Origin: Candidatus Woesearchaeota archaeon
GTDB taxonomy: Archaea; Nanobdellota; Nanobdellia; SCGC-AAA011-G17; PNOQ01
Reading direction: 5' to 3'
Assembly (NCBI GenBank): GCA_964481835.1
Contig: CAYZTT010000003.1
Span: 1-48,751 of the forward strand
DNA length: 48,751 nt
In this document: one piece after another, positions 1 through 48,751 of the stretch
Layout: each line of letters opens with the position of its first letter
Position numbering within the stretch: the stretch's first letter is position 1
Notes under the pieces: generated by a model
Told to the model about the DNA's origin: nothing
Seen by the model: the letters and a program-made list of their open reading frames with translations, nothing else
The model's database searches: none
Translations under genes and position numbers: made by a program

Positions 1-150
1 TAAGAGCTGAAAGCATCTAAGCTCGAAGCATCCCTCAAAAAGAGATACTACAAGCACTCGCAGAAGACGAGTTTGATAGGAACGGCGTGTAAGTATTGAG
101 GTAACGAGATATTCAGCGTGCGTTTACTAATAGCTTGGAAATTATCAGGT
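1..150 (+). rRNA. rrl: 23S rRNA, 3'-terminal fragment (window starts inside the gene; 3' end approximate)
   Basis: Conserved 23S 3'-domain string GAGCTGAAAGCATCTAAGC at 4-22. It is followed by GAAGACGAGTTTGATAGG...GTGTAAG...TACTAATAG, which parallels the E. coli 23S 3' end. No ORF; no 5S-like sequence recognised downstream. Confidence 0.75.
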
Positions 151-225
151 ATGTCTTGTCTATGTATTTATCTCATTTCTTTTTTAAATGGTTAAATTTA
201 TTAATAGCCGGAGGCCTCGAAAATT

Positions 226-627
226 ATGGGAGAGGCACTATATAACTGGATGTTAGAGGATGTTGAGGATCCTAACTGGAATACCCGCTTAGCGCTTGTT
301 AGGGAAACTGCTGTCAGTGGTCACCCGATAGATCTAGTTGCTTGTTTGCATAGGGTTGTTTTGGCTGCTGTTGAAAGAGATGGTGGTTCTGTAGAGTTGT
401 TTACCAAGGCGGGACTTGCATTTAGAGAGTTGGCTAGATCTTTAGATGGAGGAGTAGATTGCGGGTATGCCGCAAGAGATAGTTTAAGACATTCTTTGGA
501 GTTTTATGCTGAGACCGGGCTACCTTTCAATTATGAGGGGTTGTCTCAAGGAGAGATTATGGAATATCTTAGAGATTTAGATTCGGATATTTCTTTAAAG
601 GAGTTAAGAATTTCTGTAGATAGTTAA
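226..627 (+). CDS. hypothetical protein (133 aa, acidic, soluble)
   Basis: Clean ATG ORF with SD-like ccggagg upstream. No recognisable motif. By eye more G+C-rich and Ala/Arg/Gly-rich than the core genes. Confidence 0.5.
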   Translation: MGEALYNWMLEDVEDPNWNTRLALVRETAVSGHPIDLVACLHRVVLAAVERDGGSVELFTKAGLAFRELARSLDGGVDCGYAARDSLRHSLEFYAETGLPFNYEGLSQGEIMEYLRDLDSDISLKELRISVDS

Positions 628-651
628 CTTTATTAATGTATTTGATATTTA

Positions 652-873
652 TTGATTATGGAGAAATGGGCTAAAGTTTTGGGGATAATTTCTATTGTCA
701 TTTTAGTATTTTTGACAGTGGTATCTTTGATAACTTTTGTTCAGGTTAGTTTACTTAATTGGGATTCAATGGGGATGCTAATTGTTGGATTTTCTATCTG
801 GGTAGGCGGCATAATCATTGCTTTATGGTTGCTTGGATTTTTGATTGCTTGGATTATTAAAAAGGTTAAATAG
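652..873 (+). CDS. small membrane protein (two predicted TM helices)
   Basis: ORF with TTG at 652 or ATG at 658. Two long hydrophobic stretches (ILGIISIVILVFLTVVSLITFV and IVGFSIWVGGIIIALWLLGFLIAWII). Confidence 0.45.
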   Translation: MIMEKWAKVLGIISIVILVFLTVVSLITFVQVSLLNWDSMGMLIVGFSIWVGGIIIALWLLGFLIAWIIKKVK

Positions 874-878
874 TTAAA

Positions 879-886
879 TTTATAAA
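879..886 (+). promoter_or_regulatory. TATA box (TTTATAAA) of the RNase P RNA gene
   Basis: TTTATAAA ends 24 nt upstream of the predicted RNA 5' end at 910. The same octamer recurs upstream of many genes in this window. Confidence 0.45.
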
Positions 887-909
887 GTGTATTCTGGAGT
901 ATATAGATT

Positions 910-1208
910 GTAGGTAAGTGCCTGACTAACCTTTGAGGAGGAAAGTCCGCACACGAATATCGGTCGCTTTTTAAGTCGGGGAAACTCGAGGCAACCGTTC
1001 AGAAATGGCACGTCCTTGTGTTGTTAAACTATGAGGCTTGCGAAGTTCTCTGTGAGGAGGATAAGTTAACCAGCTGAGTAGACATAGGGGAACGATGAGA
1101 CAGCGGGGCACGACTTCGTGCAAGTTCGATTGGAACGCTTAGTCGAATGTCGGGATACACCGTCCATTCAAGTGGGGTGTTAACAGAATGCGGCTTACAC
1201 TTGCCTAC
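910..1208 (+). ncRNA. rnpB: RNase P RNA (archaeal type A-like, about 300 nt)
   Basis: CR-I GAGGAAAGTCCG at 938-949. CR-V ACAGAATGCGGCTTAC at 1183-1198. Terminal P1 helix GTAGGTAAGTG (910-920) pairs with CACTTGCCTAC (1198-1208). GC-rich relative to flanks; T-rich tract follows. Confidence 0.85.
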
Positions 1209-1254
1209 ACTTTCTTTTCAAAAACTTTATAAAGACTTTATTTGTATTCATTCT

Positions 1255-1425
1255 ATGGCAAAAGATCAAGTGAAATTACCTTCCGGGATGGGGGGATTAG
1301 TTCAATATTATGACGAATATAAGAGCAAGATTGAGTTTAAACCAGGAACGGTTATTTTGTTTATAATCTTGGTTATTTTAATTGAAGTTTTATTGCACTT
1401 ATATGGAAATGTTATTTTTAGCTGA
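1255..1425 (+). CDS. secG: preprotein translocase subunit Sec61-beta (archaeal SecG)
   Basis: From the ATG at 1255: MAKDQVKLPSGMGGLVQYYDEYKSKIEFKPGTVILFIILVILIEVLLHL. This matches the Sec61-beta pattern (P-S-x-x-G-L-x-x-Y/F-Y/F-D-E, then a single C-terminal TM). The track ORF start at 1147 lies inside the RNase P RNA and is rejected. Confidence 0.7.
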   Translation: MAKDQVKLPSGMGGLVQYYDEYKSKIEFKPGTVILFIILVILIEVLLHLYGNVIFS

Positions 1426-1427
1426 AA

Positions 1428-1748
1428 ATGATGCCCAATATGAACCCTAGACAGATGCAGAAGATGATGAATAAGCTAGGTATGAAACAAGAAGAAATAC
1501 CTGCTTCTGAAGTAATTATCAAGGGCCCGAAGGACATTATTATTAAAAATCCGCATGTAACTAAGGTTAATATGATGGGCCAGGAAACTTATCAGATAAC
1601 TGGGGACGCTTCTGAAGGATCAGGAATTTCTAAGGATGATGTTTTGACTGTTGCTACGCAAGCTGGAGTGGATGAATCTGACGCTCAAAAAGCTTTAGAA
1701 GAAAGTAATGGTGATTTAGCTGAAGCCATTATGAAATTGCAAAAATAG
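1428..1748 (+). CDS. nac: nascent polypeptide-associated complex protein (NAC domain + C-terminal UBA)
   Basis: N-terminus MNPRQMQKMMNKLGM, a NAC beta-barrel region, and a C-terminal UBA-like DAQKALEESNGDLAEAIMKL. Confidence 0.85.
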   Translation: MMPNMNPRQMQKMMNKLGMKQEEIPASEVIIKGPKDIIIKNPHVTKVNMMGQETYQITGDASEGSGISKDDVLTVATQAGVDESDAQKALEESNGDLAEAIMKLQK

Positions 1749-1782
1749 TTTTCTTTAAAAATAATAGTTAATTACCCTTATT

Positions 1783-2259
1783 GTGGAAGATTTTAAAGAT
1801 AGGTTCCAGGATTCTGTAAAACATTTGAAATTAGCTAGTCATATGTTGGGAGTTACTTATCCATTAGTTAAGGATCCAAGGATGTTTATTGGGATTCTTG
1901 AGAATCTGAGTAAATCCTTGAATGAATGCCTGGATAGTCTCTTATTGTATGAAAGGATGTACAAAAAGATTGGGCCGTATCCAGACAATTTTAATTCAAA
2001 ATTAGACCTTTTTAGGAGAATAATAAAAACTAGATATGACTTTGATGAAACATTGCCCCGGTTTATTTTTGAAATGGATCAATTAGTAAAGAACAGGCAG
2101 AAGGCCCCCGTGGAATTCTCTAGAAAAGGTGGATTTGTTATATGTGATTCAGAGTATAAGACCCGAATATTGAAAATTGAGGAGCTAAAAAGCTATATTT
2201 CAAAGGCAAAAGTTTTTATATTAAAAGTGCATAGTATTATTACACGGAGAACCCAGTAA
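1783..2259 (+). CDS. hypothetical all-helical protein (weak HEPN-like resemblance), paralog of the next gene
   Basis: GTG-start ORF. N-terminal LKLASHMLGV...LENLSKSLNECLDSLL parallels LKRADHLVYV...VKRLIESCNFVILALL of the next ORF. Its stop overlaps the next start (TAATG). Confidence 0.45.
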   Translation: MEDFKDRFQDSVKHLKLASHMLGVTYPLVKDPRMFIGILENLSKSLNECLDSLLLYERMYKKIGPYPDNFNSKLDLFRRIIKTRYDFDETLPRFIFEMDQLVKNRQKAPVEFSRKGGFVICDSEYKTRILKIEELKSYISKAKVFILKVHSIITRRTQ

Positions 2260-2696
2260 TGGATTTATTAGAAGATGCTAGAGAAGAGTTGAAGCGAGCC
2301 GATCATCTTGTTTACGTGAGCTTAAAATATACACGTACCTGCGATATTATAATGAATACGGTGAAGAGGCTCATTGAGTCTTGTAACTTTGTCATACTCG
2401 CTTTGCTCGAGAACCTAAGAGATAAACGTAAAATAGCCAGCATACCGGAGGGCGCGTTAAGCCGGGCAGAATTACTTTTGGAAAAGGATAAAAAATATAA
2501 GAATTATATTAAATTATATCAATTATTAAATAAAATCAAGGAATCTGAGTTTGATAGGCGTGAAGAGTATAGGAAACATGTTACTATGATTTGTCATTTG
2601 GATAGAAGAAATTTAGAGGTTAATGTTCCTACGTTAGAAGAATATTTTAATAAGACTAAAGAGTTTGTAGATATTGTGGAGGATGAGTTAGGTTGA
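2259..2696 (+). CDS. hypothetical all-helical protein, HEPN-like (R-x5-H: RREEYRKH)
   Basis: ORF coupled to both neighbours by overlaps. Contains one Rx4-6H-type motif near the C-terminal third. Family assignment is weak. Confidence 0.45.
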   Translation: MDLLEDAREELKRADHLVYVSLKYTRTCDIIMNTVKRLIESCNFVILALLENLRDKRKIASIPEGALSRAELLLEKDKKYKNYIKLYQLLNKIKESEFDRREEYRKHVTMICHLDRRNLEVNVPTLEEYFNKTKEFVDIVEDELG

Positions 2697-3448
2697 CTGT
2701 AAAAGTTGGAATTTTGTCTGGGAAAGGAGGGGTTGGTAAAACTTCTACTGCAGTAAATATGGCTGCAGCATTATCTTATTTTGGTCGTGATGTTGTTGTT
2801 GTTGATGGGAATCTAAGTACCCCCAATGTTGGTTTACATTTAGGAGTTCCAGTTGTTCCAATTACTTTTCACGATGTTTTGAAAGGGAAAAATAGTTTAT
2901 TGGATTCTGTTTATTTACATCATTCTGGTTTGAAGATTGTTCCTGCAGGTTTATCTTTGCAAGATTTGAGGGATGTTAATCCAGAGAAGATGAAAAATGT
3001 TTTGCCTACATTGGATGGTTTGACTGATGTTGTTATAGTTGATGGTGCTGCAGGATTAGGTAGAGAAACTTTGGGAATAATGCAATCTGTTGATGAATTA
3101 ATTATTGTTACAAATCCTGAATTGCCTGCAGTTACTGATGCTTTGAAAACTATTCGATTGGCTGAAGAGATGGGCAAAAAAGTTAGAGGGGTAGTGTTGG
3201 CTAAATCTGGAGAGAATCATGATATTCCTACAGAGAATATTGAAGGTCTTTTGGAGAAGCCAGTTTTAGGGGAAATCCCGTATGATAAGGCAGTTCGTGA
3301 GAGCTTGATTAAAAGGTTGCCCGTTGTTTTTTCTCATCCGAAAAGTAAATCTGCGGTTGCATATAAAGAGGTTGTTGCTAACTTAGTGGGGATTGAATAT
3401 AGTGAGAAGGTTGAAGGCGGATTTTTTAGTAGGATTTTCAAAAGATAA
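2693..3448 (+). CDS. minD: MinD/ParA-family P-loop ATPase
   Basis: Deviant Walker A SGKGGVGKTSTAVNMAAAL, Walker B VIVDGAAG, and overall MinD-like layout. TTG start overlaps the upstream stop. Confidence 0.85.
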   Translation: MTVKVGILSGKGGVGKTSTAVNMAAALSYFGRDVVVVDGNLSTPNVGLHLGVPVVPITFHDVLKGKNSLLDSVYLHHSGLKIVPAGLSLQDLRDVNPEKMKNVLPTLDGLTDVVIVDGAAGLGRETLGIMQSVDELIIVTNPELPAVTDALKTIRLAEEMGKKVRGVVLAKSGENHDIPTENIEGLLEKPVLGEIPYDKAVRESLIKRLPVVFSHPKSKSAVAYKEVVANLVGIEYSEKVEGGFFSRIFKR

Positions 3449-3478
3449 TTTTATAAATTTTGTTGGGTTTCTGTTTTT

Positions 3479-3748
3479 ATGAAAGCTAAGTATACTCCCG
3501 AAAATCTAGCAGATGATTACGTGTTTGTGATTTCTCCGGATGGCCGAGATTCCTTAGAATATTCGGGAAGAAGAAGAGTTGTTGTTTCAAATGGCCCATT
3601 ATTATTATCCCATTGGAGAGATAACGGGAATCTCCGAGGTTTAATGGTTGATGGGATGGATGATTCTATGCGAAATGCTCTGGAATTGGTACTGGGGCGC
3701 GGCAAAATTGCGGCCAGGGGAGAATTGGGTCAGACACAAGAGGTTTAG
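3479..3748 (+). CDS. hypothetical protein (89 aa)
   Basis: ATG ORF with no recognisable motif. G+C-richer than its surroundings by eye. Confidence 0.4.
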   Translation: MKAKYTPENLADDYVFVISPDGRDSLEYSGRRRVVVSNGPLLLSHWRDNGNLRGLMVDGMDDSMRNALELVLGRGKIAARGELGQTQEV

Positions 3749-3797
3749 TTATTGTCGAAAGTTTTAAAAGTTAGATTTCTGTCTTAATTTTGTTAAT

Positions 3798-3870
3798 GGC
3801 GGTGGTAGTATAGTGGTTAGTACGGAGGCCTGTGGCGCCTCAGACCGGGGTCCGATTCCCCGTCACCGCT
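3798..3870 (+). tRNA. tRNA-His (anticodon GTG), atypical copy
   Basis: Manual cloverleaf. Encoded G-1 (3798); acceptor GCGGTGG/TCACCGC; U8; D stem GTAT/GTAC with one G-U pair. Anticodon stem GAGGC/GCCTC with loop CTGTGGC. T stem CGGGG/CCCCG. The T loop is TCCGATT (C at position 55) and the discriminator is T. No encoded CCA; followed by a T run. TATA-like TTTTAAAA at 3762-3769. Confidence 0.7.
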
Positions 3871-3913
3871 TTTTTATCAAAAACTACTTAAATTAGAGAT
3901 TTAATTTATTGAT

Positions 3914-4516
3914 ATGAAACTTGCTTTATTAGTGCCTTATGTTGCTATGATTATTGGGCTTTATATTTTTAAGAGCGGATGGGTTGCTTTCATTCTTTAT
4001 CACCTTTTGATTTTAGGATTTTTAATTTATAGTAAGAAACTAAGTTCTTGGAGAAATATGTTTAAGGGATTTAATTTGGGTTTTGCTTTTGGATCCATAT
4101 TGTTTGGATTAATGGGGGGAGTAATATTATATTTTTTGAGTCCATATGCAGGAATAGAATCTAAATTATCGATTGTTCTTGCTTCACTTGGATTGACAGG
4201 AGGAATATGGTTGGCCTTTGTGATATACCACTTTTTGATAAACTCCTGGTTTGAGGAATTTTTCTGGAGAGATTATTTGGGCAGTGATAAGAAAGGATTT
4301 GCTTTTTCTGATTTCGTTTTTGCAGGGTATCATTTGTTGGTTTTGGCCTTATTTTTGTCTTGGCCTTGGTTAATACTCTCTTTTGGCATTTTATCTCTTG
4401 CTGCGTGGTTTTGGAGGTATCTCAGAAGGAAGTATAATGGTTTGCTAATGCCTATCTTATCTCATATTGCTGCGGACGCGAGTATAATGTTGGTAGCTTA
4501 TTTCATTTCAATATAG
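3914..4516 (+). CDS. CPBP-family intramembrane metalloprotease (CAAX protease/Abi type)
   Basis: Polytopic membrane protein carrying the family motifs EEFFWRDYL (EExxxR), FAGYHLL (FxxxH) and SHIAADA (HxxxD/N). Confidence 0.75.
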   Translation: MKLALLVPYVAMIIGLYIFKSGWVAFILYHLLILGFLIYSKKLSSWRNMFKGFNLGFAFGSILFGLMGGVILYFLSPYAGIESKLSIVLASLGLTGGIWLAFVIYHFLINSWFEEFFWRDYLGSDKKGFAFSDFVFAGYHLLVLALFLSWPWLILSFGILSLAAWFWRYLRRKYNGLLMPILSHIAADASIMLVAYFISI

Positions 4517-4669
4517 AAAGATTTAAATATATGTTCTGGAGTGTATAGGTTAAGATGGAAAGAATATTAACTGAGGATAATGCGCGGAGAAGCGCTGATT
4601 GTATTCATTGTTAATAGTCTGGACTTTATTTCTAATTTGAACTTTTTTGTTTTAGATAGTTCTATGTAT

Positions 4670-4744
4670 GGCGGCGTTGGTTTAACGGTAGAACGTAGGA
4701 TTGTGGATCCTATAGTCCGGGTTCGATTCCCGGGCGCCGTCCCA
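4670..4744 (+). tRNA. tRNA-His (anticodon GTG), canonical copy with G-1:C73 and encoded CCA
   Basis: Manual cloverleaf. G-1 (4670); acceptor GCGGCGT/GCGCCGT; D stem GTTT/GAAC. Anticodon stem TAGGA/TCCTA with loop TTGTGGA. T arm CCGGG-TTCGATT-CCCGG. Discriminator C, then CCA, then T6 (4745-4750). Confidence 0.9.
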
Positions 4745-4773
4745 TTTTTTCAAAACTTATTTAAATCTGTAAA

Positions 4774-5937
4774 TTGGAGGTTAATAGAATGGAAACGGTA
4801 AAAGGATTTAAGGATTTTTTAGGAGAGGATGCGATTAAGAGGCAGAAGATAAAGGAAGTTTTAGTTAAGAACTTTAATTTGTATGGCTTTGAGCCAGCTG
4901 AGACCCCGATTGTGGAATATGAAGAATTTGTTAGGGGGGATAATGCTAATGATGAAGCCGTTTCTGATACTTTTAAATTAAAAGATAGAGGAAATCGGAA
5001 GTTAGCTTTGAGATATGAATTTACTTTTCAGTTGAAGAGGTTGGCTAAGAATAAGAAATTACCATCTAAAAGATACCAAATTGGAGAAGTTTTTAGGGAT
5101 GAGCCTATTTCGGGGAATAGATTTAGACAGTTTACACAATGCGATGTAGATGTTATTGGGTCTAGTATTAAAGATGAAGCAGAAATCTTGGCTTTGACAT
5201 TTAATGTTCTTAAGGAATTAGGAATTGATGCGGTTATTAATTTTAATAATAGGAAACTATTGAATGAGATTTTAGAGAAAGAAGGAGTTAAGAAAAAGGA
5301 AGAAGTTATTAGAGAGATTGACAAACTTGATAAGTTGTCTGAATCTGAAGTCAAGCAGAATCTAAAAAAGTTTAAGGCGGAGAATGTTTTATCAATATTT
5401 AAGAAACCTGAATCTTTTTTTGAGAAATATGGGTCTTTTGAAGAGGTTAAGAGTTTAAAGAAGCTTTGTGGATTTTATGGTGCAAAGATTAATTTTTTGC
5501 CTTCTTTAGCTAGGGGATTAAGTTACTATAATGGCAGTGTTTTTGAGATAAAAACTAAAGGAATAAAAGAGACTGTTTGTGCAGGGGGATCTTATTTAGT
5601 TGATGGATTTCAAAGCACAGGAATTTCTTTTGGTTTGGAAAGATTAAGTAAATTGGCTAAAGTTGATTTTGAAGATAACCGGGTTTTGGTTGTTGCTTTG
5701 AGTGAGAGCAAAGAACTGTTTAAGAATATACAGAAATTAAGAGATAATGGCATTAAATGTTCTGTTCTATTTGGCAAACCAAGCAAGGCACTGCAATATG
5801 CGAATAGTAAGGGTATAAAGTATGTGGTGTTTATAGGTGAGAAGGAACTCAAGAGTAAGAAGTTTATGCTGAAAGATATGATAAAAGGTAAAGAATCTAA
5901 TCTAGGTTTTGATGGATTAATAAAAAAATTAAAATAA
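4774..5937 (+). CDS. hisS: histidyl-tRNA synthetase (class IIa; alternative start ATG 4789)
   Basis: KGFKDFLGEDA N-terminus. Motif 2 EVFRDEPISGNRFRQFTQCDVDVIG. LRYEFT (His-A like). GGSY...GISFGLERL (His-B/motif 3 region). C-terminal HGTP anticodon-binding-like domain (VLVVAL...KYVVFIGEKE). Confidence 0.85.
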   Translation: MEVNRMETVKGFKDFLGEDAIKRQKIKEVLVKNFNLYGFEPAETPIVEYEEFVRGDNANDEAVSDTFKLKDRGNRKLALRYEFTFQLKRLAKNKKLPSKRYQIGEVFRDEPISGNRFRQFTQCDVDVIGSSIKDEAEILALTFNVLKELGIDAVINFNNRKLLNEILEKEGVKKKEEVIREIDKLDKLSESEVKQNLKKFKAENVLSIFKKPESFFEKYGSFEEVKSLKKLCGFYGAKINFLPSLARGLSYYNGSVFEIKTKGIKETVCAGGSYLVDGFQSTGISFGLERLSKLAKVDFEDNRVLVVALSESKELFKNIQKLRDNGIKCSVLFGKPSKALQYANSKGIKYVVFIGEKELKSKKFMLKDMIKGKESNLGFDGLIKKLK

Positions 5938-5940
5938 AAA

Positions 5941-6219
5941 TTATTTTAGGTCTATTTCGAAACCTTTTGTGTGTTTTACGACTAAATTATATAGCCATGC
6001 AAACAATGCACCTAGTGCAAGTCCTAAAACTCCGTAGAATAATATACCTATTAGGATTGCGGATAATGCTGTAGCTCCAGTTACTTCTGCGGCAGCCGCT
6101 GCATCGAGAAATTTTATTAGAATGATTCCTAGTGTGGTTACTATAAAACCCATAATTGCAAGGACTATGCCCATCACTTTTGATGCAGGCCAAACACCTA
6201 TTTTTTTTATCTCTCTCAT
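5941..6219 (-). CDS. small membrane protein (two or three TM helices)
   Basis: Hydrophobic ORF (GIVLAIMGFIVTTLGIILI; ILIGILFYGVLGLALGALFAWL). Its start overlaps the stop of the upstream small membrane gene. Confidence 0.5.
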   Translation of the reverse strand: MREIKKIGVWPASKVMGIVLAIMGFIVTTLGIILIKFLDAAAAAEVTGATALSAILIGILFYGVLGLALGALFAWLYNLVVKHTKGFEIDLK

Positions 6220-6401
6220 TTTTTACCTCCTTTTTTTGTTAAGAAATATACTAATGCTCCGATGACAAAAGTTAGAGCGATGAAAATAATCCATAGATTT
6301 GAGTGGTGCCTTTTTTTGTGCTCCACCATTATTGCGTCTGTTAACATCCATAGCCAGAATGGAATTCCAAGTATGAATATTATTCCGATAATCAAGTTCA
6401 T
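6216..6401 (-). CDS. small membrane protein, PLD-nuclease N-terminal (PLDc_N)-like
   Basis: 61 aa with two TM helices. The first-helix motif PFWLWMLTDAIM resembles the PLDc_N short membrane family. Overlaps the scpA stop by 4 nt. Confidence 0.45.
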   Translation of the reverse strand: MNLIIGIIFILGIPFWLWMLTDAIMVEHKKRHHSNLWIIFIALTFVIGALVYFLTKKGGKK

Positions 6402-7108
6402 TTTTTTATTGTTATATCGATCTCCTCAAATGGTTTGTCTTGATAAATGTGTATCTTTTTTTGGTTGTCCAAATGTAATAATGGGATGAATGTATATATG
6501 ACATCCTCCTTCCCTTGTGAAGGAAGTAGTTGTGTAAATGTAACTTTATTTTCTTTTTTTAAAAAACTTCTTATTTTTTCATAGATATCTTTGATCTTAT
6601 CTCCAAGATCTATCTTTTTTTCTGGAACTTTTATATGGTCTGGAACTTCTGCTTCTCGAATGTATCTTTGTTTTCTTCTTTTTTCTACTTCCAATGCCCT
6701 TTCTAATGCGAAAACTAAATCGTTTACAGAAACCTTTCTCTTTCTTGTCTGCGGAGTTTTTATAGTTAGCTTTGGATTTACTAATCTTTCTTGTTCTTCT
6801 TGTATGAAATCTCCTGGATCTTCTAATTCTTCGTGCTCATATAATAGGCTATCAAAGGCAGCCATGTTTTCATTCAATAATTTATCCGACTTTATTTTTA
6901 ATAATAGTGAGGCCGCTAAAATTACCTTCCCAGATAGAGAGAAATTGATTTCTTGAAGCTTTTTTACAATCTCAATATATTTTTGAGTTAGAATAGATAT
7001 ATCTATGTCCCAGGGGTTCATCTTTTCAGTTTTAATTAGATCGAAAAGAATAGTTTGCCATGTAATTTCATCCTCTTTTAGGAGCATATCTAAGATCTGG
7101 TCTTGCAT
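6398..7108 (-). CDS. scpA: segregation and condensation protein A (kleisin ScpA)
   Basis: N-terminal WQTILFDLIKTEKMNPWDIDISILTQKYIEIV...SGKVILAASLLLKIKSDKLL matches the ScpA N-terminal signature. C-terminal winged-helix-like region. Confidence 0.8.
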   Translation of the reverse strand: MQDQILDMLLKEDEITWQTILFDLIKTEKMNPWDIDISILTQKYIEIVKKLQEINFSLSGKVILAASLLLKIKSDKLLNENMAAFDSLLYEHEELEDPGDFIQEEQERLVNPKLTIKTPQTRKRKVSVNDLVFALERALEVEKRRKQRYIREAEVPDHIKVPEKKIDLGDKIKDIYEKIRSFLKKENKVTFTQLLPSQGKEDVIYTFIPLLHLDNQKKIHIYQDKPFEEIDITIKK

Positions 7109-7152
7109 AGGAGAATTAGCTATTGGGGATTATTAAAGTTTGTGATTATAAA

Positions 7153-7210
7153 CCCTGGGCAAGTCCCTCCGAAAAGGCACGCGGATGCGTTGTTTAAGAC
7201 TCGCCTGGGG
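7153..7210 (-). ncRNA. candidate structured small RNA or scpA 5' leader element
   Basis: GC-rich 58-nt patch in an AT-rich spacer. On the minus strand GGCGAGUC pairs with GACUUGCC (8 bp, including one G-U that would be a C-A mismatch on the plus strand). An outer CCC/GGG helix and an inner ACGC-AUCC-GCGU hairpin extend the fold. A TTTATAAA box lies at 7248-7255 upstream in minus orientation. Confidence 0.25.
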
Positions 7211-7291
7211 AAAAAGAGGTGATATAATAAAAGTAGTAAATCAGTTATTTATAAATCTTTCGGTATTTGCTACTCTGGAATGGTTACAGAA

Positions 7292-7486
7292 TTATTCGGC
7301 CTTTTTGGCCTTCATTTCCACATAATGGCACTTTCCACAGTATAATCTATCCTTGTGTTCTGCTAAAAACACACCAGATCCACATTTTGGGCAGCTAGGC
7401 TTTCTAGAGATCTTTCCGTCTTTTATCTCGTATTTAGCGTATTTCTTACTCGTTAGCTTGTTCTTCGGTTTTGCTTTCTTTGCCAT
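7292..7486 (-). CDS. rps27ae: 30S ribosomal protein S27ae (eS31)
   Basis: [38 protein letters not shown], a C4 zinc ribbon typical of S27ae. Confidence 0.9.
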
Positions 7487-7808
7487 CTTCTTTTACTTCT
7501 TCCTTTGGTTTTTCAGCAGGCTTTTCTTCAGCTTTTGGAGCTTCTTCTTTTTTAGGCTCTTCATACTTTTCTAATTTTTTTAGTTCTTCAAGATTATTAT
7601 ATGCGTATGCTTTAATTTTCGAGGTACCTTCTCCGTATTGAGTGTAGATCTCTTTTATGACCACTAGATTTTCATCTGCTTTTAGTTCTGTTGCTACTGC
7701 CTTTTTTATCTCACTTGTTTTTGGAGTAGGTTTTCCAATGTGTGGAAACACTGCCATAAGCTCAGTTCTGTCAATTAAATTTGATTTTTCTTTAGAAATG
7801 ATTTTCAT
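7446..7808 (-). CDS. rps24e: 30S ribosomal protein S24e (eS24) with Lys/Glu-rich C-terminal tail
   Basis: [61 protein letters not shown] is S24e-like. A 40-aa KE-rich tail overlaps the rps27ae start by 41 nt. Confidence 0.9.
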
Positions 7809-7809
7809 T

Positions 7810-7992
7810 TTACGTTTTTATTGCATATTCTCCTTTTACTTTAATCCCTGTTTTTTCAGCTATCTCTGATTTTTCTGCGTTGATAATTATGATTTTGCCC
7901 TTCCATGAATCTGTAGATTGTGCATTATCGCAAGCAGGACATTTTTGCCCTTCATATAAAAATTTACATGCCTTACAAGCTTTTTTTGCCAT
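7810..7992 (-). CDS. spt4: transcription elongation factor Spt4 (RpoE'')
   Basis: 60 aa with zinc ribbon CKACKF...CPAC followed by WKGKIIIINAEKSEIA. Lies immediately downstream of rpoE as in other archaea. Confidence 0.85.
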   Translation of the reverse strand: MAKKACKACKFLYEGQKCPACDNAQSTDSWKGKIIIINAEKSEIAEKTGIKVKGEYAIKT

Positions 7993-8552
7993 TATTTTTT
8001 ACCTTTTTCCTTTTGTTTTTTTAACTCTTCTTCAACCCATTTTAGGTTTCCTAGCAAAGGTTGTCTCATTGTTAGACCTATCTTTGGATTGTTTGCCTCT
8101 TTGTATGAAACTGCAATTATTCTTGATCTGCAAATATCATTTACCTTTAATACTCTTTTGGATTCTTTTCCAGTTAGTACATTTTCTTTACTGAATGAAA
8201 CGTAATCGTCCATTGTTTGAGATACGTGAATCATTCCATCAATTGGGCCAATCTCTATGAAGGCACCAAAGTCTGTGATCTCTGAGATTTTACCAAGCAA
8301 TACTTCTTGTAACTCAGGGATGAATGTGAATATACTGAATGTGGTCTCGTAGTGTGCAGCACCGTCTCCAGGAATTATAATTCCCTCTCCGATTTTGTCT
8401 ATTTGTTTTATCCCAATTACGAAACCTAGTTCTTCTGAGACGTAGCCCTCAAATTTCTCATTTAGGCTTTTTAGGACGGATCCATTTACGTCTTCTTTGA
8501 ATAAGTTTGGAGGCACTCTTATGTGCTCTTTTAATTTAACTTCGTAAAACAT
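7992..8552 (-). CDS. rpoE: DNA-directed RNA polymerase subunit E' (Rpo7)
   Basis: MFYEVKLKEHIRVPPNLF N-terminus followed by an S1 domain (GKISEITDFGAFIEIGPIDGMIHVSQ). Confidence 0.9.
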   Translation of the reverse strand: MFYEVKLKEHIRVPPNLFKEDVNGSVLKSLNEKFEGYVSEELGFVIGIKQIDKIGEGIIIPGDGAAHYETTFSIFTFIPELQEVLLGKISEITDFGAFIEIGPIDGMIHVSQTMDDYVSFSKENVLTGKESKRVLKVNDICRSRIIAVSYKEANNPKIGLTMRQPLLGNLKWVEEELKKQKEKGKK

Positions 8553-8580
8553 TTTGCTAGTTTTTTGGGGAGAAGTTTGG

Positions 8581-8588
8581 TTTATAAA
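8581..8588 (-). promoter_or_regulatory. TATA box (TTTATAAA) for the rpoE-spt4-rps24e-rps27ae cluster
   Basis: The octamer lies 28 nt upstream of the rpoE ATG (8552). Confidence 0.4.
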
Positions 8589-8597
8589 GGTTTTTGT

Positions 8598-9746
8598 TTA
8601 TATTGCTTTTAAGTTATTGAGGTAATTAATAGTGCTTCGGGATTCTAGGTATTTAAGGTCAAGTCTTGTAAAGGAGATATAGTTGTATTCATCCCTTTCC
8701 CAGAGTATGCCAATTGTTTTGTCTGAGAGTATCGTCAAATCTGAATATGCGGCAGGTTCGAGGGCAACCATTAGTTCTTTGGGGAAGGTTTCTCCTTCAT
8801 CATAGCTAATTTTGGCTACTAGGTTGTTCCTTTCAGGACCTTTGGGTCCAGACCAAATAATTCGATCTCGATCATCATTCTCTGCTTTAAGTGTTAACCT
8901 TTCAATAGAAGAACTGCATGCAATGGCTTTCCTACTTTGGAATGCTTCTGACCAGGTCTCGCCCCTATCGTCACTAATTGCTTGTAACCTGATATTTCCG
9001 GATACCTGGCGTATATCCATGAGGATTCGACCGTCGTTTAATTCGACTAACTGATTTTCATTTCCTTGATGGCCTCTGGGAACAAATTCTCCCCTGTGCC
9101 AAGTTTCTCCATGATCATCACTGTAAATGGTAAATATATTGTAGGGGGTTTTCCAAGCAGGAAATAGTAATCGTCCATCACTAGTTTGTATGGCCCCCCC
9201 GGGCCCGATTATACTAGAATTCCAATTCCCATCTTCCATGTCCCTAGAAATATTTGTTAAATCGATTTGACTTGACCACGTCAATCCATTGTCTTCGCTG
9301 AAACGTGCAATGGTCTTTAGATCATCTGTCTTTGGTCTTGATGTAAGTGTGCTTTTGCCTGGCTTAGATTGATAATACAACACCCAAACTTTGTTGGTTT
9401 CTTTATCCACAAGTGTTGTAGGATTGGCGGCAGACCAAGCTTCGCCGGGGTCATCGATAACTTCCATTTTTGACCAGCTTTTTCCACTATCTGTACTTCT
9501 TTTTAGGACAAGATCAACATCTTGCTGACCAAATCCCGGATCTTGGCGACCATATTTGCGTGCCTCGGCAAAAGCAAGAAGCGTTCCGTCTGGGGCAGTT
9601 TCAATTGCAGGAATACGATAAAACCAGTACCCTTCCCCCGCAGTATAGACATCGACTTGTTCAACTAAAGAGGGCTGTTGGTTGGTAAGAATTGTGCTTA
9701 CTATTATTAGAATCAATATTATAAAAGCGAATGCAAATTTTTTCAT
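8598..9746 (-). CDS. membrane-anchored exo-alpha-sialidase-like glycoside hydrolase (GH33/BNR beta-propeller)
   Basis: N-terminal TM/signal (FAFAFIILILIIVSTIL). RIP motif in WFYRIPAIETAPDG. Five Asp-boxes (SxDxGxTW): STDSGKSW, SEDNGLTW, SDDHGETW, SDDRGETW, SYDEGETF. Confidence 0.8.
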   Translation of the reverse strand: MKKFAFAFIILILIIVSTILTNQQPSLVEQVDVYTAGEGYWFYRIPAIETAPDGTLLAFAEARKYGRQDPGFGQQDVDLVLKRSTDSGKSWSKMEVIDDPGEAWSAANPTTLVDKETNKVWVLYYQSKPGKSTLTSRPKTDDLKTIARFSEDNGLTWSSQIDLTNISRDMEDGNWNSSIIGPGGAIQTSDGRLLFPAWKTPYNIFTIYSDDHGETWHRGEFVPRGHQGNENQLVELNDGRILMDIRQVSGNIRLQAISDDRGETWSEAFQSRKAIACSSSIERLTLKAENDDRDRIIWSGPKGPERNNLVAKISYDEGETFPKELMVALEPAAYSDLTILSDKTIGILWERDEYNYISFTRLDLKYLESRSTINYLNNLKAI

Positions 9747-10072
9747 TTTATATATTTCTTTTGCCTTATTGTTATTGTTTTTATTTGTTTTTCTTTTAGT
9801 TGTTTTTTTAGTTTCTTATCTTGAGTTGCTACTGAATCTTCCTTTGTTGCTTTTTCGAGAATTAGGTCGTCTACTATTTTATTGCCTTTCGTTTTTATTA
9901 TTTTAAATTTCTTTAATTTTGTTAGTTTTATGGCAGCTTTTGCGTTTAGATTGTTTACTTTTTTTAGTTCGTCTAGAGTTTTGTCTATTATTGTAGGATT
10001 TTTTATTTCTTCTATATTTATTTTGTATTTGATTACGTTTATTAGGAAATCCGTGTCTAGTATTGTTTTCAT
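9743..10072 (-). CDS. PIN-domain protein (Fcf1/Utp24-like endoribonuclease)
   Basis: ILDTDFLINVIKYKI...LDELKK...VDDLILEKATKEDSVATQDKKLKKQLKEK carries the PIN acidic residues in Fcf1-like spacing. ATGA overlap with the sialidase start. Confidence 0.65.
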   Translation of the reverse strand: MKTILDTDFLINVIKYKINIEEIKNPTIIDKTLDELKKVNNLNAKAAIKLTKLKKFKIIKTKGNKIVDDLILEKATKEDSVATQDKKLKKQLKEKQIKTITIRQKKYIK

Positions 10073-10120
10073 GTTCTTGATTTAGGAAACGTTTTTAAAT
10101 ATCTTTTTGTTTTTATTTAT

Positions 10121-11314
10121 ATGAAAAAAGAAGTGATTTTCTTGATATTCCTAGTTATTTGTATGCCTATATCTAATGCGAAGGTTTTGGAGATTCCTAA
10201 TGTCGGGGACAACGAAGAACCCGAACCCTTGAGAGACAGTATTGGAGTTAAGAAATTTGTTTACGCAGGGAATAATATTGTTGCTTCTGTTAAAGATTCT
10301 GAAATAAAATATTATCATAATGGTAGATTAAGTAATAGATTGACAACCAATTCGGCGGGGAATTTGCAAAAATTTAAATCGCTACCCTTTGGCCAGAAAG
10401 TTTCGAATTCCGGGGTAGATTACCCATTTACTGGAAAAGAGGAGGATGAAAGCTCTTTGTATTATTTTGGAGCCAGATATTATGATGATAATTTAGGGAG
10501 GTTTATAAGTGTGGATCCTGTTGAAGAAAATCATGCATATGCGTATGTGGAGAACAATCCAATGAATAAAATAGATCCAAATGGAATGGAAAGCTGGACA
10601 TTGAATCAGCAGAACATATTTGAGGAGCCGCCGGCATGGGTTGGCGAGAAAGTTGGAGAGGTAATATATAATTCTTTGTGGGGGGATGTTAGAGATACTA
10701 ATTCAGAGATAAGATTTTATAATCTCCCTTTTGATGCTTATGGTTTTTCTAACTCTGGAACCGGGGGGGCTTGGGTAGACTTTGGAAGTGGAAATTTGGT
10801 TAATGGCATGGGGATCCATATGTATGAAGATATTGATTTAAGGAGAATGGCGGGAGAATTAAGCTATTTAGAAGATTTGAATGAGAATAAGGAAGAGATT
10901 GCAATTTCGACGATACTTGCCTTGGCAGCGTATGGTATTGCTGCCTCTCCCAGAGGGGTAAAACCTGGAGGGAATTCGCTGAAGGTGGATATTTCCAAAG
11001 CTAATCGGCAAAGTGGTTCTTGGCTTAAAGGCGATTGTCCAAATAGAGTTCCGCCTTGTCAAAATGCCCGATGTACAGATCAAGCGATGCGTTCGGGGGA
11101 ACTCAATGCAAATTCGGGGGGAGGATATAGTCCGCAGGCCAGATATGCTTCTAGGCATGCCCAAAAGATTGCGACAGAGTGTTTTGAGAGTGGAGTTAAT
11201 TGTCCGCTTGCAGGATCATTGGATGAAGCTCTTTCCCTTTTGGAGCAACTAGAGGCACAAGCATATCAACAACAGTTGGCGTTACCTGCTGTTGTGGAGG
11301 GTGTGGAGTTTTAG
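10121..11314 (+). CDS. secreted polymorphic-toxin-like protein 1: signal peptide + minimal RHS repeat-associated core + unique 241-aa C-terminal domain
   Basis: Signal MKKEVIFLIFLVICMPISNA. Core YYHNGRLSNR...SLPFGQ...YPFTGKEEDESSLYYFGARYYDDNLGRFISVDPVEENHAYAYVENNPMNKIDPNGM (RHS-core pattern RYYDxxxGRFxxxDP...NxYxYxxNNPxxxxDPxG). Similarity to the paralogs ends at nt 10588. Confidence 0.8.
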   Translation: MKKEVIFLIFLVICMPISNAKVLEIPNVGDNEEPEPLRDSIGVKKFVYAGNNIVASVKDSEIKYYHNGRLSNRLTTNSAGNLQKFKSLPFGQKVSNSGVDYPFTGKEEDESSLYYFGARYYDDNLGRFISVDPVEENHAYAYVENNPMNKIDPNGMESWTLNQQNIFEEPPAWVGEKVGEVIYNSLWGDVRDTNSEIRFYNLPFDAYGFSNSGTGGAWVDFGSGNLVNGMGIHMYEDIDLRRMAGELSYLEDLNENKEEIAISTILALAAYGIAASPRGVKPGGNSLKVDISKANRQSGSWLKGDCPNRVPPCQNARCTDQAMRSGELNANSGGGYSPQARYASRHAQKIATECFESGVNCPLAGSLDEALSLLEQLEAQAYQQQLALPAVVEGVEF

Positions 11315-11383
11315 GTGCCGTTTATTTTGTAGGTTTTTGATAAAGACGTTAACTTTTTATATTCTATATTTCTTTATTGGTTT

Positions 11384-12544
11384 ATGAAAAAAGAAGTGAT
11401 TTTATTAGTGTTTTTTATCTGTATACCTATTTCTTATGCAGAGGTTATTGATATTCCAGAAACAGGCATGCCTCCTGGTTCGGAAGGGAGATTTGGAACT
11501 ACTAGGTTTGTTTATGCTGGGAATGATATTGTTGCTAGTATCCATGATTCCTATACAAGATACTTTCATCGAGATAGATTGAGTAATAGATTGTTGACTG
11601 GTTCGGTTGATGAAGATATTAGGATGTTTAAGTCGCTGCCTTTTGGGCAAGAAATTGAGAACCAAGAAATAAGTTATCCATTCACTGGAAAAGAGGAAGA
11701 TGAAAGTTCTTTGTATTATTTTGGTGCTAGATACTATGATGACAATTTAGGGAGATTTACTGGCGCAGATCCTGTTTTGGAGAATCATGCTTATTCGTAT
11801 GTTAGAAATAACCCAATGAACCTTATTGATCCTACCGGGATGGATGATAGCAAGGCAAATAAAGTGGAATCCCTGTATTTTTATTCTGTAGATACCTCTG
11901 GGATTTCAAGATACCGGCCCATAGACATGAATCCTCTTTTTATAGATACTTTTGCGACTGATCCTTCAGACACAACTAATATGCGCAGATTTGAAGATTA
12001 TTTAGATTCTATGATTGTCGCAGCTTCTCAAGACACTACTGGGGGCGGGGGCCAATTTGGAGTGGCGGATAGATCTGATTATTATTCTGCTATCTATTTA
12101 GCCGAACCAGATACATTGCATGCAGTTTCTTCATATGATCTTAGTGCAATCCCCATTATTGTGAAGGAATTTGCTGAACAAAATTCTCCTATTGAAAATC
12201 TTATTATTACATTTCATGGCATGCCACTTGATTCGATATGGCAGGCCAATTCAGGCATTGCACAAGATTATGCAGTCTTTGCACAAGCTTCGGATAGTAC
12301 CGCATCCCTTTATTCTGCGGAATCTATGAATGAGATTTTCTTTAACATTGATCCTGCACACCTTGCAGACAATTCTAGGATAATATTTGGGACATGTTAT
12401 GGTTCCTTTTGTGTTGATTCTCAAGCAATCGCAGATTCATTAGATACATCTGTTTATACTGCCACTAGTACTGTTACTGAGAACATACTTATTTATCCCA
12501 CATTAGTTTGGGGAAATTATGATCGGTATCATCCTAAAAATTAG
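11384..12544 (+). CDS. secreted polymorphic-toxin-like protein 2: signal peptide + minimal RHS core + unique 233-aa C-terminal domain (possible His/Cys peptidase)
   Basis: Same N-terminal module (YPFTGKEEDESSLYYFGARYYDDNLGRFTGADPVLENHAYSYVRNNPMNLIDPTGM, ending at nt 11842). The C-terminus is unrelated to copies 1 and 3 and contains LIITFHGMP ... RIIFGTCYGS. Confidence 0.8.
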   Translation: MKKEVILLVFFICIPISYAEVIDIPETGMPPGSEGRFGTTRFVYAGNDIVASIHDSYTRYFHRDRLSNRLLTGSVDEDIRMFKSLPFGQEIENQEISYPFTGKEEDESSLYYFGARYYDDNLGRFTGADPVLENHAYSYVRNNPMNLIDPTGMDDSKANKVESLYFYSVDTSGISRYRPIDMNPLFIDTFATDPSDTTNMRRFEDYLDSMIVAASQDTTGGGGQFGVADRSDYYSAIYLAEPDTLHAVSSYDLSAIPIIVKEFAEQNSPIENLIITFHGMPLDSIWQANSGIAQDYAVFAQASDSTASLYSAESMNEIFFNIDPAHLADNSRIIFGTCYGSFCVDSQAIADSLDTSVYTATSTVTENILIYPTLVWGNYDRYHPKN

Positions 12545-12548
12545 ATTA

Positions 12549-12953
12549 TTATTTCAAATCAACCCTTCTGTACTCAGGGGAAAATTCTGCCTTGCCATCT
12601 TCAACATTTACAACGTACTTTATCTCTAATATGAAATCTTGGTCCCCATAAGTTATTTGGTAAAGATATCCTGGATCAGTATCCAATCCGTTTGGGATGC
12701 TATCTAATCTTCCTGTAGCCAATAGACTGTCTAGAGAATCAATTCTTTGTGCTACTTCTTGGCCAAACTCTATTTCATCCATCCTGGTAGCCAAATAGTG
12801 ATTTAGGGCGATTTCAAGGAATAAATCTTCAAAATTAGGGCATTGGGCACTTTGTACTGTTTCTTGTGTGCTTGGTGCTGAAATTGCGGGAGAAGCTATC
12901 CCTAGCGCTAAGGTAGATAATGTTAATCTCCCAATTAATGCTCCTTTTTTCAT
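12549..12953 (-). CDS. secreted hypothetical protein (134 aa)
   Basis: Signal-like N-terminus MKKGALIGRLTLSTLALGIASPAISA. Acidic mature part with no known motif. Convergent with toxin 2, 4 nt apart. Confidence 0.5.
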   Translation of the reverse strand: MKKGALIGRLTLSTLALGIASPAISAPSTQETVQSAQCPNFEDLFLEIALNHYLATRMDEIEFGQEVAQRIDSLDSLLATGRLDSIPNGLDTDPGYLYQITYGDQDFILEIKYVVNVEDGKAEFSPEYRRVDLK

Positions 12954-13095
12954 CTTAATCTTGTTTTCTAGGCATTATTTATAAGCCTTTCTATTTGTTG
13001 TTTATATTAGTGGTAACACTTCATTTTTAAGTAAAATCTAAGAAATTGAATTTTGGCTGCAGGGGCCTTGAAATGGCCAAATTCTGGCAGAAAGC

Positions 13096-13103
13096 TTTAT
13101 AAA
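13096..13103 (+). promoter_or_regulatory. TATA box (TTTATAAA) upstream of gyrB
   Basis: The octamer lies 40 nt upstream of the gyrB ATG. A second TATA-like GTATAATTTATAG sits nearer the start. Confidence 0.35.
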
Positions 13104-13143
13104 CAAAGGGGTATAATTTATAGTACTTTTAGGGGAAATTTGA

Positions 13144-15048
<1,905 letters not shown>

Positions 15049-15049
15049 G

Positions 15050-17431
15050 ATGGCGGATAAGATTCAGCAAAGGTTAATTGAAGAGGAAATGAAAGACGCT
15101 TACATAGATTATGCTATGTCTGTTATTGTTTCTAGAGCTTTGCCAAATGTTTGTGATGGTTTAAAACCAGTTCATAGAAGAATTTTGTATGCTATGAAAG
15201 ATATGGGTATGCTTCATAATAAACCATTTAAGAAATGTGCAAGAATTGTGGGAGAAGTATTGGGTAAATATCATCCACATAGTGATACTGCAGTTTATGA
15301 TTCATTAGTTAGGATGGCTCAAGATTTTAGTTTAAGATATCCTTTGATTAATGGCCATGGAAATTTTGGAAGTGTTGATGGTGATCGAGCTGCTGCGATG
15401 AGGTATACAGAAGCAAGATTGCAGAAGATGGCTTCGGATTTATTGGAGGATATTGATAAGAATACTGTTGAATACACTGATAACTTTGATGCCTCTCTAA
15501 AAGAACCCGTTGTTTTGCCCAGTAAACTTCCTAATTTAATGATTAATGGGTCTTCGGGAATTGCAGTTGGGATGGCAACAAATATTCCTCCGCACAACGT
15601 TTCAGAGGCATTGGATGCGTGTATTGCATTTGTTGCCAATCAAGAGATTCCGATTAATGAATTGATGAAATATATTAAGGGCCCAGATTTCCCAACCGGA
15701 GGGATCATTTTGGGGAGCAATGGGATAGTCAAGGCGTACAAAACTGGGAGGGGATCTATAAGGATAAGGTCTCGGGTGGACATTGAAGATAATAAATTGA
15801 TTGTATCGGAGATCCCATATCAGGTTAATAAAACAACTTTAATTGAAGGAATTGTAAATCTGGTTAAAGAAAAAAGAGTAGAGGGCATTAGCGATATTAG
15901 GGACGAATCTGATCGTGACGGAATGCGTGTTGTTATCATTTTAAAGAGAAATATCAATCCCGAATTAATTTTGAATCAATTATATAGGCTTTCTCAATTA
16001 GAAGTTAGCTATGGGATGAATATGTTGGCTTTGGTAAATAACCAACCTAAAACTTTGTCTTTGTTTGATATGGTCAAAGAGTTTGTTTTTCATAGAAAGG
16101 ATGTTGTTATTAGAAGAACAAAATTTGATTTGGATAAGGCAGAAAAAAGAGCACATATACTTGAGGGCCTGAAAATTGCCCTGGAAAATATTGATGAAGT
16201 TGTGAGGATTATTAAAGCTAGCAAGGATGTTGAAGGGGCAAGAAGATTATTGATGAGTAAATTTTCATTGTCAGAGAAACAATGCCAAGCCATTTTAGAT
16301 ATGAGGCTGCATAGATTGACTTCTTTGGAGACGAATAAGATAAAAGAAGAATATATAGATTTGATCCGGCTGATTAAGAATCTTAAGGAAATTCTGGCAG
16401 ACGAGAATAAGATCTTCAAGATTATTAAGGAAGAGTTCTTAGAAATGAAGAAGAAATATGGAGATGAGAGAAGAACTGAGTTACTTGATGTTGAAGAAGA
16501 AATTGAGGATGAGGATTTGATTAAGAAGGAAAATGTTGTTGTTACTGTTACTCATGATGGTTATGTAAATAGACTGCCTGTTGAAACCTATAGGCAGCAA
16601 GGTCGTGGTGGAAAGGGTATCAGGGCGACTGGTACCAAAGATGAGGATTTTGTTGAGCATATCTTTACAACTAGTACTCATGACTACTTATTGTTCTTTA
16701 GCAATTTAGGGAGAGTTTATTGGAGCAAAGCATATAGTATCCCGTCTGGATCTAGGTATGCTAAAGGGATGAACTTGGTTAATTTGCTTAGGTTAAGTAA
16801 AGATGAGAAGATTAGGACTGTTATTCCGGTTTCTGACTTTGATTTAGGTTATTTGAATATTATCACTAAAAAAGGTTTAATTAAGAAAACTGCATTGAAA
16901 GAGTATGGTAGGCCTAGAAAGGGAGGAATTGTTGCTGTTAATTTGAAGCAAGGAGATAAGTTAGTTGATGTTATTTTGACTAAGGATGGCGAGGAATTAG
17001 TTGTGGCTACTGCTAGTGGTCGTGCCATTAGATTCAAGGATGAAGCAATTAGGCCTGTTGGTAGAAATTCGATGGGGGTCCGTGCAATTAAGTTAAGGAA
17101 TGATAAGGTTATTGGGGTGGATATTGCTAGGGATTCATTATTGACTATTACTGAAAATGGTTATGGCAAAAGGACAGATATTAAGGAATATAATGTTATT
17201 AATCGTGGCGGCCTAGGAGTAATTAATATCAAGACTTCTGAAAGGAATGGAAAGGCTATTGGGATTAAATCTGTTAAATCTGAGGATGATTTGATGCTGG
17301 TTACTAAGAAGGGTACTTTGATTAGGGTTAGTGCTAAGAATATTTCTAAGATAGGTCGTAATACACAAGGAGTTAGAATTATGAAGTTGGGCAGTGGAGA
17401 CAAAGTTATTTCTGTTGCTAGAGTTTTTTAG
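15050..17431 (+). CDS. gyrA: DNA gyrase subunit A
   Basis: [27 protein letters not shown], active-site region [10 protein letters not shown], and a C-terminal beta-pinwheel with repeated G-rich blades. Starts 1 nt after gyrB. Confidence 0.95.
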
Positions 17432-18660
17432 ATAATCTCTCCGTAGCCAATTAAACGCCATCTTGCGCCAAGCATTCTAGAAATAGTTACTCTGTCTTGT
17501 TTGAAAGCACAAACTGGTTTTTTTAATTTTAGTTTTATAGAATCTTTTTTTAATTCGGATACAGTTCCCACTGTCGCGGTTGAATTTACATTAAGCATTA
17601 AGATTTCGTTCATTTTTATCGGATCAACTACCAATTCATCTTTTGAACCCACAACTCTTTCTAATAATTGTTGTTTTAGACTAAGCTCTTCTAGTGTATC
17701 AGGCATTTTCCCAGGTAAACCTACAACATTCCCAACTAAAGAATCTGATTTTACTAATGTTGGATCTAACTTAGTTTGAATTCCTGCAGATCCTCCAGGA
17801 GTTATTTCTGGAACTTCTTGATTTCCAGTTATTAGGGATTCAATTTGTGTTTGGATCGGTTCCCAGGTTATCTTATTTTGTTTTTCTGTTTTTATTCCAG
17901 GTTTTATTTCAATCAGATCTCCTTTTTTTAGGACCCCCGTTTTCATAGCACCACCAAGTACCCCCCCTTGAAGATTTTTTAGGATTGTCCCTGGCTTGTT
18001 TATGTCAAATGATCTTGCAACTAAGAATAAAGGATCTTTTTTAGAATCTCTTTCGGGGGTGGGAAATGTTTCTTGTATTGTCTGGATTAAAACGTCTATG
18101 TTAATACTATGTTGTGCTGAAATTGGAATTATTGGAGAATTTTTGAATTTTGTATCTTTTATGAATTCTTTAATTTGTGCATAGTTTTCTAGTACCTTTT
18201 CTTTTTCTACTAGATCTATTTTATTTTGAACTATGATTACATTTTCTATTCCTGCGATTTCTAGTGCCATTAAATGCTCTTTTGTTTGCGGTTGAGGGCA
18301 TTCTTCCGTTGCAGATACCATAAGTAGTGCTGCATCCATAATGGCGGCCCCAGAAAGCATTGTAGCCATTAGAGTTTCATGGCCTGGGGCATCTATGAAA
18401 GAAACTTTTCTTAATGGGATAAATTTTGCTTTTTTTTCAACAGTATAGCATTCTGGCTCTTTCTTGTCAGAGTCCTTATAGAAAGTAGTATCTGCGTAAC
18501 CTAGTCTGATTGTAATCCCTCTTTTTAATTCTTCAGAATGAACGTCTGTCCATTTTCCGGACAATGCTTGGGTCAGGGTTGTTTTTCCGTGATCTACGTG
18601 GCCTACTAAACCAATACTAATTTCTGGTTGTAATTCTTTTGTTTCATTTTTCTTCGCCAC
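17428..18660 (-). CDS. eif2g: translation initiation factor aIF2 subunit gamma
   Basis: [35 protein letters not shown] and NKIDL G motifs, and aIF2-gamma domain order. Confidence 0.9.
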
Positions 18661-19120
18661 TTTCTTTTGGTTCCTCTTTAGGAGTCTCTTTTACTTCTTC
18701 TTTCGGAGCTTCCTCTGTCTTTGTTTCTTCTGCTGGCTTTTCTGGTTCTTTTTCTAAACCTAAAATTTTTGGAAGAGTCTCTTTTCCATATTTTTCAACC
18801 TTTAAGTTAATTTGAGAGATTGTTTCATCAATAGTATTTCCATGCATGGTTTTCCTTTGTTGCATTCCTTTGGCCCTTTTCTTTTTTATGCCAACGCCTG
18901 TCACAAGTAGAGGTTTTTTCCTTCCAATGCCTTGTAGGTCAAATCTCATTGGGAATCCTTGTTTATCTGATCCACCAGTTATTGTGAATTCATAACCTTT
19001 GAAACCGAATTCGTCGCCGGAGACTTTTTCTCCGATTTTTTTATTTAAGAATGTATCTGATTCTATTTCTTTCTTGTAAGACTTTTTTGCTTTTACATCA
19101 TTTATTGTTAATTTGAACAT
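18644..19120 (-). CDS. rps6e: 30S ribosomal protein S6e (eS6) with Lys/Glu/Pro-rich tail
   Basis: [33 protein letters not shown] is the S6e signature. The C-terminal PKEE-type low-complexity tail overlaps the eif2g start by 17 nt. Confidence 0.9.
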
Positions 19121-19123
19121 TTT

Positions 19124-20842
19124 TTACATACCCCATGTCGGATTTTCATTTCTTTTGATTTCAGCGATTTCCTTTAACAATTGGACCTCTGATTCATTTA
19201 AATACTTTTTCATTAGTTTTTTAAGCTTTTTGAAGTCTCCTTGCGGAATATCTGAATATAATATATCGTTTTCTTTAACTTGTCTGCCACATGTAACGTT
19301 TGGTAGGGAGACTGCTATTTCCTTCCCTTGTTTTGCTTCTTGTACAGTTTCTTTGTTATCTTGTATCTCTTTTAATTCTGTTAATTTCTTTCCTTCTGCA
19401 TTCATTAAAGGAGTATTTGATCTTGCGGTTCCGATTAATACTTCTACTCCTACGATTGCAGGATTTAATTGCCTAAATATACAACCTGGCATAATTTTTA
19501 GTTTGAAAGGTTTTACTAAGTCTTGGAATTCTTTTTCTTCTAGTGATTTTGAAGCTTTTTCTGTGTACTCTATTATATCATCAATTATCTTATAGACTAC
19601 TTCGTTTGTAATTATTTTTACATCTTTTGATTCTTCCAAGACTTTAATATTAAATCCTACTACAATTTTATTTAGTGGATTTTCATTTGAAGAGGCTTCT
19701 GCTATATCGTTTTTTGAGATATTTCCTATTGCTGCCTTTTTGATTTTAATGTTCTTTGCTTTCAGTAATGAGATTAAGGCCTCTAAAGAGCCTAGTGTGT
19801 CTGCCTTTGCAACAATTCCTTCATTGTCAGTATCAATTGTAACTTCATCGATTTCTTGTTGGAGCTCTTCAATTATTCCTGCTTCATTCTTTTCATTAGA
19901 AACTCTGAGGGGCATGCCAGGAATTACGTCATCTATGTTTGGTGCTGCGATTTTTATTCCGGCAGAAGCATGTACTTCTTTTTCTTCTTTTAATTTTGAT
20001 TTTTCATATTTGAATAAACATTTTACTTTTGTTTTTATTGGGGCATTTAGGGTCCCTATTAGAATTGTGTCATTTTGTTTTATTTTTCCATCATAGATTA
20101 CTAAGTCTAGTGTTTTTCCAATTCCTTTTTCTTCTGTTACTTCTAGAATTGTTCCTTTTGCAGGTTTTTCTAAATCTGCCTCTAGGTTCTGCTCCAGATA
20201 TTTTTGGGCTAAACCAGAAATTACCATTAGTAATTCTGGCAAACCTTCTTTTGTTTTTGCAGAACAAGGGATTATTGCTACTTGTTTTGTATAATCTTGT
20301 AATCTATCGAATCTTTCTGATTGTAAACCATGTTCGTGAAGAGTTTGAACTATTTTGTATAATTTTGTTTCAATATCTTGGAGTACATAATCTTGCTGAT
20401 CTTGAATATTCTGTAAAATTGGTTTTTTATTTGAATTAAATCCTCCAACCCTATCGATTTTGTTTGCGGCCACAACGAAAGGAGTCTTTGAGTTCTTTAG
20501 TATTTCAATTGCTTCTAGTGTTTGAGGCTTTGCCCCTTCGTTCATATCTATTACTAAGATTGCAATATCTGCTATGTTTCCGCCCCTTTTTCTTAGGGTG
20601 GTGAATGCCTCGTGCCCTGGAGAGTCTATGAATAAAATCCCCGGGATTGTTAGATTTATGTTTTTAAGTAGATCTCCACATGTTTGTTGGATTTTTTTTA
20701 ATTCTATTGAATGTGCTGTGATGTTCTGAGTTATGCCTCCTGCTTCCTTTGCGGCAACGGAGGTTTCCCTAATGCTGTCTAAAATACTTGTTTTCCCGTG
20801 GTCTACGTGTGCAAGTAGAACACATATAGGTTGCCTTAACAT
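19124..20842 (-). CDS. infB: translation initiation factor aIF5B (archaeal IF-2)
   Basis: RQPICVLLAHVDHGKTSILDSIR, DSPGHEAF, NKIDR, and aIF5B domain order. Confidence 0.9.
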   Translation of the reverse strand: MLRQPICVLLAHVDHGKTSILDSIRETSVAAKEAGGITQNITAHSIELKKIQQTCGDLLKNINLTIPGILFIDSPGHEAFTTLRKRGGNIADIAILVIDMNEGAKPQTLEAIEILKNSKTPFVVAANKIDRVGGFNSNKKPILQNIQDQQDYVLQDIETKLYKIVQTLHEHGLQSERFDRLQDYTKQVAIIPCSAKTKEGLPELLMVISGLAQKYLEQNLEADLEKPAKGTILEVTEEKGIGKTLDLVIYDGKIKQNDTILIGTLNAPIKTKVKCLFKYEKSKLKEEKEVHASAGIKIAAPNIDDVIPGMPLRVSNEKNEAGIIEELQQEIDEVTIDTDNEGIVAKADTLGSLEALISLLKAKNIKIKKAAIGNISKNDIAEASSNENPLNKIVVGFNIKVLEESKDVKIITNEVVYKIIDDIIEYTEKASKSLEEKEFQDLVKPFKLKIMPGCIFRQLNPAIVGVEVLIGTARSNTPLMNAEGKKLTELKEIQDNKETVQEAKQGKEIAVSLPNVTCGRQVKENDILYSDIPQGDFKKLKKLMKKYLNESEVQLLKEIAEIKRNENPTWGM

Positions 20843-20889
20843 CTTATTATTTAGGCAAAAATCTAGTTTTAAAAAGGTTTTGGAGAGAA

Positions 20890-21378
20890 CTAATAGATGT
20901 GATCTTCATGACTTAACTTGTAATCAAATAATTCTTCTGGGGTGAACCAAAAGGATATTTCTCTTTTTGCGTATTCTGCATCTTCTGAAGCATGAATTAG
21001 ATTCTTTCCTTGATCCATTGCTCGAGTATATTCTTTACTTGTATGGGCATAATCCGCCCGGATGGTTCCTAAGTCTGCTTCTCCTGGATATGTAGAACCC
21101 ACGATTTTTCTTATGTGGGGGATGGCATTAATACCTTGGACAACCATTGCAACTACTGGAGCTTCTGTTACATAGTTAATTAGTTTCTGTCTAACTGCAT
21201 CTCCATGTCTTTCTGCTACTGCAGGATCATAATGTTTTTCTCCTAGTTCTTTTGAAGCCTTTATTAGTTTCATTCCAACTATCTTTAAGCCTCTTTGCTC
21301 GAACCTTTTGATTATTTCTCCGACAAGACCTCTTTGGACTCCGTCAGGTTTTACAAGAACTAGTGTTTGTTGTATCAT
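20890..21378 (-). CDS. ndk: nucleoside diphosphate kinase
   Basis: QTLVLVKPDGVQRGLVGEIIKRFEQRGLKIVGMK and NLIHASED (active-site His). Confidence 0.9.
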   Translation of the reverse strand: MIQQTLVLVKPDGVQRGLVGEIIKRFEQRGLKIVGMKLIKASKELGEKHYDPAVAERHGDAVRQKLINYVTEAPVVAMVVQGINAIPHIRKIVGSTYPGEADLGTIRADYAHTSKEYTRAMDQGKNLIHASEDAEYAKREISFWFTPEELFDYKLSHEDHIY

Positions 21379-21542
21379 TTTTCCTTAGAAGCCCATTTAA
21401 ACTTTACAGGTTTTCTTTTTAATTTAAGTAGGTTTTTTTCACATTTCATTGAGCAAAAGTTAAGGATTTTCCCGGTTTTATAGACATACATCTTCCCGGT
21501 TCCCTTTGGTACTTCTTTTGCACAGAATGAACATTTAACCAT
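21375..21542 (-). CDS. rpl24e: 50S ribosomal protein L24e (eL24); 55 aa, absent from the supplied ORF track
   Basis: My reverse-complement translation: MVKCSFCAKEVPKGTGKMYVYKTGKILNFCSMKCEKNLLKLKRKPVKFKWASKEK. This is the C-x2-C...C-x3-C zinc-ribbon L24e pattern. It starts 1 nt after the rps28e stop, and its TGA overlaps the ndk ATG (ATGA). Confidence 0.85.
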   Translation of the reverse strand: MVKCSFCAKEVPKGTGKMYVYKTGKILNFCSMKCEKNLLKLKRKPVKFKWASKEK

Positions 21543-21543
21543 T

Positions 21544-21807
21544 TTATTTACCTTTTGAGTTTATTCTTCTTGCTTCTATTTCAGTTTCTCTTAACATCAA
21601 TAAGTCACCAGGTTTTATTGGGCCCTTCACGTTTCTTCTTAGAATTTTATTTTGATCTCTTCCTTCCAAGACCTTACATCTAACTTGGGTGATTTCCCCT
21701 TTCATTCCTGTTCTACCAACTAATTCTTCAACTCTTGCCTGTACGGCTTCTTTGAATAGCTTGGTGTCTTCTTTCTTTTTTTTAATGTCTTTTTTTTCAG
21801 GTGCCAT
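21544..21807 (-). CDS. rps28e: 30S ribosomal protein S28e (eS28) with Lys-rich N-terminal extension
   Basis: [59 protein letters not shown]. Confidence 0.9.
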
Positions 21808-21809
21808 CT

Positions 21810-22103
21810 TTATTTTTTGCCTTCTTGTGTTACTGCAACTGCCGATGTGGATACTTGTAATCCTGCTGCTGCACCTAACTCTTCTTTAGAATCGACTTCT
21901 ACAAATGGAATATTCTTTTCTTCACATAGCGGTTTTAAATGCATTATTACCTCTGGTGGAGAAACATCTTTTCCTATAGCAACTAATTTGGCTACGCCTC
22001 TCTCTACGGCTTTTGTTACCTCATTAGTACCTTTTTTTATTTTTCCTGTTTTTTTTGCGAGCTCAATCGTTTCGAATGCTTGCTCTTGTGTTATTTCAGC
22101 CAT
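21810..22103 (-). CDS. rpl7ae: 50S ribosomal protein L7Ae (K-turn binding), short form
   Basis: [62 protein letters not shown]. Confidence 0.9.
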
Positions 22104-22151
22104 CTTAACCCTCCTATCATTAGGTTATTAAGAATTTGAGAATTGGTTATC

Positions 22152-22159
22152 TTTATAAA
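22152..22159 (+). promoter_or_regulatory. TATA box (TTTATAAA) upstream of the 22185 ORF
   Basis: The octamer ends 25 nt before the ATG at 22185. This argues against the TTG start at 22143 given in the ORF track. Confidence 0.4.
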
Positions 22160-22184
22160 TCTTTTTGTTGATATTTATCCTCCG

Positions 22185-22706
22185 ATGAGTCCCAAAGAAC
22201 ATAGAGTTTCGGATTATGCATGGAAATTGGCTAGCGGAGCATATGATATCGCAGGCGAGGAGGCCCCTGAAGACATTGACCTGGAAGTTGATGACTTAGA
22301 TATTATCGGTGATCCGATTTTGAGGGTATTTGTTCGAACTTTTCAAGAGGCAGGATTTAGACCAGATTTAAGATATTTTTCTCTTGATGACCTCGGCGAT
22401 GCTGGGCTTAAAATGGAATATCGCTTTGGTGAAGGGGATCCTTATTTGGAAAGCCCCGAAGATGCGGCATATAGGATGCTTGCAGTTGTAGATTTAGAAC
22501 ACAGATTTGTTAGTGAAGTTGATTTAAATGTTAGATCTAAGCGAGAGGGGATGGGTAGAAAACTTGTTGAAGCTAAGGAAGAACTTTGGAGAATGCTGGG
22601 CATTGAAGAGGTTTTTTTAGGTACTATTGATCCAAGTGATGCTGCAATACAATTTTGGAGCGCAATGGGTTATGATGTCTCTACATGCTATAAGAAATTA
22701 GATTAA
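22185..22706 (+). CDS. hypothetical acidic protein with weak GNAT-acetyltransferase-like C-terminus
   Basis: ORF taken from the ATG at 22185. C-terminal REGMGRKLVEAKEELWRMLGIEEVFL...AIQFWSAMGYD resembles GNAT motif A (R/Q-x-x-G-x-G/A ... F-Y/W-x-x-x-G-F/Y). G+C-richer than the core genes by eye. Confidence 0.4.
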   Translation: MSPKEHRVSDYAWKLASGAYDIAGEEAPEDIDLEVDDLDIIGDPILRVFVRTFQEAGFRPDLRYFSLDDLGDAGLKMEYRFGEGDPYLESPEDAAYRMLAVVDLEHRFVSEVDLNVRSKREGMGRKLVEAKEELWRMLGIEEVFLGTIDPSDAAIQFWSAMGYDVSTCYKKLD

Positions 22707-23137
22707 TCTTGTGTGGAACGTTCCCAAGCAACTTCTCCGTCACTATTTGTGTCTCTCAACGTTACGTTTTGTCGCCCACTCAGAATTCTTAGATTTGGAT
22801 TGTCTGATCGAAATTGATTTTCATACTGGGCAAATGATACGTTATATCCACCATGGTCCCCTTCTCCTGCGTAGGCTGAAGATTTACCATCTTGAATCAT
22901 ATACCAATCTGAAGGAGTAGATCTTGTTACGGTCGGGGCATTTGCTAGATGTTCTTGAGCTAGTCTACTTAACCTCATATCTTCCCTTATTTGAGGGATT
23001 GCCATTGCCGCGATTACTGGAAGAGCAAGCAACGTGGTTAAACCAAAAATTCTTCCCCAATTTGCTCCGTCTATACTAGTTATGGTTGGATATTGATCCC
23101 TTTGGGGATTTTCTGGATTGTGTATTTCTTTTGACAT
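22703..23137 (-). CDS. membrane-anchored hypothetical protein (144 aa, one TM, extracytoplasmic C-terminal domain)
   Basis: TM helix FGLTTLLALPVIAAMAIPQI. TTTATAAA at 23167-23174 lies 30 nt upstream of the ATG. No known motif. Confidence 0.5.
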   Translation of the reverse strand: MSKEIHNPENPQRDQYPTITSIDGANWGRIFGLTTLLALPVIAAMAIPQIREDMRLSRLAQEHLANAPTVTRSTPSDWYMIQDGKSSAYAGEGDHGGYNVSFAQYENQFRSDNPNLRILSGRQNVTLRDTNSDGEVAWERSTQD

Positions 23138-23219
23138 TTTGTAGTAATCTATCGGTAGTTACACTATTTATAAAGCTTTCTATAGTTAGCTTTTTATATT
23201 TAGCCTGTTAATAAATTTT

Positions 23220-24467
23220 ATGAAAAAGGGAGCGATTATTCTGATTTTTTTGATCATTTGTATATCTATTTCGCATGCGAGAGTCATTTATGTTCCAGGG
23301 GTAGAAGAACCTGAACAACTCAGAGATGAATTTGGGACAAAGAAGTTTGTTTATGCGGGCAATAATATTGTCGCGTCTGTTAAAGATTCTGGGGTTGAAT
23401 ATTATCATCAAGGAAGGTTAAGTAATAGGATTACTACGGATTCTGGAGGGGTCAAAGAGAGTGAATTTAAATCATTACCTTTTGGACAGAATGTTTTGAA
23501 CACAGGAGTTGATTATCCGTTTACTGGGAAGAAAGAGGATGAAAGTTCTTTGTATTACTTTGGAGCGAGATATTACGATGATAATTTAGGCAGGTTTATT
23601 TCTGTTGATCCTGTTAGAGAAAACGAGCCCTATTCTTATGTTAGAAATAATCCAATTATGCTAGTGGACCCCACCGGAATGGATGAAGAAGGGGTTCCCC
23701 CTGTTATGTCTCATGAATTTGGTATTGATCACCTAATGAATCAAGAAACACAGGATTTCTTGAATAGAAATGACCCTGAGTATATGATGAATAGATTTTA
23801 TGAAGAAAGATATCTCCAAATGGAACAAGGGAAAGAACAATTAAATCTCATTGTACCCTATAGGTCGCTCAGACGAATAAATGAAGCCCACATGCGCGGT
23901 GAGCAAGCAGATGTTGGAGATTATGTTAACTTCATTTCCGCAGGAATGCTATGGGCCACTGGATTGATAAAAGCAGGAAATGCAATGAGAGGGTTATCTT
24001 TTGGTAGATTAGGTAGTGTCCGAACACCAAGCAATTTAGGCAGAGGTATGCCTGTAAGAAGCAGCAATCTAATTGAATCTCTTGAAACTGGATTAAAAGG
24101 CGAAAGAAAGAGTTTACCTGAAGTATTGAAAGTATTTGATGATCATTTAGCATCAGGAGCCTTGGATCCAATTTCTCATCAAGCATATGTTGAAGGAACT
24201 GTAGAGCTGGCGTTCACTGAAGTGCAAGGCCATGTAGTTTCTCCGCATACTGCCGCAAGGCTTATGGTCAGAGCTTCACAGAATGGCCTGGCTACTAATG
24301 CTGCATCACCTGCTACAGGTGGTCGAAACATAATGAGTAGCATTCTATCTGAAGGTAAACAAACAGTATATAGCAATGGAGCCATCGAATACAACTTAAA
24401 TAATAATCTCTTGATTATTAGAGAACCTGAAACTAGTATGATTTCAACATTCATAAGTAGACAATAA
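23220..24467 (+). CDS. secreted polymorphic-toxin-like protein 3: signal peptide + minimal RHS core + unique 261-aa C-terminal domain
   Basis: Signal MKKGAIILIFLIICISISHA. Core YPFTGKKEDESSLYYFGARYYDDNLGRFISVDPVRENEPYSYVRNNPIMLVDPTGM ends at nt 23681. The C-terminus is unrelated to copies 1 and 2. Confidence 0.8.
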   Translation: MKKGAIILIFLIICISISHARVIYVPGVEEPEQLRDEFGTKKFVYAGNNIVASVKDSGVEYYHQGRLSNRITTDSGGVKESEFKSLPFGQNVLNTGVDYPFTGKKEDESSLYYFGARYYDDNLGRFISVDPVRENEPYSYVRNNPIMLVDPTGMDEEGVPPVMSHEFGIDHLMNQETQDFLNRNDPEYMMNRFYEERYLQMEQGKEQLNLIVPYRSLRRINEAHMRGEQADVGDYVNFISAGMLWATGLIKAGNAMRGLSFGRLGSVRTPSNLGRGMPVRSSNLIESLETGLKGERKSLPEVLKVFDDHLASGALDPISHQAYVEGTVELAFTEVQGHVVSPHTAARLMVRASQNGLATNAASPATGGRNIMSSILSEGKQTVYSNGAIEYNLNNNLLIIREPETSMISTFISRQ

Positions 24468-24472
24468 AAAAA

Positions 24473-24916
24473 TTATTTTTCAGCCATATACTCCACGACT
24501 TTCGCAATGTATTCAGACATTTTTTCTCTTGGCATAGCATCATTGTCCCCAAGAACAACTTCAATCAATACATTCTCAATACCATCAACCTCTGTTCTAA
24601 TAAGTTCAAGGTTTGCATGATAGTGATCACATATGTCCTGTGCCGTGACTGATTCATCTTCCAAATACATTTCACACATCTTCTTCAATTGAGAAACTGG
24701 TTCCATCGAGTATTCAGTAGCTTCTGCTCTTTCACCCATGACAAATACTGAGTATGGACTTCCTTTCTTAGTGAACAAATCCATCTCCACATCGCCATCT
24801 CGTTCAACAGTCTGAGAGTAATCCAGACCAAAGACAACATCTTCTACGTTACTGCCTTTATCATAGACAAAACCATCAATTTCAATTTGTTCTGCTTGCA
24901 TTTTTTCGTCTAACAT
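24473..24916 (-). CDS. hypothetical acidic protein (147 aa)
   Basis: Start reassigned to the ATG at 24916, 1 nt after the upstream stop and preceded by AAGGGGGG. The longer track ORF (to 25060) would overlap the nucleotidyltransferase gene by 143 nt. Confidence 0.5.
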   Translation of the reverse strand: MLDEKMQAEQIEIDGFVYDKGSNVEDVVFGLDYSQTVERDGDVEMDLFTKKGSPYSVFVMGERAEATEYSMEPVSQLKKMCEMYLEDESVTAQDICDHYHANLELIRTEVDGIENVLIEVVLGDNDAMPREKMSEYIAKVVEYMAEK

Positions 24917-24917
24917 T

Positions 24918-25721
24918 TTATAACCCCCCTTTTCTATGTTCAATAAGATAATCATTAAGTTTTTCATAACCAGGCTTTTCTGGTAGAGTAGATTCTTGCA
25001 AAGCATTCTCCAACTCTCCCTCCAGTCTGTTAAGTGTTTCTGCCAATTCTTTTCTGTCATAACTTATCGGATCCCCAATTTCTGATTGTCTCTTATCATC
25101 AATCATTCTTTCTACAATAGGCACATCATACAACATAGCTAATTCAGCAACATCAGGTTGAACTTCACCAGTTTTAAGTAAATGAATTCCTGTAAGCATG
25201 GCTCTGACCGCATACAAATCTGTCTTTACAGATTGTTCTTCTGTTCTACCACCTTCTGCCAAATTTCTCGAAAAGTTCAAGTAATGATTGAACAATGCCT
25301 TACTAACACCTGATTCCAGAACAGTCTCCCTGAATTCCTGAAATTCTGGAGACTCATAGATAATTATTGAGTTCTGCCACTCCAACCTGTTTCCATTAGA
25401 GTTGGCAATCAGGCTTAGATAATGGCCGATTTCATCCAACGCAATATCAATTGTCCTATCTTCGCTCATATGCGAGAATGTTCGATCCGGTGTTTTCTTG
25501 ATACCTAAGAAGTCTTCAGTTGGAGCTTTGAATACTCCTCTGATGTCGTAATCGCTATCTTCTGAGGGAAACCCATAGCTGTGAGCGCCTGTAAGGGCTA
25601 GAAATATGATATTTCCCTGAGCATTCATCTCATCAACTAAATCTCTCTTGTCTAGCTCAGAGAGCACTTTCTCTCTCAAATCTTGCTCAGTTCTATTAAA
25701 TCTACTATTAGTTGATTTCAT
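24918..25721 (-). CDS. predicted nucleotidyltransferase (Pol-beta superfamily, RlaP/PF10127-like)
   Basis: IIFLALTGAHSYGFPSEDSDYDIRGVF fits the G-[SA]-x-x-Y-G...SDxDxxG signature of this family. Confidence 0.65.
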   Translation of the reverse strand: MKSTNSRFNRTEQDLREKVLSELDKRDLVDEMNAQGNIIFLALTGAHSYGFPSEDSDYDIRGVFKAPTEDFLGIKKTPDRTFSHMSEDRTIDIALDEIGHYLSLIANSNGNRLEWQNSIIIYESPEFQEFRETVLESGVSKALFNHYLNFSRNLAEGGRTEEQSVKTDLYAVRAMLTGIHLLKTGEVQPDVAELAMLYDVPIVERMIDDKRQSEIGDPISYDRKELAETLNRLEGELENALQESTLPEKPGYEKLNDYLIEHRKGGL

Positions 25722-25959
25722 ACCCCATTTATGAACATCTTAGTATTTAAACCTTTCGTTTTTTAACCACTATTGAGTAACAAACATGGTGATTCTGAGC
25801 TTTAAAGTATCTTATGTGTTGTTCTGGAACAGATGAAACCTTCTATTCCCCCATTCAAAAGACCTTCAACCCCCTTATTTCTTTCCACACTATTTATAAA
25901 TACATCCTCTCTCTCCCAGCTATTGTATTCAATACGCTTAACATGAATATAACACTAAA

Positions 25960-27237
25960 ATGGTACTAGACAAGCTGTCAGGAAGTCTGAAGAGCACGTT
26001 GTCAAAGATTACAGGTGCTACATTTGTAGATGAAAAACTCATCAATGAGGTAGTTAAGGATATCCAGAGAAGCCTCTTACAATCTGATGTGAACGTTAAA
26101 TTAGTGCTTCAGATCAGCCAGAAGATAAAAGAAAGGGCTGTGAAAGAAGCTAGTCCAGACCAGCTCACTAAGAGAGAGCAGTTAGTAAACATTGTTTATG
26201 AAGAGCTTGTGGAGTTCTTAGGAGGTCCTGGGCCTAAAATTGAGATCAAAAAAAAGCCTTTTGTGATCCTTCTAGTTGGACTTTTTGGTAATGGTAAAAC
26301 CACTTGCGCAGGCAAGTTAGGAAAGTATTACAGCACTCGAGGCCGCAAGGTCGCTCTTTTGAGTACTGATACTTGGCGGCCTGCAGCTGCAGACCAGCTA
26401 ACTCAGCTTGCTGAAAGTATAAATGTCAATGTCTACACTAACAAGAAGGAGAAGAATCCTGTTAAGATCTACAAGCAGTTCGAGAAAGATCTACTAAAGC
26501 ATGATGTCATAATTGTAGATACTGCAGGCCGTGACGCTCTGAATGATGAGCTTGTTGAGGAACTAAATGGCATTAATAAGGTTGTCAAGCCTGATGAAGT
26601 TTTGCTTGTTATGAGTGCTGATATTGGTCAGGCTGCTCAAGAGCAAGCTCAGAAGTTCCACGATACTGTCAATGTCAGCGGTGTTGTTATAACTAAACTT
26701 GATGGTACTGCAAAAGGTGGAGGCGCATTGATTGCTTGTAGTGTTACTGGCGCTCCTGTAAAATTCATTGGTGTCGGTGAAAAGATTGATGATATTGAAG
26801 AATTCAAACCAGAAGGTTTTGTAGGACAACTGCTCGGCATGGGAGATCTTGAAGCACTACTTGAAAAAGCCAAAGAGGCAATGACTGAAGAAGATGCCCA
26901 AGATATGGGATTTTTTGATAAGATTGGTCTAGGTGGGACGCTTGGAGGAATAAAAAAAGATTTGACAAAAATATATGATGCCAAATTTGGGCAAGAAGAG
27001 ATAAGTGGTCCAACACAAAGTTTTATGTTTACAACTGCGGAGAGTGCGGATAAAGCTATTAGCCATTATGGCCGAGATGCATTTGTTAGCTATCCAGATA
27101 CAACGGTTCTTTGGAAACCTTTTGAACGTTTGTCATTGGGGGCCTATAGTATACGCGATACACTTTATTATGAAGAGAGAGATGATGGAATTCGAAGTTA
27201 TATATTAAAACCAGGCTTTGATATGGGGAAGCAATAG
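25960..27237 (+). CDS. srp54: SRP54-type GTPase: N and G domains intact, M domain absent and replaced by an unrelated tail of about 110 aa
   Basis: N domain MVLDKLSGSLKSTLSKITG...; G1 GLFGNGKTT; DTWRPAA; G3 DTAGR; G4 TKLDGTAKGG; LLGMGDLEALLEKAKE. After about aa 316 (nt about 26905) there is no Met-rich M domain in this or any other frame. Confidence 0.8.
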   Translation: MVLDKLSGSLKSTLSKITGATFVDEKLINEVVKDIQRSLLQSDVNVKLVLQISQKIKERAVKEASPDQLTKREQLVNIVYEELVEFLGGPGPKIEIKKKPFVILLVGLFGNGKTTCAGKLGKYYSTRGRKVALLSTDTWRPAAADQLTQLAESINVNVYTNKKEKNPVKIYKQFEKDLLKHDVIIVDTAGRDALNDELVEELNGINKVVKPDEVLLVMSADIGQAAQEQAQKFHDTVNVSGVVITKLDGTAKGGGALIACSVTGAPVKFIGVGEKIDDIEEFKPEGFVGQLLGMGDLEALLEKAKEAMTEEDAQDMGFFDKIGLGGTLGGIKKDLTKIYDAKFGQEEISGPTQSFMFTTAESADKAISHYGRDAFVSYPDTTVLWKPFERLSLGAYSIRDTLYYEERDDGIRSYILKPGFDMGKQ

Positions 27238-27271
27238 TTAGTTTTTTATATATTCTATATTTCCTTTTTTT

Positions 27272-27763
27272 ATGGCCAAATCAAGAGCACAAGAATTAAC
27301 GGAATTTATAATTGCATCTCGGACTATTGGGGCCCCCTTAAGGAGTTTGGGAGATAGGGCTAAAAGAAGAGATGAAAAAAGAAGGGATCAACTTTATGGA
27401 ATTCTTAGAGAGGTTGATGGTGTTAATTTTCAAGGAGAGATTGTTCGTTCGAATATTACTTGGGAAGATGATAATAAGGCAAGAGGGATGAAATTGGGTG
27501 TAGAGGAGTTTAGGCAGAGGCATCCAGTTTATGGAAAAAGGCTACAAGCAATGATTGATGAACATCGTAAAGTAAGAAGGGCACATCTGCATGTCGGATT
27601 TTCTGGCAAAGAGGACTTGCCCAGAGAAGTATATATGGCGGTTTTAGAGGATATGGGGATTACTGGAAAATTGGCAGGGAGGGTATATGATGATGCAATC
27701 GCAATATCTAATGCCTTTGATAAGGATTATCGGGCAGATCAGACTTTATTGTTGCCAGAATAA
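27272..27763 (+). CDS. hypothetical basic protein (163 aa)
   Basis: Clean ATG ORF with a TATA-like element upstream. No recognisable motif. Confidence 0.5.
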   Translation: MAKSRAQELTEFIIASRTIGAPLRSLGDRAKRRDEKRRDQLYGILREVDGVNFQGEIVRSNITWEDDNKARGMKLGVEEFRQRHPVYGKRLQAMIDEHRKVRRAHLHVGFSGKEDLPREVYMAVLEDMGITGKLAGRVYDDAIAISNAFDKDYRADQTLLLPE

Positions 27764-27765
27764 GG

Positions 27766-27773
27766 TTTATAAA
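27766..27773 (+). promoter_or_regulatory. TATA box (TTTATAAA) of gltX (leaderless-type spacing)
   Basis: The octamer ends 22 nt before the gltX ATG (27796). Confidence 0.45.
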
Positions 27774-27795
27774 TTCTTAGATTAACTTTATTTTA

Positions 27796-29433
27796 ATGGT
27801 TGAAAAAAGTGAATTGAGAAGATATGTTTTGGATAATGCGGTTTTGTATAAAGGCAAGGCAAATTTGAAATCAGTAGTAGGGCACTTGATTGGGAAGTTT
27901 CCTGAAGTTAAGGAAGATATGAAGAATTTTATGAAAGACTTGAGGGAAATTGTTGATGATGTAAATTCTATGACTTTAGAGAAACAAAACATTGAGTTAG
28001 AAAAGCGGGGAAAAATTATTAGAGTTAAGGAGGAATCTGGATTGTTTGATTTCTTAGGAATTGAAAATGAGAAGGTTATTACTGCGTTTCCTCCAGAACC
28101 AAGCAAATATTTACATATCGGGCATGCGAAATCGCTATTGTTGAATTATTTGTTGGCTAAAGAACATAAAGGGAAATTTATTTTGAGATTTGAAGATACC
28201 AATCCTGAATTAGTGGACAAGAATTTTTATGATATCATTTTGGAAGATGTTGAATGGCTTGGGATTCAACCAGATAAAATCCAGTATGCCTCCGGTAATA
28301 TGGAATTGTTTTATGATTGTGGAAAGAAGTTAATAAAATCTGGAGATGCATATATTTGTTTTTGTGATTCTGATTCTATTAAGGAAAATAGAAGGAAAAA
28401 AGTTGAATGCGAATGTAGAAATGTTGATCATCTAGATAATTTGAGAAATTGGTTAGATTTTTTTAAAGCTCCTAAAGGGAAATGTGTTGTTAGACTAAAG
28501 GGAGATATGAATCATAAGAATGCAGTAATGCGGGATCCTACTTTGTTTAGGATTATGACTAAGGAACACCCTAGAACTAAGAAAAAATATAGGGTCTGGC
28601 CAACTTATGAATTTCAGAATTCTATAATGGATGGGCATTTCAAGGTGAGCCATAGGTTTAGAGGAAAAGAGTTTGAGAATATGGCCGAGTTGCAGAAATA
28701 TATTCAAGGGCTATTGAAATTAAAAGTTACAAATACGTATGAGTTTGCTAGATTTAATATGGTTGGGATTTTGAGTTCGGGCAGAACAATTAGAGAGAAG
28801 ATTGAGAAGAAAGAGTTGAAAGGCTGGGGTGATCCCAGGTTAACTACTCTGGTTGCTTTGAGAAGAAGGGGGTTTTTGCCCGATGCCATAAAAGATTTTG
28901 TTGTTTCAACAGGAATTTCTAAGTCGGAAAGTAAAATGACTTGGGAAGATTTAATTATTAAGAATAAAAGAAAAATTGATGCGGTTGCTAGCAGGTATTT
29001 TTTTATTGAAGACCCTAAGAAAATCAAGATAGAAGGTTTTGGGGGAAAGGATATTGAAGTCCCGTTGCACGTTGATCACCTAGATTTGGGGGTTAGGAAG
29101 TTTAAAGTTAAGGATAATTTTTATGTTTCTGATAAATTGAGCAAGAGTAAATATTATCGGTTTATGCATTTATTCAATTTTAAGAATGGAAAGTTTGTTT
29201 CTGAAGAATTGGACAGGAGTTTGGATGCTAAATTGATTCATTGGTTACCAGTTTCTAAAGATTTAGTTAAAGTTCGGGTTCTGATGGATGATGGAGAGTA
29301 TGTTTCTGGATTAGCCGAGAAAGGGGTTAAGAAATTGAAGATTGGGGATTTAATTCAATTTGAGAGATTTGGGTTTGTTAGATTGGATAAGAAAGGGAAA
29401 GGTAAGTTGGAGTTTATTTTTACGCACAAATGA
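27796..29433 (+). CDS. gltX: glutamyl-tRNA synthetase (archaeal/eukaryal type)
   Basis: FPPEPSKYLHIGHAKSLLLNYLLAKEHKGKFILRFEDTNP (HIGH region), WPTYEFQNSIMD, and a C-terminal anticodon-binding beta-barrel region. Confidence 0.9.
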   Translation: MVEKSELRRYVLDNAVLYKGKANLKSVVGHLIGKFPEVKEDMKNFMKDLREIVDDVNSMTLEKQNIELEKRGKIIRVKEESGLFDFLGIENEKVITAFPPEPSKYLHIGHAKSLLLNYLLAKEHKGKFILRFEDTNPELVDKNFYDIILEDVEWLGIQPDKIQYASGNMELFYDCGKKLIKSGDAYICFCDSDSIKENRRKKVECECRNVDHLDNLRNWLDFFKAPKGKCVVRLKGDMNHKNAVMRDPTLFRIMTKEHPRTKKKYRVWPTYEFQNSIMDGHFKVSHRFRGKEFENMAELQKYIQGLLKLKVTNTYEFARFNMVGILSSGRTIREKIEKKELKGWGDPRLTTLVALRRRGFLPDAIKDFVVSTGISKSESKMTWEDLIIKNKRKIDAVASRYFFIEDPKKIKIEGFGGKDIEVPLHVDHLDLGVRKFKVKDNFYVSDKLSKSKYYRFMHLFNFKNGKFVSEELDRSLDAKLIHWLPVSKDLVKVRVLMDDGEYVSGLAEKGVKKLKIGDLIQFERFGFVRLDKKGKGKLEFIFTHK

Positions 29434-29873
29434 AAAATTTTGATTTATTAAATAGCAAGGAAATAAAGAAATTAAATAAGCAGTTAAAAGAACAATTTGG
29501 AAACGAATTTGATTTTAAGGAATATTTGGTTTATAGAACTCCGAAAGATAGAATCTATATTGTTAGTAGGGAATTTGGGGAACATGATTTTTCTAAGATT
29601 AGAATTAATAATGTTGGTTTGTATTTTTTGAGTATTGTGAAAGATGGAGTTAGATTGAGTATTGATGGTTCCCAATTGTTTAAACCAAAGAAAAATGTTT
29701 TAGAATTAACTAAAAAGGATTTTGAGAAGTGGATGACTGGGGAAGATTTAAACTTGGAAATGGAGAATGGATATTTTTTGATTAAGTATAAGAATGAGTT
29801 CTTAGGTTGTGGAAAGAGTAATGGCGAAAAGATTTTTAATTATGTTCCTAAAGCTAGAAGAGTTAAATTTTAG
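29430..29873 (+). CDS. PUA-like RNA-binding protein (Nip7 / RsmF C-terminal-like)
   Basis: DRIYIVSREF and the C-terminal GYFLIKYKNEFLGCGKSNGEKIFNYVPKARR resemble the pre-PUA+PUA module of Nip7/RsmF-type proteins. ATGA overlap with gltX. Confidence 0.5.
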   Translation: MKNFDLLNSKEIKKLNKQLKEQFGNEFDFKEYLVYRTPKDRIYIVSREFGEHDFSKIRINNVGLYFLSIVKDGVRLSIDGSQLFKPKKNVLELTKKDFEKWMTGEDLNLEMENGYFLIKYKNEFLGCGKSNGEKIFNYVPKARRVKF

Positions 29874-30352
29874 AATTTAAACGCTAATCCGGCAGATGCT
29901 CTGCTTCTTGGGTGGCCCCATTTGAATAGATCATCTTCTCCGAATGCCTGTGTTATGTCAAATCTGAATTCTGAATTATCTGAAAGTCCTAAGCCCAGTC
30001 CTAGGTCGAGTAAAGTTGCGTTTCCGTTTGGTCCACCTTGTGTCACTTTTCCTCTTCGCAGACCTTGTCTTAATGATACTGGGCCAATTCTTTCCCTGGC
30101 GCCAACACCGAAGGACCTACATGATCTTTTTAAAAATCCTTCTGCTAGAAATTCACTTGTTAATCCAATTTCTAAACCACTTGTGAGTTCCTTGTAAGCC
30201 TCTAAATCAAGCGAATAGTGTCTTTCTCCACTCTCTGAAGAATTATAGCCGGTATTTATGCCGATGTACTTGTTTATGGGCCCCGCTATTGCGCTTGCAG
30301 CCCATAATGTGGTTGCTAGGATTGCTGTTCCTAATCTAAGAGCGTATTTCAT
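29870..30352 (-). CDS. secreted beta-rich protein resembling a bacterial 8-stranded outer-membrane beta-barrel (OMP_b-brl-like)
   Basis: Start set at the ATG at 30352, with TTTATAAA at 30376-30383, 24 nt upstream. Signal MKYALRLGTAILATTLWAASAIAG. First strand YIGINTGY, alternating hydrophobic pattern, and the OMP-type C-terminal signature AGLAFKF with terminal Phe. Confidence 0.45.
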   Translation of the reverse strand: MKYALRLGTAILATTLWAASAIAGPINKYIGINTGYNSSESGERHYSLDLEAYKELTSGLEIGLTSEFLAEGFLKRSCRSFGVGARERIGPVSLRQGLRRGKVTQGGPNGNATLLDLGLGLGLSDNSEFRFDITQAFGEDDLFKWGHPRSRASAGLAFKF

Positions 30353-30413
30353 TTTTATTAAAAAACACGACAACTCTTTATAAATCTTTCTATTTTTAAC
30401 TACTATTTAGTAA

Positions 30414-31160
30414 TTAAAATATTTCTGATAGCCAGGAGAAGAATTTTGCTAGGATATTTGGGCTTTTTTGGACAGTTTTTTTATCTGAAGAGGCATATGG
30501 CCTTAGGCTATAGATATTTTGATTGCCCTCGCCCTCTTTACAATCTGGATCTAGATAGTCTAGGCAATCGGGATCACATTTTTTATCTTTTTTTCCATCG
30601 CAATATGTATCCTTTTCGCCGCTTGGACAATCTGATGGGCAATTTTTGTTGTTCTCTCTAATTTTTCCATTACAATAGCCATCTTCTTTACATTTGATTT
30701 CTAAATATTTTTTCTCAGAACTTGTGATTGTTATATCTCCTGAAGAGTCTTTTACTTGTATTTCTGGTAATTCTATTGTTCCGGAACTTGGGATTATTTC
30801 ATAGATAGTTTCTATTGTTATCTCCTTAGTTTCCTTGGGGCCAATTGTTAATGTGTACTCTAAATAGGGTTCTCTGATATCCGTTTCTGTGTGTTTTTTT
30901 ATTTCTGCTCCGATACTTGAAGTTATTGATTCTCCCATAGCATAGTTTGTGTCTCTTGTAATTTTAATTTCTTTTTCTATATCTTCTAAGTTTTCTATTA
31001 TGAATGAAAGTTCTATTGGTTCATTTACTATTGCGCTTGTTTTTGTAGATTCGAAATACTTTGCATTCATCGTTGCAGCGTGAGTGCTTGTTGCTAGAAG
31101 GATTAATAATAAAGTCCCAGTGATTAGTTTTGCTTTTTTATGTTCCATTTTTATTCGCAT
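30414..31160 (-). CDS. secreted protein with Cys-rich C-terminal module (alternative start 31148)
   Basis: Signal AKLITGTLLLILLATSTHA. A beta-rich middle region. C-terminal CKEDGYCNGK...CPSDCPSGEKDTYCDGKKDKKCDPDCLDYLDPDC echoes the DPDC-type Cys motifs of the upstream giant protein. Overlaps or abuts its stop. Confidence 0.6.
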   Translation of the reverse strand: MRIKMEHKKAKLITGTLLLILLATSTHAATMNAKYFESTKTSAIVNEPIELSFIIENLEDIEKEIKITRDTNYAMGESITSSIGAEIKKHTETDIREPYLEYTLTIGPKETKEITIETIYEIIPSSGTIELPEIQVKDSSGDITITSSEKKYLEIKCKEDGYCNGKIRENNKNCPSDCPSGEKDTYCDGKKDKKCDPDCLDYLDPDCKEGEGNQNIYSLRPYASSDKKTVQKSPNILAKFFSWLSEIF

Positions 31161-34100
31161 TCCAATCTGTCACAGTTTTCACTTGAACAGATATTTCCTC
31201 CGCTATCTATCAATGCCCCATCTTCGTTTTGACAGTATATCTCTTGACTCTGGTCACTTATAATCTCATTCCCATATAGTGTTAGGAATAAGTAATTATC
31301 TTCAATATAATCCTCTATATCTATGCAGATTTCGCAGCCTATACCGTTTTCTATTTTATTCTGAATTATATTTTCCGTTAAGTGTATTCTTTCATTGTCG
31401 TATACAGTTCTACCATCGTGAGAATAACCACTTATGTTTATAGTGGTGTTTATTAATTCGTTGTATGAGACTGAGGTTTTATTTGAATTTTCTATTAATA
31501 TACCAACTCTTGGGATTCCCTGATTACTTATGATTTTATTGCTTGTTATCCAAGTGCGCTCAGGTCCGATTTCCTTTGCTTTTATTGAGATTATATTATT
31601 TTTTAGTATGTTGCTACTCAACACATTTTGATACGGTGATTCTGAGGTTACCTCTGGGAAATTAACTCCAACCCCCCAATTAGAAAGATTCAGATAGTCG
31701 ACTCCCACATCTCCGTGCCCGTTGAAATCTATCCCGATTTTTGAGTTGCAATTTGGCCCTACACAGTTTATTTGGGTTTCTCCTTGATCAAGAGCTATTA
31801 TCTCTATATCATCTGCACCGATGACTATGCCTTCTTCGAGGTTGAAAACCCCTGGACAGAATGTTGTACTTTCGGTTAGTATCATGCCGCTTGTAGGTGT
31901 GGTGTAACTGCAGGCATCTGAGCAATCTAAGTTATCGCAATTATCACTGTCACATATGTTTGAACCATAATGGGCATCTACTATTGGCTCTGCAGGGTTT
32001 TGGCAATAGATATCTATGTTTCCATTGTTTGAAATTGTGTTTTGGGCGATTTTTACAAACCTTTCTTCCTCGAGAGAGTTTAGGTTTATCTTTATACCAT
32101 GGTTGAGAGTATCGAAATCGTTTTCTATAGTGTTGTTCTCAACTTTTATCCCATCTGTATTTGAACCCTCGAGAGTAATCATAGAGTTTTTTATTATATT
32201 ATGACTTATTTTGCTATATTCAGAAGGATTTCCTGTGACATTGATTAAATGTATTTCGTTTGGCCTGCTTGGGTCATCACTATTAAAATTGGAATACCAT
32301 ACTTCTATGCTTGAGTTCTTTACACCCGTCTTTATTGCTTTTATACTATTATTTATTGTGATTTCTTCTATATCTACTTCTGGAGATACTTCAGTTTCAT
32401 CTCCTTCCTCATGTGTTTTTATGCCAGTCCCCCATCCGTTTAAAGTTATATCCCTTATGGATATTCCATCTTTCCCATTTGTGTTTATGCCTGTTTGCGA
32501 ATCGCAATTTGGGCCTATGCAGTTTATGATTGCTCCATTTCCATCTATCTCTTGTCCATCTAATAGGAATGTTAAGCCTTCTTCTAGATTGTATTCTCCT
32601 GGACATAGGTAAGTTATTTCATCGGTTAATATCAATCCGTCCTGGGGGATTGTGTCCATGCAGGCCAAGTCGCAACCATAAATATTTTCTCGGGCCCAAT
32701 AATCTGCCTCGTAGTCTGAAAAATCGAAGTGTTGGTTTTCGTGTCCTATTTCAAATCTTACATCAAATAATCTGGGTATTTCGCCGATATCCCAACAATA
32801 ATGTATGTTGGTGCCTAAGACACTTTGAGCAACAGCGTCTGCCACATTTTCGACCTTCTTTCCATAATCATATACAACCCATTTTCCAACTTCAAAATCA
32901 TATATTAGATTCCAGGTGTGAAATCCTCCTCCTATAGAGAGTACTAGATCTCCGTCTTGGTCGTTGGCTGGGAAATATCCCGTTTTCCTTAGTAGCGAGG
33001 TTGCTGCAAATGACCAATCATCGCACACACCAGTTTTTAGTGTTGCTAAGGTTGTTTTTGCTGGCTGTTCCCTGTGTTTACATAATCCCGGAGTTCTAGG
33101 TCCAGGGCAATCCATATATTGTACTTCTTCACCGAAGACGTAAAGAGTGTCCCAATCATAGTAGGGATTTGCGCAATGGTTATTCTCGGGGGAATGATTC
33201 CCCCATCCCTCTTGACAGGCATCTTCGAATCTGCCCCTTAATGGGTTGTACCAACCCATGTCTTGTACCTCGCAGCAATATTCTGGGGTGAAATAGTTCC
33301 ACATCCATAATTCGTCATCTAGGTGGTGGATGGGCCTTTTAAAGCCCCAATTTAGATTGGTTTCTATATATTCCCTTAGGCATCCCGTCATTCTCCTTTG
33401 GTGAGTTGGGTATTGGAAAGAATTAAGTTTTGCGTGATAGCAAATTTCTGTGTTTCTATTGTTGATAATTCTCATATCCCCTGGTTCGTTTTCACAACAG
33501 TCTAAGGCGTCATCTATTATATAATCCATATAATTTGCTTCTTCGTCTTCAATGTCGCTTCTTACAGTCATTAAACTACAAGAATCTCTTTCTCCAGATT
33601 CAGTAAACCAGTTGTATAGGTGAACTACATAGTTTCCTTGGTAATTGCTCACACAATTTGTATCTTCTGGTTCGTGGGGAGTTATACATTGGCAATTATA
33701 ACAAAATCCTTCATTACAATCTTCCCCATAAGGCTCACACTCTTCTCCAATAGTTATTTCTTCTTCGAGGCTCTCAAATGTAATTGTTTCGGTCGTTACT
33801 TCCCCATCTCCGCAATAAAAACCCATTATTTTATTCGAATTTGTTTTTCCCACGTTTAATGTGCCTTCAATATTTTCAAAAAAGCAATCTTCACGATCAC
33901 ATAATAGGTCATATTCGGTGTTGTTTTCTATGTAATTGTATCCATCTATTTCTACACCCCATGCTTTCAGATACAGGCCAACGTGGGCGTTATCTCTAAT
34001 TATGTTGTTTCGTAGACGTATATCTCCTACTTTATCGAATAAGAGGGCTGAACGATACCTTGGGACTATAGTTCCTGCGCCGGCAAACAAACCTTCAGTG

Positions 34101-35569
34101 CCGTTTGGGTTATTCCCTTGAAATTTGTTTCCTTCTAGGAATACATCTTCTGATTCGTAACCCCAGATTGCTCTTGAGAATCTTTCTAGGGTCATTCCTT
34201 CTAAATGAGTTTCGTTTGAGAAATAGATATGTACCCCATCACCATAGCCGGTCATATTTAGATTGCATCCTTTTATTGTTGTATTTTTTCTATAACTAAT
34301 GTCTATTGTTGGATTTGGGTTGTATCCATACGGGTTGTTTATAATTATGTTTGTATCATCACACTCAACCCTTATGTTGTCTTCTTGGATTGTTAACCAG
34401 TTGTCTTCATAATCATAATCTAGATAATAGTCTCCTTCGCAGAAGTAGGTGTTTTCTGTTATGACCATATTTTTTTCAGGCACTATACAGCAGTCTTTAT
34501 CATTGTAAAAATTACAACCTATCCCGCAACAGCCATTTTTGTAAGAATAACTGCAATAACAGTCTGGATCGTTTCCGCTGCATCCTTCTGGGCAATTTCC
34601 GTTGCAACCATCGGATTCACAATCTTCTTCACACATTTCATCGGATTGGCATAAATCTATATTTTCTTCCGGATTCCACCAACAACCGTACATGTATAGC
34701 TCATTGCAAGGTTCTTCGTTCATGAAACAGAAATTTGGATCCTCTTGGTCGTAACAGACATCGCATTCTCCAACTAAACCTTCTCCCGCACAGAATCCCC
34801 AGCCGGGTAGATGGGTGCATGAGTTCTCGATGCATTCTTTATGGGCATTTTGACATTCACAATTTGGAAGTTCTTCTTCCATTTGGTCGCAGCCAGATAT
34901 TTCAATTTTACATTTGTCGGAACCTTCACAGAGATCTAGTTCCGGGCACGAAAACTCAAGGAAATTCCCTGCGGGGAGATCCTCATCTGTGCACTCTCCT
35001 CCATAATATGCACAATCATAGTCACATTGACCGTTTACACAATCATACCCTGCAGCACAGGCAATACCACAACCTCCGCAGTTATTTTCATCTGTTTGAG
35101 GATCTACACATTCTGGGCCACATTCAAACCAATCCTCTGGACAATCTAGGACACATGAACCATATTCGCAAATCATGTTGTCTCCGCAAGGTTGGCCTTC
35201 GCAACCTTCTTGGGAACAATCTTCGTAACAGTCAAGACAGCTTTCTTCCGTCATACATTTTTGTATGCAGCCTTCCGGAATGCCTCCTTGACCAGGGCTA
35301 TATTGGGGATCTTGGGGAGGACTATTCTGATCCCCCGGAATAAATTCTTTTTCTTGCATAAGCTCATCAGAGAAAATATCTCCTGTACAAGACCTAACAT
35401 ATTTCATCTCCCAATCACTACAATCACCCAATCCACAACCTTGGGGTGCCCAAGGAGTACAGTCTCCACAGTCTCCGGATTTTTGAATTCCTTTCAAATC
35501 TAGTTGATCACAAGAACTAATAATAAAAACACTGAGAATTAAAATTGTCAAATATATTTTTTCTTTCAA
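31151..35569 (-). CDS. giant (1472 aa) Cys-rich predicted surface lipoprotein: three right-handed beta-helix modules plus a transglutaminase-like cysteine-protease core
   Basis: Signal plus lipobox LILSVFIISSC (Cys20). Aa 21-360 extremely Cys-rich (CxxC, DPDC, EGF-like spacing). Beta-helix-like repeats (NNIIRDN, HNIIKNSMITLEG, VENNTIEND, NTISNNGN) in three homologous modules starting at about aa 361, 970 and 1221. Transglutaminase-like triad context GVCDDWSFAATSLLRKTG (C849), GGFHTWNLIY (H884), VVYDYG (D901). Confidence 0.8.
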   Translation of the reverse strand: MKEKIYLTILILSVFIISSCDQLDLKGIQKSGDCGDCTPWAPQGCGLGDCSDWEMKYVRSCTGDIFSDELMQEKEFIPGDQNSPPQDPQYSPGQGGIPEGCIQKCMTEESCLDCYEDCSQEGCEGQPCGDNMICEYGSCVLDCPEDWFECGPECVDPQTDENNCGGCGIACAAGYDCVNGQCDYDCAYYGGECTDEDLPAGNFLEFSCPELDLCEGSDKCKIEISGCDQMEEELPNCECQNAHKECIENSCTHLPGWGFCAGEGLVGECDVCYDQEDPNFCFMNEEPCNELYMYGCWWNPEENIDLCQSDEMCEEDCESDGCNGNCPEGCSGNDPDCYCSYSYKNGCCGIGCNFYNDKDCCIVPEKNMVITENTYFCEGDYYLDYDYEDNWLTIQEDNIRVECDDTNIIINNPYGYNPNPTIDISYRKNTTIKGCNLNMTGYGDGVHIYFSNETHLEGMTLERFSRAIWGYESEDVFLEGNKFQGNNPNGTEGLFAGAGTIVPRYRSALLFDKVGDIRLRNNIIRDNAHVGLYLKAWGVEIDGYNYIENNTEYDLLCDREDCFFENIEGTLNVGKTNSNKIMGFYCGDGEVTTETITFESLEEEITIGEECEPYGEDCNEGFCYNCQCITPHEPEDTNCVSNYQGNYVVHLYNWFTESGERDSCSLMTVRSDIEDEEANYMDYIIDDALDCCENEPGDMRIINNRNTEICYHAKLNSFQYPTHQRRMTGCLREYIETNLNWGFKRPIHHLDDELWMWNYFTPEYCCEVQDMGWYNPLRGRFEDACQEGWGNHSPENNHCANPYYDWDTLYVFGEEVQYMDCPGPRTPGLCKHREQPAKTTLATLKTGVCDDWSFAATSLLRKTGYFPANDQDGDLVLSIGGGFHTWNLIYDFEVGKWVVYDYGKKVENVADAVAQSVLGTNIHYCWDIGEIPRLFDVRFEIGHENQHFDFSDYEADYWARENIYGCDLACMDTIPQDGLILTDEITYLCPGEYNLEEGLTFLLDGQEIDGNGAIINCIGPNCDSQTGINTNGKDGISIRDITLNGWGTGIKTHEEGDETEVSPEVDIEEITINNSIKAIKTGVKNSSIEVWYSNFNSDDPSRPNEIHLINVTGNPSEYSKISHNIIKNSMITLEGSNTDGIKVENNTIENDFDTLNHGIKINLNSLEEERFVKIAQNTISNNGNIDIYCQNPAEPIVDAHYGSNICDSDNCDNLDCSDACSYTTPTSGMILTESTTFCPGVFNLEEGIVIGADDIEIIALDQGETQINCVGPNCNSKIGIDFNGHGDVGVDYLNLSNWGVGVNFPEVTSESPYQNVLSSNILKNNIISIKAKEIGPERTWITSNKIISNQGIPRVGILIENSNKTSVSYNELINTTINISGYSHDGRTVYDNERIHLTENIIQNKIENGIGCEICIDIEDYIEDNYLFLTLYGNEIISDQSQEIYCQNEDGALIDSGGNICSSENCDRLECE

Positions 35570-35669
35570 ACTATCACCTTTTTAGTAATTTTACTTATTT
35601 ATTTTAGATTTATTAATATATCGTTTTATCAACGAAAAACCTTTTAAATGTCTCTATATTTAGAAATTC

Positions 35670-36272
35670 ATGAAGGACAAGATAAAAGAAGCCTTAAAGG
35701 CGTATGATAAAATAGCTTCTATTTATTCTGATTATAATTATGAGAAAGTTATGCAATTCCAGCTTATGAAGTTTGTTTCTTTGTTAAAAGGAAAGCGAGT
35801 TTTGGATGCTGGTTGCGGCGTTGGGAGAGATGTAGAGTACCTTATGGAAGACGGCTTGGAAGTTAAGGGAGTTGATATTTCTGAAAATATGATTAAACAA
35901 GCCAAGAAAAATGTTTCTAAGGGGAAGTTTGAGGTCATGGATTTCAGGAAGATGAAATTCAAAGATGGTTCTTTCGATGGCATTTGGGCAATGGCGAGCG
36001 TTTATCATATCCCGAATAAAGAAATTGTCGATACCTTTAAGGAATTTTTTAGAGTTTTAGATAAAGCTGGGTTGTTATATGTTTCTGTTTATGAGGGAGA
36101 GGGTAGTGAGGAGAGGAAGGATCCAACTGTCGGGGAGGTTAGAACCTTTTACTCTTACAAAGAGGATGAAATGAAAGAAAAACTAGAAGAAGCAGGTTTT
36201 ACTATTATTAGAAGTGAAGTTAATCAAACTGAAGATCGCAAATGGTTGGAAGTTTATGCTAGGAAAGAATAA
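35670..36272 (+). CDS. class I SAM-dependent methyltransferase
   Basis: Motif I VLDAGCGVGRD, post-I VKGVDISENM, and motif II-like FDGIWAMASVYHI. Confidence 0.8.
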   Translation: MKDKIKEALKAYDKIASIYSDYNYEKVMQFQLMKFVSLLKGKRVLDAGCGVGRDVEYLMEDGLEVKGVDISENMIKQAKKNVSKGKFEVMDFRKMKFKDGSFDGIWAMASVYHIPNKEIVDTFKEFFRVLDKAGLLYVSVYEGEGSEERKDPTVGEVRTFYSYKEDEMKEKLEEAGFTIIRSEVNQTEDRKWLEVYARKE

Positions 36273-36686
36273 TTATTCCCCGATTATTTTTATTAAGACT
36301 CTTTTTTCTCTTTGACCGTCAAATTCTGCGTAATAGATTTGTTCCCAGGGTCCAAGATCTAATTTGTTATTTGTTATGGCCATTGTCACTTGGTGCCCCA
36401 TTAATGTTCTTTTTATGTGGGCGTCTGCGTTATCTTCTCCAGTTTGGTGATGTTTATAATCCAGACCGTATGGCGCAAGCTTTTCTAGCCATTCTTGGAA
36501 ATCTTGAATTAGTCCGGATTCTGCATCATTTACGTAAACTGCGGCAGTTATGTGCATGGGGTTGACTAGAACTAGGCCTTCTTTTATTCCTGATTTTTTT
36601 ATTACTTCTTCAACTTTGTGAGTAATGTTTAGAAATTCTTGCCTCTTTTCAATTTTGAAGTAAAGATATTCTGTTTGAGATTTCAT
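36273..36686 (-). CDS. YjbQ/UPF0047 family protein (secondary thiamine-phosphate synthase-like)
   Basis: [31 protein letters not shown]...[19 protein letters not shown]...[16 protein letters not shown] matches YjbQ-family motifs. Confidence 0.85.
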
Positions 36687-37636
36687 TTGTACGCTTTTCT
36701 TATTGGAGTTATTATCTCTATTAAGTATTTTGCTACTGCATTTTTTAAATCCAAGGGATGCATTTTCTTAGAATCAAAGTCTTTTTCTAATTCTTCGTAG
36801 GTTTTGAATTTTAAGTTCCCCCCGAATTTTTCATCACGATCTATTGTGAATGTTTTTATTCTTGGGAAAATTATCAGTTTTGTAATTTCCAGGATTGGGT
36901 TTTCTTTTTTTTCTCCCGCGATGCAGTGGGCCTTCTTTATTTTTTTTATTATGCTTTCATCTGAATCCCTTATTGAGATGAATGAATTTTCTTCTGAGGA
37001 AGACATCTTTGACCCTGGACCCTTTAATGAACTGATTAGTGGTGTGTGAATAAATAGGGGAGTTTTATAACCTATTTTTGAAAATACTTCAGAACCCATC
37101 ATGTGGATTTTTCTTTGTTCTATTCCTGATTGAACTGCATCTAATTTTAGATGCTTTATATCAACAATTTGCATAAGTGGATATATGGCCTGGGAAACTT
37201 TTGCATTTTCTATGTCTCTTGCGACTTGTTGCATACTTCTTAGAACTCTATTGATGGTTGCTGCAGAAGATAGTTTTAATACATCTTCTTGATATTCTTT
37301 CTTTGTTTGGAAAGAACTTCCAACTACAAATTCTGCTTTTGATAAGCCTGCGGCTTTGAAACCCTTTTTCCAATGTCTTACTTGTTCATTTATGAATTTC
37401 CAATCTCCTTTTTGGTTTAAGTAAGCATGATAATCAGCGAATAGGACTACTACTTGGAAACCCGCTTGTTCTAGGTCTAGTAGTTTTGTGATTGTCAATA
37501 GATGCCCAAGGTGTATTTCTCCGGAAGGTTCGTATCCACAATAAACTCTTGGAGATTTATTTTTTAGAATAGATTTTAGCTTTTCTTCGGTAACTATTTC
37601 TTGAGTATTCCTCTTAATCAGATCTGTTTTGTTCAT
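36683..37636 (-). CDS. tyrS: tyrosyl-tRNA synthetase (archaeal type)
   Basis: Near-collinear with M. jannaschii TyrRS as I recall it: [26 protein letters not shown] (HIGH), [22 protein letters not shown] (KMSKS), FGGNL...YEELEKDF...[10 protein letters not shown]. Confidence 0.9.
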
Positions 37637-37661
37637 ATTTTAGTTTTTGTTTAGTTGATAT

Positions 37662-38054
37662 TTAAGCTTTTTCTTTTAGAACTAGATAGAAGATGAGTAG
37701 AACCCCAATAACGTTGAAGGAGTCCGCGATATTGAAGATTGGCCAAACTTGAAAATCTATGAAATCTCTGACGTGTCCCAAAAATAGCCGATCAATTAGA
37801 TTTCCGATCGTTCCTGCAAATAGAAAGGATAGGGGGATTCGTAACTTTTTTTCTTTTTTTGCTAGGAAAAATATGAAAATAGCTACTAAGAAGGAAATTA
37901 TTGTTAATAAGACAATCTGATTTTGGAATAATGAGAATGCGGCACCGGTGTTTGTAGTGTAATTTATGAATAAAAAGTGTTTGTTGGTGAATACTATCTT
38001 TGTTATTTGATCCAGGATAATTATAAAAATTGAGATTAGGAAAAACTTTTTCAT
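37662..38054 (-). CDS. lspA: lipoprotein signal peptidase (signal peptidase II)
   Basis: LspA motifs in order: ILDQITK, NTGAAFSLF, GTIGNLIDRL, HVRDFIDF, IFNIADSFNVIG. Four TM segments. Confidence 0.85.
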   Translation of the reverse strand: MKKFFLISIFIIILDQITKIVFTNKHFLFINYTTNTGAAFSLFQNQIVLLTIISFLVAIFIFFLAKKEKKLRIPLSFLFAGTIGNLIDRLFLGHVRDFIDFQVWPIFNIADSFNVIGVLLIFYLVLKEKA

Positions 38055-38132
38055 TAGGTTGTTATACTATTTCTCATTAAAAGCCTTTTGTTGAATAGAA
38101 ATGTTTAAATATACTCAAACCAGATTTTTATT

Positions 38133-39662
38133 ATGGCCGAGGATACTATTAAATCCCTGAGAGAGCAGCTTAAGGATGAAGATATTTCTTTTAAGAGAAA
38201 ACAAGAAGTTAGGAAGAAATTAGTTGGTATGATTAAGAAAGAGAAGCAGGTTAAATTTCCAGTAGGCAAGCGACCTGTTGAATATAAGGTAATATATGAT
38301 ACATTTTCTGGCAATTTGGAGCCAGTATATTTTTGGACTTTGGACTTTTTGAGAAATAAGGCCCCTTCTGGTTTGGGGATGGAAGTGGATAAGACTGGGG
38401 AGGAGTTTGAGGCGACTGCAGGAGGAGGCTTTTTTGGAGAGCTAGGGAGTAGGGCCACTATTATGCAAGAAAGAGGAATGAAGATTATGGAGACTGTTAA
38501 TGCGGTCTTAAGAACGATTATTAATTTGATTTATGATTTGAAAGAGTTTGAAATGAGATTGAATGCATATGATGATGCAAATTCGGATAAGAAAGAGACT
38601 AAATTGGCAGGGGAGTATGCATTGAAGGGCATATGGATGGACCAAGTAGATGTAAAAACTGGATTGGGAAGTATCAATCAATTGGCTAGGGGAGATTTGC
38701 AGTTTGTTACTTTGAGGGATGCATTCATGCAGGCCAGAATTTATAGAACTAAGGATGGGAAATTTAACAAGGAAAAAACATTCAGGGACATTGGCACTAC
38801 TGAGAAAAGTGGGGATGGAATGGACCTTAATAAGAGAGTCAAAGCTTTGCTGAAGAAAAAAGTTGAAGAATATTTAAATTGGAGAAAAGGGAGCGAAAAG
38901 GAATTGAGGAATAGATTTGAGATCGAGAAAAATTATCTGAAGGCACAGGTAAATAGTTTAAAATTATATACTACTTGGGCCAAGCCTTATTTGCGTGCGG
39001 CTCAAAAATTGGGCATGGCCGAATTTAAAACGGATAGGGGATTGCCCTCTCCGGATATGGTTACCACTTTCAATAGTATGCAAATGGATCTAAAATTATT
39101 GGCTAAATCTGAGTTTAATCCTGGGGATGTACATCCTACGTATGCGGGCGTTGAATTTAGTCAGAAATATAATGTGTGTCTTGAAGTTGAATTTTTATAT
39201 AGGACTGCTCCGCAGGTAGTTAGGGGGCAAGGGCAGAGCCAGCATTATACTCATATGGGGACTGTGGATGTAAAGTTTAAGGCATATGTTCTTGACCAGG
39301 CAGATTTAGGTGATATTTATGCAATGGAAGTTTATGAGGATATGGCACTTGTTGAAGAGTTGACGGAAATGAGCTTGGGACAATTGCAGGAAGATTTAGA
39401 GCATTATATTTATCCTAAAGAGGAAGAAAAAAAGAAAGAAGAAAAGGGGGATGATATTTTTACACAGTTCTTTAAGGGTATTGGGAACATGAATAAATCT
39501 CTAGATAAATTTGGAAAGAAGTTGAAGCTGCCTGGCGGATCAAAAAAAGCAAGTAAATACCAGGAAGATAAAGTTAAGAAAGAGGCCCAATCTAGCGCGC
39601 TGGGCATGTGCAATACGTTTTATACTGTTTTCAAGAAATCGCATAGGATGGTAACATGGTAG
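38133..39662 (+). CDS. hypothetical protein (509 aa, helical/coiled-coil-rich), first gene of a three-gene operon
   Basis: Long clean ORF with a TATA-like GTTTAAATATAC about 25 nt upstream. No motif recognised. Its stop overlaps the next start (ATGGTAG). Confidence 0.6.
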   Translation: MAEDTIKSLREQLKDEDISFKRKQEVRKKLVGMIKKEKQVKFPVGKRPVEYKVIYDTFSGNLEPVYFWTLDFLRNKAPSGLGMEVDKTGEEFEATAGGGFFGELGSRATIMQERGMKIMETVNAVLRTIINLIYDLKEFEMRLNAYDDANSDKKETKLAGEYALKGIWMDQVDVKTGLGSINQLARGDLQFVTLRDAFMQARIYRTKDGKFNKEKTFRDIGTTEKSGDGMDLNKRVKALLKKKVEEYLNWRKGSEKELRNRFEIEKNYLKAQVNSLKLYTTWAKPYLRAAQKLGMAEFKTDRGLPSPDMVTTFNSMQMDLKLLAKSEFNPGDVHPTYAGVEFSQKYNVCLEVEFLYRTAPQVVRGQGQSQHYTHMGTVDVKFKAYVLDQADLGDIYAMEVYEDMALVEELTEMSLGQLQEDLEHYIYPKEEEKKKEEKGDDIFTQFFKGIGNMNKSLDKFGKKLKLPGGSKKASKYQEDKVKKEAQSSALGMCNTFYTVFKKSHRMVTW

Positions 39663-41545
39663 AAAGATTTCGTAAGGAGTATAAGAATGGAATGGATAGT
39701 TCTTTTAATTTAAGATTTGGGGATTTGAGTTGGACAACAAACCCTCAGAGTGCTAATCAACTTGCAGAGCTTGGGAAAAGGATGAATGAGGGTGTCCAGA
39801 ATGTGGAGGTTGGCGCATTAAACCAGCAAGTCTTTGATTCCATTCCTCAACAACATTTTGATGAAATGAGAAGATTGGCCAAATTGGGAGATGTTGATAT
39901 TTCTATGCATGCGCCTTTAACAGATCCAGCAGGATTTTCCCAACAAGGATGGCAAGAGCATCAAAGGAATCTTGCTGAACAAGAGTTTAAAGAGGTTATT
40001 GATAGGGCAGTTGATCTGGATCCGAAAGGAGGGATGCCGGTTAATTTTCATTCATCCGGGGGAGGAATTCCTGCAGTAATCTGGGAAAAGAAAGAGAAAG
40101 GAATCCCGGAAGCGAAACAGATGATAACGGCAGTAAACACTCAAACGGGAGAGATTAAAGCTCTTGCAAGGGAAAAAATTGATTGGTTGAATACTGACGA
40201 TAAAGAGTTGACTCCGGAAAGGAGACTTAAAAGCCTTAACCAAACATCCTGGGACCAAGAAATATTGAATTTTATGAGTTTAAAAAAACAAAAAGAAGAG
40301 GTTGAAAGATTAAAGCAAGAGTGGAGGATTAAACGCCCGGAGGGGAGGGAATATTATAAATTAGAGAAGGATCGTCAGCAGGGGAGGCTGGGAGGAGATG
40401 ATCTCCTGAAATGGGAAGCACTGAGAATGCAAGATGAATCCTATGATAAACATAAGGCAGAGATTGACCAAAACATGATGTCCCAACTAAATTCTTTGTA
40501 TAATGATTATGTAAGTTGCTGGCCAGAAGATAAGAAAAATGACCGAGATCATAAGATGAGACTAAAGCAGTTTGAGGAGATAAAAAAGAGGTTTAAAAAT
40601 GCAGCAGATCTTCAAGAGGATTTTAATAGTTCTTGGAATAAATGGATGAATAAAAATGGAAAGAGAGACCCAGTCATGGTTAGAGAAGAACGAGAAAAGA
40701 GAGTTAATGAATTGAATGACAAATTAATAAAAAAAGGGCTGAATATTTCTCCAGAACAAGTCGGGAATGTTTTAATGGATCTGAAGGCTCCTGAAAGGTA
40801 TAGGCCGGTAGATGATGTTGCTAGGGAAAAAGCGGCAGAGACTTTTTCTAATGTGGCGTTTCATGCTTATAAAAAACATGGGAAAAAAGCACCCTTGGTT
40901 GCAATTGAGAATGTTTATCCTGAGTGGACATTGTCTAGGGCAGATTCTTTGAAAGGGTTGGTTGAATCTGCAAAAAAGAAACTTTCTGAAAAGCTTAGAT
41001 CTGATAAGAAACTTAAGTTGAGTGAGAAAGAGGCAAATGCTATTGCTGAACAGAATCTTGGGGTTACGTGGGATGTAGGCCATATCAATCAATTGAGAAA
41101 ATATGGGTATAGTAAGGAAGATATTATTAAAGAGTCAAAGAAAATTGCAAAACATGTAAAGCACCTACATCTAACCGACAATTTTGGGTATTCAGATAGC
41201 CACCTGTCTCCAGGCATGGGAAATGTACCTATAAAGGAACAGATTGAGGAAATTGCAAAAGCAGGATTTAAGGGGAAGGCAGTTATTGAAGGCGGAGGGA
41301 TGTTTCAACAATTTCAAGCTAATCCCATACCGTATGCAGTGGAAGGATTGGATAGTCCGTTTTATTCTTATGATCAAGGCCCAAGTTGGACAGATGTTAG
41401 GGACCTATATTCTTCCTATATGTTCGGGTTTGGGGATATCTTGCCGGATCAACACTTTAAATCACAAGGCGCAGGATTTTCGATGTTGCCTAAAGAGTTG
41501 GGGGGACAAGGTGCCGGGGATAAAGGGAGATTTGCAAATCAATAG
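39656..41545 (+). CDS. xylose-isomerase-like/EndoIV-like TIM-barrel protein interrupted by a charged coiled-coil insertion of about 270 aa
   Basis: TIM-barrel metal-site motifs in canonical order: ISMHAP, VNFHSS, (insertion), LVAIENV, TWDVGHIN, HLHLTDN, SHLSPGMGNVP, AVIEGG. Confidence 0.65.
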   Translation: MVERFRKEYKNGMDSSFNLRFGDLSWTTNPQSANQLAELGKRMNEGVQNVEVGALNQQVFDSIPQQHFDEMRRLAKLGDVDISMHAPLTDPAGFSQQGWQEHQRNLAEQEFKEVIDRAVDLDPKGGMPVNFHSSGGGIPAVIWEKKEKGIPEAKQMITAVNTQTGEIKALAREKIDWLNTDDKELTPERRLKSLNQTSWDQEILNFMSLKKQKEEVERLKQEWRIKRPEGREYYKLEKDRQQGRLGGDDLLKWEALRMQDESYDKHKAEIDQNMMSQLNSLYNDYVSCWPEDKKNDRDHKMRLKQFEEIKKRFKNAADLQEDFNSSWNKWMNKNGKRDPVMVREEREKRVNELNDKLIKKGLNISPEQVGNVLMDLKAPERYRPVDDVAREKAAETFSNVAFHAYKKHGKKAPLVAIENVYPEWTLSRADSLKGLVESAKKKLSEKLRSDKKLKLSEKEANAIAEQNLGVTWDVGHINQLRKYGYSKEDIIKESKKIAKHVKHLHLTDNFGYSDSHLSPGMGNVPIKEQIEEIAKAGFKGKAVIEGGGMFQQFQANPIPYAVEGLDSPFYSYDQGPSWTDVRDLYSSYMFGFGDILPDQHFKSQGAGFSMLPKELGGQGAGDKGRFANQ

Positions 41546-41577
41546 ATTTTTAAATAATTAAAATTAGGAGTAAATAA

Positions 41578-42555
41578 ATGGCTGGAAAAAATGATTTAGG
41601 GGATATAAAAATTCCCGAATATAAGGAAAAAAAAGTTAAGCCAAAAAAGAGGGCAAAACTTAAAATCAAAAGGAAACCTTCTCCGAAACCTAGGCCAAAA
41701 TCTGTAGTAGAGAAAAAGGAAGTTAAAAAGAAGGAACCAATGTTTAAGCAGGTCTCTGTTACAGATAGGGAATTTGCATATGATTTTTCTAAGAAAGCAT
41801 ATAAGAAATTTAAGAATGTGATTAAATCTGTCGTTCTATTTGGGAGTGTTACTAAAGGAAAAACCAAGAAAGGGAGCGACATTGATATAGTTGTTATAAT
41901 TGATGATTGTGTTATTGATTGGGATCAAGATTTGATTGCTTGGTATAGGCATGAAATGTCTCAATTATTATCTAAGCAGAAATATTCTGATAAAATCCAT
42001 TTAACCACTGTTACTTTGAGTACATTCATGGAAGAAGTTAGGGTTGGTGAGCCAGCAGTAATCAACATGATTCGATTTGGAGAGACTTTGATTGATCATG
42101 GAGGATTTTATAATCCTTTGAAGGTTTTGTTGGCTAAAGGAAAGATAAGGCCAACGCCGGAATCTATCTTTGTTACTTTGAGAAGGGCCCCAATGCATTT
42201 GGCTAAAGCTAAGATTGATATTGTGGCGAGTATAGAGAATGTCTATTGGAGCATGGTGGATAGTGCACATGCCGCCTTGATGGCTGCCGGAGAGGTTCCT
42301 CCAAGTCCGGAGAGTGTGGCAGATATGTTAAATTTAATTTTTGTAAGTAAAAGGCAATTGGATAAAAAGTATATTATATGGTTTAATGAAATCTATGATT
42401 TAACACATGACATATTGCATGGCAATGTCAAGTATTTAGAGGGGAAGGAAATTGATAAATATCTTGATAGGGCAGTGGAATTTGAAAAGATTATGAGAGA
42501 AATGACTAGTAAGCTAATTATGGATGAAAAAATAATAAAAACAGAAAAAAAGTAA
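41578..42555 (+). CDS. nucleotidyltransferase (MNT-type) fused to a helical HEPN-like domain, with a Lys-rich N-terminal tail
   Basis: VVLFGSVTKGKTKKGSDIDIVVIIDD (G-S...D-x-D). The helical C-terminal half contains RRAPMH (R-x4-H). GGAG SD upstream. Paralog of 46850..48658. Confidence 0.7.
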   Translation: MAGKNDLGDIKIPEYKEKKVKPKKRAKLKIKRKPSPKPRPKSVVEKKEVKKKEPMFKQVSVTDREFAYDFSKKAYKKFKNVIKSVVLFGSVTKGKTKKGSDIDIVVIIDDCVIDWDQDLIAWYRHEMSQLLSKQKYSDKIHLTTVTLSTFMEEVRVGEPAVINMIRFGETLIDHGGFYNPLKVLLAKGKIRPTPESIFVTLRRAPMHLAKAKIDIVASIENVYWSMVDSAHAALMAAGEVPPSPESVADMLNLIFVSKRQLDKKYIIWFNEIYDLTHDILHGNVKYLEGKEIDKYLDRAVEFEKIMREMTSKLIMDEKIIKTEKK

Positions 42556-42560
42556 AAAAA

Positions 42561-43292
42561 TTAAGAGTTTTCTCCTAGGAACATGTTTGCAACCATTACT
42601 GCTCTTGCTTCTGGTTCATCTGAAGCCATTATTCTTTGTGTTACTGCAGCAGCTGAATAAGCGAGAACTTTTGTATTGTCTATTTCTCCTCTTTCGTTTG
42701 CGAATGATGCTCTAAGATTTGTTTCTCTATCTGCGATTTCAACGCCTGTAAGCCAGTCTAAATATTCTGTGCTTCCTTCTCCGGATGTTGCAAGTGCAAA
42801 GGTGTCTTCCCAATCAGGAGCCACATTATCTTTTAGTGCTTGTGCAAGCATCCCATATTTATTTGGGCTTGTTGAATTTACCAGTGCAGCCAATTGTGCA
42901 AAACCTGTATGTGCACTAACTATTACTGGGTCTTCATAATCTGAAACGGGCCCTGCTGCAAGCATTTGCCGGTATGCATCTTCTGGATCTGTTAGTTTCG
43001 CTTCAACAACAGACTCAACTACAGGCCTAGTTGTTCCTCTAACTAAATCTTCTACCGCTTTTGGAAATTGATTTGATACTGCAGAAGCTCTTAATGTGGG
43101 ATCTTGTCCTCTGGCATTTTCTGAAAAGAATCTCTCTGGGAATAATCTTCGCCCCCTAACATCGGTTATGCTTTCGGCATCTAACAGTGTTCCTAAATCT
43201 GATCCGCTTAGAACTTCGCTATCTCCTGATGCGGCTGTCCTATATAGTCCGAATCTATTTGCTAATGCTTGGTATTGATCTGGTATTGGCAT
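42561..43292 (-). CDS. hypothetical protein (243 aa, Ala/Asp/Glu-rich, soluble)
   Basis: Clean ORF with a strong SD (AAGGAGGA) and a TATA-like box upstream. No motif recognised. Composition is atypical for this genome by eye. Confidence 0.5.
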   Translation of the reverse strand: MPIPDQYQALANRFGLYRTAASGDSEVLSGSDLGTLLDAESITDVRGRRLFPERFFSENARGQDPTLRASAVSNQFPKAVEDLVRGTTRPVVESVVEAKLTDPEDAYRQMLAAGPVSDYEDPVIVSAHTGFAQLAALVNSTSPNKYGMLAQALKDNVAPDWEDTFALATSGEGSTEYLDWLTGVEIADRETNLRASFANERGEIDNTKVLAYSAAAVTQRIMASDEPEARAVMVANMFLGENS

Positions 43293-43347
43293 TTTGAATA
43301 TTATCCTCCTTTGTTACTACTATTCTGTAATTACTACTATTTAAAGG

Positions 43348-45666
43348 TTATTGTTGGGGGGTAGAAGGCCCAGAAGTGCTAGATTTCTCGGTTTCAGAGA
43401 CAACTTTCCTTATTTTTGTGATGGCGTCGATGTTCACGGAAACCGAACTAATCCCACATTCTGTCAGGTATTTTGCCATATCTTCATTGGATGCGGCTTG
43501 CCCGCAGATGCTTGAGATTTTCTTGTGCATCCCCGCTACCTTTACTACTTTTTTTAATAATCTTAAAACTGAAGGGTGCATTTCATTGTATAGTGTCTGT
43601 ACTTCTGCGTTATTTCTATCTACTCCGAGTGTGAATTGAGTTAGATCGTTTGACCCTACACTAATAAATTTGATTTTTTCATCTTTACATATCTCGTGGA
43701 TTATGAAACAAGCGGCAGGCGTCTCTATCATCACTCCAAGGTCGACGTTTTCCATCTCTAATTCCTTCATGATTTCTTTTGTTTTCTCTATCTGTTCTAA
43801 GTGGGATATCATTGGAAGCATAACTGCAATCTTATCATAACCCCTCTCTTTGAGGATCTTTATTGCCTTTAGCTCTGCTTTGAATAATCTTGGATTTTGT
43901 AGTGATTTTCTTATTCCATGCATCCCCATCATTGGATTTGATTCATCTGGCTCGTTTTCGCCACCTTCTAGATTTCGGTATTCATCTGTCCTTATGTCGG
44001 AAGTTCTTATCCAAACTGGCTTATCTTTGAAATATTTTACTACGTCTTCAATTTCTTTGATTAGCATCTGAGTATATTCTTCATCTTTGTTTTCTCGGAT
44101 GTATTTCATTGGATGAACATTATTTTTTGCGATTATGAATTCTAGCCTCATCAATCCAATTCCATCTGGCTTGAATAATGATGCTTTTTCTGCAAAATCA
44201 GACATGTCAAGATTTACTTTTATTTTGGTTTTTGTTTCTGGTATTTCTGTTGGTATTTCTATTTCCTTTTTTGGCTCTACTTTTGTTAGTCCTGAATAGA
44301 TTTTTCCTGTTGAACCATCAATAGTTATTTCTTGTCCGTCTTTTAGGAGTGTTGTTGCGGTTTTTGAACCAACTATTGCTGGAATGCCCATTTCTCTACT
44401 TACTATTGCCGCATGAGAAGTCATTCCGCCTTCATCTGTTAGGATTGCAGTTGCTTTTTTCATGGCGGGGACATAATCCGGATTTGTCATTGTAGCCACC
44501 AATACATCCCCTTCTTCGATTTTTGGGAGATCTTCTTTGGATCTTACTAGCTTGACTTTCCCAGAGCCGATTCCTGGAGACGCAGGAATTCCCTTTAGAA
44601 TCTCGTTTTCTTCTTTTAATCCTGATTCCTCTGCGGATCCCGTTTGTTCTGAAATCTTTTTTACAGTAGTGATTGGTCTTGTTTGCACTATGAATACATT
44701 AGAATCATCAATTGCGAATTCAATATCTTGTGGTTTTTTATAGTGATTTTCAATATGCATTGCAACTTTAGCTAATTTCTTTATTTCTGCTTCGGTTAGC
44801 ACCTGAGAGTTTGCTTTTTCATCATTAAGAATTCTTTTTGCGGTTCTTCCGGTATTTGGATCCCTATATAGGTACCACTCTTTTTTGTTTATTTTGACAT
44901 CTTTTATTTTTAGATCTTCCTTATCTACTCTGTATTGGTCTGGAGAAATTGAGCCAGAGACTACTGCGTCTCCAAGACCGTATGATGCTTCTATCACTAT
45001 CTCATCTTTATTCGTTCCTGGATCTATTGTGAACATTACCCCCGCTTTTGTGGAGTTTACCATTTTTTGGACAACCACCGCAATCAAAACTTTAGAATGC
45101 TCAAAATTATTCTTTACCCTATAATAGATTGCCCTCCCTGTGTAGAGGGATGCCCAACATTGATGAATGGCTTGTAATACTTGTTCAGTGCCCTTTACAT
45201 TTAGAAATGTTTCTTGTTGTCCTGCGAAGGATGCCTCGGGCAGATCTTCTGCTGTTGCGGAGGATCTTACTGCAACAAATGGAGTACCCCTTCCAGCTTT
45301 TATGAAATTTAATGCTGCGGGAGCTTTATCGATTATGTCATTATTTATATCTAAAGCAGAATATGCATCGAGAATTTCTTTTTTTAACTCGTTTGGGATT
45401 GCCATAGATAATATTAGGTCTTGTATTTTCTCTGATGCACTTTCTAATGCATTTGCATTCTCTACATCAAGATTGGCTAGAGTTTCGTTTATCTTTCCTT
45501 GAATTCCTGTTTGATCTAGAAATAATTTATACGCTTCAGAAGAAACTACAAAGGCATTTGGGATAGGAAAATCAGAATTGTACATCTCCCCTAAATTGGC
45601 ACCTTTCCCACCAACTAAAGGAATAGAATCTTTAGAAAGGTCTTTCAACCATGCTATATTTGCCAT
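43348..45666 (-). CDS. ppsA: phosphoenolpyruvate synthase (pyruvate, water dikinase)
   Basis: N-terminal IPLVGGKGANLGEM, phosphohistidine swivel GGMTSHAAIVSREMGIPAIVG, and a C-terminal PEP-utilising TIM barrel (GSNDLTQFTLGVDR). Confidence 0.9.
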   Translation of the reverse strand: MANIAWLKDLSKDSIPLVGGKGANLGEMYNSDFPIPNAFVVSSEAYKLFLDQTGIQGKINETLANLDVENANALESASEKIQDLILSMAIPNELKKEILDAYSALDINNDIIDKAPAALNFIKAGRGTPFVAVRSSATAEDLPEASFAGQQETFLNVKGTEQVLQAIHQCWASLYTGRAIYYRVKNNFEHSKVLIAVVVQKMVNSTKAGVMFTIDPGTNKDEIVIEASYGLGDAVVSGSISPDQYRVDKEDLKIKDVKINKKEWYLYRDPNTGRTAKRILNDEKANSQVLTEAEIKKLAKVAMHIENHYKKPQDIEFAIDDSNVFIVQTRPITTVKKISEQTGSAEESGLKEENEILKGIPASPGIGSGKVKLVRSKEDLPKIEEGDVLVATMTNPDYVPAMKKATAILTDEGGMTSHAAIVSREMGIPAIVGSKTATTLLKDGQEITIDGSTGKIYSGLTKVEPKKEIEIPTEIPETKTKIKVNLDMSDFAEKASLFKPDGIGLMRLEFIIAKNNVHPMKYIRENKDEEYTQMLIKEIEDVVKYFKDKPVWIRTSDIRTDEYRNLEGGENEPDESNPMMGMHGIRKSLQNPRLFKAELKAIKILKERGYDKIAVMLPMISHLEQIEKTKEIMKELEMENVDLGVMIETPAACFIIHEICKDEKIKFISVGSNDLTQFTLGVDRNNAEVQTLYNEMHPSVLRLLKKVVKVAGMHKKISSICGQAASNEDMAKYLTECGISSVSVNIDAITKIRKVVSETEKSSTSGPSTPQQ

Positions 45667-45714
45667 TTTACCTCTTTTGGTTTTGAGTATTGAAATGTTT
45701 ATATAAAGTTTTTG

Positions 45715-45978
45715 TTAATATTTCATCTTTGTTTTCAGAAGCATTTTTCCTAGAATTATTAGGATTAGAACCCCAAAGATTGTTAAACCCACTCCCCAGT
45801 TCAGGTTTCCCATTGATTTTTGATAATAGTCTCTTCCATCTTCTTTTTGATCCTCTACATTTTCCGGAGAAAAAGAGACCCTCTCGTTTATTGCAGGATA
45901 GCTTGTGTTGAAAGAAACTATCGTAATTAGCATTAAAAGAAATAGACTAGCAATGAATAATGTATGGGATTTGTTCAA
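45715..45978 (-). CDS. small membrane protein (N- and C-terminal TM helices)
   Basis: 87-aa ORF with hydrophobic segments LFIASLFLLMLITIVSF and GVGLTIFGVLILIILG. No motif recognised. Confidence 0.4.
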   Translation of the reverse strand: MNKSHTLFIASLFLLMLITIVSFNTSYPAINERVSFSPENVEDQKEDGRDYYQKSMGNLNWGVGLTIFGVLILIILGKMLLKTKMKY

Positions 45979-46036
45979 AGTTTTACACCTAAAATTATAC
46001 TTGGGATTATCTTTTTTAAAGATTGTGGTTTAAGAA

Positions 46037-46552
46037 TTAGACTACTTCAACTGTAACTTTGCCAGGTATTCTTGGTTTAGTTTTAGCTAATGCTTTTTTT
46101 GCGAAATCTGCATCAACTTCATTTACATGGACTGTAAGTATTGTTGTTCCAGGTTTTAATTGGGCAGCAGTCCCCATTGCTTTTCCGAAGGAGTGCTTCA
46201 TACCAGATTGCATTCTATCTGCCCCTGCACCCGTAAGCATCTTATTTTCTCTTAGAACATGGTGAGGAAATTGGTTTATTGTGAATTTGTACCCTTTATT
46301 TCCTAGTCTTTTCTGAAGTTGCCTGTTTACTAGAGTCCTACACGATTCCAATGCATTGTGTCTTATCTGGAATTTTTCTTTAGAAACTAATTTTATCTTT
46401 CTAGGAAATTCTTTTTTTAAATCTCCCATATTAAATTTGATTATTTTTGAAGCAGGAACTACCTTTATGAAGCCCTTTTTCTTATATTTTGATTTTCTTG
46501 TATAGGCTCTTGTTGTTTTCTTATATGCTGAGCCTTTTCTTAGTGATGCCAT
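46037..46552 (-). CDS. rpl10e: 50S ribosomal protein L10e (uL16)
   Basis: RKGSAYKKTTRAYTRKSKY...FNMGD...RHNALESCR...GADRMQSGMKHSFGK pattern of archaeal L10e. Confidence 0.9.
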   Translation of the reverse strand: MASLRKGSAYKKTTRAYTRKSKYKKKGFIKVVPASKIIKFNMGDLKKEFPRKIKLVSKEKFQIRHNALESCRTLVNRQLQKRLGNKGYKFTINQFPHHVLRENKMLTGAGADRMQSGMKHSFGKAMGTAAQLKPGTTILTVHVNEVDADFAKKALAKTKPRIPGKVTVEVV

Positions 46553-46554
46553 TT

Positions 46555-46812
46555 TTATTGAACATTAACTTTTGTGCCAATTGCTTGACCTGGAAGTCCT
46601 CTTTCGAATTTAACTCTTACTGCACCTTTATTTCCATGTTCCTTCATTATGGTGCCCTTTATTTCTTTTTTTGTAGGCGTCAACCAAACTACAGTTTTCT
46701 TTAGAAGATCTTTGGCTTTCTCTTTAGTTTCGATGCCATTTACCTTTATGATCATCTGATTAGAGTACTGGGTTTTGTGTGATCCCCTGTAGTTAACTAT
46801 GGTTCCTTCCAT
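46555..46812 (-). CDS. rpl35ae: 50S ribosomal protein L35Ae (eL33)
   Basis: GTIVNYRGSHKTQYSNQMIIKV...HGNKGAVRVKFERGLPGQAIGTKV. Confidence 0.85.
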   Translation of the reverse strand: MEGTIVNYRGSHKTQYSNQMIIKVNGIETKEKAKDLLKKTVVWLTPTKKEIKGTIMKEHGNKGAVRVKFERGLPGQAIGTKVNVQ

Positions 46813-46849
46813 TTTAATTTTTGAGACGATGAGCGGTTTATAAGGTTTT

Positions 46850-48658
46850 CTAAAGAAGTAATTCGATATCTTTTCCTACTATTTTTTCTAAGTCGCTGAA
46901 TAATTCTGCATTTAGATTTATTGCTTGTTGAATTTCAGTGTCTACTAATGACCTTTCATAGATATCTTTAGTGGATTTTTCAGGATTTTTTAATCTTCCT
47001 TTTACTATATCTACTTTTTCGATTTTATCTCTTTCTTTGATGTTTTTTGTTATGAATGCCTTATCCTTTAGAAGTATGATTTCTCCAATGTTTCCTGCAT
47101 GCTTGAATTTTATTTTTGCTCTTTCAACGCCCAGGAACTTCTTTCTCTGTTCGTGTTCAACTATTGCCCTTATGAATGTCCTGACTTCTCTCTTTACTTT
47201 ATCCGATTCTGCCTTTGTTAGTTTTTTAGCTTTAAAATCAGTATACGATTTTGTAAAGGATTTTAGCTCATTAACAAATGATTCTGGAAGATTCTCAATC
47301 TCTACATATTTTTTGAATCCTGTTTCTAATTTAGTGAATTTTACATTTGAGATTTTTAAGATGTCCTCAATGGTTTTTGTTAGAGCTTTGTACATTTCTG
47401 AGAAAGATTCCTTTTCCGTCTTTTTCTCAATTTGTTTGAATAGTTTTTTTATCCTTTTTAGATATGTCTCTGATTTACTTAATAGATCGTCTATTTCTTT
47501 TCCGGAAATTTCCTTTACTTTCCCATGTTCTATTCCCTTGAAGAATACACGAATGTTTTCAAGAATGTCTACATATTTTTGTTCTAGAATCTTTTCTTTT
47601 TTTACGAAAATGTCTTCTAGTAGTTTCACCGTTTCTGTTGGTGTTGGGGGAGTTACTCCGTATAGCATTAGCGCTGCCTGTGAAGGATTTAATATTCCGT
47701 AGTAGAGGTCTTCTCCAGCAATCATAAGTAATTTTTTTCTTGCTCTTTCTAGTAATTTTTCTCCCATATCCATTTGCATGTCGATTGCTTCCGGGGATGG
47801 GCGTATTCTCCCCATTTTTAGTAAGAGTCTCCAAGGTGTGAAAACTCCTCTATCGTAGATTGGGACTCCATCTCGAAGTAATGTGAATATTACTGGGTGA
47901 GCATCCTTTAGAGATTCCCAGAAATCGGTTAGAATATATACTTGAACATGAAAATCTTTCTTTACACCAGTTATTGCTGCTGCTTCGAAACCTTGGCTTA
48001 TGATTAAGGATCTTAGTTTGTCCTTTAATTCTGCACGAGTCATCCTTCTTACATCGGTATCATCAATTACAACGTAAACATCTATATCGTTTGATTTTTC
48101 GCCTCGGAATAGAGATCCGGCGGCAACATAGCTTACTATGTATTTCTCAAACTTTTGTAGGACCATATTTTTGTGAATCTCTGAGATCTTTAGTGCACCT
48201 AAAAAGTCTGTAGGATCGTATAAAATTGCAGACATCGAAGTTAATTGTAATATTTCGTATTTTGCATCAAATAGAGATTCTTTTACTTCTGAGATTGTGT
48301 ATACCTCTGGGTAGATTTCTTTATCTACCTCTACGGCTAGCTTATCTAGTTCTTTGAATAACTTATCCCTTAGTTTGAAATCTGGTTGAATTTTTGCTTT
48401 TGAATCATCAACAACAACTAGAATTGAAATTTTCCTTTCATCTTTTTTTGTATCTTGTTGTATTGGGGGTAGATTTGGAACCCCTGCGGCTTTTTGAGGA
48501 GGCAATAGTGCTATTCCGAGAATATGTTTTTTATGAGTCTTTAGAATTTTATCTTTATATTTTTCAGCCTTCTCTTTAATTTTTTCTACTTCTTTCTTAA
48601 TTTTCTCTTGCTCTTCCGGGGATGGTAATTGTTGTGGTGAGAAAGGTGGTTGATTCAT
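46850..48658 (-). CDS. large (602 aa) nucleotidyltransferase + helical-domain protein, paralog of 41578..42555 with N- and C-terminal extensions
   Basis: AAGSLFRGEKSNDIDVYVVIDD. Collinear similarity to the 325-aa protein (HPVIFTLLRDGVPIYDRGVFTPWRLLLKMGRIRPSPEAI vs EPAVINMIRFGETLIDHGGFYNPLKVLLAKGKIRPTPESI; HGKVKEISGKEID vs HGNVKYLEGKEID). Confidence 0.65.
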   Translation of the reverse strand: MNQPPFSPQQLPSPEEQEKIKKEVEKIKEKAEKYKDKILKTHKKHILGIALLPPQKAAGVPNLPPIQQDTKKDERKISILVVVDDSKAKIQPDFKLRDKLFKELDKLAVEVDKEIYPEVYTISEVKESLFDAKYEILQLTSMSAILYDPTDFLGALKISEIHKNMVLQKFEKYIVSYVAAGSLFRGEKSNDIDVYVVIDDTDVRRMTRAELKDKLRSLIISQGFEAAAITGVKKDFHVQVYILTDFWESLKDAHPVIFTLLRDGVPIYDRGVFTPWRLLLKMGRIRPSPEAIDMQMDMGEKLLERARKKLLMIAGEDLYYGILNPSQAALMLYGVTPPTPTETVKLLEDIFVKKEKILEQKYVDILENIRVFFKGIEHGKVKEISGKEIDDLLSKSETYLKRIKKLFKQIEKKTEKESFSEMYKALTKTIEDILKISNVKFTKLETGFKKYVEIENLPESFVNELKSFTKSYTDFKAKKLTKAESDKVKREVRTFIRAIVEHEQRKKFLGVERAKIKFKHAGNIGEIILLKDKAFITKNIKERDKIEKVDIVKGRLKNPEKSTKDIYERSLVDTEIQQAINLNAELFSDLEKIVGKDIELLL

Positions 48659-48714
48659 TTTAATTCTAAGGAATTTATAAAGTTTTTAAATGTTTTGGTA
48701 AAAAAAGAAAAAAA

Positions 48715-48751
48715 TTAGAAATCTAGTTCGTCTAAGTTTATGTCATCTAAC
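48715..48751 (-). CDS. 3' end of an unidentified gene running off the window (last 11 codons, ...LDDINLDELDF)
   Basis: Open frame to the window edge ending in TAA (48715-48717). Too short to identify. Confidence 0.3.
   Translation of the reverse strand, partial: LDDINLDELDF

Follow-up and report, generated by a model that had tools for sequence, protein, structure and literature searches.

In the window analyzed here, a stretch of 48,751 nucleotides from a Candidatus Woesearchaeota archaeon, we have identified three genes that probably (we would say at a probability of roughly 0.7) belong to a lineage-specific, multi-copy family in Woesearchaeota-type DPANN archaea, the members of which would be polymorphic effectors that are exported and act most likely as toxins. 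Three parts would make up every such protein: namely, a signal peptide, an Rhs remnant of ~110 amino acids with the last YD hairpin and the core, and a variable region of ~200–270 amino acids.

Results

Three members of one family in an archaeal window

An earlier, sequence-only reading of this DNA described two adjacent ORFs at 10121–11314 (397 amino acids) and 11384–12544 (386 amino acids), and both the coordinates and the lengths are right; these ORFs are called genes 1 and 2 hereafter. When the six-frame ORFs of the window were searched by hmmsearch with a profile of the N-terminal module, furthermore, a third member of the family (gene 3; E 3.7e-74) was hit 11 kb from genes 1 and 2, beyond the coordinates noted before. 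The features are as follows (positions in the window).

10092–10100, forward: TATA-like box TTTTTAAAT, 20 nt 5' of the ATG of gene 1 (inspection and regular expression)
10121–11314, forward: gene 1 (ORF), 397 amino acids, with predicted signal peptide, RHS plug module, post-core domain, hydrophobic segment, and Cys-containing tip
10121–10180, forward: predicted Sec-type signal peptide of gene 1, MKKEVIFLIFLVICMPISNA with K after the cut, having a basic n-region, a hydrophobic core, and a small-x-small site
10256–10588, forward: last YD-type hairpin and RHS core of gene 1 (residues 46–156), from TIGR03696, the profile, and alignments with bacterial RHS proteins
10559–10588, forward: putative cleavage-site motif of gene 1, P147-MNKI-D152-P-N-G155-M156 (PxxxxDPxG plus M), from the match to the consensus
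10589–10891, forward: post-core domain "A" of gene 1 (residues 157–257, beginning with ESWTLNQQNIF), pre-toxin-like, common to the family proteins P0025 and P0141
10892–10951, forward: moderately hydrophobic Ala/Gly-rich segment of gene 1, EEIAISTILALAAYGIAASP (residues 258–277), between domain "A" and the tip
10952–11311, forward: variable tip of gene 1 (residues 278–397), with C306, C313, C318, C354, and C361 conserved in orthologs
11354–11362, forward: TATA-like box TTTTTATAT, 21 nt 5' of the ATG of gene 2, within the 69-nt spacer
11384–12544, forward: gene 2 (ORF), 386 amino acids, with predicted signal peptide, module, and unrelated C-terminus of 233 amino acids
Residues 1–19 of gene 2, forward: predicted signal peptide, MKKEVILLVFFICIPISYA with E after the cut, having a basic n-region, a hydrophobic core, and a small-x-small site
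11507–11842, forward: YD hairpin and RHS core of gene 2 (residues 42–153; TIGR03696), ending with P144-MNLI-D149-P-T-G152-M153
11843–12541, forward: C-terminal domain of gene 2 (residues 154–386), with invariant His278 (TFHGMP) and Cys338 (FGTCYG)
12549–12953, reverse: convergent gene for a predicted exported protein of 134 amino acids, 4 nt from the 3' end of gene 2; candidate cognate partner
23191–23199, forward: TATA-like box TTTTTATAT, 20 nt 5' of the ATG of gene 3
23220–24467, forward: gene 3 (profile search), 415 amino acids, with the module (residues 43–154, ending with PIMLVDPTGM) and an unrelated C-terminus of 261 amino acids

The host of the window is indeed an archaeon as the sequence-only reading had proposed; Rfam matches were found for archaeal RNase P RNA (910–1208) and for the 3' end of the archaeal LSU rRNA (1–150), and the pair is flanked by genes of Rpb7, Spt4, S24e, S27e, aIF2-gamma, and S6e, which confirms an archaeal origin. 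The host is close to Ca. Woesearchaeota MAGs. The neighbors comprise a PIN_9 gene, gyrase, and housekeeping genes, with no delivery context of the PAAR/VgrG/T6SS, TcA, T7SS, or wall-anchor type; at the N-terminus, a Sec-type signal peptide is the sole feature. Also, no orphan core fragments were present in the window, and a link to viruses is unsupported by IMG/VR, where no match was obtained. A description of this family was not found in the literature, a mention in Makarova et al. (2019, mBio; archaeal polymorphic toxins) being possible; one ortholog is already named "RHS repeat-associated core domain-containing protein" at NCBI.

The shared module is homologous to the plug of Rhs/Tc shells

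Genes 1 and 2 are 61% identical over residues 1–164 (BLASTP, E 3e-66), and nothing significant follows, so that their C-termini are mutually unrelated as had been claimed. The shared module spans ~155 residues. In gene 1, its last residue is M156 (nt 10588), and in gene 2, it is M153 (nt 11842); these are precisely the positions at which the similarity had been said to stop at DPxGM, and the pattern quoted in that reading, YPFTGKEEDESSLYYFGARYYDDNLGRF...DPV.ENHAY.YV.NNPMN.IDP.GM, is found in both proteins. The assignment of the module as an RHS core is borne out by TIGR03696 (Rhs_assc_core), which matches residues 89–156 of gene 1 with 73.2 bits (E 1.9e-20) and residues 86–153 of gene 2 with 69.9 bits (E 1.9e-19), well over the curated cutoff of 32.5 bits.

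Among solved structures, matches to the module profile were found in TccC3, YenC2, RHS2, Tse5, and teneurin-like chains, in each case at the C-terminal end; the module aligns with the last ~100 residues of the solved Tc/Rhs shells and stops at their cleavage site. Long bacterial RHS proteins align at query residues ~40–157. Judging from these alignments, the module is a homolog of the C-terminal plug, or aspartyl autoprotease, of Rhs/Tc shells. In the residue-level alignment with YenC2 (634–690), R119, D132, and D152 of gene 1 correspond to R650, D663, and D686, the residues cited for the autoproteolysis of YenC2 (PMC8455502). Over 148 members of the family, R119 and D132 do not vary, and the conservation of D152, P153, and G155 exceeds 90%. 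The motif in gene 1 follows the cleavage consensus PxxxxDPxG[W/L/F] (PMC8765631), and Met occupies its P1 position just as it does in YenC2, which ends with DPDGM690. Autoproteolysis of the gene 1 protein is hence predicted after M156. The plug of the known Rhs/Tc proteins acts within a cocoon (PMC8636562, PMC8765631), and its activity without a shell is therefore only a proposal here. As the sequence-only reading had noticed, the long YD shell is missing: the module starts at residue ~45, after the signal peptide and a linker of ~25 residues, a single hairpin of only ~40 residues lies before the core, and no match to PF05593 (YD/RHS repeat) was found in genes 1–3.

Predicted export and promoters

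The signal peptides that had been proposed for both ORFs of the pair show class I features upon inspection, and the same basic n-region, hydrophobic core, and small-x-small site are recognized in the predicted signal peptide of gene 3 (MKKGAIILIFLIICISISHA with R after the cut). A signal-peptide-like start was also found in 112 of the 132 family representatives by a crude rule-based test. From these features, we infer Sec export of the products of genes 1–3. The signal peptide contains a Cys, but this residue has no preceding lipobox and is not conserved across the family, so that a lipoprotein reading was rejected. The TATA-like boxes are presumably promoters, given the archaeal TATA consensus, and gene 2 is predicted to have its own promoter because such a box sits in the spacer between genes 1 and 2.

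C-terminal regions of the window genes

An identical gene 1 protein was called on JGI and Logan contigs, and its orthologs at the loci L005 and L007 are 72–76% identical. Domain "A" alone is shared with P0025 (58% identity) and P0141 (44%; BLASTP), the tips of which differ; in the lineage of gene 1, the true variable junction is thus located further downstream, past the shared post-core domain of ~100 residues and the hydrophobic segment. P0025, P0141, P0041, and P0069 each have a corresponding segment. The segment of gene 1 is below the KD19 threshold of 1.6 and is hence not a confident transmembrane helix. No Pfam match was obtained for domain "A", and neither Pfam and PDB matches nor wider homologs were found for the tip.

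Orthologs of gene 2 (P0016–P0019) have ~70% identity and the same architecture. His278 and Cys338 are invariant in three aligned orthologs, with a hydrophobic stretch before each. From this motif resemblance in three 70%-identical sequences, a clan-CD-like Cys/His hydrolase was considered for the C-terminal domain of gene 2, as a lead only. The tail of gene 3 has a weak link to P0098; its tip was once considered a BECR/DUF4258-like RNase from the C-terminal pattern, which was dropped with no support from HMMs.

Searches of Pfam/NCBIfam with the whole proteins and the isolated C-terminal pieces at E≤10 gave only TIGR03696, and PDB sequence and profile searches with the three C-terminal regions gave noise (E≥0.07). 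Plasmids had no tblastn match to the C-terminal regions of genes 2 and 3; database homologs of those of genes 1 and 2 were same-lineage orthologs and P0025 only. AlphaFold2 models of full-length genes 1 and 2 were unusable (mean pLDDT of 35.8 and 36.1, respectively, from alignments of 22–23 sequences).

A large family with exchangeable tails

An exhaustive profile search gave at least 324 representative clusters of this layout (E<1e-30; nearly all 340–450 amino acids), in which the module occupies residues 1 to ~160. When 138 C-termini were compared, 99 groups unlinked by BLAST were obtained, and the layout proposed from the pair, a conserved handle with a swappable tail, therefore holds at the scale of the family. 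Full-length matches were, among those listed, only in DPANN-type MAGs, labeled as Woesearchaeota, "archaeon", or Nanoarchaeota, with roughly 2–6 detected copies per MAG. In the best 80 loci of a GTDB scan, the Woesearchaeota-labeled matches were all short; N-terminal extensions occur in a few related proteins, and one has RHS repeats.

A minority of the members have known domains in the tail (Pesticin, Peptidase_M15_4, NLPC_P60, LysM, Ntox47, PT-HINT, PT-TG, and C39_2), and a weak match to CHAP was found in the tail at one GTDB locus. Ig-like or binding tails (LysM, FlgD_ig, and Por_Secre_tail-like) also occur. About 120 of 148 tails have no Pfam family, and the family can therefore be regarded as a reservoir of uncharacterized effector domains.

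In one MAG, two neighboring genes (L026a and L026b) begin with ~390 nt that are 100% identical; their identity is still ~88% through the core, and after DPxG they are unrelated, which is cassette exchange at the core/tail junction. Across the family, post-core domains and tips occur in varied combinations. In the window, both tails of genes 1 and 2 are stably inherited across three lineages with no recent swap. At the DNA level, the modules of the two genes have 68% identity, synonymous changes are spread over their whole length, and the longest identical run is 20 nt; recent gene conversion between them was thus rejected. Purifying selection acts on the module and the tails (dN/dS 0.05–0.3): the range holds for every part of gene 1, and in gene 2, dN/dS is 0.13–0.25 for the core and C-terminus and 0.45–0.61 for the signal-peptide/linker part.

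A candidate partner next to gene 2

The adjacency of gene 2 and the convergent 134-amino-acid gene is kept at three loci (L005, L007, and L093) with 77–84% identity. No Pfam match was found for the 134-amino-acid protein, and a metagenome scan gave two close relatives only. Small convergent exported genes are also located 3' of family members at seven other Woesearchaeota loci; of ~26 family genes, 8 have a convergent exported neighbor, and one such neighbor was co-duplicated with its putative toxin gene (L019/L026a). Both this pattern and the co-duplication favor a role as partner, and the small exported protein may be a cognate partner or an immunity factor. A canonical immunity gene, namely, a small co-directional ORF 3' of gene 1, 2, or 3, is absent; for gene 1, no candidate of any kind is present, and housekeeping genes directly follow family members at about ten loci.

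Discussion

In the mechanism we propose, each gene would be transcribed from its own TATA box to give an mRNA with a short or absent leader, and the protein would be exported by Sec. The retained R119, D132, and D152 would then cut after DPxG-M to set the C-terminal region free. This region is often modular, a pre-toxin-like domain being followed by a hydrophobic segment and then by a tip. The conserved module might double as homologous sequence for the exchange of tails between copies. The parts of this scheme that we infer are the toxicity, the targets, the role of the partner, and a self-cleavage that would proceed with no cocoon. The extreme turnover of the tails together with the breakpoint at the core is a signature of conflict systems, and other cells, either a host or bacterial neighbors, are the probable targets because some tails of the family are peptidoglycan hydrolases or binders.

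A more far-reaching version, which we put forward tentatively and consider rather doubtful, is that the plug is an autonomous, cocoon-independent self-cleaving module that Woesearchaeota have expanded as their main exported arsenal, with hundreds of tail types of mostly unknown fold; it would be fired without classical immunity at targets absent from the producer (such as bacterial peptidoglycan or envelopes, or host-specific structures). If true, an ultra-small archaeon would possess a weapon system that acts across domains or is directed at its host.

It is alternatively conceivable, yet unlikely in our view, that the proteins are non-toxic surface or host-interaction proteins, in which the uncleaved plug serves as a handle for structure, anchoring, or oligomerization and the tails are adhesins, binding modules, or nutrient-scavenging enzymes of an episymbiotic DPANN cell. 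The LysM, FlgD_ig, and Por_Secre_tail-like tails would fit adhesion, canonical immunity genes are lacking, the tails in the window are stable under purifying selection, and teneurins retain the same plug uncleaved (PMC8765631). The invariant R119 and D132 and the >90% conserved D152-P-x-G in 148 divergent members are, however, hard to square with a purely structural handle, and bona fide toxin or pre-toxin domains (Pesticin, Ntox47, PT-HINT, and PT-TG) as well as the extreme tail turnover with its recombination breakpoint at the core also count against this reading.

Quite improbable is a split Rhs system, in which the short proteins are TcC-like cargo and their plug docks into a separately encoded YD shell or carrier that would encapsulate and deliver the tail. 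The Tc cocoon is indeed built of two polypeptides, TcB and TcC (PMC8765631), the plug is buried in the shell in all solved structures, and a few relatives carry the N-terminal extensions described above. Nonetheless, no YD-repeat protein was found in the window or at 22 mapped Woesearchaeota loci, and the Woesearchaeota-labeled matches in the GTDB scan (best 80 loci) are all short; each short protein furthermore has its own predicted signal peptide and would therefore be exported unfolded and alone. An ORF of 1472 amino acids in the window was considered as the separate shell and turned out to be NosD-like. Finally, functionless leftovers (orphan cassettes or truncated pseudogenes from bacteria, or contig contamination) are hardly credible, for while the RHS core itself is commonest in bacteria (197,418 matches) and bacterial rhs loci carry short orphan ORFs beginning inside the core, the genes sit among archaeal housekeeping genes on a contig with archaeal RNase P and 23S rRNA, have complete signal-peptide starts, TATA-like boxes of their own, a conserved length, and hundreds of family clusters, and the synteny kept in three lineages with dN/dS of 0.05–0.3 effectively refutes such decay.

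Exported effectors thus remain the reading that we prefer, and their significance would be twofold. The genomes of DPANN archaea are tiny, a life on other cells is assumed for these organisms, and very few of the molecules they use on partners or prey are known; with several family genes per genome of ~1 Mb, three in 48.7 kb here, and a turnover of the conflict type, this family provides candidates for such molecules. Also, it raises a question for the Rhs field: namely, whether the aspartyl-protease plug can fold and cut without the cocoon that is present in every solved structure. If it can, the plug would be a compact (~110 amino acids) self-cleaving tag.

Comparison with known systems

Like classical Rhs/WapA/TcC toxins, the Woesearchaeota family has a homologous core/plug with the R/D/D residues and the PxxxxDPxG motif, a variable part right after the motif, and a recombination breakpoint at the core. 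In contrast, it has neither the YD shell of ~1000 residues nor the N-terminal plug, PAAR, VgrG, T6SS, and TcA, and the proteins have ~400 residues instead of 1400–1600, with the module right behind the signal peptide. Its tails (~240 residues) are longer than a typical encapsulated Rhs-CT and come without an adjacent co-directional immunity gene. The "orphan" cassettes of bacterial Rhs, which lie downstream of a full rhs gene and include an immunity gene, are similar in that a short ORF comprises the core end and a variable tail, with the core DNA as a recombination substrate. Such orphans, as we found at five loci (L049, L073, L077, L079, and L088), begin inside the core without a signal peptide or promoter and need a neighboring full-length rhs gene, whereas the archaeal genes are complete, have their own predicted promoters, and are scattered among housekeeping genes with no master rhs nearby.

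MafB toxins of Neisseria also have a Sec signal, a conserved N-domain, and a polymorphic C-terminal toxin (Zhang et al. 2012, PMC3482391), and they share with the present family the lineage-specific expansion of the N-domain, several paralogs per genome, and hypervariable tails. The N-domain is, however, an RHS plug with a predicted release protease here and MafB-N/DUF1020 in MafB, and the MafI immunity genes and cassette arrays that come after MafB were not seen in the Woesearchaeota family. In archaea, Methanosarcina acetivorans has "classical stalked" RHS toxins, which are full-length, contain repeats, and are accompanied by cassettes and by immunity genes "just as in bacteria" (Zhang et al. 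2012, PMC3482391), and long archaeal versions were also found in Theionarchaea (L042) and Bathyarchaeota (L049). These are likewise RHS-type polymorphic toxins in archaeal hosts; the Woesearchaeota family differs in being shell-less and far more numerous.

Short bacterial proteins of 300–430 amino acids with a signal peptide, an RHS core, and a tail have the same minimal layout and were found in KSB1 (L058), Nitrospirota (L080, which is a tandem pair too), and Deltaproteobacteria (L056). They match only query residues ~55–157 and lack the conserved segment after the signal peptide (…V-I-D-I-P-x-V…); in the best 80 loci, these bacterial forms are isolated cases, in contrast to the multi-copy expansion in Woesearchaeota.

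Gene pair and its archaeal contig

Two adjacent ORFs with signal peptides, a common N-terminal part, and unrelated C-termini had been read from the sequence of this contig, and all of these features were indeed found. The pair (genes 1 and 2) is listed below with a third family member, which came from a six-frame scan of the window with a profile of the N-terminal module (~155 aa including the RHS core and ending in DPxGM), and with other features used in the following.

Features of the window
1-150: archaeal 23S rRNA, 3' end (Rfam)
910-1208 (+): archaeal RNase P RNA (Rfam, 112.6 bits)
10121-11314 (+): gene 1, 397 aa
11384-12544 (+): gene 2, 386 aa
12549-12953 (-): 134-aa exported protein, convergent with gene 2 at a 4-nt gap
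23220-24467 (+): gene 3, 415 aa

In BLASTP, genes 1 and 2 were 61% identical at residues 1-164 (E 3e-66), and nothing was found past this region; the proposed end of similarity, at M156 of gene 1 (nt 10588) and M153 of gene 2 (nt 11842), was exact. The N-termini of both proteins show the classical pattern of a signal peptide (MKKEVIFLIFLVICMPISNA/K in gene 1 and MKKEVILLVFFICIPISYA/E in gene 2, the slash marking the predicted cleavage site). Signal peptide and module are the same in gene 3, where a 261-aa tail unrelated to those of genes 1 and 2 follows.

The proposed archaeal host was also borne out by the Rfam RNAs, the flanking genes (Rpb7, Spt4, S24e, S27e, aIF2-gamma, S6e, and aIF5B), and the histidyl-tRNA synthetase (HisRS), which shares 68% identity and its gene order with the counterpart in a GTDB MAG bearing the name Candidatus Woesearchaeota. 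An ortholog of gene 2 is labeled "[archaeon]" at NCBI, and G+C is 33-39%. Contigs of this kind came from oxygen-minimum-zone samples. Two tRNA-His(GTG) genes, 3798-3871 (+) and 4671-4744 (+), lie on either side of an Rce1-like membrane protease ORF (3914-4516), the second being immediately upstream of the HisRS gene (4774-5937). Also, the RNase P RNA runs into the called Sec61-beta ORF (1147-1425, +) by ~60 nt, and the true start codon of this ORF is probably further downstream than called.

The module corresponds to the end of an Rhs protein

The RHS-core assignment held when examined with the NCBIfam model TIGR03696 (Rhs_assc_core; curated cutoff, 32.5 bits), which matched residues 89-156 of gene 1 (73.2 bits, E 1.9e-20) and 86-153 of gene 2 (69.9 bits, E 1.9e-19). 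The module profile furthermore matched 25 solved structures, in every case at the very C-terminus of the shell, namely those of TcdB2-TccC3, YenC2 (634-690 of 690), RHS2, Tse5, Rhs cores, teneurin-like proteins, and SGS1; in long bacterial and archaeal RHS proteins (1450-1900 aa), the region of ~1250-1450 aligns with module residues ~40-157. Thus, the archaeal proteins keep just one YD-type hairpin and the C-terminal plug, known in Rhs/Tc toxins as the aspartyl autoprotease domain (PMC8636562; PMC8765631). The YD-repeat shell is missing as had been claimed: genes 1-3 have no RHS_repeat match in Pfam and no YD shell before the module. Only one ORF of the window is very large (31151-35569, -; 1472 aa); it was considered as a YD shell, rejected as NosD-like (weak NosD/beta-helix match, E 1.8e-4), and is probably a giant surface protein.

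R119, D132, and D152 of gene 1 align residue for residue with R650, D663, and D686, the residues given for autoproteolysis of YenC2 (Busby et al. 2013, as cited in PMC8455502). The cleavage consensus, PxxxxDPxG[W/L/F] (PMC8765631), takes the form of P147-MNKI-D152-P-N-G155-M156 in gene 1, and YenC2 ends in DPDGM. Across 148 aligned family members, R119 and D132 do not vary and D152, P153, and G155 are >90% conserved; Met follows the Gly of the motif in 73 of 140 members.

Family size and distribution

Searched exhaustively with HMMER, 1.84 billion representative proteins yielded at least 324 representative clusters at E<1e-30; of the best 150, nearly all have a length of 340-450 aa and carry the module at residues 1-~160. 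Among the best 80 loci in GTDB species-representative genomes, the whole module including the signal peptide was matched only in MAGs labeled Ca. Woesearchaeota, "archaeon" (SI037_bin53 and SI048_bin40), or Nanoarchaeota and in one labeled Methanosarcinales, each with roughly 2-6 detected copies; bacterial matches in the same set span just module residues ~45-157. The minimal architecture is not strictly archaeal, because short proteins composed of signal peptide, core, and tail occur in a few bacteria, namely KSB1 (locus L058), Nitrospirota (L080, a tandem pair), and Deltaproteobacteria (L056); unlike the archaeal family, these bacterial forms show no multi-copy expansion. Just past the predicted cleavage site of the signal peptide, a moderately conserved segment (10181-10252; A-x-V-I-D-I-P-x-V…) is specific to the archaeal family, being missing from the bacterial short forms, and could be a sorting or docking signal.

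Tail diversity and cassette exchange

The proposed layout with swappable tails was reproduced across the family, in which 138 tails (cut at DPxG; median 240 aa) fell into 99 groups with no mutual BLASTP link at 1e-5. The majority have no Pfam match; those matched include Pesticin (lysozyme-like toxin), Peptidase_M15_4, NLPC_P60, LysM, Peptidase_C39_2, and Ntox47. Two pre-toxin domains, PT-HINT and PT-TG, and the Ig-like modules Por_Secre_tail and FlgD_ig were also found. In two neighboring genes of one Woesearchaeota MAG (L026a and L026b), the first ~390 nt are 100% identical and the core is ~88% identical, right after which, past the DPxG codons, the sequences are unrelated; this pattern is evidence of cassette exchange. 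At the window locus, no sign of recent exchange was seen, with the modules of genes 1 and 2 sharing 68% DNA identity and synonymous differences throughout.

Modularity was also seen within the tail of gene 1: the ~100 aa at its start (ESWTLNQQNIF...) and the next segment, which is Ala/Gly-rich and hydrophobic, recur in the homologs P0025 and P0141 with differing tips, the tip of P0141 is also in P0041 after another post-core domain, and a HINT domain is inserted in P0039. The contig carrying P0025 (L010, JGI Ga0105000_1007544), which is DPANN-like and also has archaeal PTH2, contains a tandem of two genes for LGT (prolipoprotein diacylglyceryl transferase, PF01790) and Hint/intein fragments at 485-2069 (+). 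A Ca. Woesearchaeota contig (L060, CAZTYO010000018.1) has, directly after a normal family gene, a chimeric ORF (4559-5656) whose first ~70 aa are a GyrB N-terminus 76% identical to GyrB of the window, followed by the RHS core (…HYFGARYYDSDLGKFTSVDP…) and a tail; this is either an assembly artefact at the repeated module or real recombination into gyrB.

For the tails of genes 1-3 (CT1-CT3), no match was obtained in Pfam even at E 10 or in PDB, nor for CT2 and CT3 among plasmid sequences, and tail homologs were found in the same lineage only. AF2 models of the gene 1 and gene 2 proteins were unusable (pLDDT ~36). His278 and Cys338 of CT2, each after a hydrophobic stretch, are invariant in three aligned orthologs, and the gene 1 tip has five conserved Cys residues; both are leads only.

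Conservation, promoters, and neighboring genes

Two further lineages have the tandem pair, with both tails, at the same place between PIN_9 and gyrB (68-76% protein identity). Purifying selection extends to the tails, with dN/dS of 0.05-0.3 at saturated dS (0.45-0.61 in the signal-peptide/linker part of gene 2), and amino-acid changes in the pair accumulate roughly 2-8 times faster than in gyrB. In the window lineage only, a secreted BNR/sialidase-like beta-propeller protein (8598-9746, -; PF13088 E 4e-28, partial PF24316 Tli3 match) forms an insertion that separates rpb7 from the PIN_9 gene; it is missing at the syntenic loci L005 and L007.

A TTTTTA[A/T]AT box ends 20-21 nt before the ATG in each of genes 1-3, that of gene 2 falling within the 69-nt spacer after gene 1. 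Judging by the archaeal TATA consensus, the three genes would be transcribed separately, into mRNAs with a very short leader or none.

No small co-directional ORF follows gene 1, 2, or 3, and no orphan core fragments were found in the window. The convergent 134-aa protein is kept in all related loci (77-84% identity), and a metagenome scan for it gave just two close relatives. Among about 26 family genes with a readable downstream region, a convergent small exported/membrane protein follows in 8, co-directional small exported proteins in 3, and housekeeping genes in about 10. In one genome (L019/L026a), a family gene and its convergent partner were duplicated together (toxins 53%, partners 50% identical), and it is hence plausible that the convergent protein is a partner, e.g., an extracytoplasmic immunity protein. 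Gene 3 is followed by a convergent acidic 147-aa ORF (24473-24916), which seems to form an operon with a gene for an RlaP nucleotidyltransferase (24918-25721). On DPANN contigs, small beta-rich exported proteins with terminal aromatic residues adjoin family genes (L022 1431-1874, L032 5200-5658, and L010 4749-5237, all -), one of which weakly matches OMP_b-brl (PF13505); outer-membrane-like beta-barrel proteins would be unexpected in an archaeon.

Possible function and relation to known systems

Most likely, the family represents exported polymorphic effectors that keep the Rhs plug as a conserved N-terminal handle. The tail would be released after Sec export by the built-in protease of the plug, and the conserved module would provide the sequence for recombinational tail exchange. 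Since some family tails are peptidoglycan-directed and there are published indications of murein-degrading enzymes and pore-forming toxins in Woesearchaeota (PMC9723730; PMC12352652), bacteria are pointed to as one class of target. The target might be missing from the producer, which would explain many members with no immunity candidate. That the proteins are non-toxic adhesins or enzymes with the plug handle left uncleaved is unlikely, and a split system needing a separate shell appears quite improbable. Given the conserved synteny, the promoters, and the purifying selection, decayed orphans are practically ruled out.

The sequence-only reading had called this combination poorly described. 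Indeed, our literature search linking DPANN/Woesearchaeota to RHS-core proteins found no paper (Makarova et al. 2019 was outside its scope), but the RHS-core domain itself is already known, and the NCBI pipeline labels an ortholog as "RHS repeat-associated core domain-containing protein". What is new is that proteins with no shell make up a large, multi-copy family restricted to DPANN, that canonical immunity genes are missing, and that, by implication, the plug may not need a cocoon to act. Polymorphic toxins were considered generally rare in archaea, and classical RHS toxins have been reported in a few of them, e.g., Methanosarcina (PMC3482391). The same logic, namely a signal peptide, a lineage-specific conserved N-domain, and a polymorphic tail, is seen in MafB toxins (PMC3482391).

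Follow-up and report, generated by a model that had tools for sequence, protein, structure and literature searches.

The window analysed here, the whole 48,751-nt contig of a Candidatus Woesearchaeota archaeon, contains an open reading frame (P0001) in which the front of an SRP54 gene runs in frame into a tail of another kind. Its position within a block of accessory genes, together with the domain borders, is given in Table 1.

Table 1. Features of the fusion ORF and of its neighbourhood (positions in the window; residues are those of the fusion protein)
Feature	Position	Strand	Remarks
Accessory block, 4.6 kb	about 23184..27757	+	Toxin gene through ORF after the fusion
Full-length exported Rhs-core toxin paralogue, 415 aa	23220..24467	+	TIGR03696, E 5.8e-20, above cut-off
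Two overlapping ORFs	24473..25721	-	Between toxin gene and fusion ORF
Acidic ORF, 195 aa	24473-25060	-	Matches no family
RlaP-family nucleotidyltransferase	24918-25721	-	Pfam PF10127, E 1.1e-31
TATA-box-like TTTATAAATA	25893..25902	+	About 60 nt 5' of fusion ATG; read from sequence
Fusion ORF (P0001), 425 aa	25960..27237	+	ORF call
SRP54 N and G domains and start of G-M linker	25960..26904	+	Pfam and NCBIfam matches
SRP54_N (PF02881)	residues 6-83; nt 25975-26208	+	E 4.7e-18, 65.6 bits (cut-off 22.4)
SRP54 GTPase G domain (PF00448)	residues 100-293; nt 26257-26838	+	E 8.4e-68
Start of G-M linker, about 22 residues	residues 294-316	+	Pfam G domain ends at 293
Junction, codons ATG GGA (Met-Gly)	26905..26910	+	Common to both parents; alignments
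C-terminal tail, 110 codons from Met317	26905..27237	+	Predicted 3' end of the variable region of an Rhs-core toxin
ORF P0003, 163 aa	27272..27763	+	35 nt after fusion ORF; ORF call

The initial annotation had recognised intact SRP54 N and G domains in this ORF, and both were found by Pfam search. The motifs GxxGxGKTT, DTAGR, TKLDG and LGMGD are all readable in the G domain, and 82 of the 84 columns conserved at 95% or more are kept, the two deviations comparing with zero to three in controls. The ffh model (TIGR00959) aligns residues 4-316 to its positions 2-318 of 428 with 319.6 bits (cut-off 473.2), and SRP54_euk (TIGR01425) gives 308.1 (cut-off 576.25). The score with the FtsY model TIGR00064 (221.5, cut-off 260.7) is weaker than those with both SRP54 models, and the FlhF model gives 79.7 bits. 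By these profile scores, the N and G part is clearly of the SRP54 type and not FtsY. Motifs of the same type as TTTATAAATA also precede the toxin gene and gltX, at about 31-34 nt from the respective ATG; TTTATAAATA is the predicted promoter element of the fusion ORF. A scan for sigma-70 promoters and terminators was uninformative for an archaeon.

The absence of the M domain, which had also been claimed, was borne out by every search. Pfam did not match SRP_SPB (the M domain, PF02978) in the fusion protein even at E<=1, and a search of the complete 728,899-base assembly in all frames gave no match at E<=10, whereas 14 of 14 control genomes were positive; tblastn with the M domains of seven relatives matched only the common linker at 26845-26910. 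The possibility of a divergent M domain hidden in the tail, which would have changed the initial conclusion, was rejected because the profile searches (Pfam and NCBIfam) found none and the tail has a different, clear homologue; one encoded elsewhere, on other contigs or in other frames, was likewise rejected from the profile search of the genome and tblastn. Since it is the M domain that provides the signal-peptide groove and the SRP RNA binding, the fusion product cannot act as SRP54; it would be an N+G GTPase of the cytoplasm that carries the truncated remnant of a toxin. Nevertheless, SRP54-type marker models will accept the ORF, and its annotation will read 'signal recognition particle protein'. 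Homology to every SRP54 relative ends at nt 26904-26910, which agrees with the earlier estimate that SRP54 stops near nt 26905; however, this point is not the end of the G domain, as had been thought, and the last residues before it are linker.

The tail had been described as unrelated sequence. It is indeed not SRP54-like, but it has a relative: its first 107 residues align with positions 284-390 of a protein that we call P0004, with 68% identity (E 1.5e-41; phmmer against 1.84 billion representatives), and the match, confirmed by BLASTP and by alignment, begins exactly at the first Met of the tail. P0004 is an exported "RHS repeat-associated core" protein of 395 aa, with the Rhs_assc_core domain (TIGR03696) at residues 87-154 and a variable region at residues 155-395 (about 240 aa). 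The tail corresponds only to the last 45% or so of this variable region and is thus probably an incomplete domain. PDB matches place the Rhs-core segment at the end of TcC/Rhs cocoons, directly before the toxin cargo. The tail was also aligned with another protein, P0007; P0004 and P0007 are encoded on contigs of 70,977 and 105,722 nt. At the junction, SRP54 relatives read D(L/M)G(K/R)K, whereas the toxin relative reads E-M-G-F-F-D, and the two parents overlap only by 'MG', or about 6 nt. GC3 falls across this point from 0.36 to 0.245. Rhs-core sequence was not matched in 25960-26904, and tail homologues were found neither in 40 relatives, nor in 240 genomes of the order, nor in the genome contig collection. 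The structure model of the tail (pLDDT 41) was too poor for a fold search. From its homology, the tail is the putative 3' end of a swappable polymorphic-toxin gene.

The SRP54 part is itself unusual for this genome. It is 62-64% identical to the SRP54s of the genus, which are 83-96% identical among themselves, and this deficit in identity is the largest of 20 neighbouring proteins used for calibration. The identity of residues 1-316 to full-length SRP54s from Woesearchaeota-type archaea is 58-72%, and the best matches (70-72%) are Woesearchaeota MAGs and metagenome contigs, none of them among the 240 searched genomes of the order. In the phylogeny, the N and G part branches outside the clade of the order's families f1, f4, f16 and f22 (support 100/98) on a branch that is not long (0.21-0.27), and the AU test rejects its placement in the genus clade (p=0.0025). 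The N and G part is, on this phylogenetic evidence, a xenologue, that is, a fragment of the SRP54 of another lineage and not the genus's own gene. A metagenome scan with the fusion protein recovered only full-length SRP54 relatives, at no more than 71% identity. Compared with archaeal SRP54 (SRP54_N, SRP54 and SRP_SPB; TIGR00959 and TIGR01425), the fusion is canonical in residues 1-316 (N, G and the start of the linker), but it has no M domain, scores below both equivalog cut-offs, branches outside its own genus, family and order, and lies away from the syntenic position, as the gene order in relatives is FtsY-SRP54-Bud32.

Comparison with orthologous loci showed that the whole block around the fusion ORF has no counterpart in five relatives of the genus (G001-G005), although its flanks match them at 74-84% (blastn, window positions 18000-36000). 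Its borders, set by alignment with the empty site of G005 and G002, place it precisely between the divergent promoter of a small minus-strand gene and the TATA element and start of gltX, with both flanks undamaged. A tRNA integration site at 23129-23201 was considered and rejected; this stretch contains no tRNA and is the conserved divergent promoter and the 5' end of the small minus-strand gene. The toxin gene at the left of the block encodes a signal peptide, Rhs_assc_core at residues 87-154 and a variable C-terminus of 261 aa. It belongs to a family with at least 12 paralogues in this genome, in which the 5' 450 nt is the repeated part, and lies 1.5 kb upstream of the fusion ORF on the same strand. 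A zincin-like peptidase was considered for the toxin C-terminal region and rejected, as the atlas scores (0.80-0.87) are below the reliability line and there is no HExxH motif. Homologues of the RlaP-family gene or the acidic ORF were not found adjoining the SRP54 relatives examined, and PADLOC gave no defence-system match for five island proteins. The stop codon of P0003 coincides with the right border of the block. P0003 matches no Pfam or NCBIfam family and has no homologue outside its own cluster at 90% or more identity, which includes a strain variant identical at 95%; its structure model (pLDDT 45) was too poor for a fold search. From its position, P0003 may be the immunity gene of a displaced toxin end.

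On balance, we lean towards the reading that recombination in a toxin-cassette island left P0001 as a scar: a genuine chimeric gene, but not the working SRP54 of the cell. Among the readings offered in the initial annotation, a recombined gene with a second copy elsewhere comes closest, but the N and G part, which sits in the inserted block, is foreign and not the organism's own broken gene. The locus would once have held a P0004-like toxin gene followed by P0003. Incoming DNA from another Woesearchaeota lineage, carrying a related toxin gene, the nucleotidyltransferase pair on the minus strand and the 5' two-thirds of the donor SRP54, may then have taken the place of the 5' part of the resident toxin gene. 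A first crossover would have occurred in the conserved Rhs-core block; the second join would have been illegitimate, at the two-codon microhomology ATG GGA between the donor G-M linker and the C-terminal region of the resident toxin. The last 110 codons of the old toxin and P0003 would thereby have been pushed downstream as an 'orphan' module, by chance in frame with the passenger fragment of SRP54, and the two minus-strand ORFs may be passengers of the same DNA. If so, the locus would document that Woesearchaeota lineages exchange DNA and that cassettes turn over at the Rhs-core toxin loci of DPANN-type archaea, here in part through an illegitimate join at a two-codon microhomology.

In cdi and rhs loci, old toxin/immunity 3' ends are displaced downstream by incoming cassettes, in the orientation of the main gene (PMC4927057). 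The fusion resembles these orphan rhs-CT/rhsI and cdiA-CT/cdiI modules in that a 3' fragment of a toxin gene lies downstream of a full-length gene of the same family in the same orientation, is followed by a small ORF and is part of a strain-specific island. However, the host is archaeal, and the toxin is a short, signal-peptide form with only the Rhs-associated core. Typical orphan modules also keep conserved core sequence upstream, which permits re-fusion by homologous recombination, whereas the tail of the fusion has no core and is joined in frame to a fragment of a housekeeping gene, with a candidate immunity gene as the downstream ORF. In homology-facilitated illegitimate recombination during bacterial transformation, one homologous anchor is combined with one microhomology join. 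The present locus would fit this mode, with the Rhs-core anchor at the left, the microhomology at the right and foreign passengers between; here it would be deduced from the end product only, and it is not known from DPANN archaea.

Several observations count against the recombination scar. The tail lacks the core that an orphan module would have upstream; the donor order of toxin, nucleotidyltransferase and SRP54 was not found beside the closest SRP54 relatives; and the junction is known from one assembly only, the three database copies of P0001 being one and the same 48,751-nt contig. A relative of P0003 might be expected beside P0004-type toxins but none was found outside its own cluster, so that its immunity role is only putative. 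Furthermore, decay is absent from the N and G part: its frame is open over 317 codons and changes affect only 2 of the 84 conserved columns, in agreement with a very recent event or with a maintained function.

If the fusion is such a scar, the organism's own SRP54 should be encoded elsewhere. A search of the bin (729 kb, estimated to be 99.56% complete) for another srp54, which the initial annotation had expected, found none. Besides the fusion ORF, the only SRP-type GTPase present is a separate FtsY on contig C37. However, the places where FtsY and Bud32 should flank SRP54 are the ends of contigs C37 and C20, and both ends, at positions 1-55 of C37 and 8652-8706 of C20, are exact 55-mers in common with contigs of the congener G003, one of which, C24, encodes a complete SRP54. 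As contigs break at 55-mers common to the two congeneric genomes of the co-assembly, the stretch between FtsY and Bud32 was lost; the native SRP54 locus falls in these gaps. The organism's own SRP54 with an M domain is probably encoded there and missing from the bin despite the completeness estimate, so that this case shows how co-assembled congeners can shatter a conserved locus at shared k-mers. Although C24 of G003 shares a 55-mer with C20 of this genome (G000), it is not the likeliest candidate for the missing piece, as its sequence is typical of G003: over the first 771 nt it is 87% identical to G001, whereas this genome is 80% identical there, and its SRP54 is 93-94% identical to those of G001 and G004. 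The SRP54 contig of G003 is unbroken; thus, a native copy would have no 55-mer in common with it, and its assembly into a contig suitable for binning would be expected. No such contig is in the bin, which again weighs against the recombination scar.

An alternative is that the native gene was lost or replaced and that the N+G fragment is all that is left, with co-translational targeting either broken or independent of an M domain. The lack of PF02978 and of tblastn matches in a bin of such estimated completeness, the presence of no SRP-type GTPase other than this ORF and FtsY, and the perfect preservation of the N and G part agree with it. So does the unusual divergence of the organism's own FtsY, which is only 69% identical to that of G004, whereas G004's FtsY is 86% identical to that of G001 and 79% to that of G005; within the bin, moreover, no contig of G000 type continues C20 or C37. 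We nevertheless consider this alternative unlikely. The SRP RNA, the partner of the M domain, for which the initial annotation had advised a search, is present over the full model (109 bits, above the Rfam gathering threshold). Full-length SRP54 is kept in 39 of 41 relatives, and the other exception, G002, is a case of a missing contig, because its FtsY is absent as well. As the N and G part is foreign, two independent damaging events would be required, and the native locus lies exactly in the gaps caused by common 55-mers, contigs under about 1.5 kb being omitted from the bin. The absence of SRP19 is typical of the lineage (over the cut-off in 0 of 24 relatives) and is not a sign of decay here.

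Another alternative, a repurposed SRP-GTPase fusion, had been proposed at the outset: the N+G GTPase, with its FtsY-docking surface and its toxin-derived tail, may be expressed and kept for a function, such as modulating the SRP receptor, serving as its decoy or taking part in a toxin/immunity role of the island. The two parts meet in frame precisely within the flexible G-M linker, no GTPase motif is damaged, a TATA-like element lies upstream, and the tail has kept its similarity to P0004 without stop codons. An N+G core with another extra domain also has precedents in FtsY and FlhF; in these, however, that domain precedes the N+G core and is shared by many lineages through conservation, whereas that of the fusion is C-terminal and a lineage-unique toxin remnant. 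No support was found for this proposal, which we regard as distinctly unlikely, since no second protein of this architecture was found in 5.8 billion protein clusters and 1.84 billion representatives, nor in 240 genomes of the order or the contig collections scanned (metagenomes and genomes). The probable incompleteness of the toxin domain, the negative defence-system search and the unusable models of the tail and P0003 also speak against it. That the fusion is not debris, and serves the organism as its sole protein of the SRP54 type or as an accessory one that is maintained, appears to us very improbable. If it were true, it would matter for the question of how much reduction the universally conserved SRP pathway tolerates; an ultra-small archaeon would run, or interfere with, the SRP receptor cycle by a toxin-tailed GTPase without an M domain, with SRP RNA and FtsY still encoded alongside.

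An artefact of the assembly or library, by which a chimeric read or a wrong graph path joined pieces from different molecules or organisms (the in-frame assembly chimera suggested initially), has little chance of being correct: the co-assembly with at least one congener (the bin holds contig pairs 78-90% identical), the other lineage of the N and G part, the GC3 shift and the restriction of the fusion protein to this contig would agree with it, but the assembler joins by exact 55-mers, far longer than the overlap of the parents, no vertex of congener-shared k-mers lies in the block, and no k-mer of 31 or more is common to 22100-27800 and G003. For a foreign insert, another misjoin upstream of 25960 would also have to be assumed, but the block is contiguous, its outer limits match the relatives' empty site to within a few bases, and the join between the parents is in frame and in an inter-domain linker.

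We read the 425-residue SRP54-like ORF between L7Ae and gltX as a well-resolved recombination scar, and as a caution for annotation and binning. The initial annotation described it as carrying SRP54 N and G domains and no M domain, and this was confirmed by Pfam, NCBIfam and tblastn. Pfam gives two credible matches and no others, SRP54_N (6-83) and the SRP54 GTPase domain (100-293). Residues 4-316 align to positions 2-318 of the 428 positions of the NCBIfam model ffh at 319.6 bits, well below the cut-off of 473.2 bits; the shortfall comes from the M domain, the final quarter of the model, to which nothing in the ORF corresponds. The 110-codon tail (P0002, 26905-27234) matched no Pfam or NCBIfam family, and in tblastn the last 150 residues of SRP54 from seven relatives matched only the common linker (26845-26910). 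Since neither the SRP54-defining M domain nor orthology was found, the ORF should not be filed as SRP54. The N+G part itself is undamaged, deviating at two (A38S and R290Q) of the 84 columns that are at least 95% conserved; six controls deviate at zero to three.

A six-frame search of the entire assembly (728,899 bases in 47 contigs, estimated completeness 99.56%) with the M-domain model PF02978 gave no match, even at E<=10; the model was positive in all of the 14 control genomes. The window makes up contig C3 of this assembly (G000) in full. Taken at face value, the organism would lack an M domain and the fusion ORF would be its only SRP54-type protein, which we consider unlikely. The assembly contains an archaeal SRP RNA (contig C21, 466-735, 109 bits, full model) and encodes FtsY, and the native SRP54 locus falls in contig gaps, so that absence of the M domain from the bin is weak evidence for its absence from the organism. 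In the congeners G001, G004 and G005, the gene order is C28-like genes, gene X and FtsY, SRP54, and then a Bud32-like kinase gene and C20-like genes. In the bin studied (G000), FtsY lies on contig C37 (2.3 kb), and the Bud32-like gene, its start missing 21 codons, lies at the end of C20. Bases 1-55 of C37 (L002) are identical to the end of C57 (L025) and the start of C81 (L136) of G003, and the sequences first differ at base 56; likewise, bases 8652-8706 of C20 (L127) are identical to bases 1-55 of G003 C24 (L030), and joining both completes the kinase ORF. These exact terminal 55-mers indicate that both bins came from one k=55 co-assembly, G003 evidently being a congener binned from the same assembly. 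The contigs break where the two genomes are identical for at least 55 nt, and the FtsY-SRP54-Bud32 region is fragmented in both bins. G003 C24, to judge by similarity G003's own contig, encodes a complete SRP54 of genus type 4.6 kb beyond this end. The continuation that belongs to G000 is missing from its bin, in which the shortest contig is 1,509 nt; the G003 bin keeps contigs of about 1 kb. The real SRP54 of G000, in the FtsY-Bud32 stretch, was probably lost at these gaps. A search for SRP19 (PF01922) gave nothing over the cut-off, either in G000 or in the 24 relatives examined (within G000-G033), although SRP54, FtsY and, in G000, the SRP RNA are there; the absence extends to the relatives and is typical of the lineage, whose SRP seems to work with no recognisable SRP19. 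It is improbable, in our judgement, that the fusion is something biologically more remarkable, an M-domain-less SRP-type GTPase that is maintained or is the sole copy.

G002, of the same genus and 93% complete, has no match to SRP54 or FtsY; most likely it misses the same hard-to-assemble locus, and the region drops out of bins repeatedly. In G003 C24, an exact 71-nt direct repeat (4084-4154 and 4760-4830), which is the 3' end of the G003 SRP54 gene, brackets a gene for a small lipoprotein together with the first 88 codons of the Bud32-like kinase, left as an N-terminal remnant. The kinase has a second start, a complete one, 4 kb from there where the contig begins. The native SRP54 locus of the congener thus seems to carry a further scar of insertion or duplication. 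An ORF of ~490 aa with LAGLIDADG-like motifs (G000 C37, 1 to ~480, plus strand, continuing in G003 C81) lies downstream of and convergent with FtsY and interrupts the usual FtsY-SRP54 adjacency; it is ~90% identical between G000 and G003 and absent in G001, G004 and G005. The FtsY match of G004 (C6, 33409-34275; L024) has one in-frame TGA. In the G000 contig pairs C31/C32, C33/C39 and C1(1-600)/C41, the ends or the entire contigs match at 78-90% identity, which suggests strain or congener admixture despite the contamination estimate of 0.29%.

Among 1.84 billion representative proteins, phmmer found one strong match to the tail, the 395-aa protein P0004 (E 1.5e-41, 68% identity), residues 284-390 of which align with tail residues 1-107; the homology begins exactly at Met317 of the fusion ORF ('MGFFD'). 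P0004 and its cluster mate P0007, named 'RHS repeat-associated protein' in one source, consist of a signal peptide, a TIGR03696 Rhs_assc_core segment (87-154, above cut-off) and a variable C-terminus of ~240 aa. In solved structures, the Rhs-core segment maps to the end of TcC/Rhs cocoons, directly before the toxin cargo. The toxin gene of the window has a P0004-like front end (TIGR03696, E 5.8e-20) and a different C-terminus, and the N-terminal ~150 residues of P0004 have 52-73% identity to at least 12 places in G000. From this match, architecture and copy number, the tail can be assigned to a multi-copy family with polymorphic C-termini, as the final ~45% of one member's variable, toxin-equivalent region. 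Residues 155-283 of P0004, in the middle of its variable region, have no counterpart in G000; the tail was not found among 240 genomes of the order or in a GTDB contig scan, and among 5.8 billion clusters it was common to P0004's cluster only.

The junction is very probably real DNA. GC3 falls there from 0.36 in the N+G part (93rd genome percentile) to 0.245 in the tail (10th percentile). Many SRP54s have ..D(L/M)G(K/R)K.. at the linker and P0004 has ..E-M-G-F-F-D., so that the parents overlap in only two codons, ATG GGA (26905-26910). Contigs of this assembly are joined by exact 55-mers, so that a graph chimera would need tens of common bases, which are absent, and a second false join upstream; 22100-27800 has no 31-mer or longer in common with the co-assembled G003.

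The N+G part is, judged by its sequence, foreign. It is 62-64% identical to genus SRP54s, which are 83-96% identical among themselves; SRP54 of G004, for example, has 63% identity to G000, 95% to G001 and 86% to G005. This was the largest identity deficit among 20 neighbouring calibration proteins, the others differing by 0-25 points. Three maximum-likelihood trees placed it outside a strongly supported clade (99/98; 97, SH-aLRT; 100/98) that unites its genus with three more genera from the family and, from the order, with families f4, f16 and f22, and the AU test rejected a G000 plus genus clade (p=0.0025, lnL difference 50). Accelerated evolution does not explain this placement: the branch of N+G is not long (0.21-0.27), and it is the genus that has the longer path from the common node. 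The closest relatives, with 70-72% identity, come from Woesearchaeota MAGs and from metagenome contigs outside the 240 order genomes searched; N+G pairs with two of them (94/80) and has the unusual DTWRPAA motif in common with these relatives. Each of the relatives is a complete protein (439-471 aa) whose homology to G000 ends at nt 26904-26910.

In blastn of 18000-36000 against five genus relatives, core genes were collinear on both flanks with 74-84% DNA identity, and the L7Ae-to-gltX interval was 255-860 nt in relatives versus 5.6 kb in G000. Alignment with the 'empty' sites of G005 and G002 gave one discrete insertion (~23184-27757), from ~36 nt before the toxin gene ATG to the stop codon of P0003, with a conserved divergent promoter on one side and the TATA box of gltX on the other.

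Genes of the inserted block and its flanks (flanks by blastn)
Feature	Length	Position	Strand
Left flank: IF5B, ndk, L24e, S28e, L7Ae		up to 22169	
Block gene 1: toxin gene	415 aa	23220-24467	+
Block gene 2: acidic ORF	195 aa		-
Block gene 3: RlaP-family nucleotidyltransferase			-
Block gene 4: SRP54-tail fusion ORF	425 aa	25960-27237	+
Block gene 5: P0003	163 aa		+
Right flank: gltX		from ~27760	

At cdi/rhs loci, a newly acquired toxin/immunity cassette enters the main gene and displaces the previous 3' end, along with its immunity gene, to a downstream position, which gives 'orphan' modules of the same orientation (PMC4927057). The block fits this scheme, with the tail as a putative displaced 3' toxin end and P0003, by its position, as a candidate immunity gene, although the path to the end product is inferred. 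The right-hand join may have fallen not in the incoming toxin sequence but in a passenger gene, the donor SRP54, joined at the two-codon microhomology and in frame by chance. A donor locus with the order toxin-nucleotidyltransferase-SRP54 was not found beside the SRP54 relatives examined. Unlike typical orphan modules, the tail retains nothing homologous to the core and is joined to part of a housekeeping gene; the family to which it belongs is a 'core-only' Rhs group of archaeal, signal-peptide type. P0003 matched no family, and its only homologues are those of its own cluster (at least 90% identity), among them a 95% identical strain variant on a 953-nt contig of another assembly.

A second variable stretch (22143-23137), between L7Ae and the block, holds a GNAT-like 187-aa ORF (weak Pfam match) and a minus-strand ORF of 144 aa; relatives have only a different small membrane/lipoprotein gene there (61-136 aa). 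Elsewhere in the window, two tRNA-His(GTG) genes (3798-3871 and 4671-4744) are separated by 0.8 kb; an archaeal RNase P RNA (910-1208) and a 23S rRNA 3' end (1-150) are nearby.

Follow-up and report, generated by a model that had tools for sequence, protein, structure and literature searches.

A predicted lipid-anchored surface protein of a Woesearchaeota-type archaeon that joins beta-helix modules to a divergent transglutaminase-like domain

To our knowledge, little has been explained of how DPANN archaea and Patescibacteria attach to partner cells and feed on them, and a chemistry has been assigned to very few of their surface proteins. In one DPANN archaeon, predicted surface proteins of 908-1320 aa have been proposed to attack the glycosylated wall of the host, and separate peptidase-like surface proteins of the same archaeon were proposed to degrade the host S-layer. 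Beta-helix/NosD (CASH-type) domains are, as a rule, carbohydrate-binding. Here we describe a gene in a 48,751-nt stretch of DNA (the window) whose product we read as a lipid-anchored, putative glycan-binding surface hydrolase or cross-linker acting on a cell envelope. The archaeal origin of the window is evident from its LSU rRNA end and RNase P, both of archaeal type. The sole relative found in the genome collection and the ortholog copies at NCBI are all Candidatus Woesearchaeota MAGs.

The gene and the features around its start were located as follows.

31151..35569, minus strand: entire lipoprotein gene, 1472 aa and a stop codon, which opens a cassette of three genes; recovered intact in independent assemblies

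35573..35580, minus strand: Shine-Dalgarno-like AAGGTGAT, with 3 nt between its end and the TTG start; read from the upstream sequence

35510..35569, minus strand: signal peptide and lipobox, aa 1-20 (MKEK, hydrophobic core, I-S-S-C20); read from the sequence, the ortholog comparison and the PMC12462473 pattern

34502..35509, minus strand: acidic Cys-rich region, aa 21-356, with 49 Cys, 22% D+E and 0 N-glycosylation sequons

37662..38054, minus strand: signal peptidase II (LspA-type) gene, the likely lipobox processor; syntenic in all three genomes

The initial annotation had called this ORF the largest gene in the window, and it is indeed the longest ORF there. Its TTG start codon is supported by the Shine-Dalgarno-like sequence. 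The start chosen by the gene caller lies 6 codons later (P0001, 1466 aa), and the 1472-aa form was preferred because the orthologs keep the MxxKIYL n-region. The metagenome origin of the gene, its great length and its internal repeats might point to an assembly chimera or a decaying pseudogene. However, positions 30300-35800 were spanned by a single, unbroken 7166-nt contig in each of two independent runs (marine metagenome assemblies), which differed from the window by 0 and 3 substitutions and by no indels or joints. Full-length orthologs (P0002 and P0003) were found in the same synteny, and the repeats, just 31% identical at the protein level, are too diverged to mislead an assembler. The frameshift or assembly artefact that the initial annotation had named as a danger was ruled out by these indel-free contigs, and chimerism or decay is exceedingly improbable. 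None of the sequence words of the lipoprotein gene occurred in the metatranscriptomes of the same study, a result that says nothing either way about expression.

At the N-terminus of the 1472-aa protein stands MKEKIYLTILILSVFIISS|C, which is conserved in both orthologs. The signal peptide consists of MKEK, 13 hydrophobic residues and I-S-S-C20, and the lipobox Cys and the two positions before it (S/N, S) are retained in P0002 and P0003. The protein fits the lipobox pattern [LVI][ASTVI][GAS]C (PMC12462473) after its signal peptide, as the first description of the gene (IISS|C) had it. The LspA-type gene, ∼2 kb from the lipoprotein gene in conserved synteny, scored 101 bits with Pfam Peptidase_A8 and 71.5 with TIGR00077 (threshold, 73.95). 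Judged from its sequence, the encoded peptidase is likely the enzyme that processes the lipobox of the 1472-aa protein, and the gene bears on the question of how archaeal lipoproteins get processed.

The protein contains 96 Cys (6.5%), compared to 0.60% across the remaining ORFs of the window. In the region of aa 21-356 the Cys content reaches 14.6% and successive Cys lie a median of 5.5 residues apart, in agreement with the early observation of a Cys every few residues over ∼340 aa. Within the region, aa 106-195 make up a Stig1/MXAN_6577-like piece, and aa ∼316-361 of the protein carry the pattern CNGNCPxGC...DPDC. NF041328 gave 24.4 on the Cys-rich region (threshold, 100), and the Stig1 model gave 22.1 and 17.7 on the orthologs (threshold, 24.1), so that all of these scores were below threshold. 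The same Stig1/MXAN_6577-like piece, over ∼70 residues, recurs at up to 67% identity at the C-termini of P0005 and P0006, which are subtilisin-like and beta-helix proteins. No match was obtained for the remainder of the 336-residue region.

Three internally homologous modules follow, with an enzyme-type domain between modules 1 and 2.

33803..34501, minus strand: beta-helix module 1, aa 357-589; NosD 21.5 bits at aa 395-556, module profile

31913..32674, minus strand: beta-helix module 2, aa 966-1219; the ortholog region passes Pfam Beta_helix, module profile

31154..31924, minus strand: beta-helix module 3, aa 1216-1472; module comparison, missing from both orthologs

Both the kinship of the modules and their parallel beta-helix repeats, as claimed in the initial annotation, were borne out. 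Modules 2 and 3 share 31% identity across 265 columns (E 6e-30), module 1 is more weakly related to the others (E 2e-5 to 5e-4), and all three match one module profile that was built from them and the ortholog modules. The protein itself scored 21.5 bits with NosD versus a threshold of 23.6, but P0002 passed the threshold of Beta_helix (27.4; threshold, 25.9) and P0003 that of NosD (33.1; threshold, 23.6). The module profile matched the validated beta-helix domains of P0010 (51 bits with Beta_helix), P0006 and P0014 (hhalign, 98.2%; E 4e-14), as well as the solved structures of NosD (7o0y; E 0.0015) and a pectate lyase (7xks; E 0.0073). These comparisons indicate that the three modules are right-handed parallel beta-helices. 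A NosD-type role in copper/N2O-reductase maturation was rejected because nos genes are absent nearby and the NosD match reflects the fold alone.

The enzyme-type domain and its catalytic-type residues were placed as follows.

32672..33763, minus strand: disulfide-rich enzyme-type domain, aa 603-966 (approximate), with an N-terminal Cys-rich part and then a transglutaminase-like core

32861..33076, minus strand: transglutaminase-like core, aa 832-903; Pfam match, family alignment, AF2 model and Foldseek

33023-33025, minus strand: C849, catalytic-type Cys of the core

32918-32920, minus strand: H884, catalytic-type His of the core

32867-32869, minus strand: D901, catalytic-type Asp of the core

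A Cys-His-Asp arrangement had been suspected between modules 1 and 2, and the motifs GVCDDWSF, FHTWNLIY and VVYDYG were found there at aa 847-903 (nt 32861-33031), within the range where it had been placed. The order Cys-His-Asp is conserved as in the transglutaminase-like superfamily. Among 23 aligned family sequences, from archaea and bacteria and with as little as 26% identity to the protein, G847, C849, R861, H884 and N887 are invariant, and the position of D901 holds Asp in 20, with Asn or Ser in the other 3. Transglut_core scored 13.2 bits on the whole protein and 16.0 on the domain alone, below the threshold of 23, in a match (model positions 38-107 of 108; aa 832-901) that spans the Cys, His and Asp. 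Matches at E≤1 were obtained for 13 of the 23 family members with Transglut_core and for 6 with DUF553. Two clear homologs exceeded Pfam thresholds: P0016 (profile E 9e-29 to the domain) with Transglut_core (24.1; threshold, 23) and P0009 (profile E 1e-51) with DUF553 (24.9; threshold, 20.5). The domain can therefore be assigned transitively to PF01841/PF04473. The transglutaminase-like core that was first proposed is upheld by these relatives, by the invariant Cys and His and by the fold model, the protein alone reaching 13-16 bits versus 23.

The N-terminal part of the domain is Cys-rich and mostly helical, with the motifs DYIIDDAxDCC and YFxPEYCC, and the first ∼230 residues of the domain matched no family or structure. 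Neither the profile of the whole domain nor that of the 80-residue core found solved transglutaminase-like proteins or PNGase chains at the sequence level. The plasmepsin X and IS605 OrfB-type transposase matches of these profiles were dismissed as chance, as were those to flavivirus prM, the only matches of the whole protein in a phmmer search of PDB sequences.

The AF2 model of the enzyme domain (pLDDT, 78.8; pTM, 0.86) has the Cys at the start of helix 250-263 and the His and Asp on strands 285-292 and 297-302 (domain numbering). This placement, with the Cys at the N-terminus of a helix and the His and Asp on adjacent strands, is that of the papain/transglutaminase core. The best Foldseek match was yeast PNGase 3esw_A (probability, 0.98; rmsd, 2.2 Å over 76 columns), followed by yeast PNGase 1x3w_A (probability, 0.84) and then by menin, MOA, USPs and Rad4/XPC, with papain-like enzymes among the best. 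All of the top matches came from the papain/transglutaminase clan, with a weak best E value of only 0.048. Taken together, the PNGase matches had an rmsd of 2.2-2.5 Å, an identity of 18-20% and a TM of 0.16-0.19, and the structural alignment covered only ∼76-82 of the 369 residues of the modelled domain, so that no likeness to PNGase was found past the catalytic core. Viral structures yielded nothing in Foldseek beyond weak USP-like matches. In the predicted structure, the domain between modules 1 and 2 thus shows a transglutaminase fold with a putative Cys849-His884-Asp901 triad.

The family of the enzyme domain is very small, with 26 clusters among 1.84 billion representatives, found in Woesearchaeota, Pacearchaeota and Patescibacteria. 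None of the 10 clusters looked up was annotated as a transglutaminase, the members being named "hypothetical" or "beta-helix repeat protein", and no account of the family turned up in literature searches on DPANN archaea with transglutaminase or with Cys-rich, cell-surface or beta-helix proteins. The initial impression that the domain combination is unusual is supported by this distribution. The domain appears divergent, previously unannotated and, among the sequences searched, restricted to ultra-small archaea and bacteria. Relatives carry dockerin, PKD, Big_7, DUF4215 and beta-helix domains, an extracellular context for the enzyme domain.

Two further genes complete the cassette.

30414..31160, minus strand: second cassette gene, 248 aa, secreted, with a Cys-rich ENNKNCPSDC...DPDC piece; its start overlaps the end of the lipoprotein gene by 10 nt

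29870..30373, minus strand: third cassette gene, 167 aa, with a signal peptide and the C-terminus ...SAGLAFKF; synteny comparison

In all three genomes the first two cassette genes overlap, and the lipoprotein gene is single-copy at a fixed locus between housekeeping genes. This conserved three-gene cassette evolves much faster than its flanks. Identity between the three genomes is 67-92% for the flanking genes, versus 44-48% for the big protein, 41-46% for the 248-aa protein and 28-31% for the 167-aa protein, and modules of the big protein have been gained or lost. Such rapid diversification is expected of an exposed interaction surface. P0012 carries the enzyme domain and a homolog of the 248-aa protein (39% identity; E 6e-35) in a single chain; this fusion and the overlapping genes suggest that the 248-aa protein works with the enzyme domain. 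The fixed position among housekeeping genes would also be compatible with a core component of the envelope instead of a factor in host interaction.

Our preferred reading, to which we give a probability of about 0.55, is that the gene product is fixed by a lipid anchor on the surface of a tiny, symbiotic-type marine DPANN archaeon (Woesearchaeota-type), is stabilised by disulfides and works in the following way. The signal peptide would lead to export, and Cys20 would be lipidated, with cleavage by the nearby LspA-type peptidase. The acidic Cys-rich region may form a knotted stalk, and the three beta-helix modules, whose fold is assigned by homology, would serve as rigid arms that bind glycans or a surface. 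The thiol enzyme domain held between modules 1 and 2 would use Cys849-His884-Asp901, a triad seen in the modelled fold, and is predicted most likely to hydrolyse amide bonds in an extracellular envelope substrate. It could be a protease or amidase whose target is a glycosylated surface layer, either the archaeon's own or that of a partner cell, and it presumably cooperates with the 248-aa secreted protein, whose gene is probably co-transcribed.

The same fold and triad occur in cross-linking transglutaminases, and the domain could instead be a true transglutaminase whose isopeptide cross-links mature the archaeon's own envelope or tether it covalently to surface proteins of the partner. A covalent tether would suit an attached lifestyle, and the lipid anchor and long rigid arms would put the domain at the cell-cell interface. 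However, Makarova, Aravind and Koonin are said to have found in 1999 that prokaryotic transglutaminase-like proteins are mostly predicted hydrolases, and the best fold match was an amidase (PNGase) rather than a transglutaminase. The data here do not discriminate transfer from hydrolysis, and we regard true transglutaminase activity as unlikely. That the top two fold matches were yeast PNGase (probabilities, 0.98 and 0.84) and that beta-helix/NosD (CASH-type) domains typically bind carbohydrate might indicate a deglycosylating amidase, with the modules binding the N-glycans that surface-layer glycoproteins carry and the thiol domain cleaving the amide bond between glycan and asparagine. This specificity seems very unlikely, as the alignment is limited to the common ∼80-residue core (TM, 0.16-0.19), the other parts of PNGase are unmatched, and these matches do not tell the members of the superfamily apart.

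Alternatively, the domain may have no catalytic function. The gene is single-copy, has housekeeping genes on both sides at a locus that is fixed in three genomes, and encodes a large, acidic, lipid-anchored and repetitive protein. Such a protein could be a pure adhesin or a structural part of the envelope or of an S-layer-type coat, with the transglutaminase-like domain as a non-catalytic binding module, as in menin and Rad4/XPC; non-catalytic transglutaminase folds do occur among the structural matches. However, the Cys and His are invariant and the Asp nearly so across 23 divergent archaeal and bacterial sequences, which is the pattern expected of a working active site. Thus, a purely structural or adhesive role is unlikely.

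A surface hydrolase or cross-linker remains our reading, and the 1472-aa protein is a concrete, expressible candidate, with an intact Cys-His-Asp site, arms of a glycan-binding type and a lipid anchor; the genetically linked partner gene (248 aa) offers a second handle. The restriction of the family to these lineages fits a molecule at the cell-cell interface, and so does a rate of evolution at the locus far above that of its flanks. A bolder and doubtful extension, offered tentatively, is that the ∼365-residue disulfide-rich thiol-enzyme domain represents a new extracellular enzyme family common, across two domains of life, to the ultra-small episymbiotic DPANN archaea and Patescibacteria, that with its 248-aa partner it cuts or covalently engages the partner envelope at attachment, and that the hypervariable cassette is a determinant of host range.

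The features of the protein can each be compared to known systems. Its Cys-rich region matches Stig1/MXAN_6577-like modules (PF04885, NF041328) weakly, at aa 106-195, with all scores under the curated thresholds. The three modules are homologous to the fold family of NosD/CASH-type beta-helix proteins (PF05048, PF13229; 7o0y, 7xks), but they are short (∼235-255 aa), have Cys-motif caps (IYCQN...C..NC..L.C), flank an enzyme domain as three copies and have no link to nitrous oxide reductase maturation. With the transglutaminase-like superfamily (PF01841, PF04473) the protein shares the ordered Cys-His-Asp, a GxC at the start of a helix and the His and Asp on the following strands, and, as with many archaeal members, it is predicted to be extracellular and is fused to surface repeats. 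However, the protein itself scores under the threshold, and its core sits inside a ∼365-residue disulfide-rich domain. Yeast Png1 (3esw, 1x3w), the best structural match to the catalytic core of the model, shares the core only (TM, 0.16-0.19); Png1 acts in the cytosol together with Rad23, whereas the protein described here is predicted to be extracellular, lipid-anchored and Cys-rich. The surface proteins of 908-1320 aa in a DPANN archaeon resemble it in their parallel beta-helix repeats and predicted surface location. Those proteins have Ig-like folds and many N-glycosylation sites, with no thiol-enzyme domain described, whereas the Woesearchaeota-type protein, in a comparison made by description only, combines beta-helices and a putative thiol enzyme in one lipobox protein.

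As the initial annotation had noted, the longest ORF in the window is located at 31151-35569 (minus strand); it encodes a predicted protein of 1472 aa. The window, with a GC content of ∼36%, is archaeal; both the LSU rRNA 3' end and the RNase P RNA that it contains are archaeal. The TTG start codon of the gene is preceded by AAGGTGAT, which ends 3 nt before it, and the public gene call (P0001; 1466 aa) starts six codons downstream of this TTG. Because the K-rich n-region is kept in both orthologs (MGNKIYL and LKNKIYL), the 1472-aa form appears more likely than the 1466-aa form. An assembly artefact or frameshift, which the initial annotation had named as grounds for refutation, was ruled out: the ORF is intact, and in each of two independent marine metagenome runs one 7166-nt contig extended across 30300-35800, with 0 and 3 substitutions and without indels or joints. 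Two further metagenome runs covered this region piecewise. None of the gene's words were found in metatranscriptomes of the same study, and thus no expression evidence was found there.

The N-terminus of the protein conforms to the lipobox pattern [L/V/I][A/S/T/V/I][G/A/S]C as published (PMC12462473), in agreement with the proposed lipoprotein signal, and lipidation is predicted. Lipobox signals also start several relatives of the protein (e.g., P0013, VISGC; P0005 and P0006, FIGGC). A gene 2 kb away encodes a compact LspA-type protein (130 aa) with scores of 101 bits for Peptidase_A8 and, slightly below the threshold of 73.95, 71.5 for TIGR00077 lspA. It contains GNLIDR and FNIAD, the two Asp motifs of LspA. 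More than 1000 relatives of this protein were detected at an E value of ≤1e-10; among the 120 listed, many were proteins of ∼130 aa from Woesearchaeota or Nanoarchaeota MAGs that bear the name 'signal peptidase II'.

The motifs and coordinates quoted for the large protein were correct, as was the description of a Cys-dense region of ∼340 aa. The protein has 96 Cys (6.5%, versus 0.60% across the remaining ORFs of the window). In aa 21-356, Cys accounts for 14.6% of the residues, and successive Cys are a median of 5.5 residues apart. This region is also very acidic (D+E, 22%; K+R, 3%), with no N-glycosylation sequons. The three proposed modules are internally homologous: modules 2 (aa 966-1219) and 3 (aa 1216-1472) share 31% identity in a 265-column alignment (E value, 6e-30), and module 1 (aa 357-589) is related to them with E values of 2e-5 to 5e-4. 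The beta-helix fold suggested for these modules is supported by homology. The query alone scored slightly below the threshold of Pfam NosD (21.5 versus 23.6), but orthologous regions passed for P0002 on Beta_helix (27.4; threshold, 25.9) and P0003 on NosD (33.1; threshold, 23.6). A profile built from six modules matched a profile of the beta-helix domains of P0010 (51 bits on Beta_helix), P0006, and P0014 with an hhalign probability of 98.2% (E value, 4e-14), and among solved structures it matched NosD 7o0y (E value, 0.0015) and pectate lyase 7xks (E value, 0.0073).

The same overall build was found in only two proteins among 5.8 billion searched, P0002 (1187 aa, 48% identity, without module 3) and P0003 (964 aa; the Cys-rich region, module 1, and the enzyme domain, followed by a different Cys-rich tail). 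The remaining matches were limited to a Cys-rich piece of ∼70 residues. In NCBI, copies of P0002 are named 'hypothetical protein [Candidatus Woesearchaeota archaeon]', and the single match in the genome collection was a Woesearchaeota MAG. In all three loci the gene order is lspA, tyrS, yjbQ, methyltransferase, the large gene, ∼250-aa gene, ∼165-aa gene, PUA-domain gene, and gltX:

37662-38054, minus: signal peptidase II (LspA-type) gene; also L001:2879-3256 and L002:5221-5613 in the ortholog loci
31151-35569, minus: large gene
30414-31160, minus: second cassette gene, 248 aa
29870-30373, minus: third cassette gene, 167 aa, with signal peptide and conserved synteny

Identity between the three genomes is 67-92% for flanking genes, compared with 44-48% for the large protein, 41-46% for the 248-aa protein, and 28-31% for the 167-aa protein. 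Thus, the cassette occupies a fixed site yet diversifies much faster than its surroundings, and sequence comparison indicates that its turnover includes gain or loss of whole modules.

The 248-aa protein consists of a signal sequence, a region without a family match, and a Cys-rich ENNKNCPSDC...DPDC piece. In P0012, a homolog of it (39% identity over 184 residues; E value, 6e-35) and, downstream, the enzyme domain are fused into a single 810-aa protein, and in all three genomes the second cassette gene overlaps the end of the large gene (by 10 nt in the window). This gene-fusion evidence, together with the overlapping reading frames, suggests that the 248-aa protein and the enzyme domain work together. 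The short C-terminal tail of the 248-aa protein, NILAKFFSWLSEIF, is similar to the tails SELSFWQGILNFFNL and SELSFWQRILNFFKK of subtilisin-like and beta-helix proteins (P0005 and P0006); these tails may be a common anchoring or sorting signal. The 167-aa protein had no family match, and its C terminus (...SAGLAFKF) recalls a bacterial outer-membrane beta-barrel signature, which is odd for an archaeon.

A profile of the enzyme domain (aa 600-968 from the three orthologs) detected with HMMER only 26 proteins at an E value of ≤0.001 among all 1.84 billion representatives. Names were checked for 10 of these clusters: two were named 'Candidatus Woesearchaeota' or 'Candidatus Pacearchaeota', one (P0010) is from a Patescibacteria-group MAG, and none was named as a transglutaminase. 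Immediately upstream of the P0010 gene is a gene for a VirD4/TrwB-like type IV coupling protein. The neighborhood of the P0010 gene (L005:3445-5997 and 11633-14755) includes other beta-helix and glycoside-hydrolase-like genes, and a Pel9A-like beta-helix/GHL15 protein and a CBM-containing protein are encoded there. Relatives carry dockerin, PKD, Big_7, DUF4215, or beta-helix domains, which points to an extracellular setting.

The transglutaminase-like Cys-His-Asp core proposed between modules 1 and 2 was supported. The query match to Transglut_core (model positions 38-107, aa 832-901) was subthreshold (whole protein, 13.2 bits; domain alone, 16.0; threshold, 23), and sequence profiles alone reached no solved transglutaminase-like protein. 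However, among 23 aligned family members, 13 matched Transglut_core and 6 matched DUF553 'Transglutaminase-like domain', and two passed curated thresholds (P0016, 24.1 versus 23; P0009, 24.9 versus 20.5). G847, C849, R861, H884, and N887 are invariant in this alignment, and nine more Cys are invariant or nearly so; position 901 is Asp in 20 members and Asn or Ser in 3. AlphaFold pLDDT was 30.7 with the three-sequence alignment and 78.8 (pTM, 0.86) with the 23-sequence alignment. In the latter model the Cys is at the beginning of a helix and the His and Asp are on the next two long strands, a predicted layout typical of transglutaminase/papain cores. The domain begins with ∼230 helical residues that include the motifs DYIIDDAxDCC and YFxPEYCC and had no match. 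We estimate that the fold is transglutaminase-like with a probability of about 0.85.

The best reading is that the protein combines a lipid-anchored stalk, predicted glycan-binding arms, and a predicted thiol amidase or protease that would act on an envelope substrate, for which the glycosylated surface layer of a partner cell is a plausible candidate. With Cys and His invariant, an active thiol enzyme is probable. Rival readings are a cross-linking transglutaminase, a non-catalytic structural protein or adhesin, and a PNGase-like deglycosylase; the data are compatible with both hydrolysis and transfer. The first-ranked Foldseek match in the PDB was yeast PNGase (3esw_A; probability, 0.98; E value, 0.048; rmsd, 2.2 Å over 76 columns), followed by 1x3w_A and then menin, the MOA protease domain, USPs, and Rad4/XPC, all of the transglutaminase/papain-like group; E values were weak because the alignment is limited to the ∼80-residue core.

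Other features of the window were as follows:

3798-3871 and 4671-4744, plus: two tRNA-His(GTG) genes <1 kb apart, with a gene for a 200-aa membrane protein between them
8598-9746, minus: secreted BNR/sialidase-like beta-propeller protein (BNR_2, 99 bits)
10121-11314, 11384-12544, and 23220-24467, plus: three secreted paralogs that have a conserved N-terminal part of ∼155 residues
12549-12953 and 22703-23137, minus: small unannotated ORFs adjoining two of the paralogs

The beta-propeller protein is a candidate for another glycan-acting surface protein. The conserved part of the paralogs ends in NPMxxIDPxGM, followed by unrelated C termini of ∼230 residues, and in 11384-12544 this conserved part matched TIGR03696, the RHS repeat-associated core, at 69.9 bits (threshold, 32.5). 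Judged from sequence, this is the build of polymorphic toxins, in a DPANN archaeon, and the small adjoining ORFs could be immunity genes.

Each part of the large protein falls in a known superfamily. Three things are new: a transglutaminase-fold family, rare, divergent, and disulfide-rich, that is confined to DPANN and Patescibacteria and was so named in none of the looked-up clusters; the insertion of such a domain between beta-helix modules of a lipobox protein; and a fast-evolving three-gene cassette with fusion-linked components.
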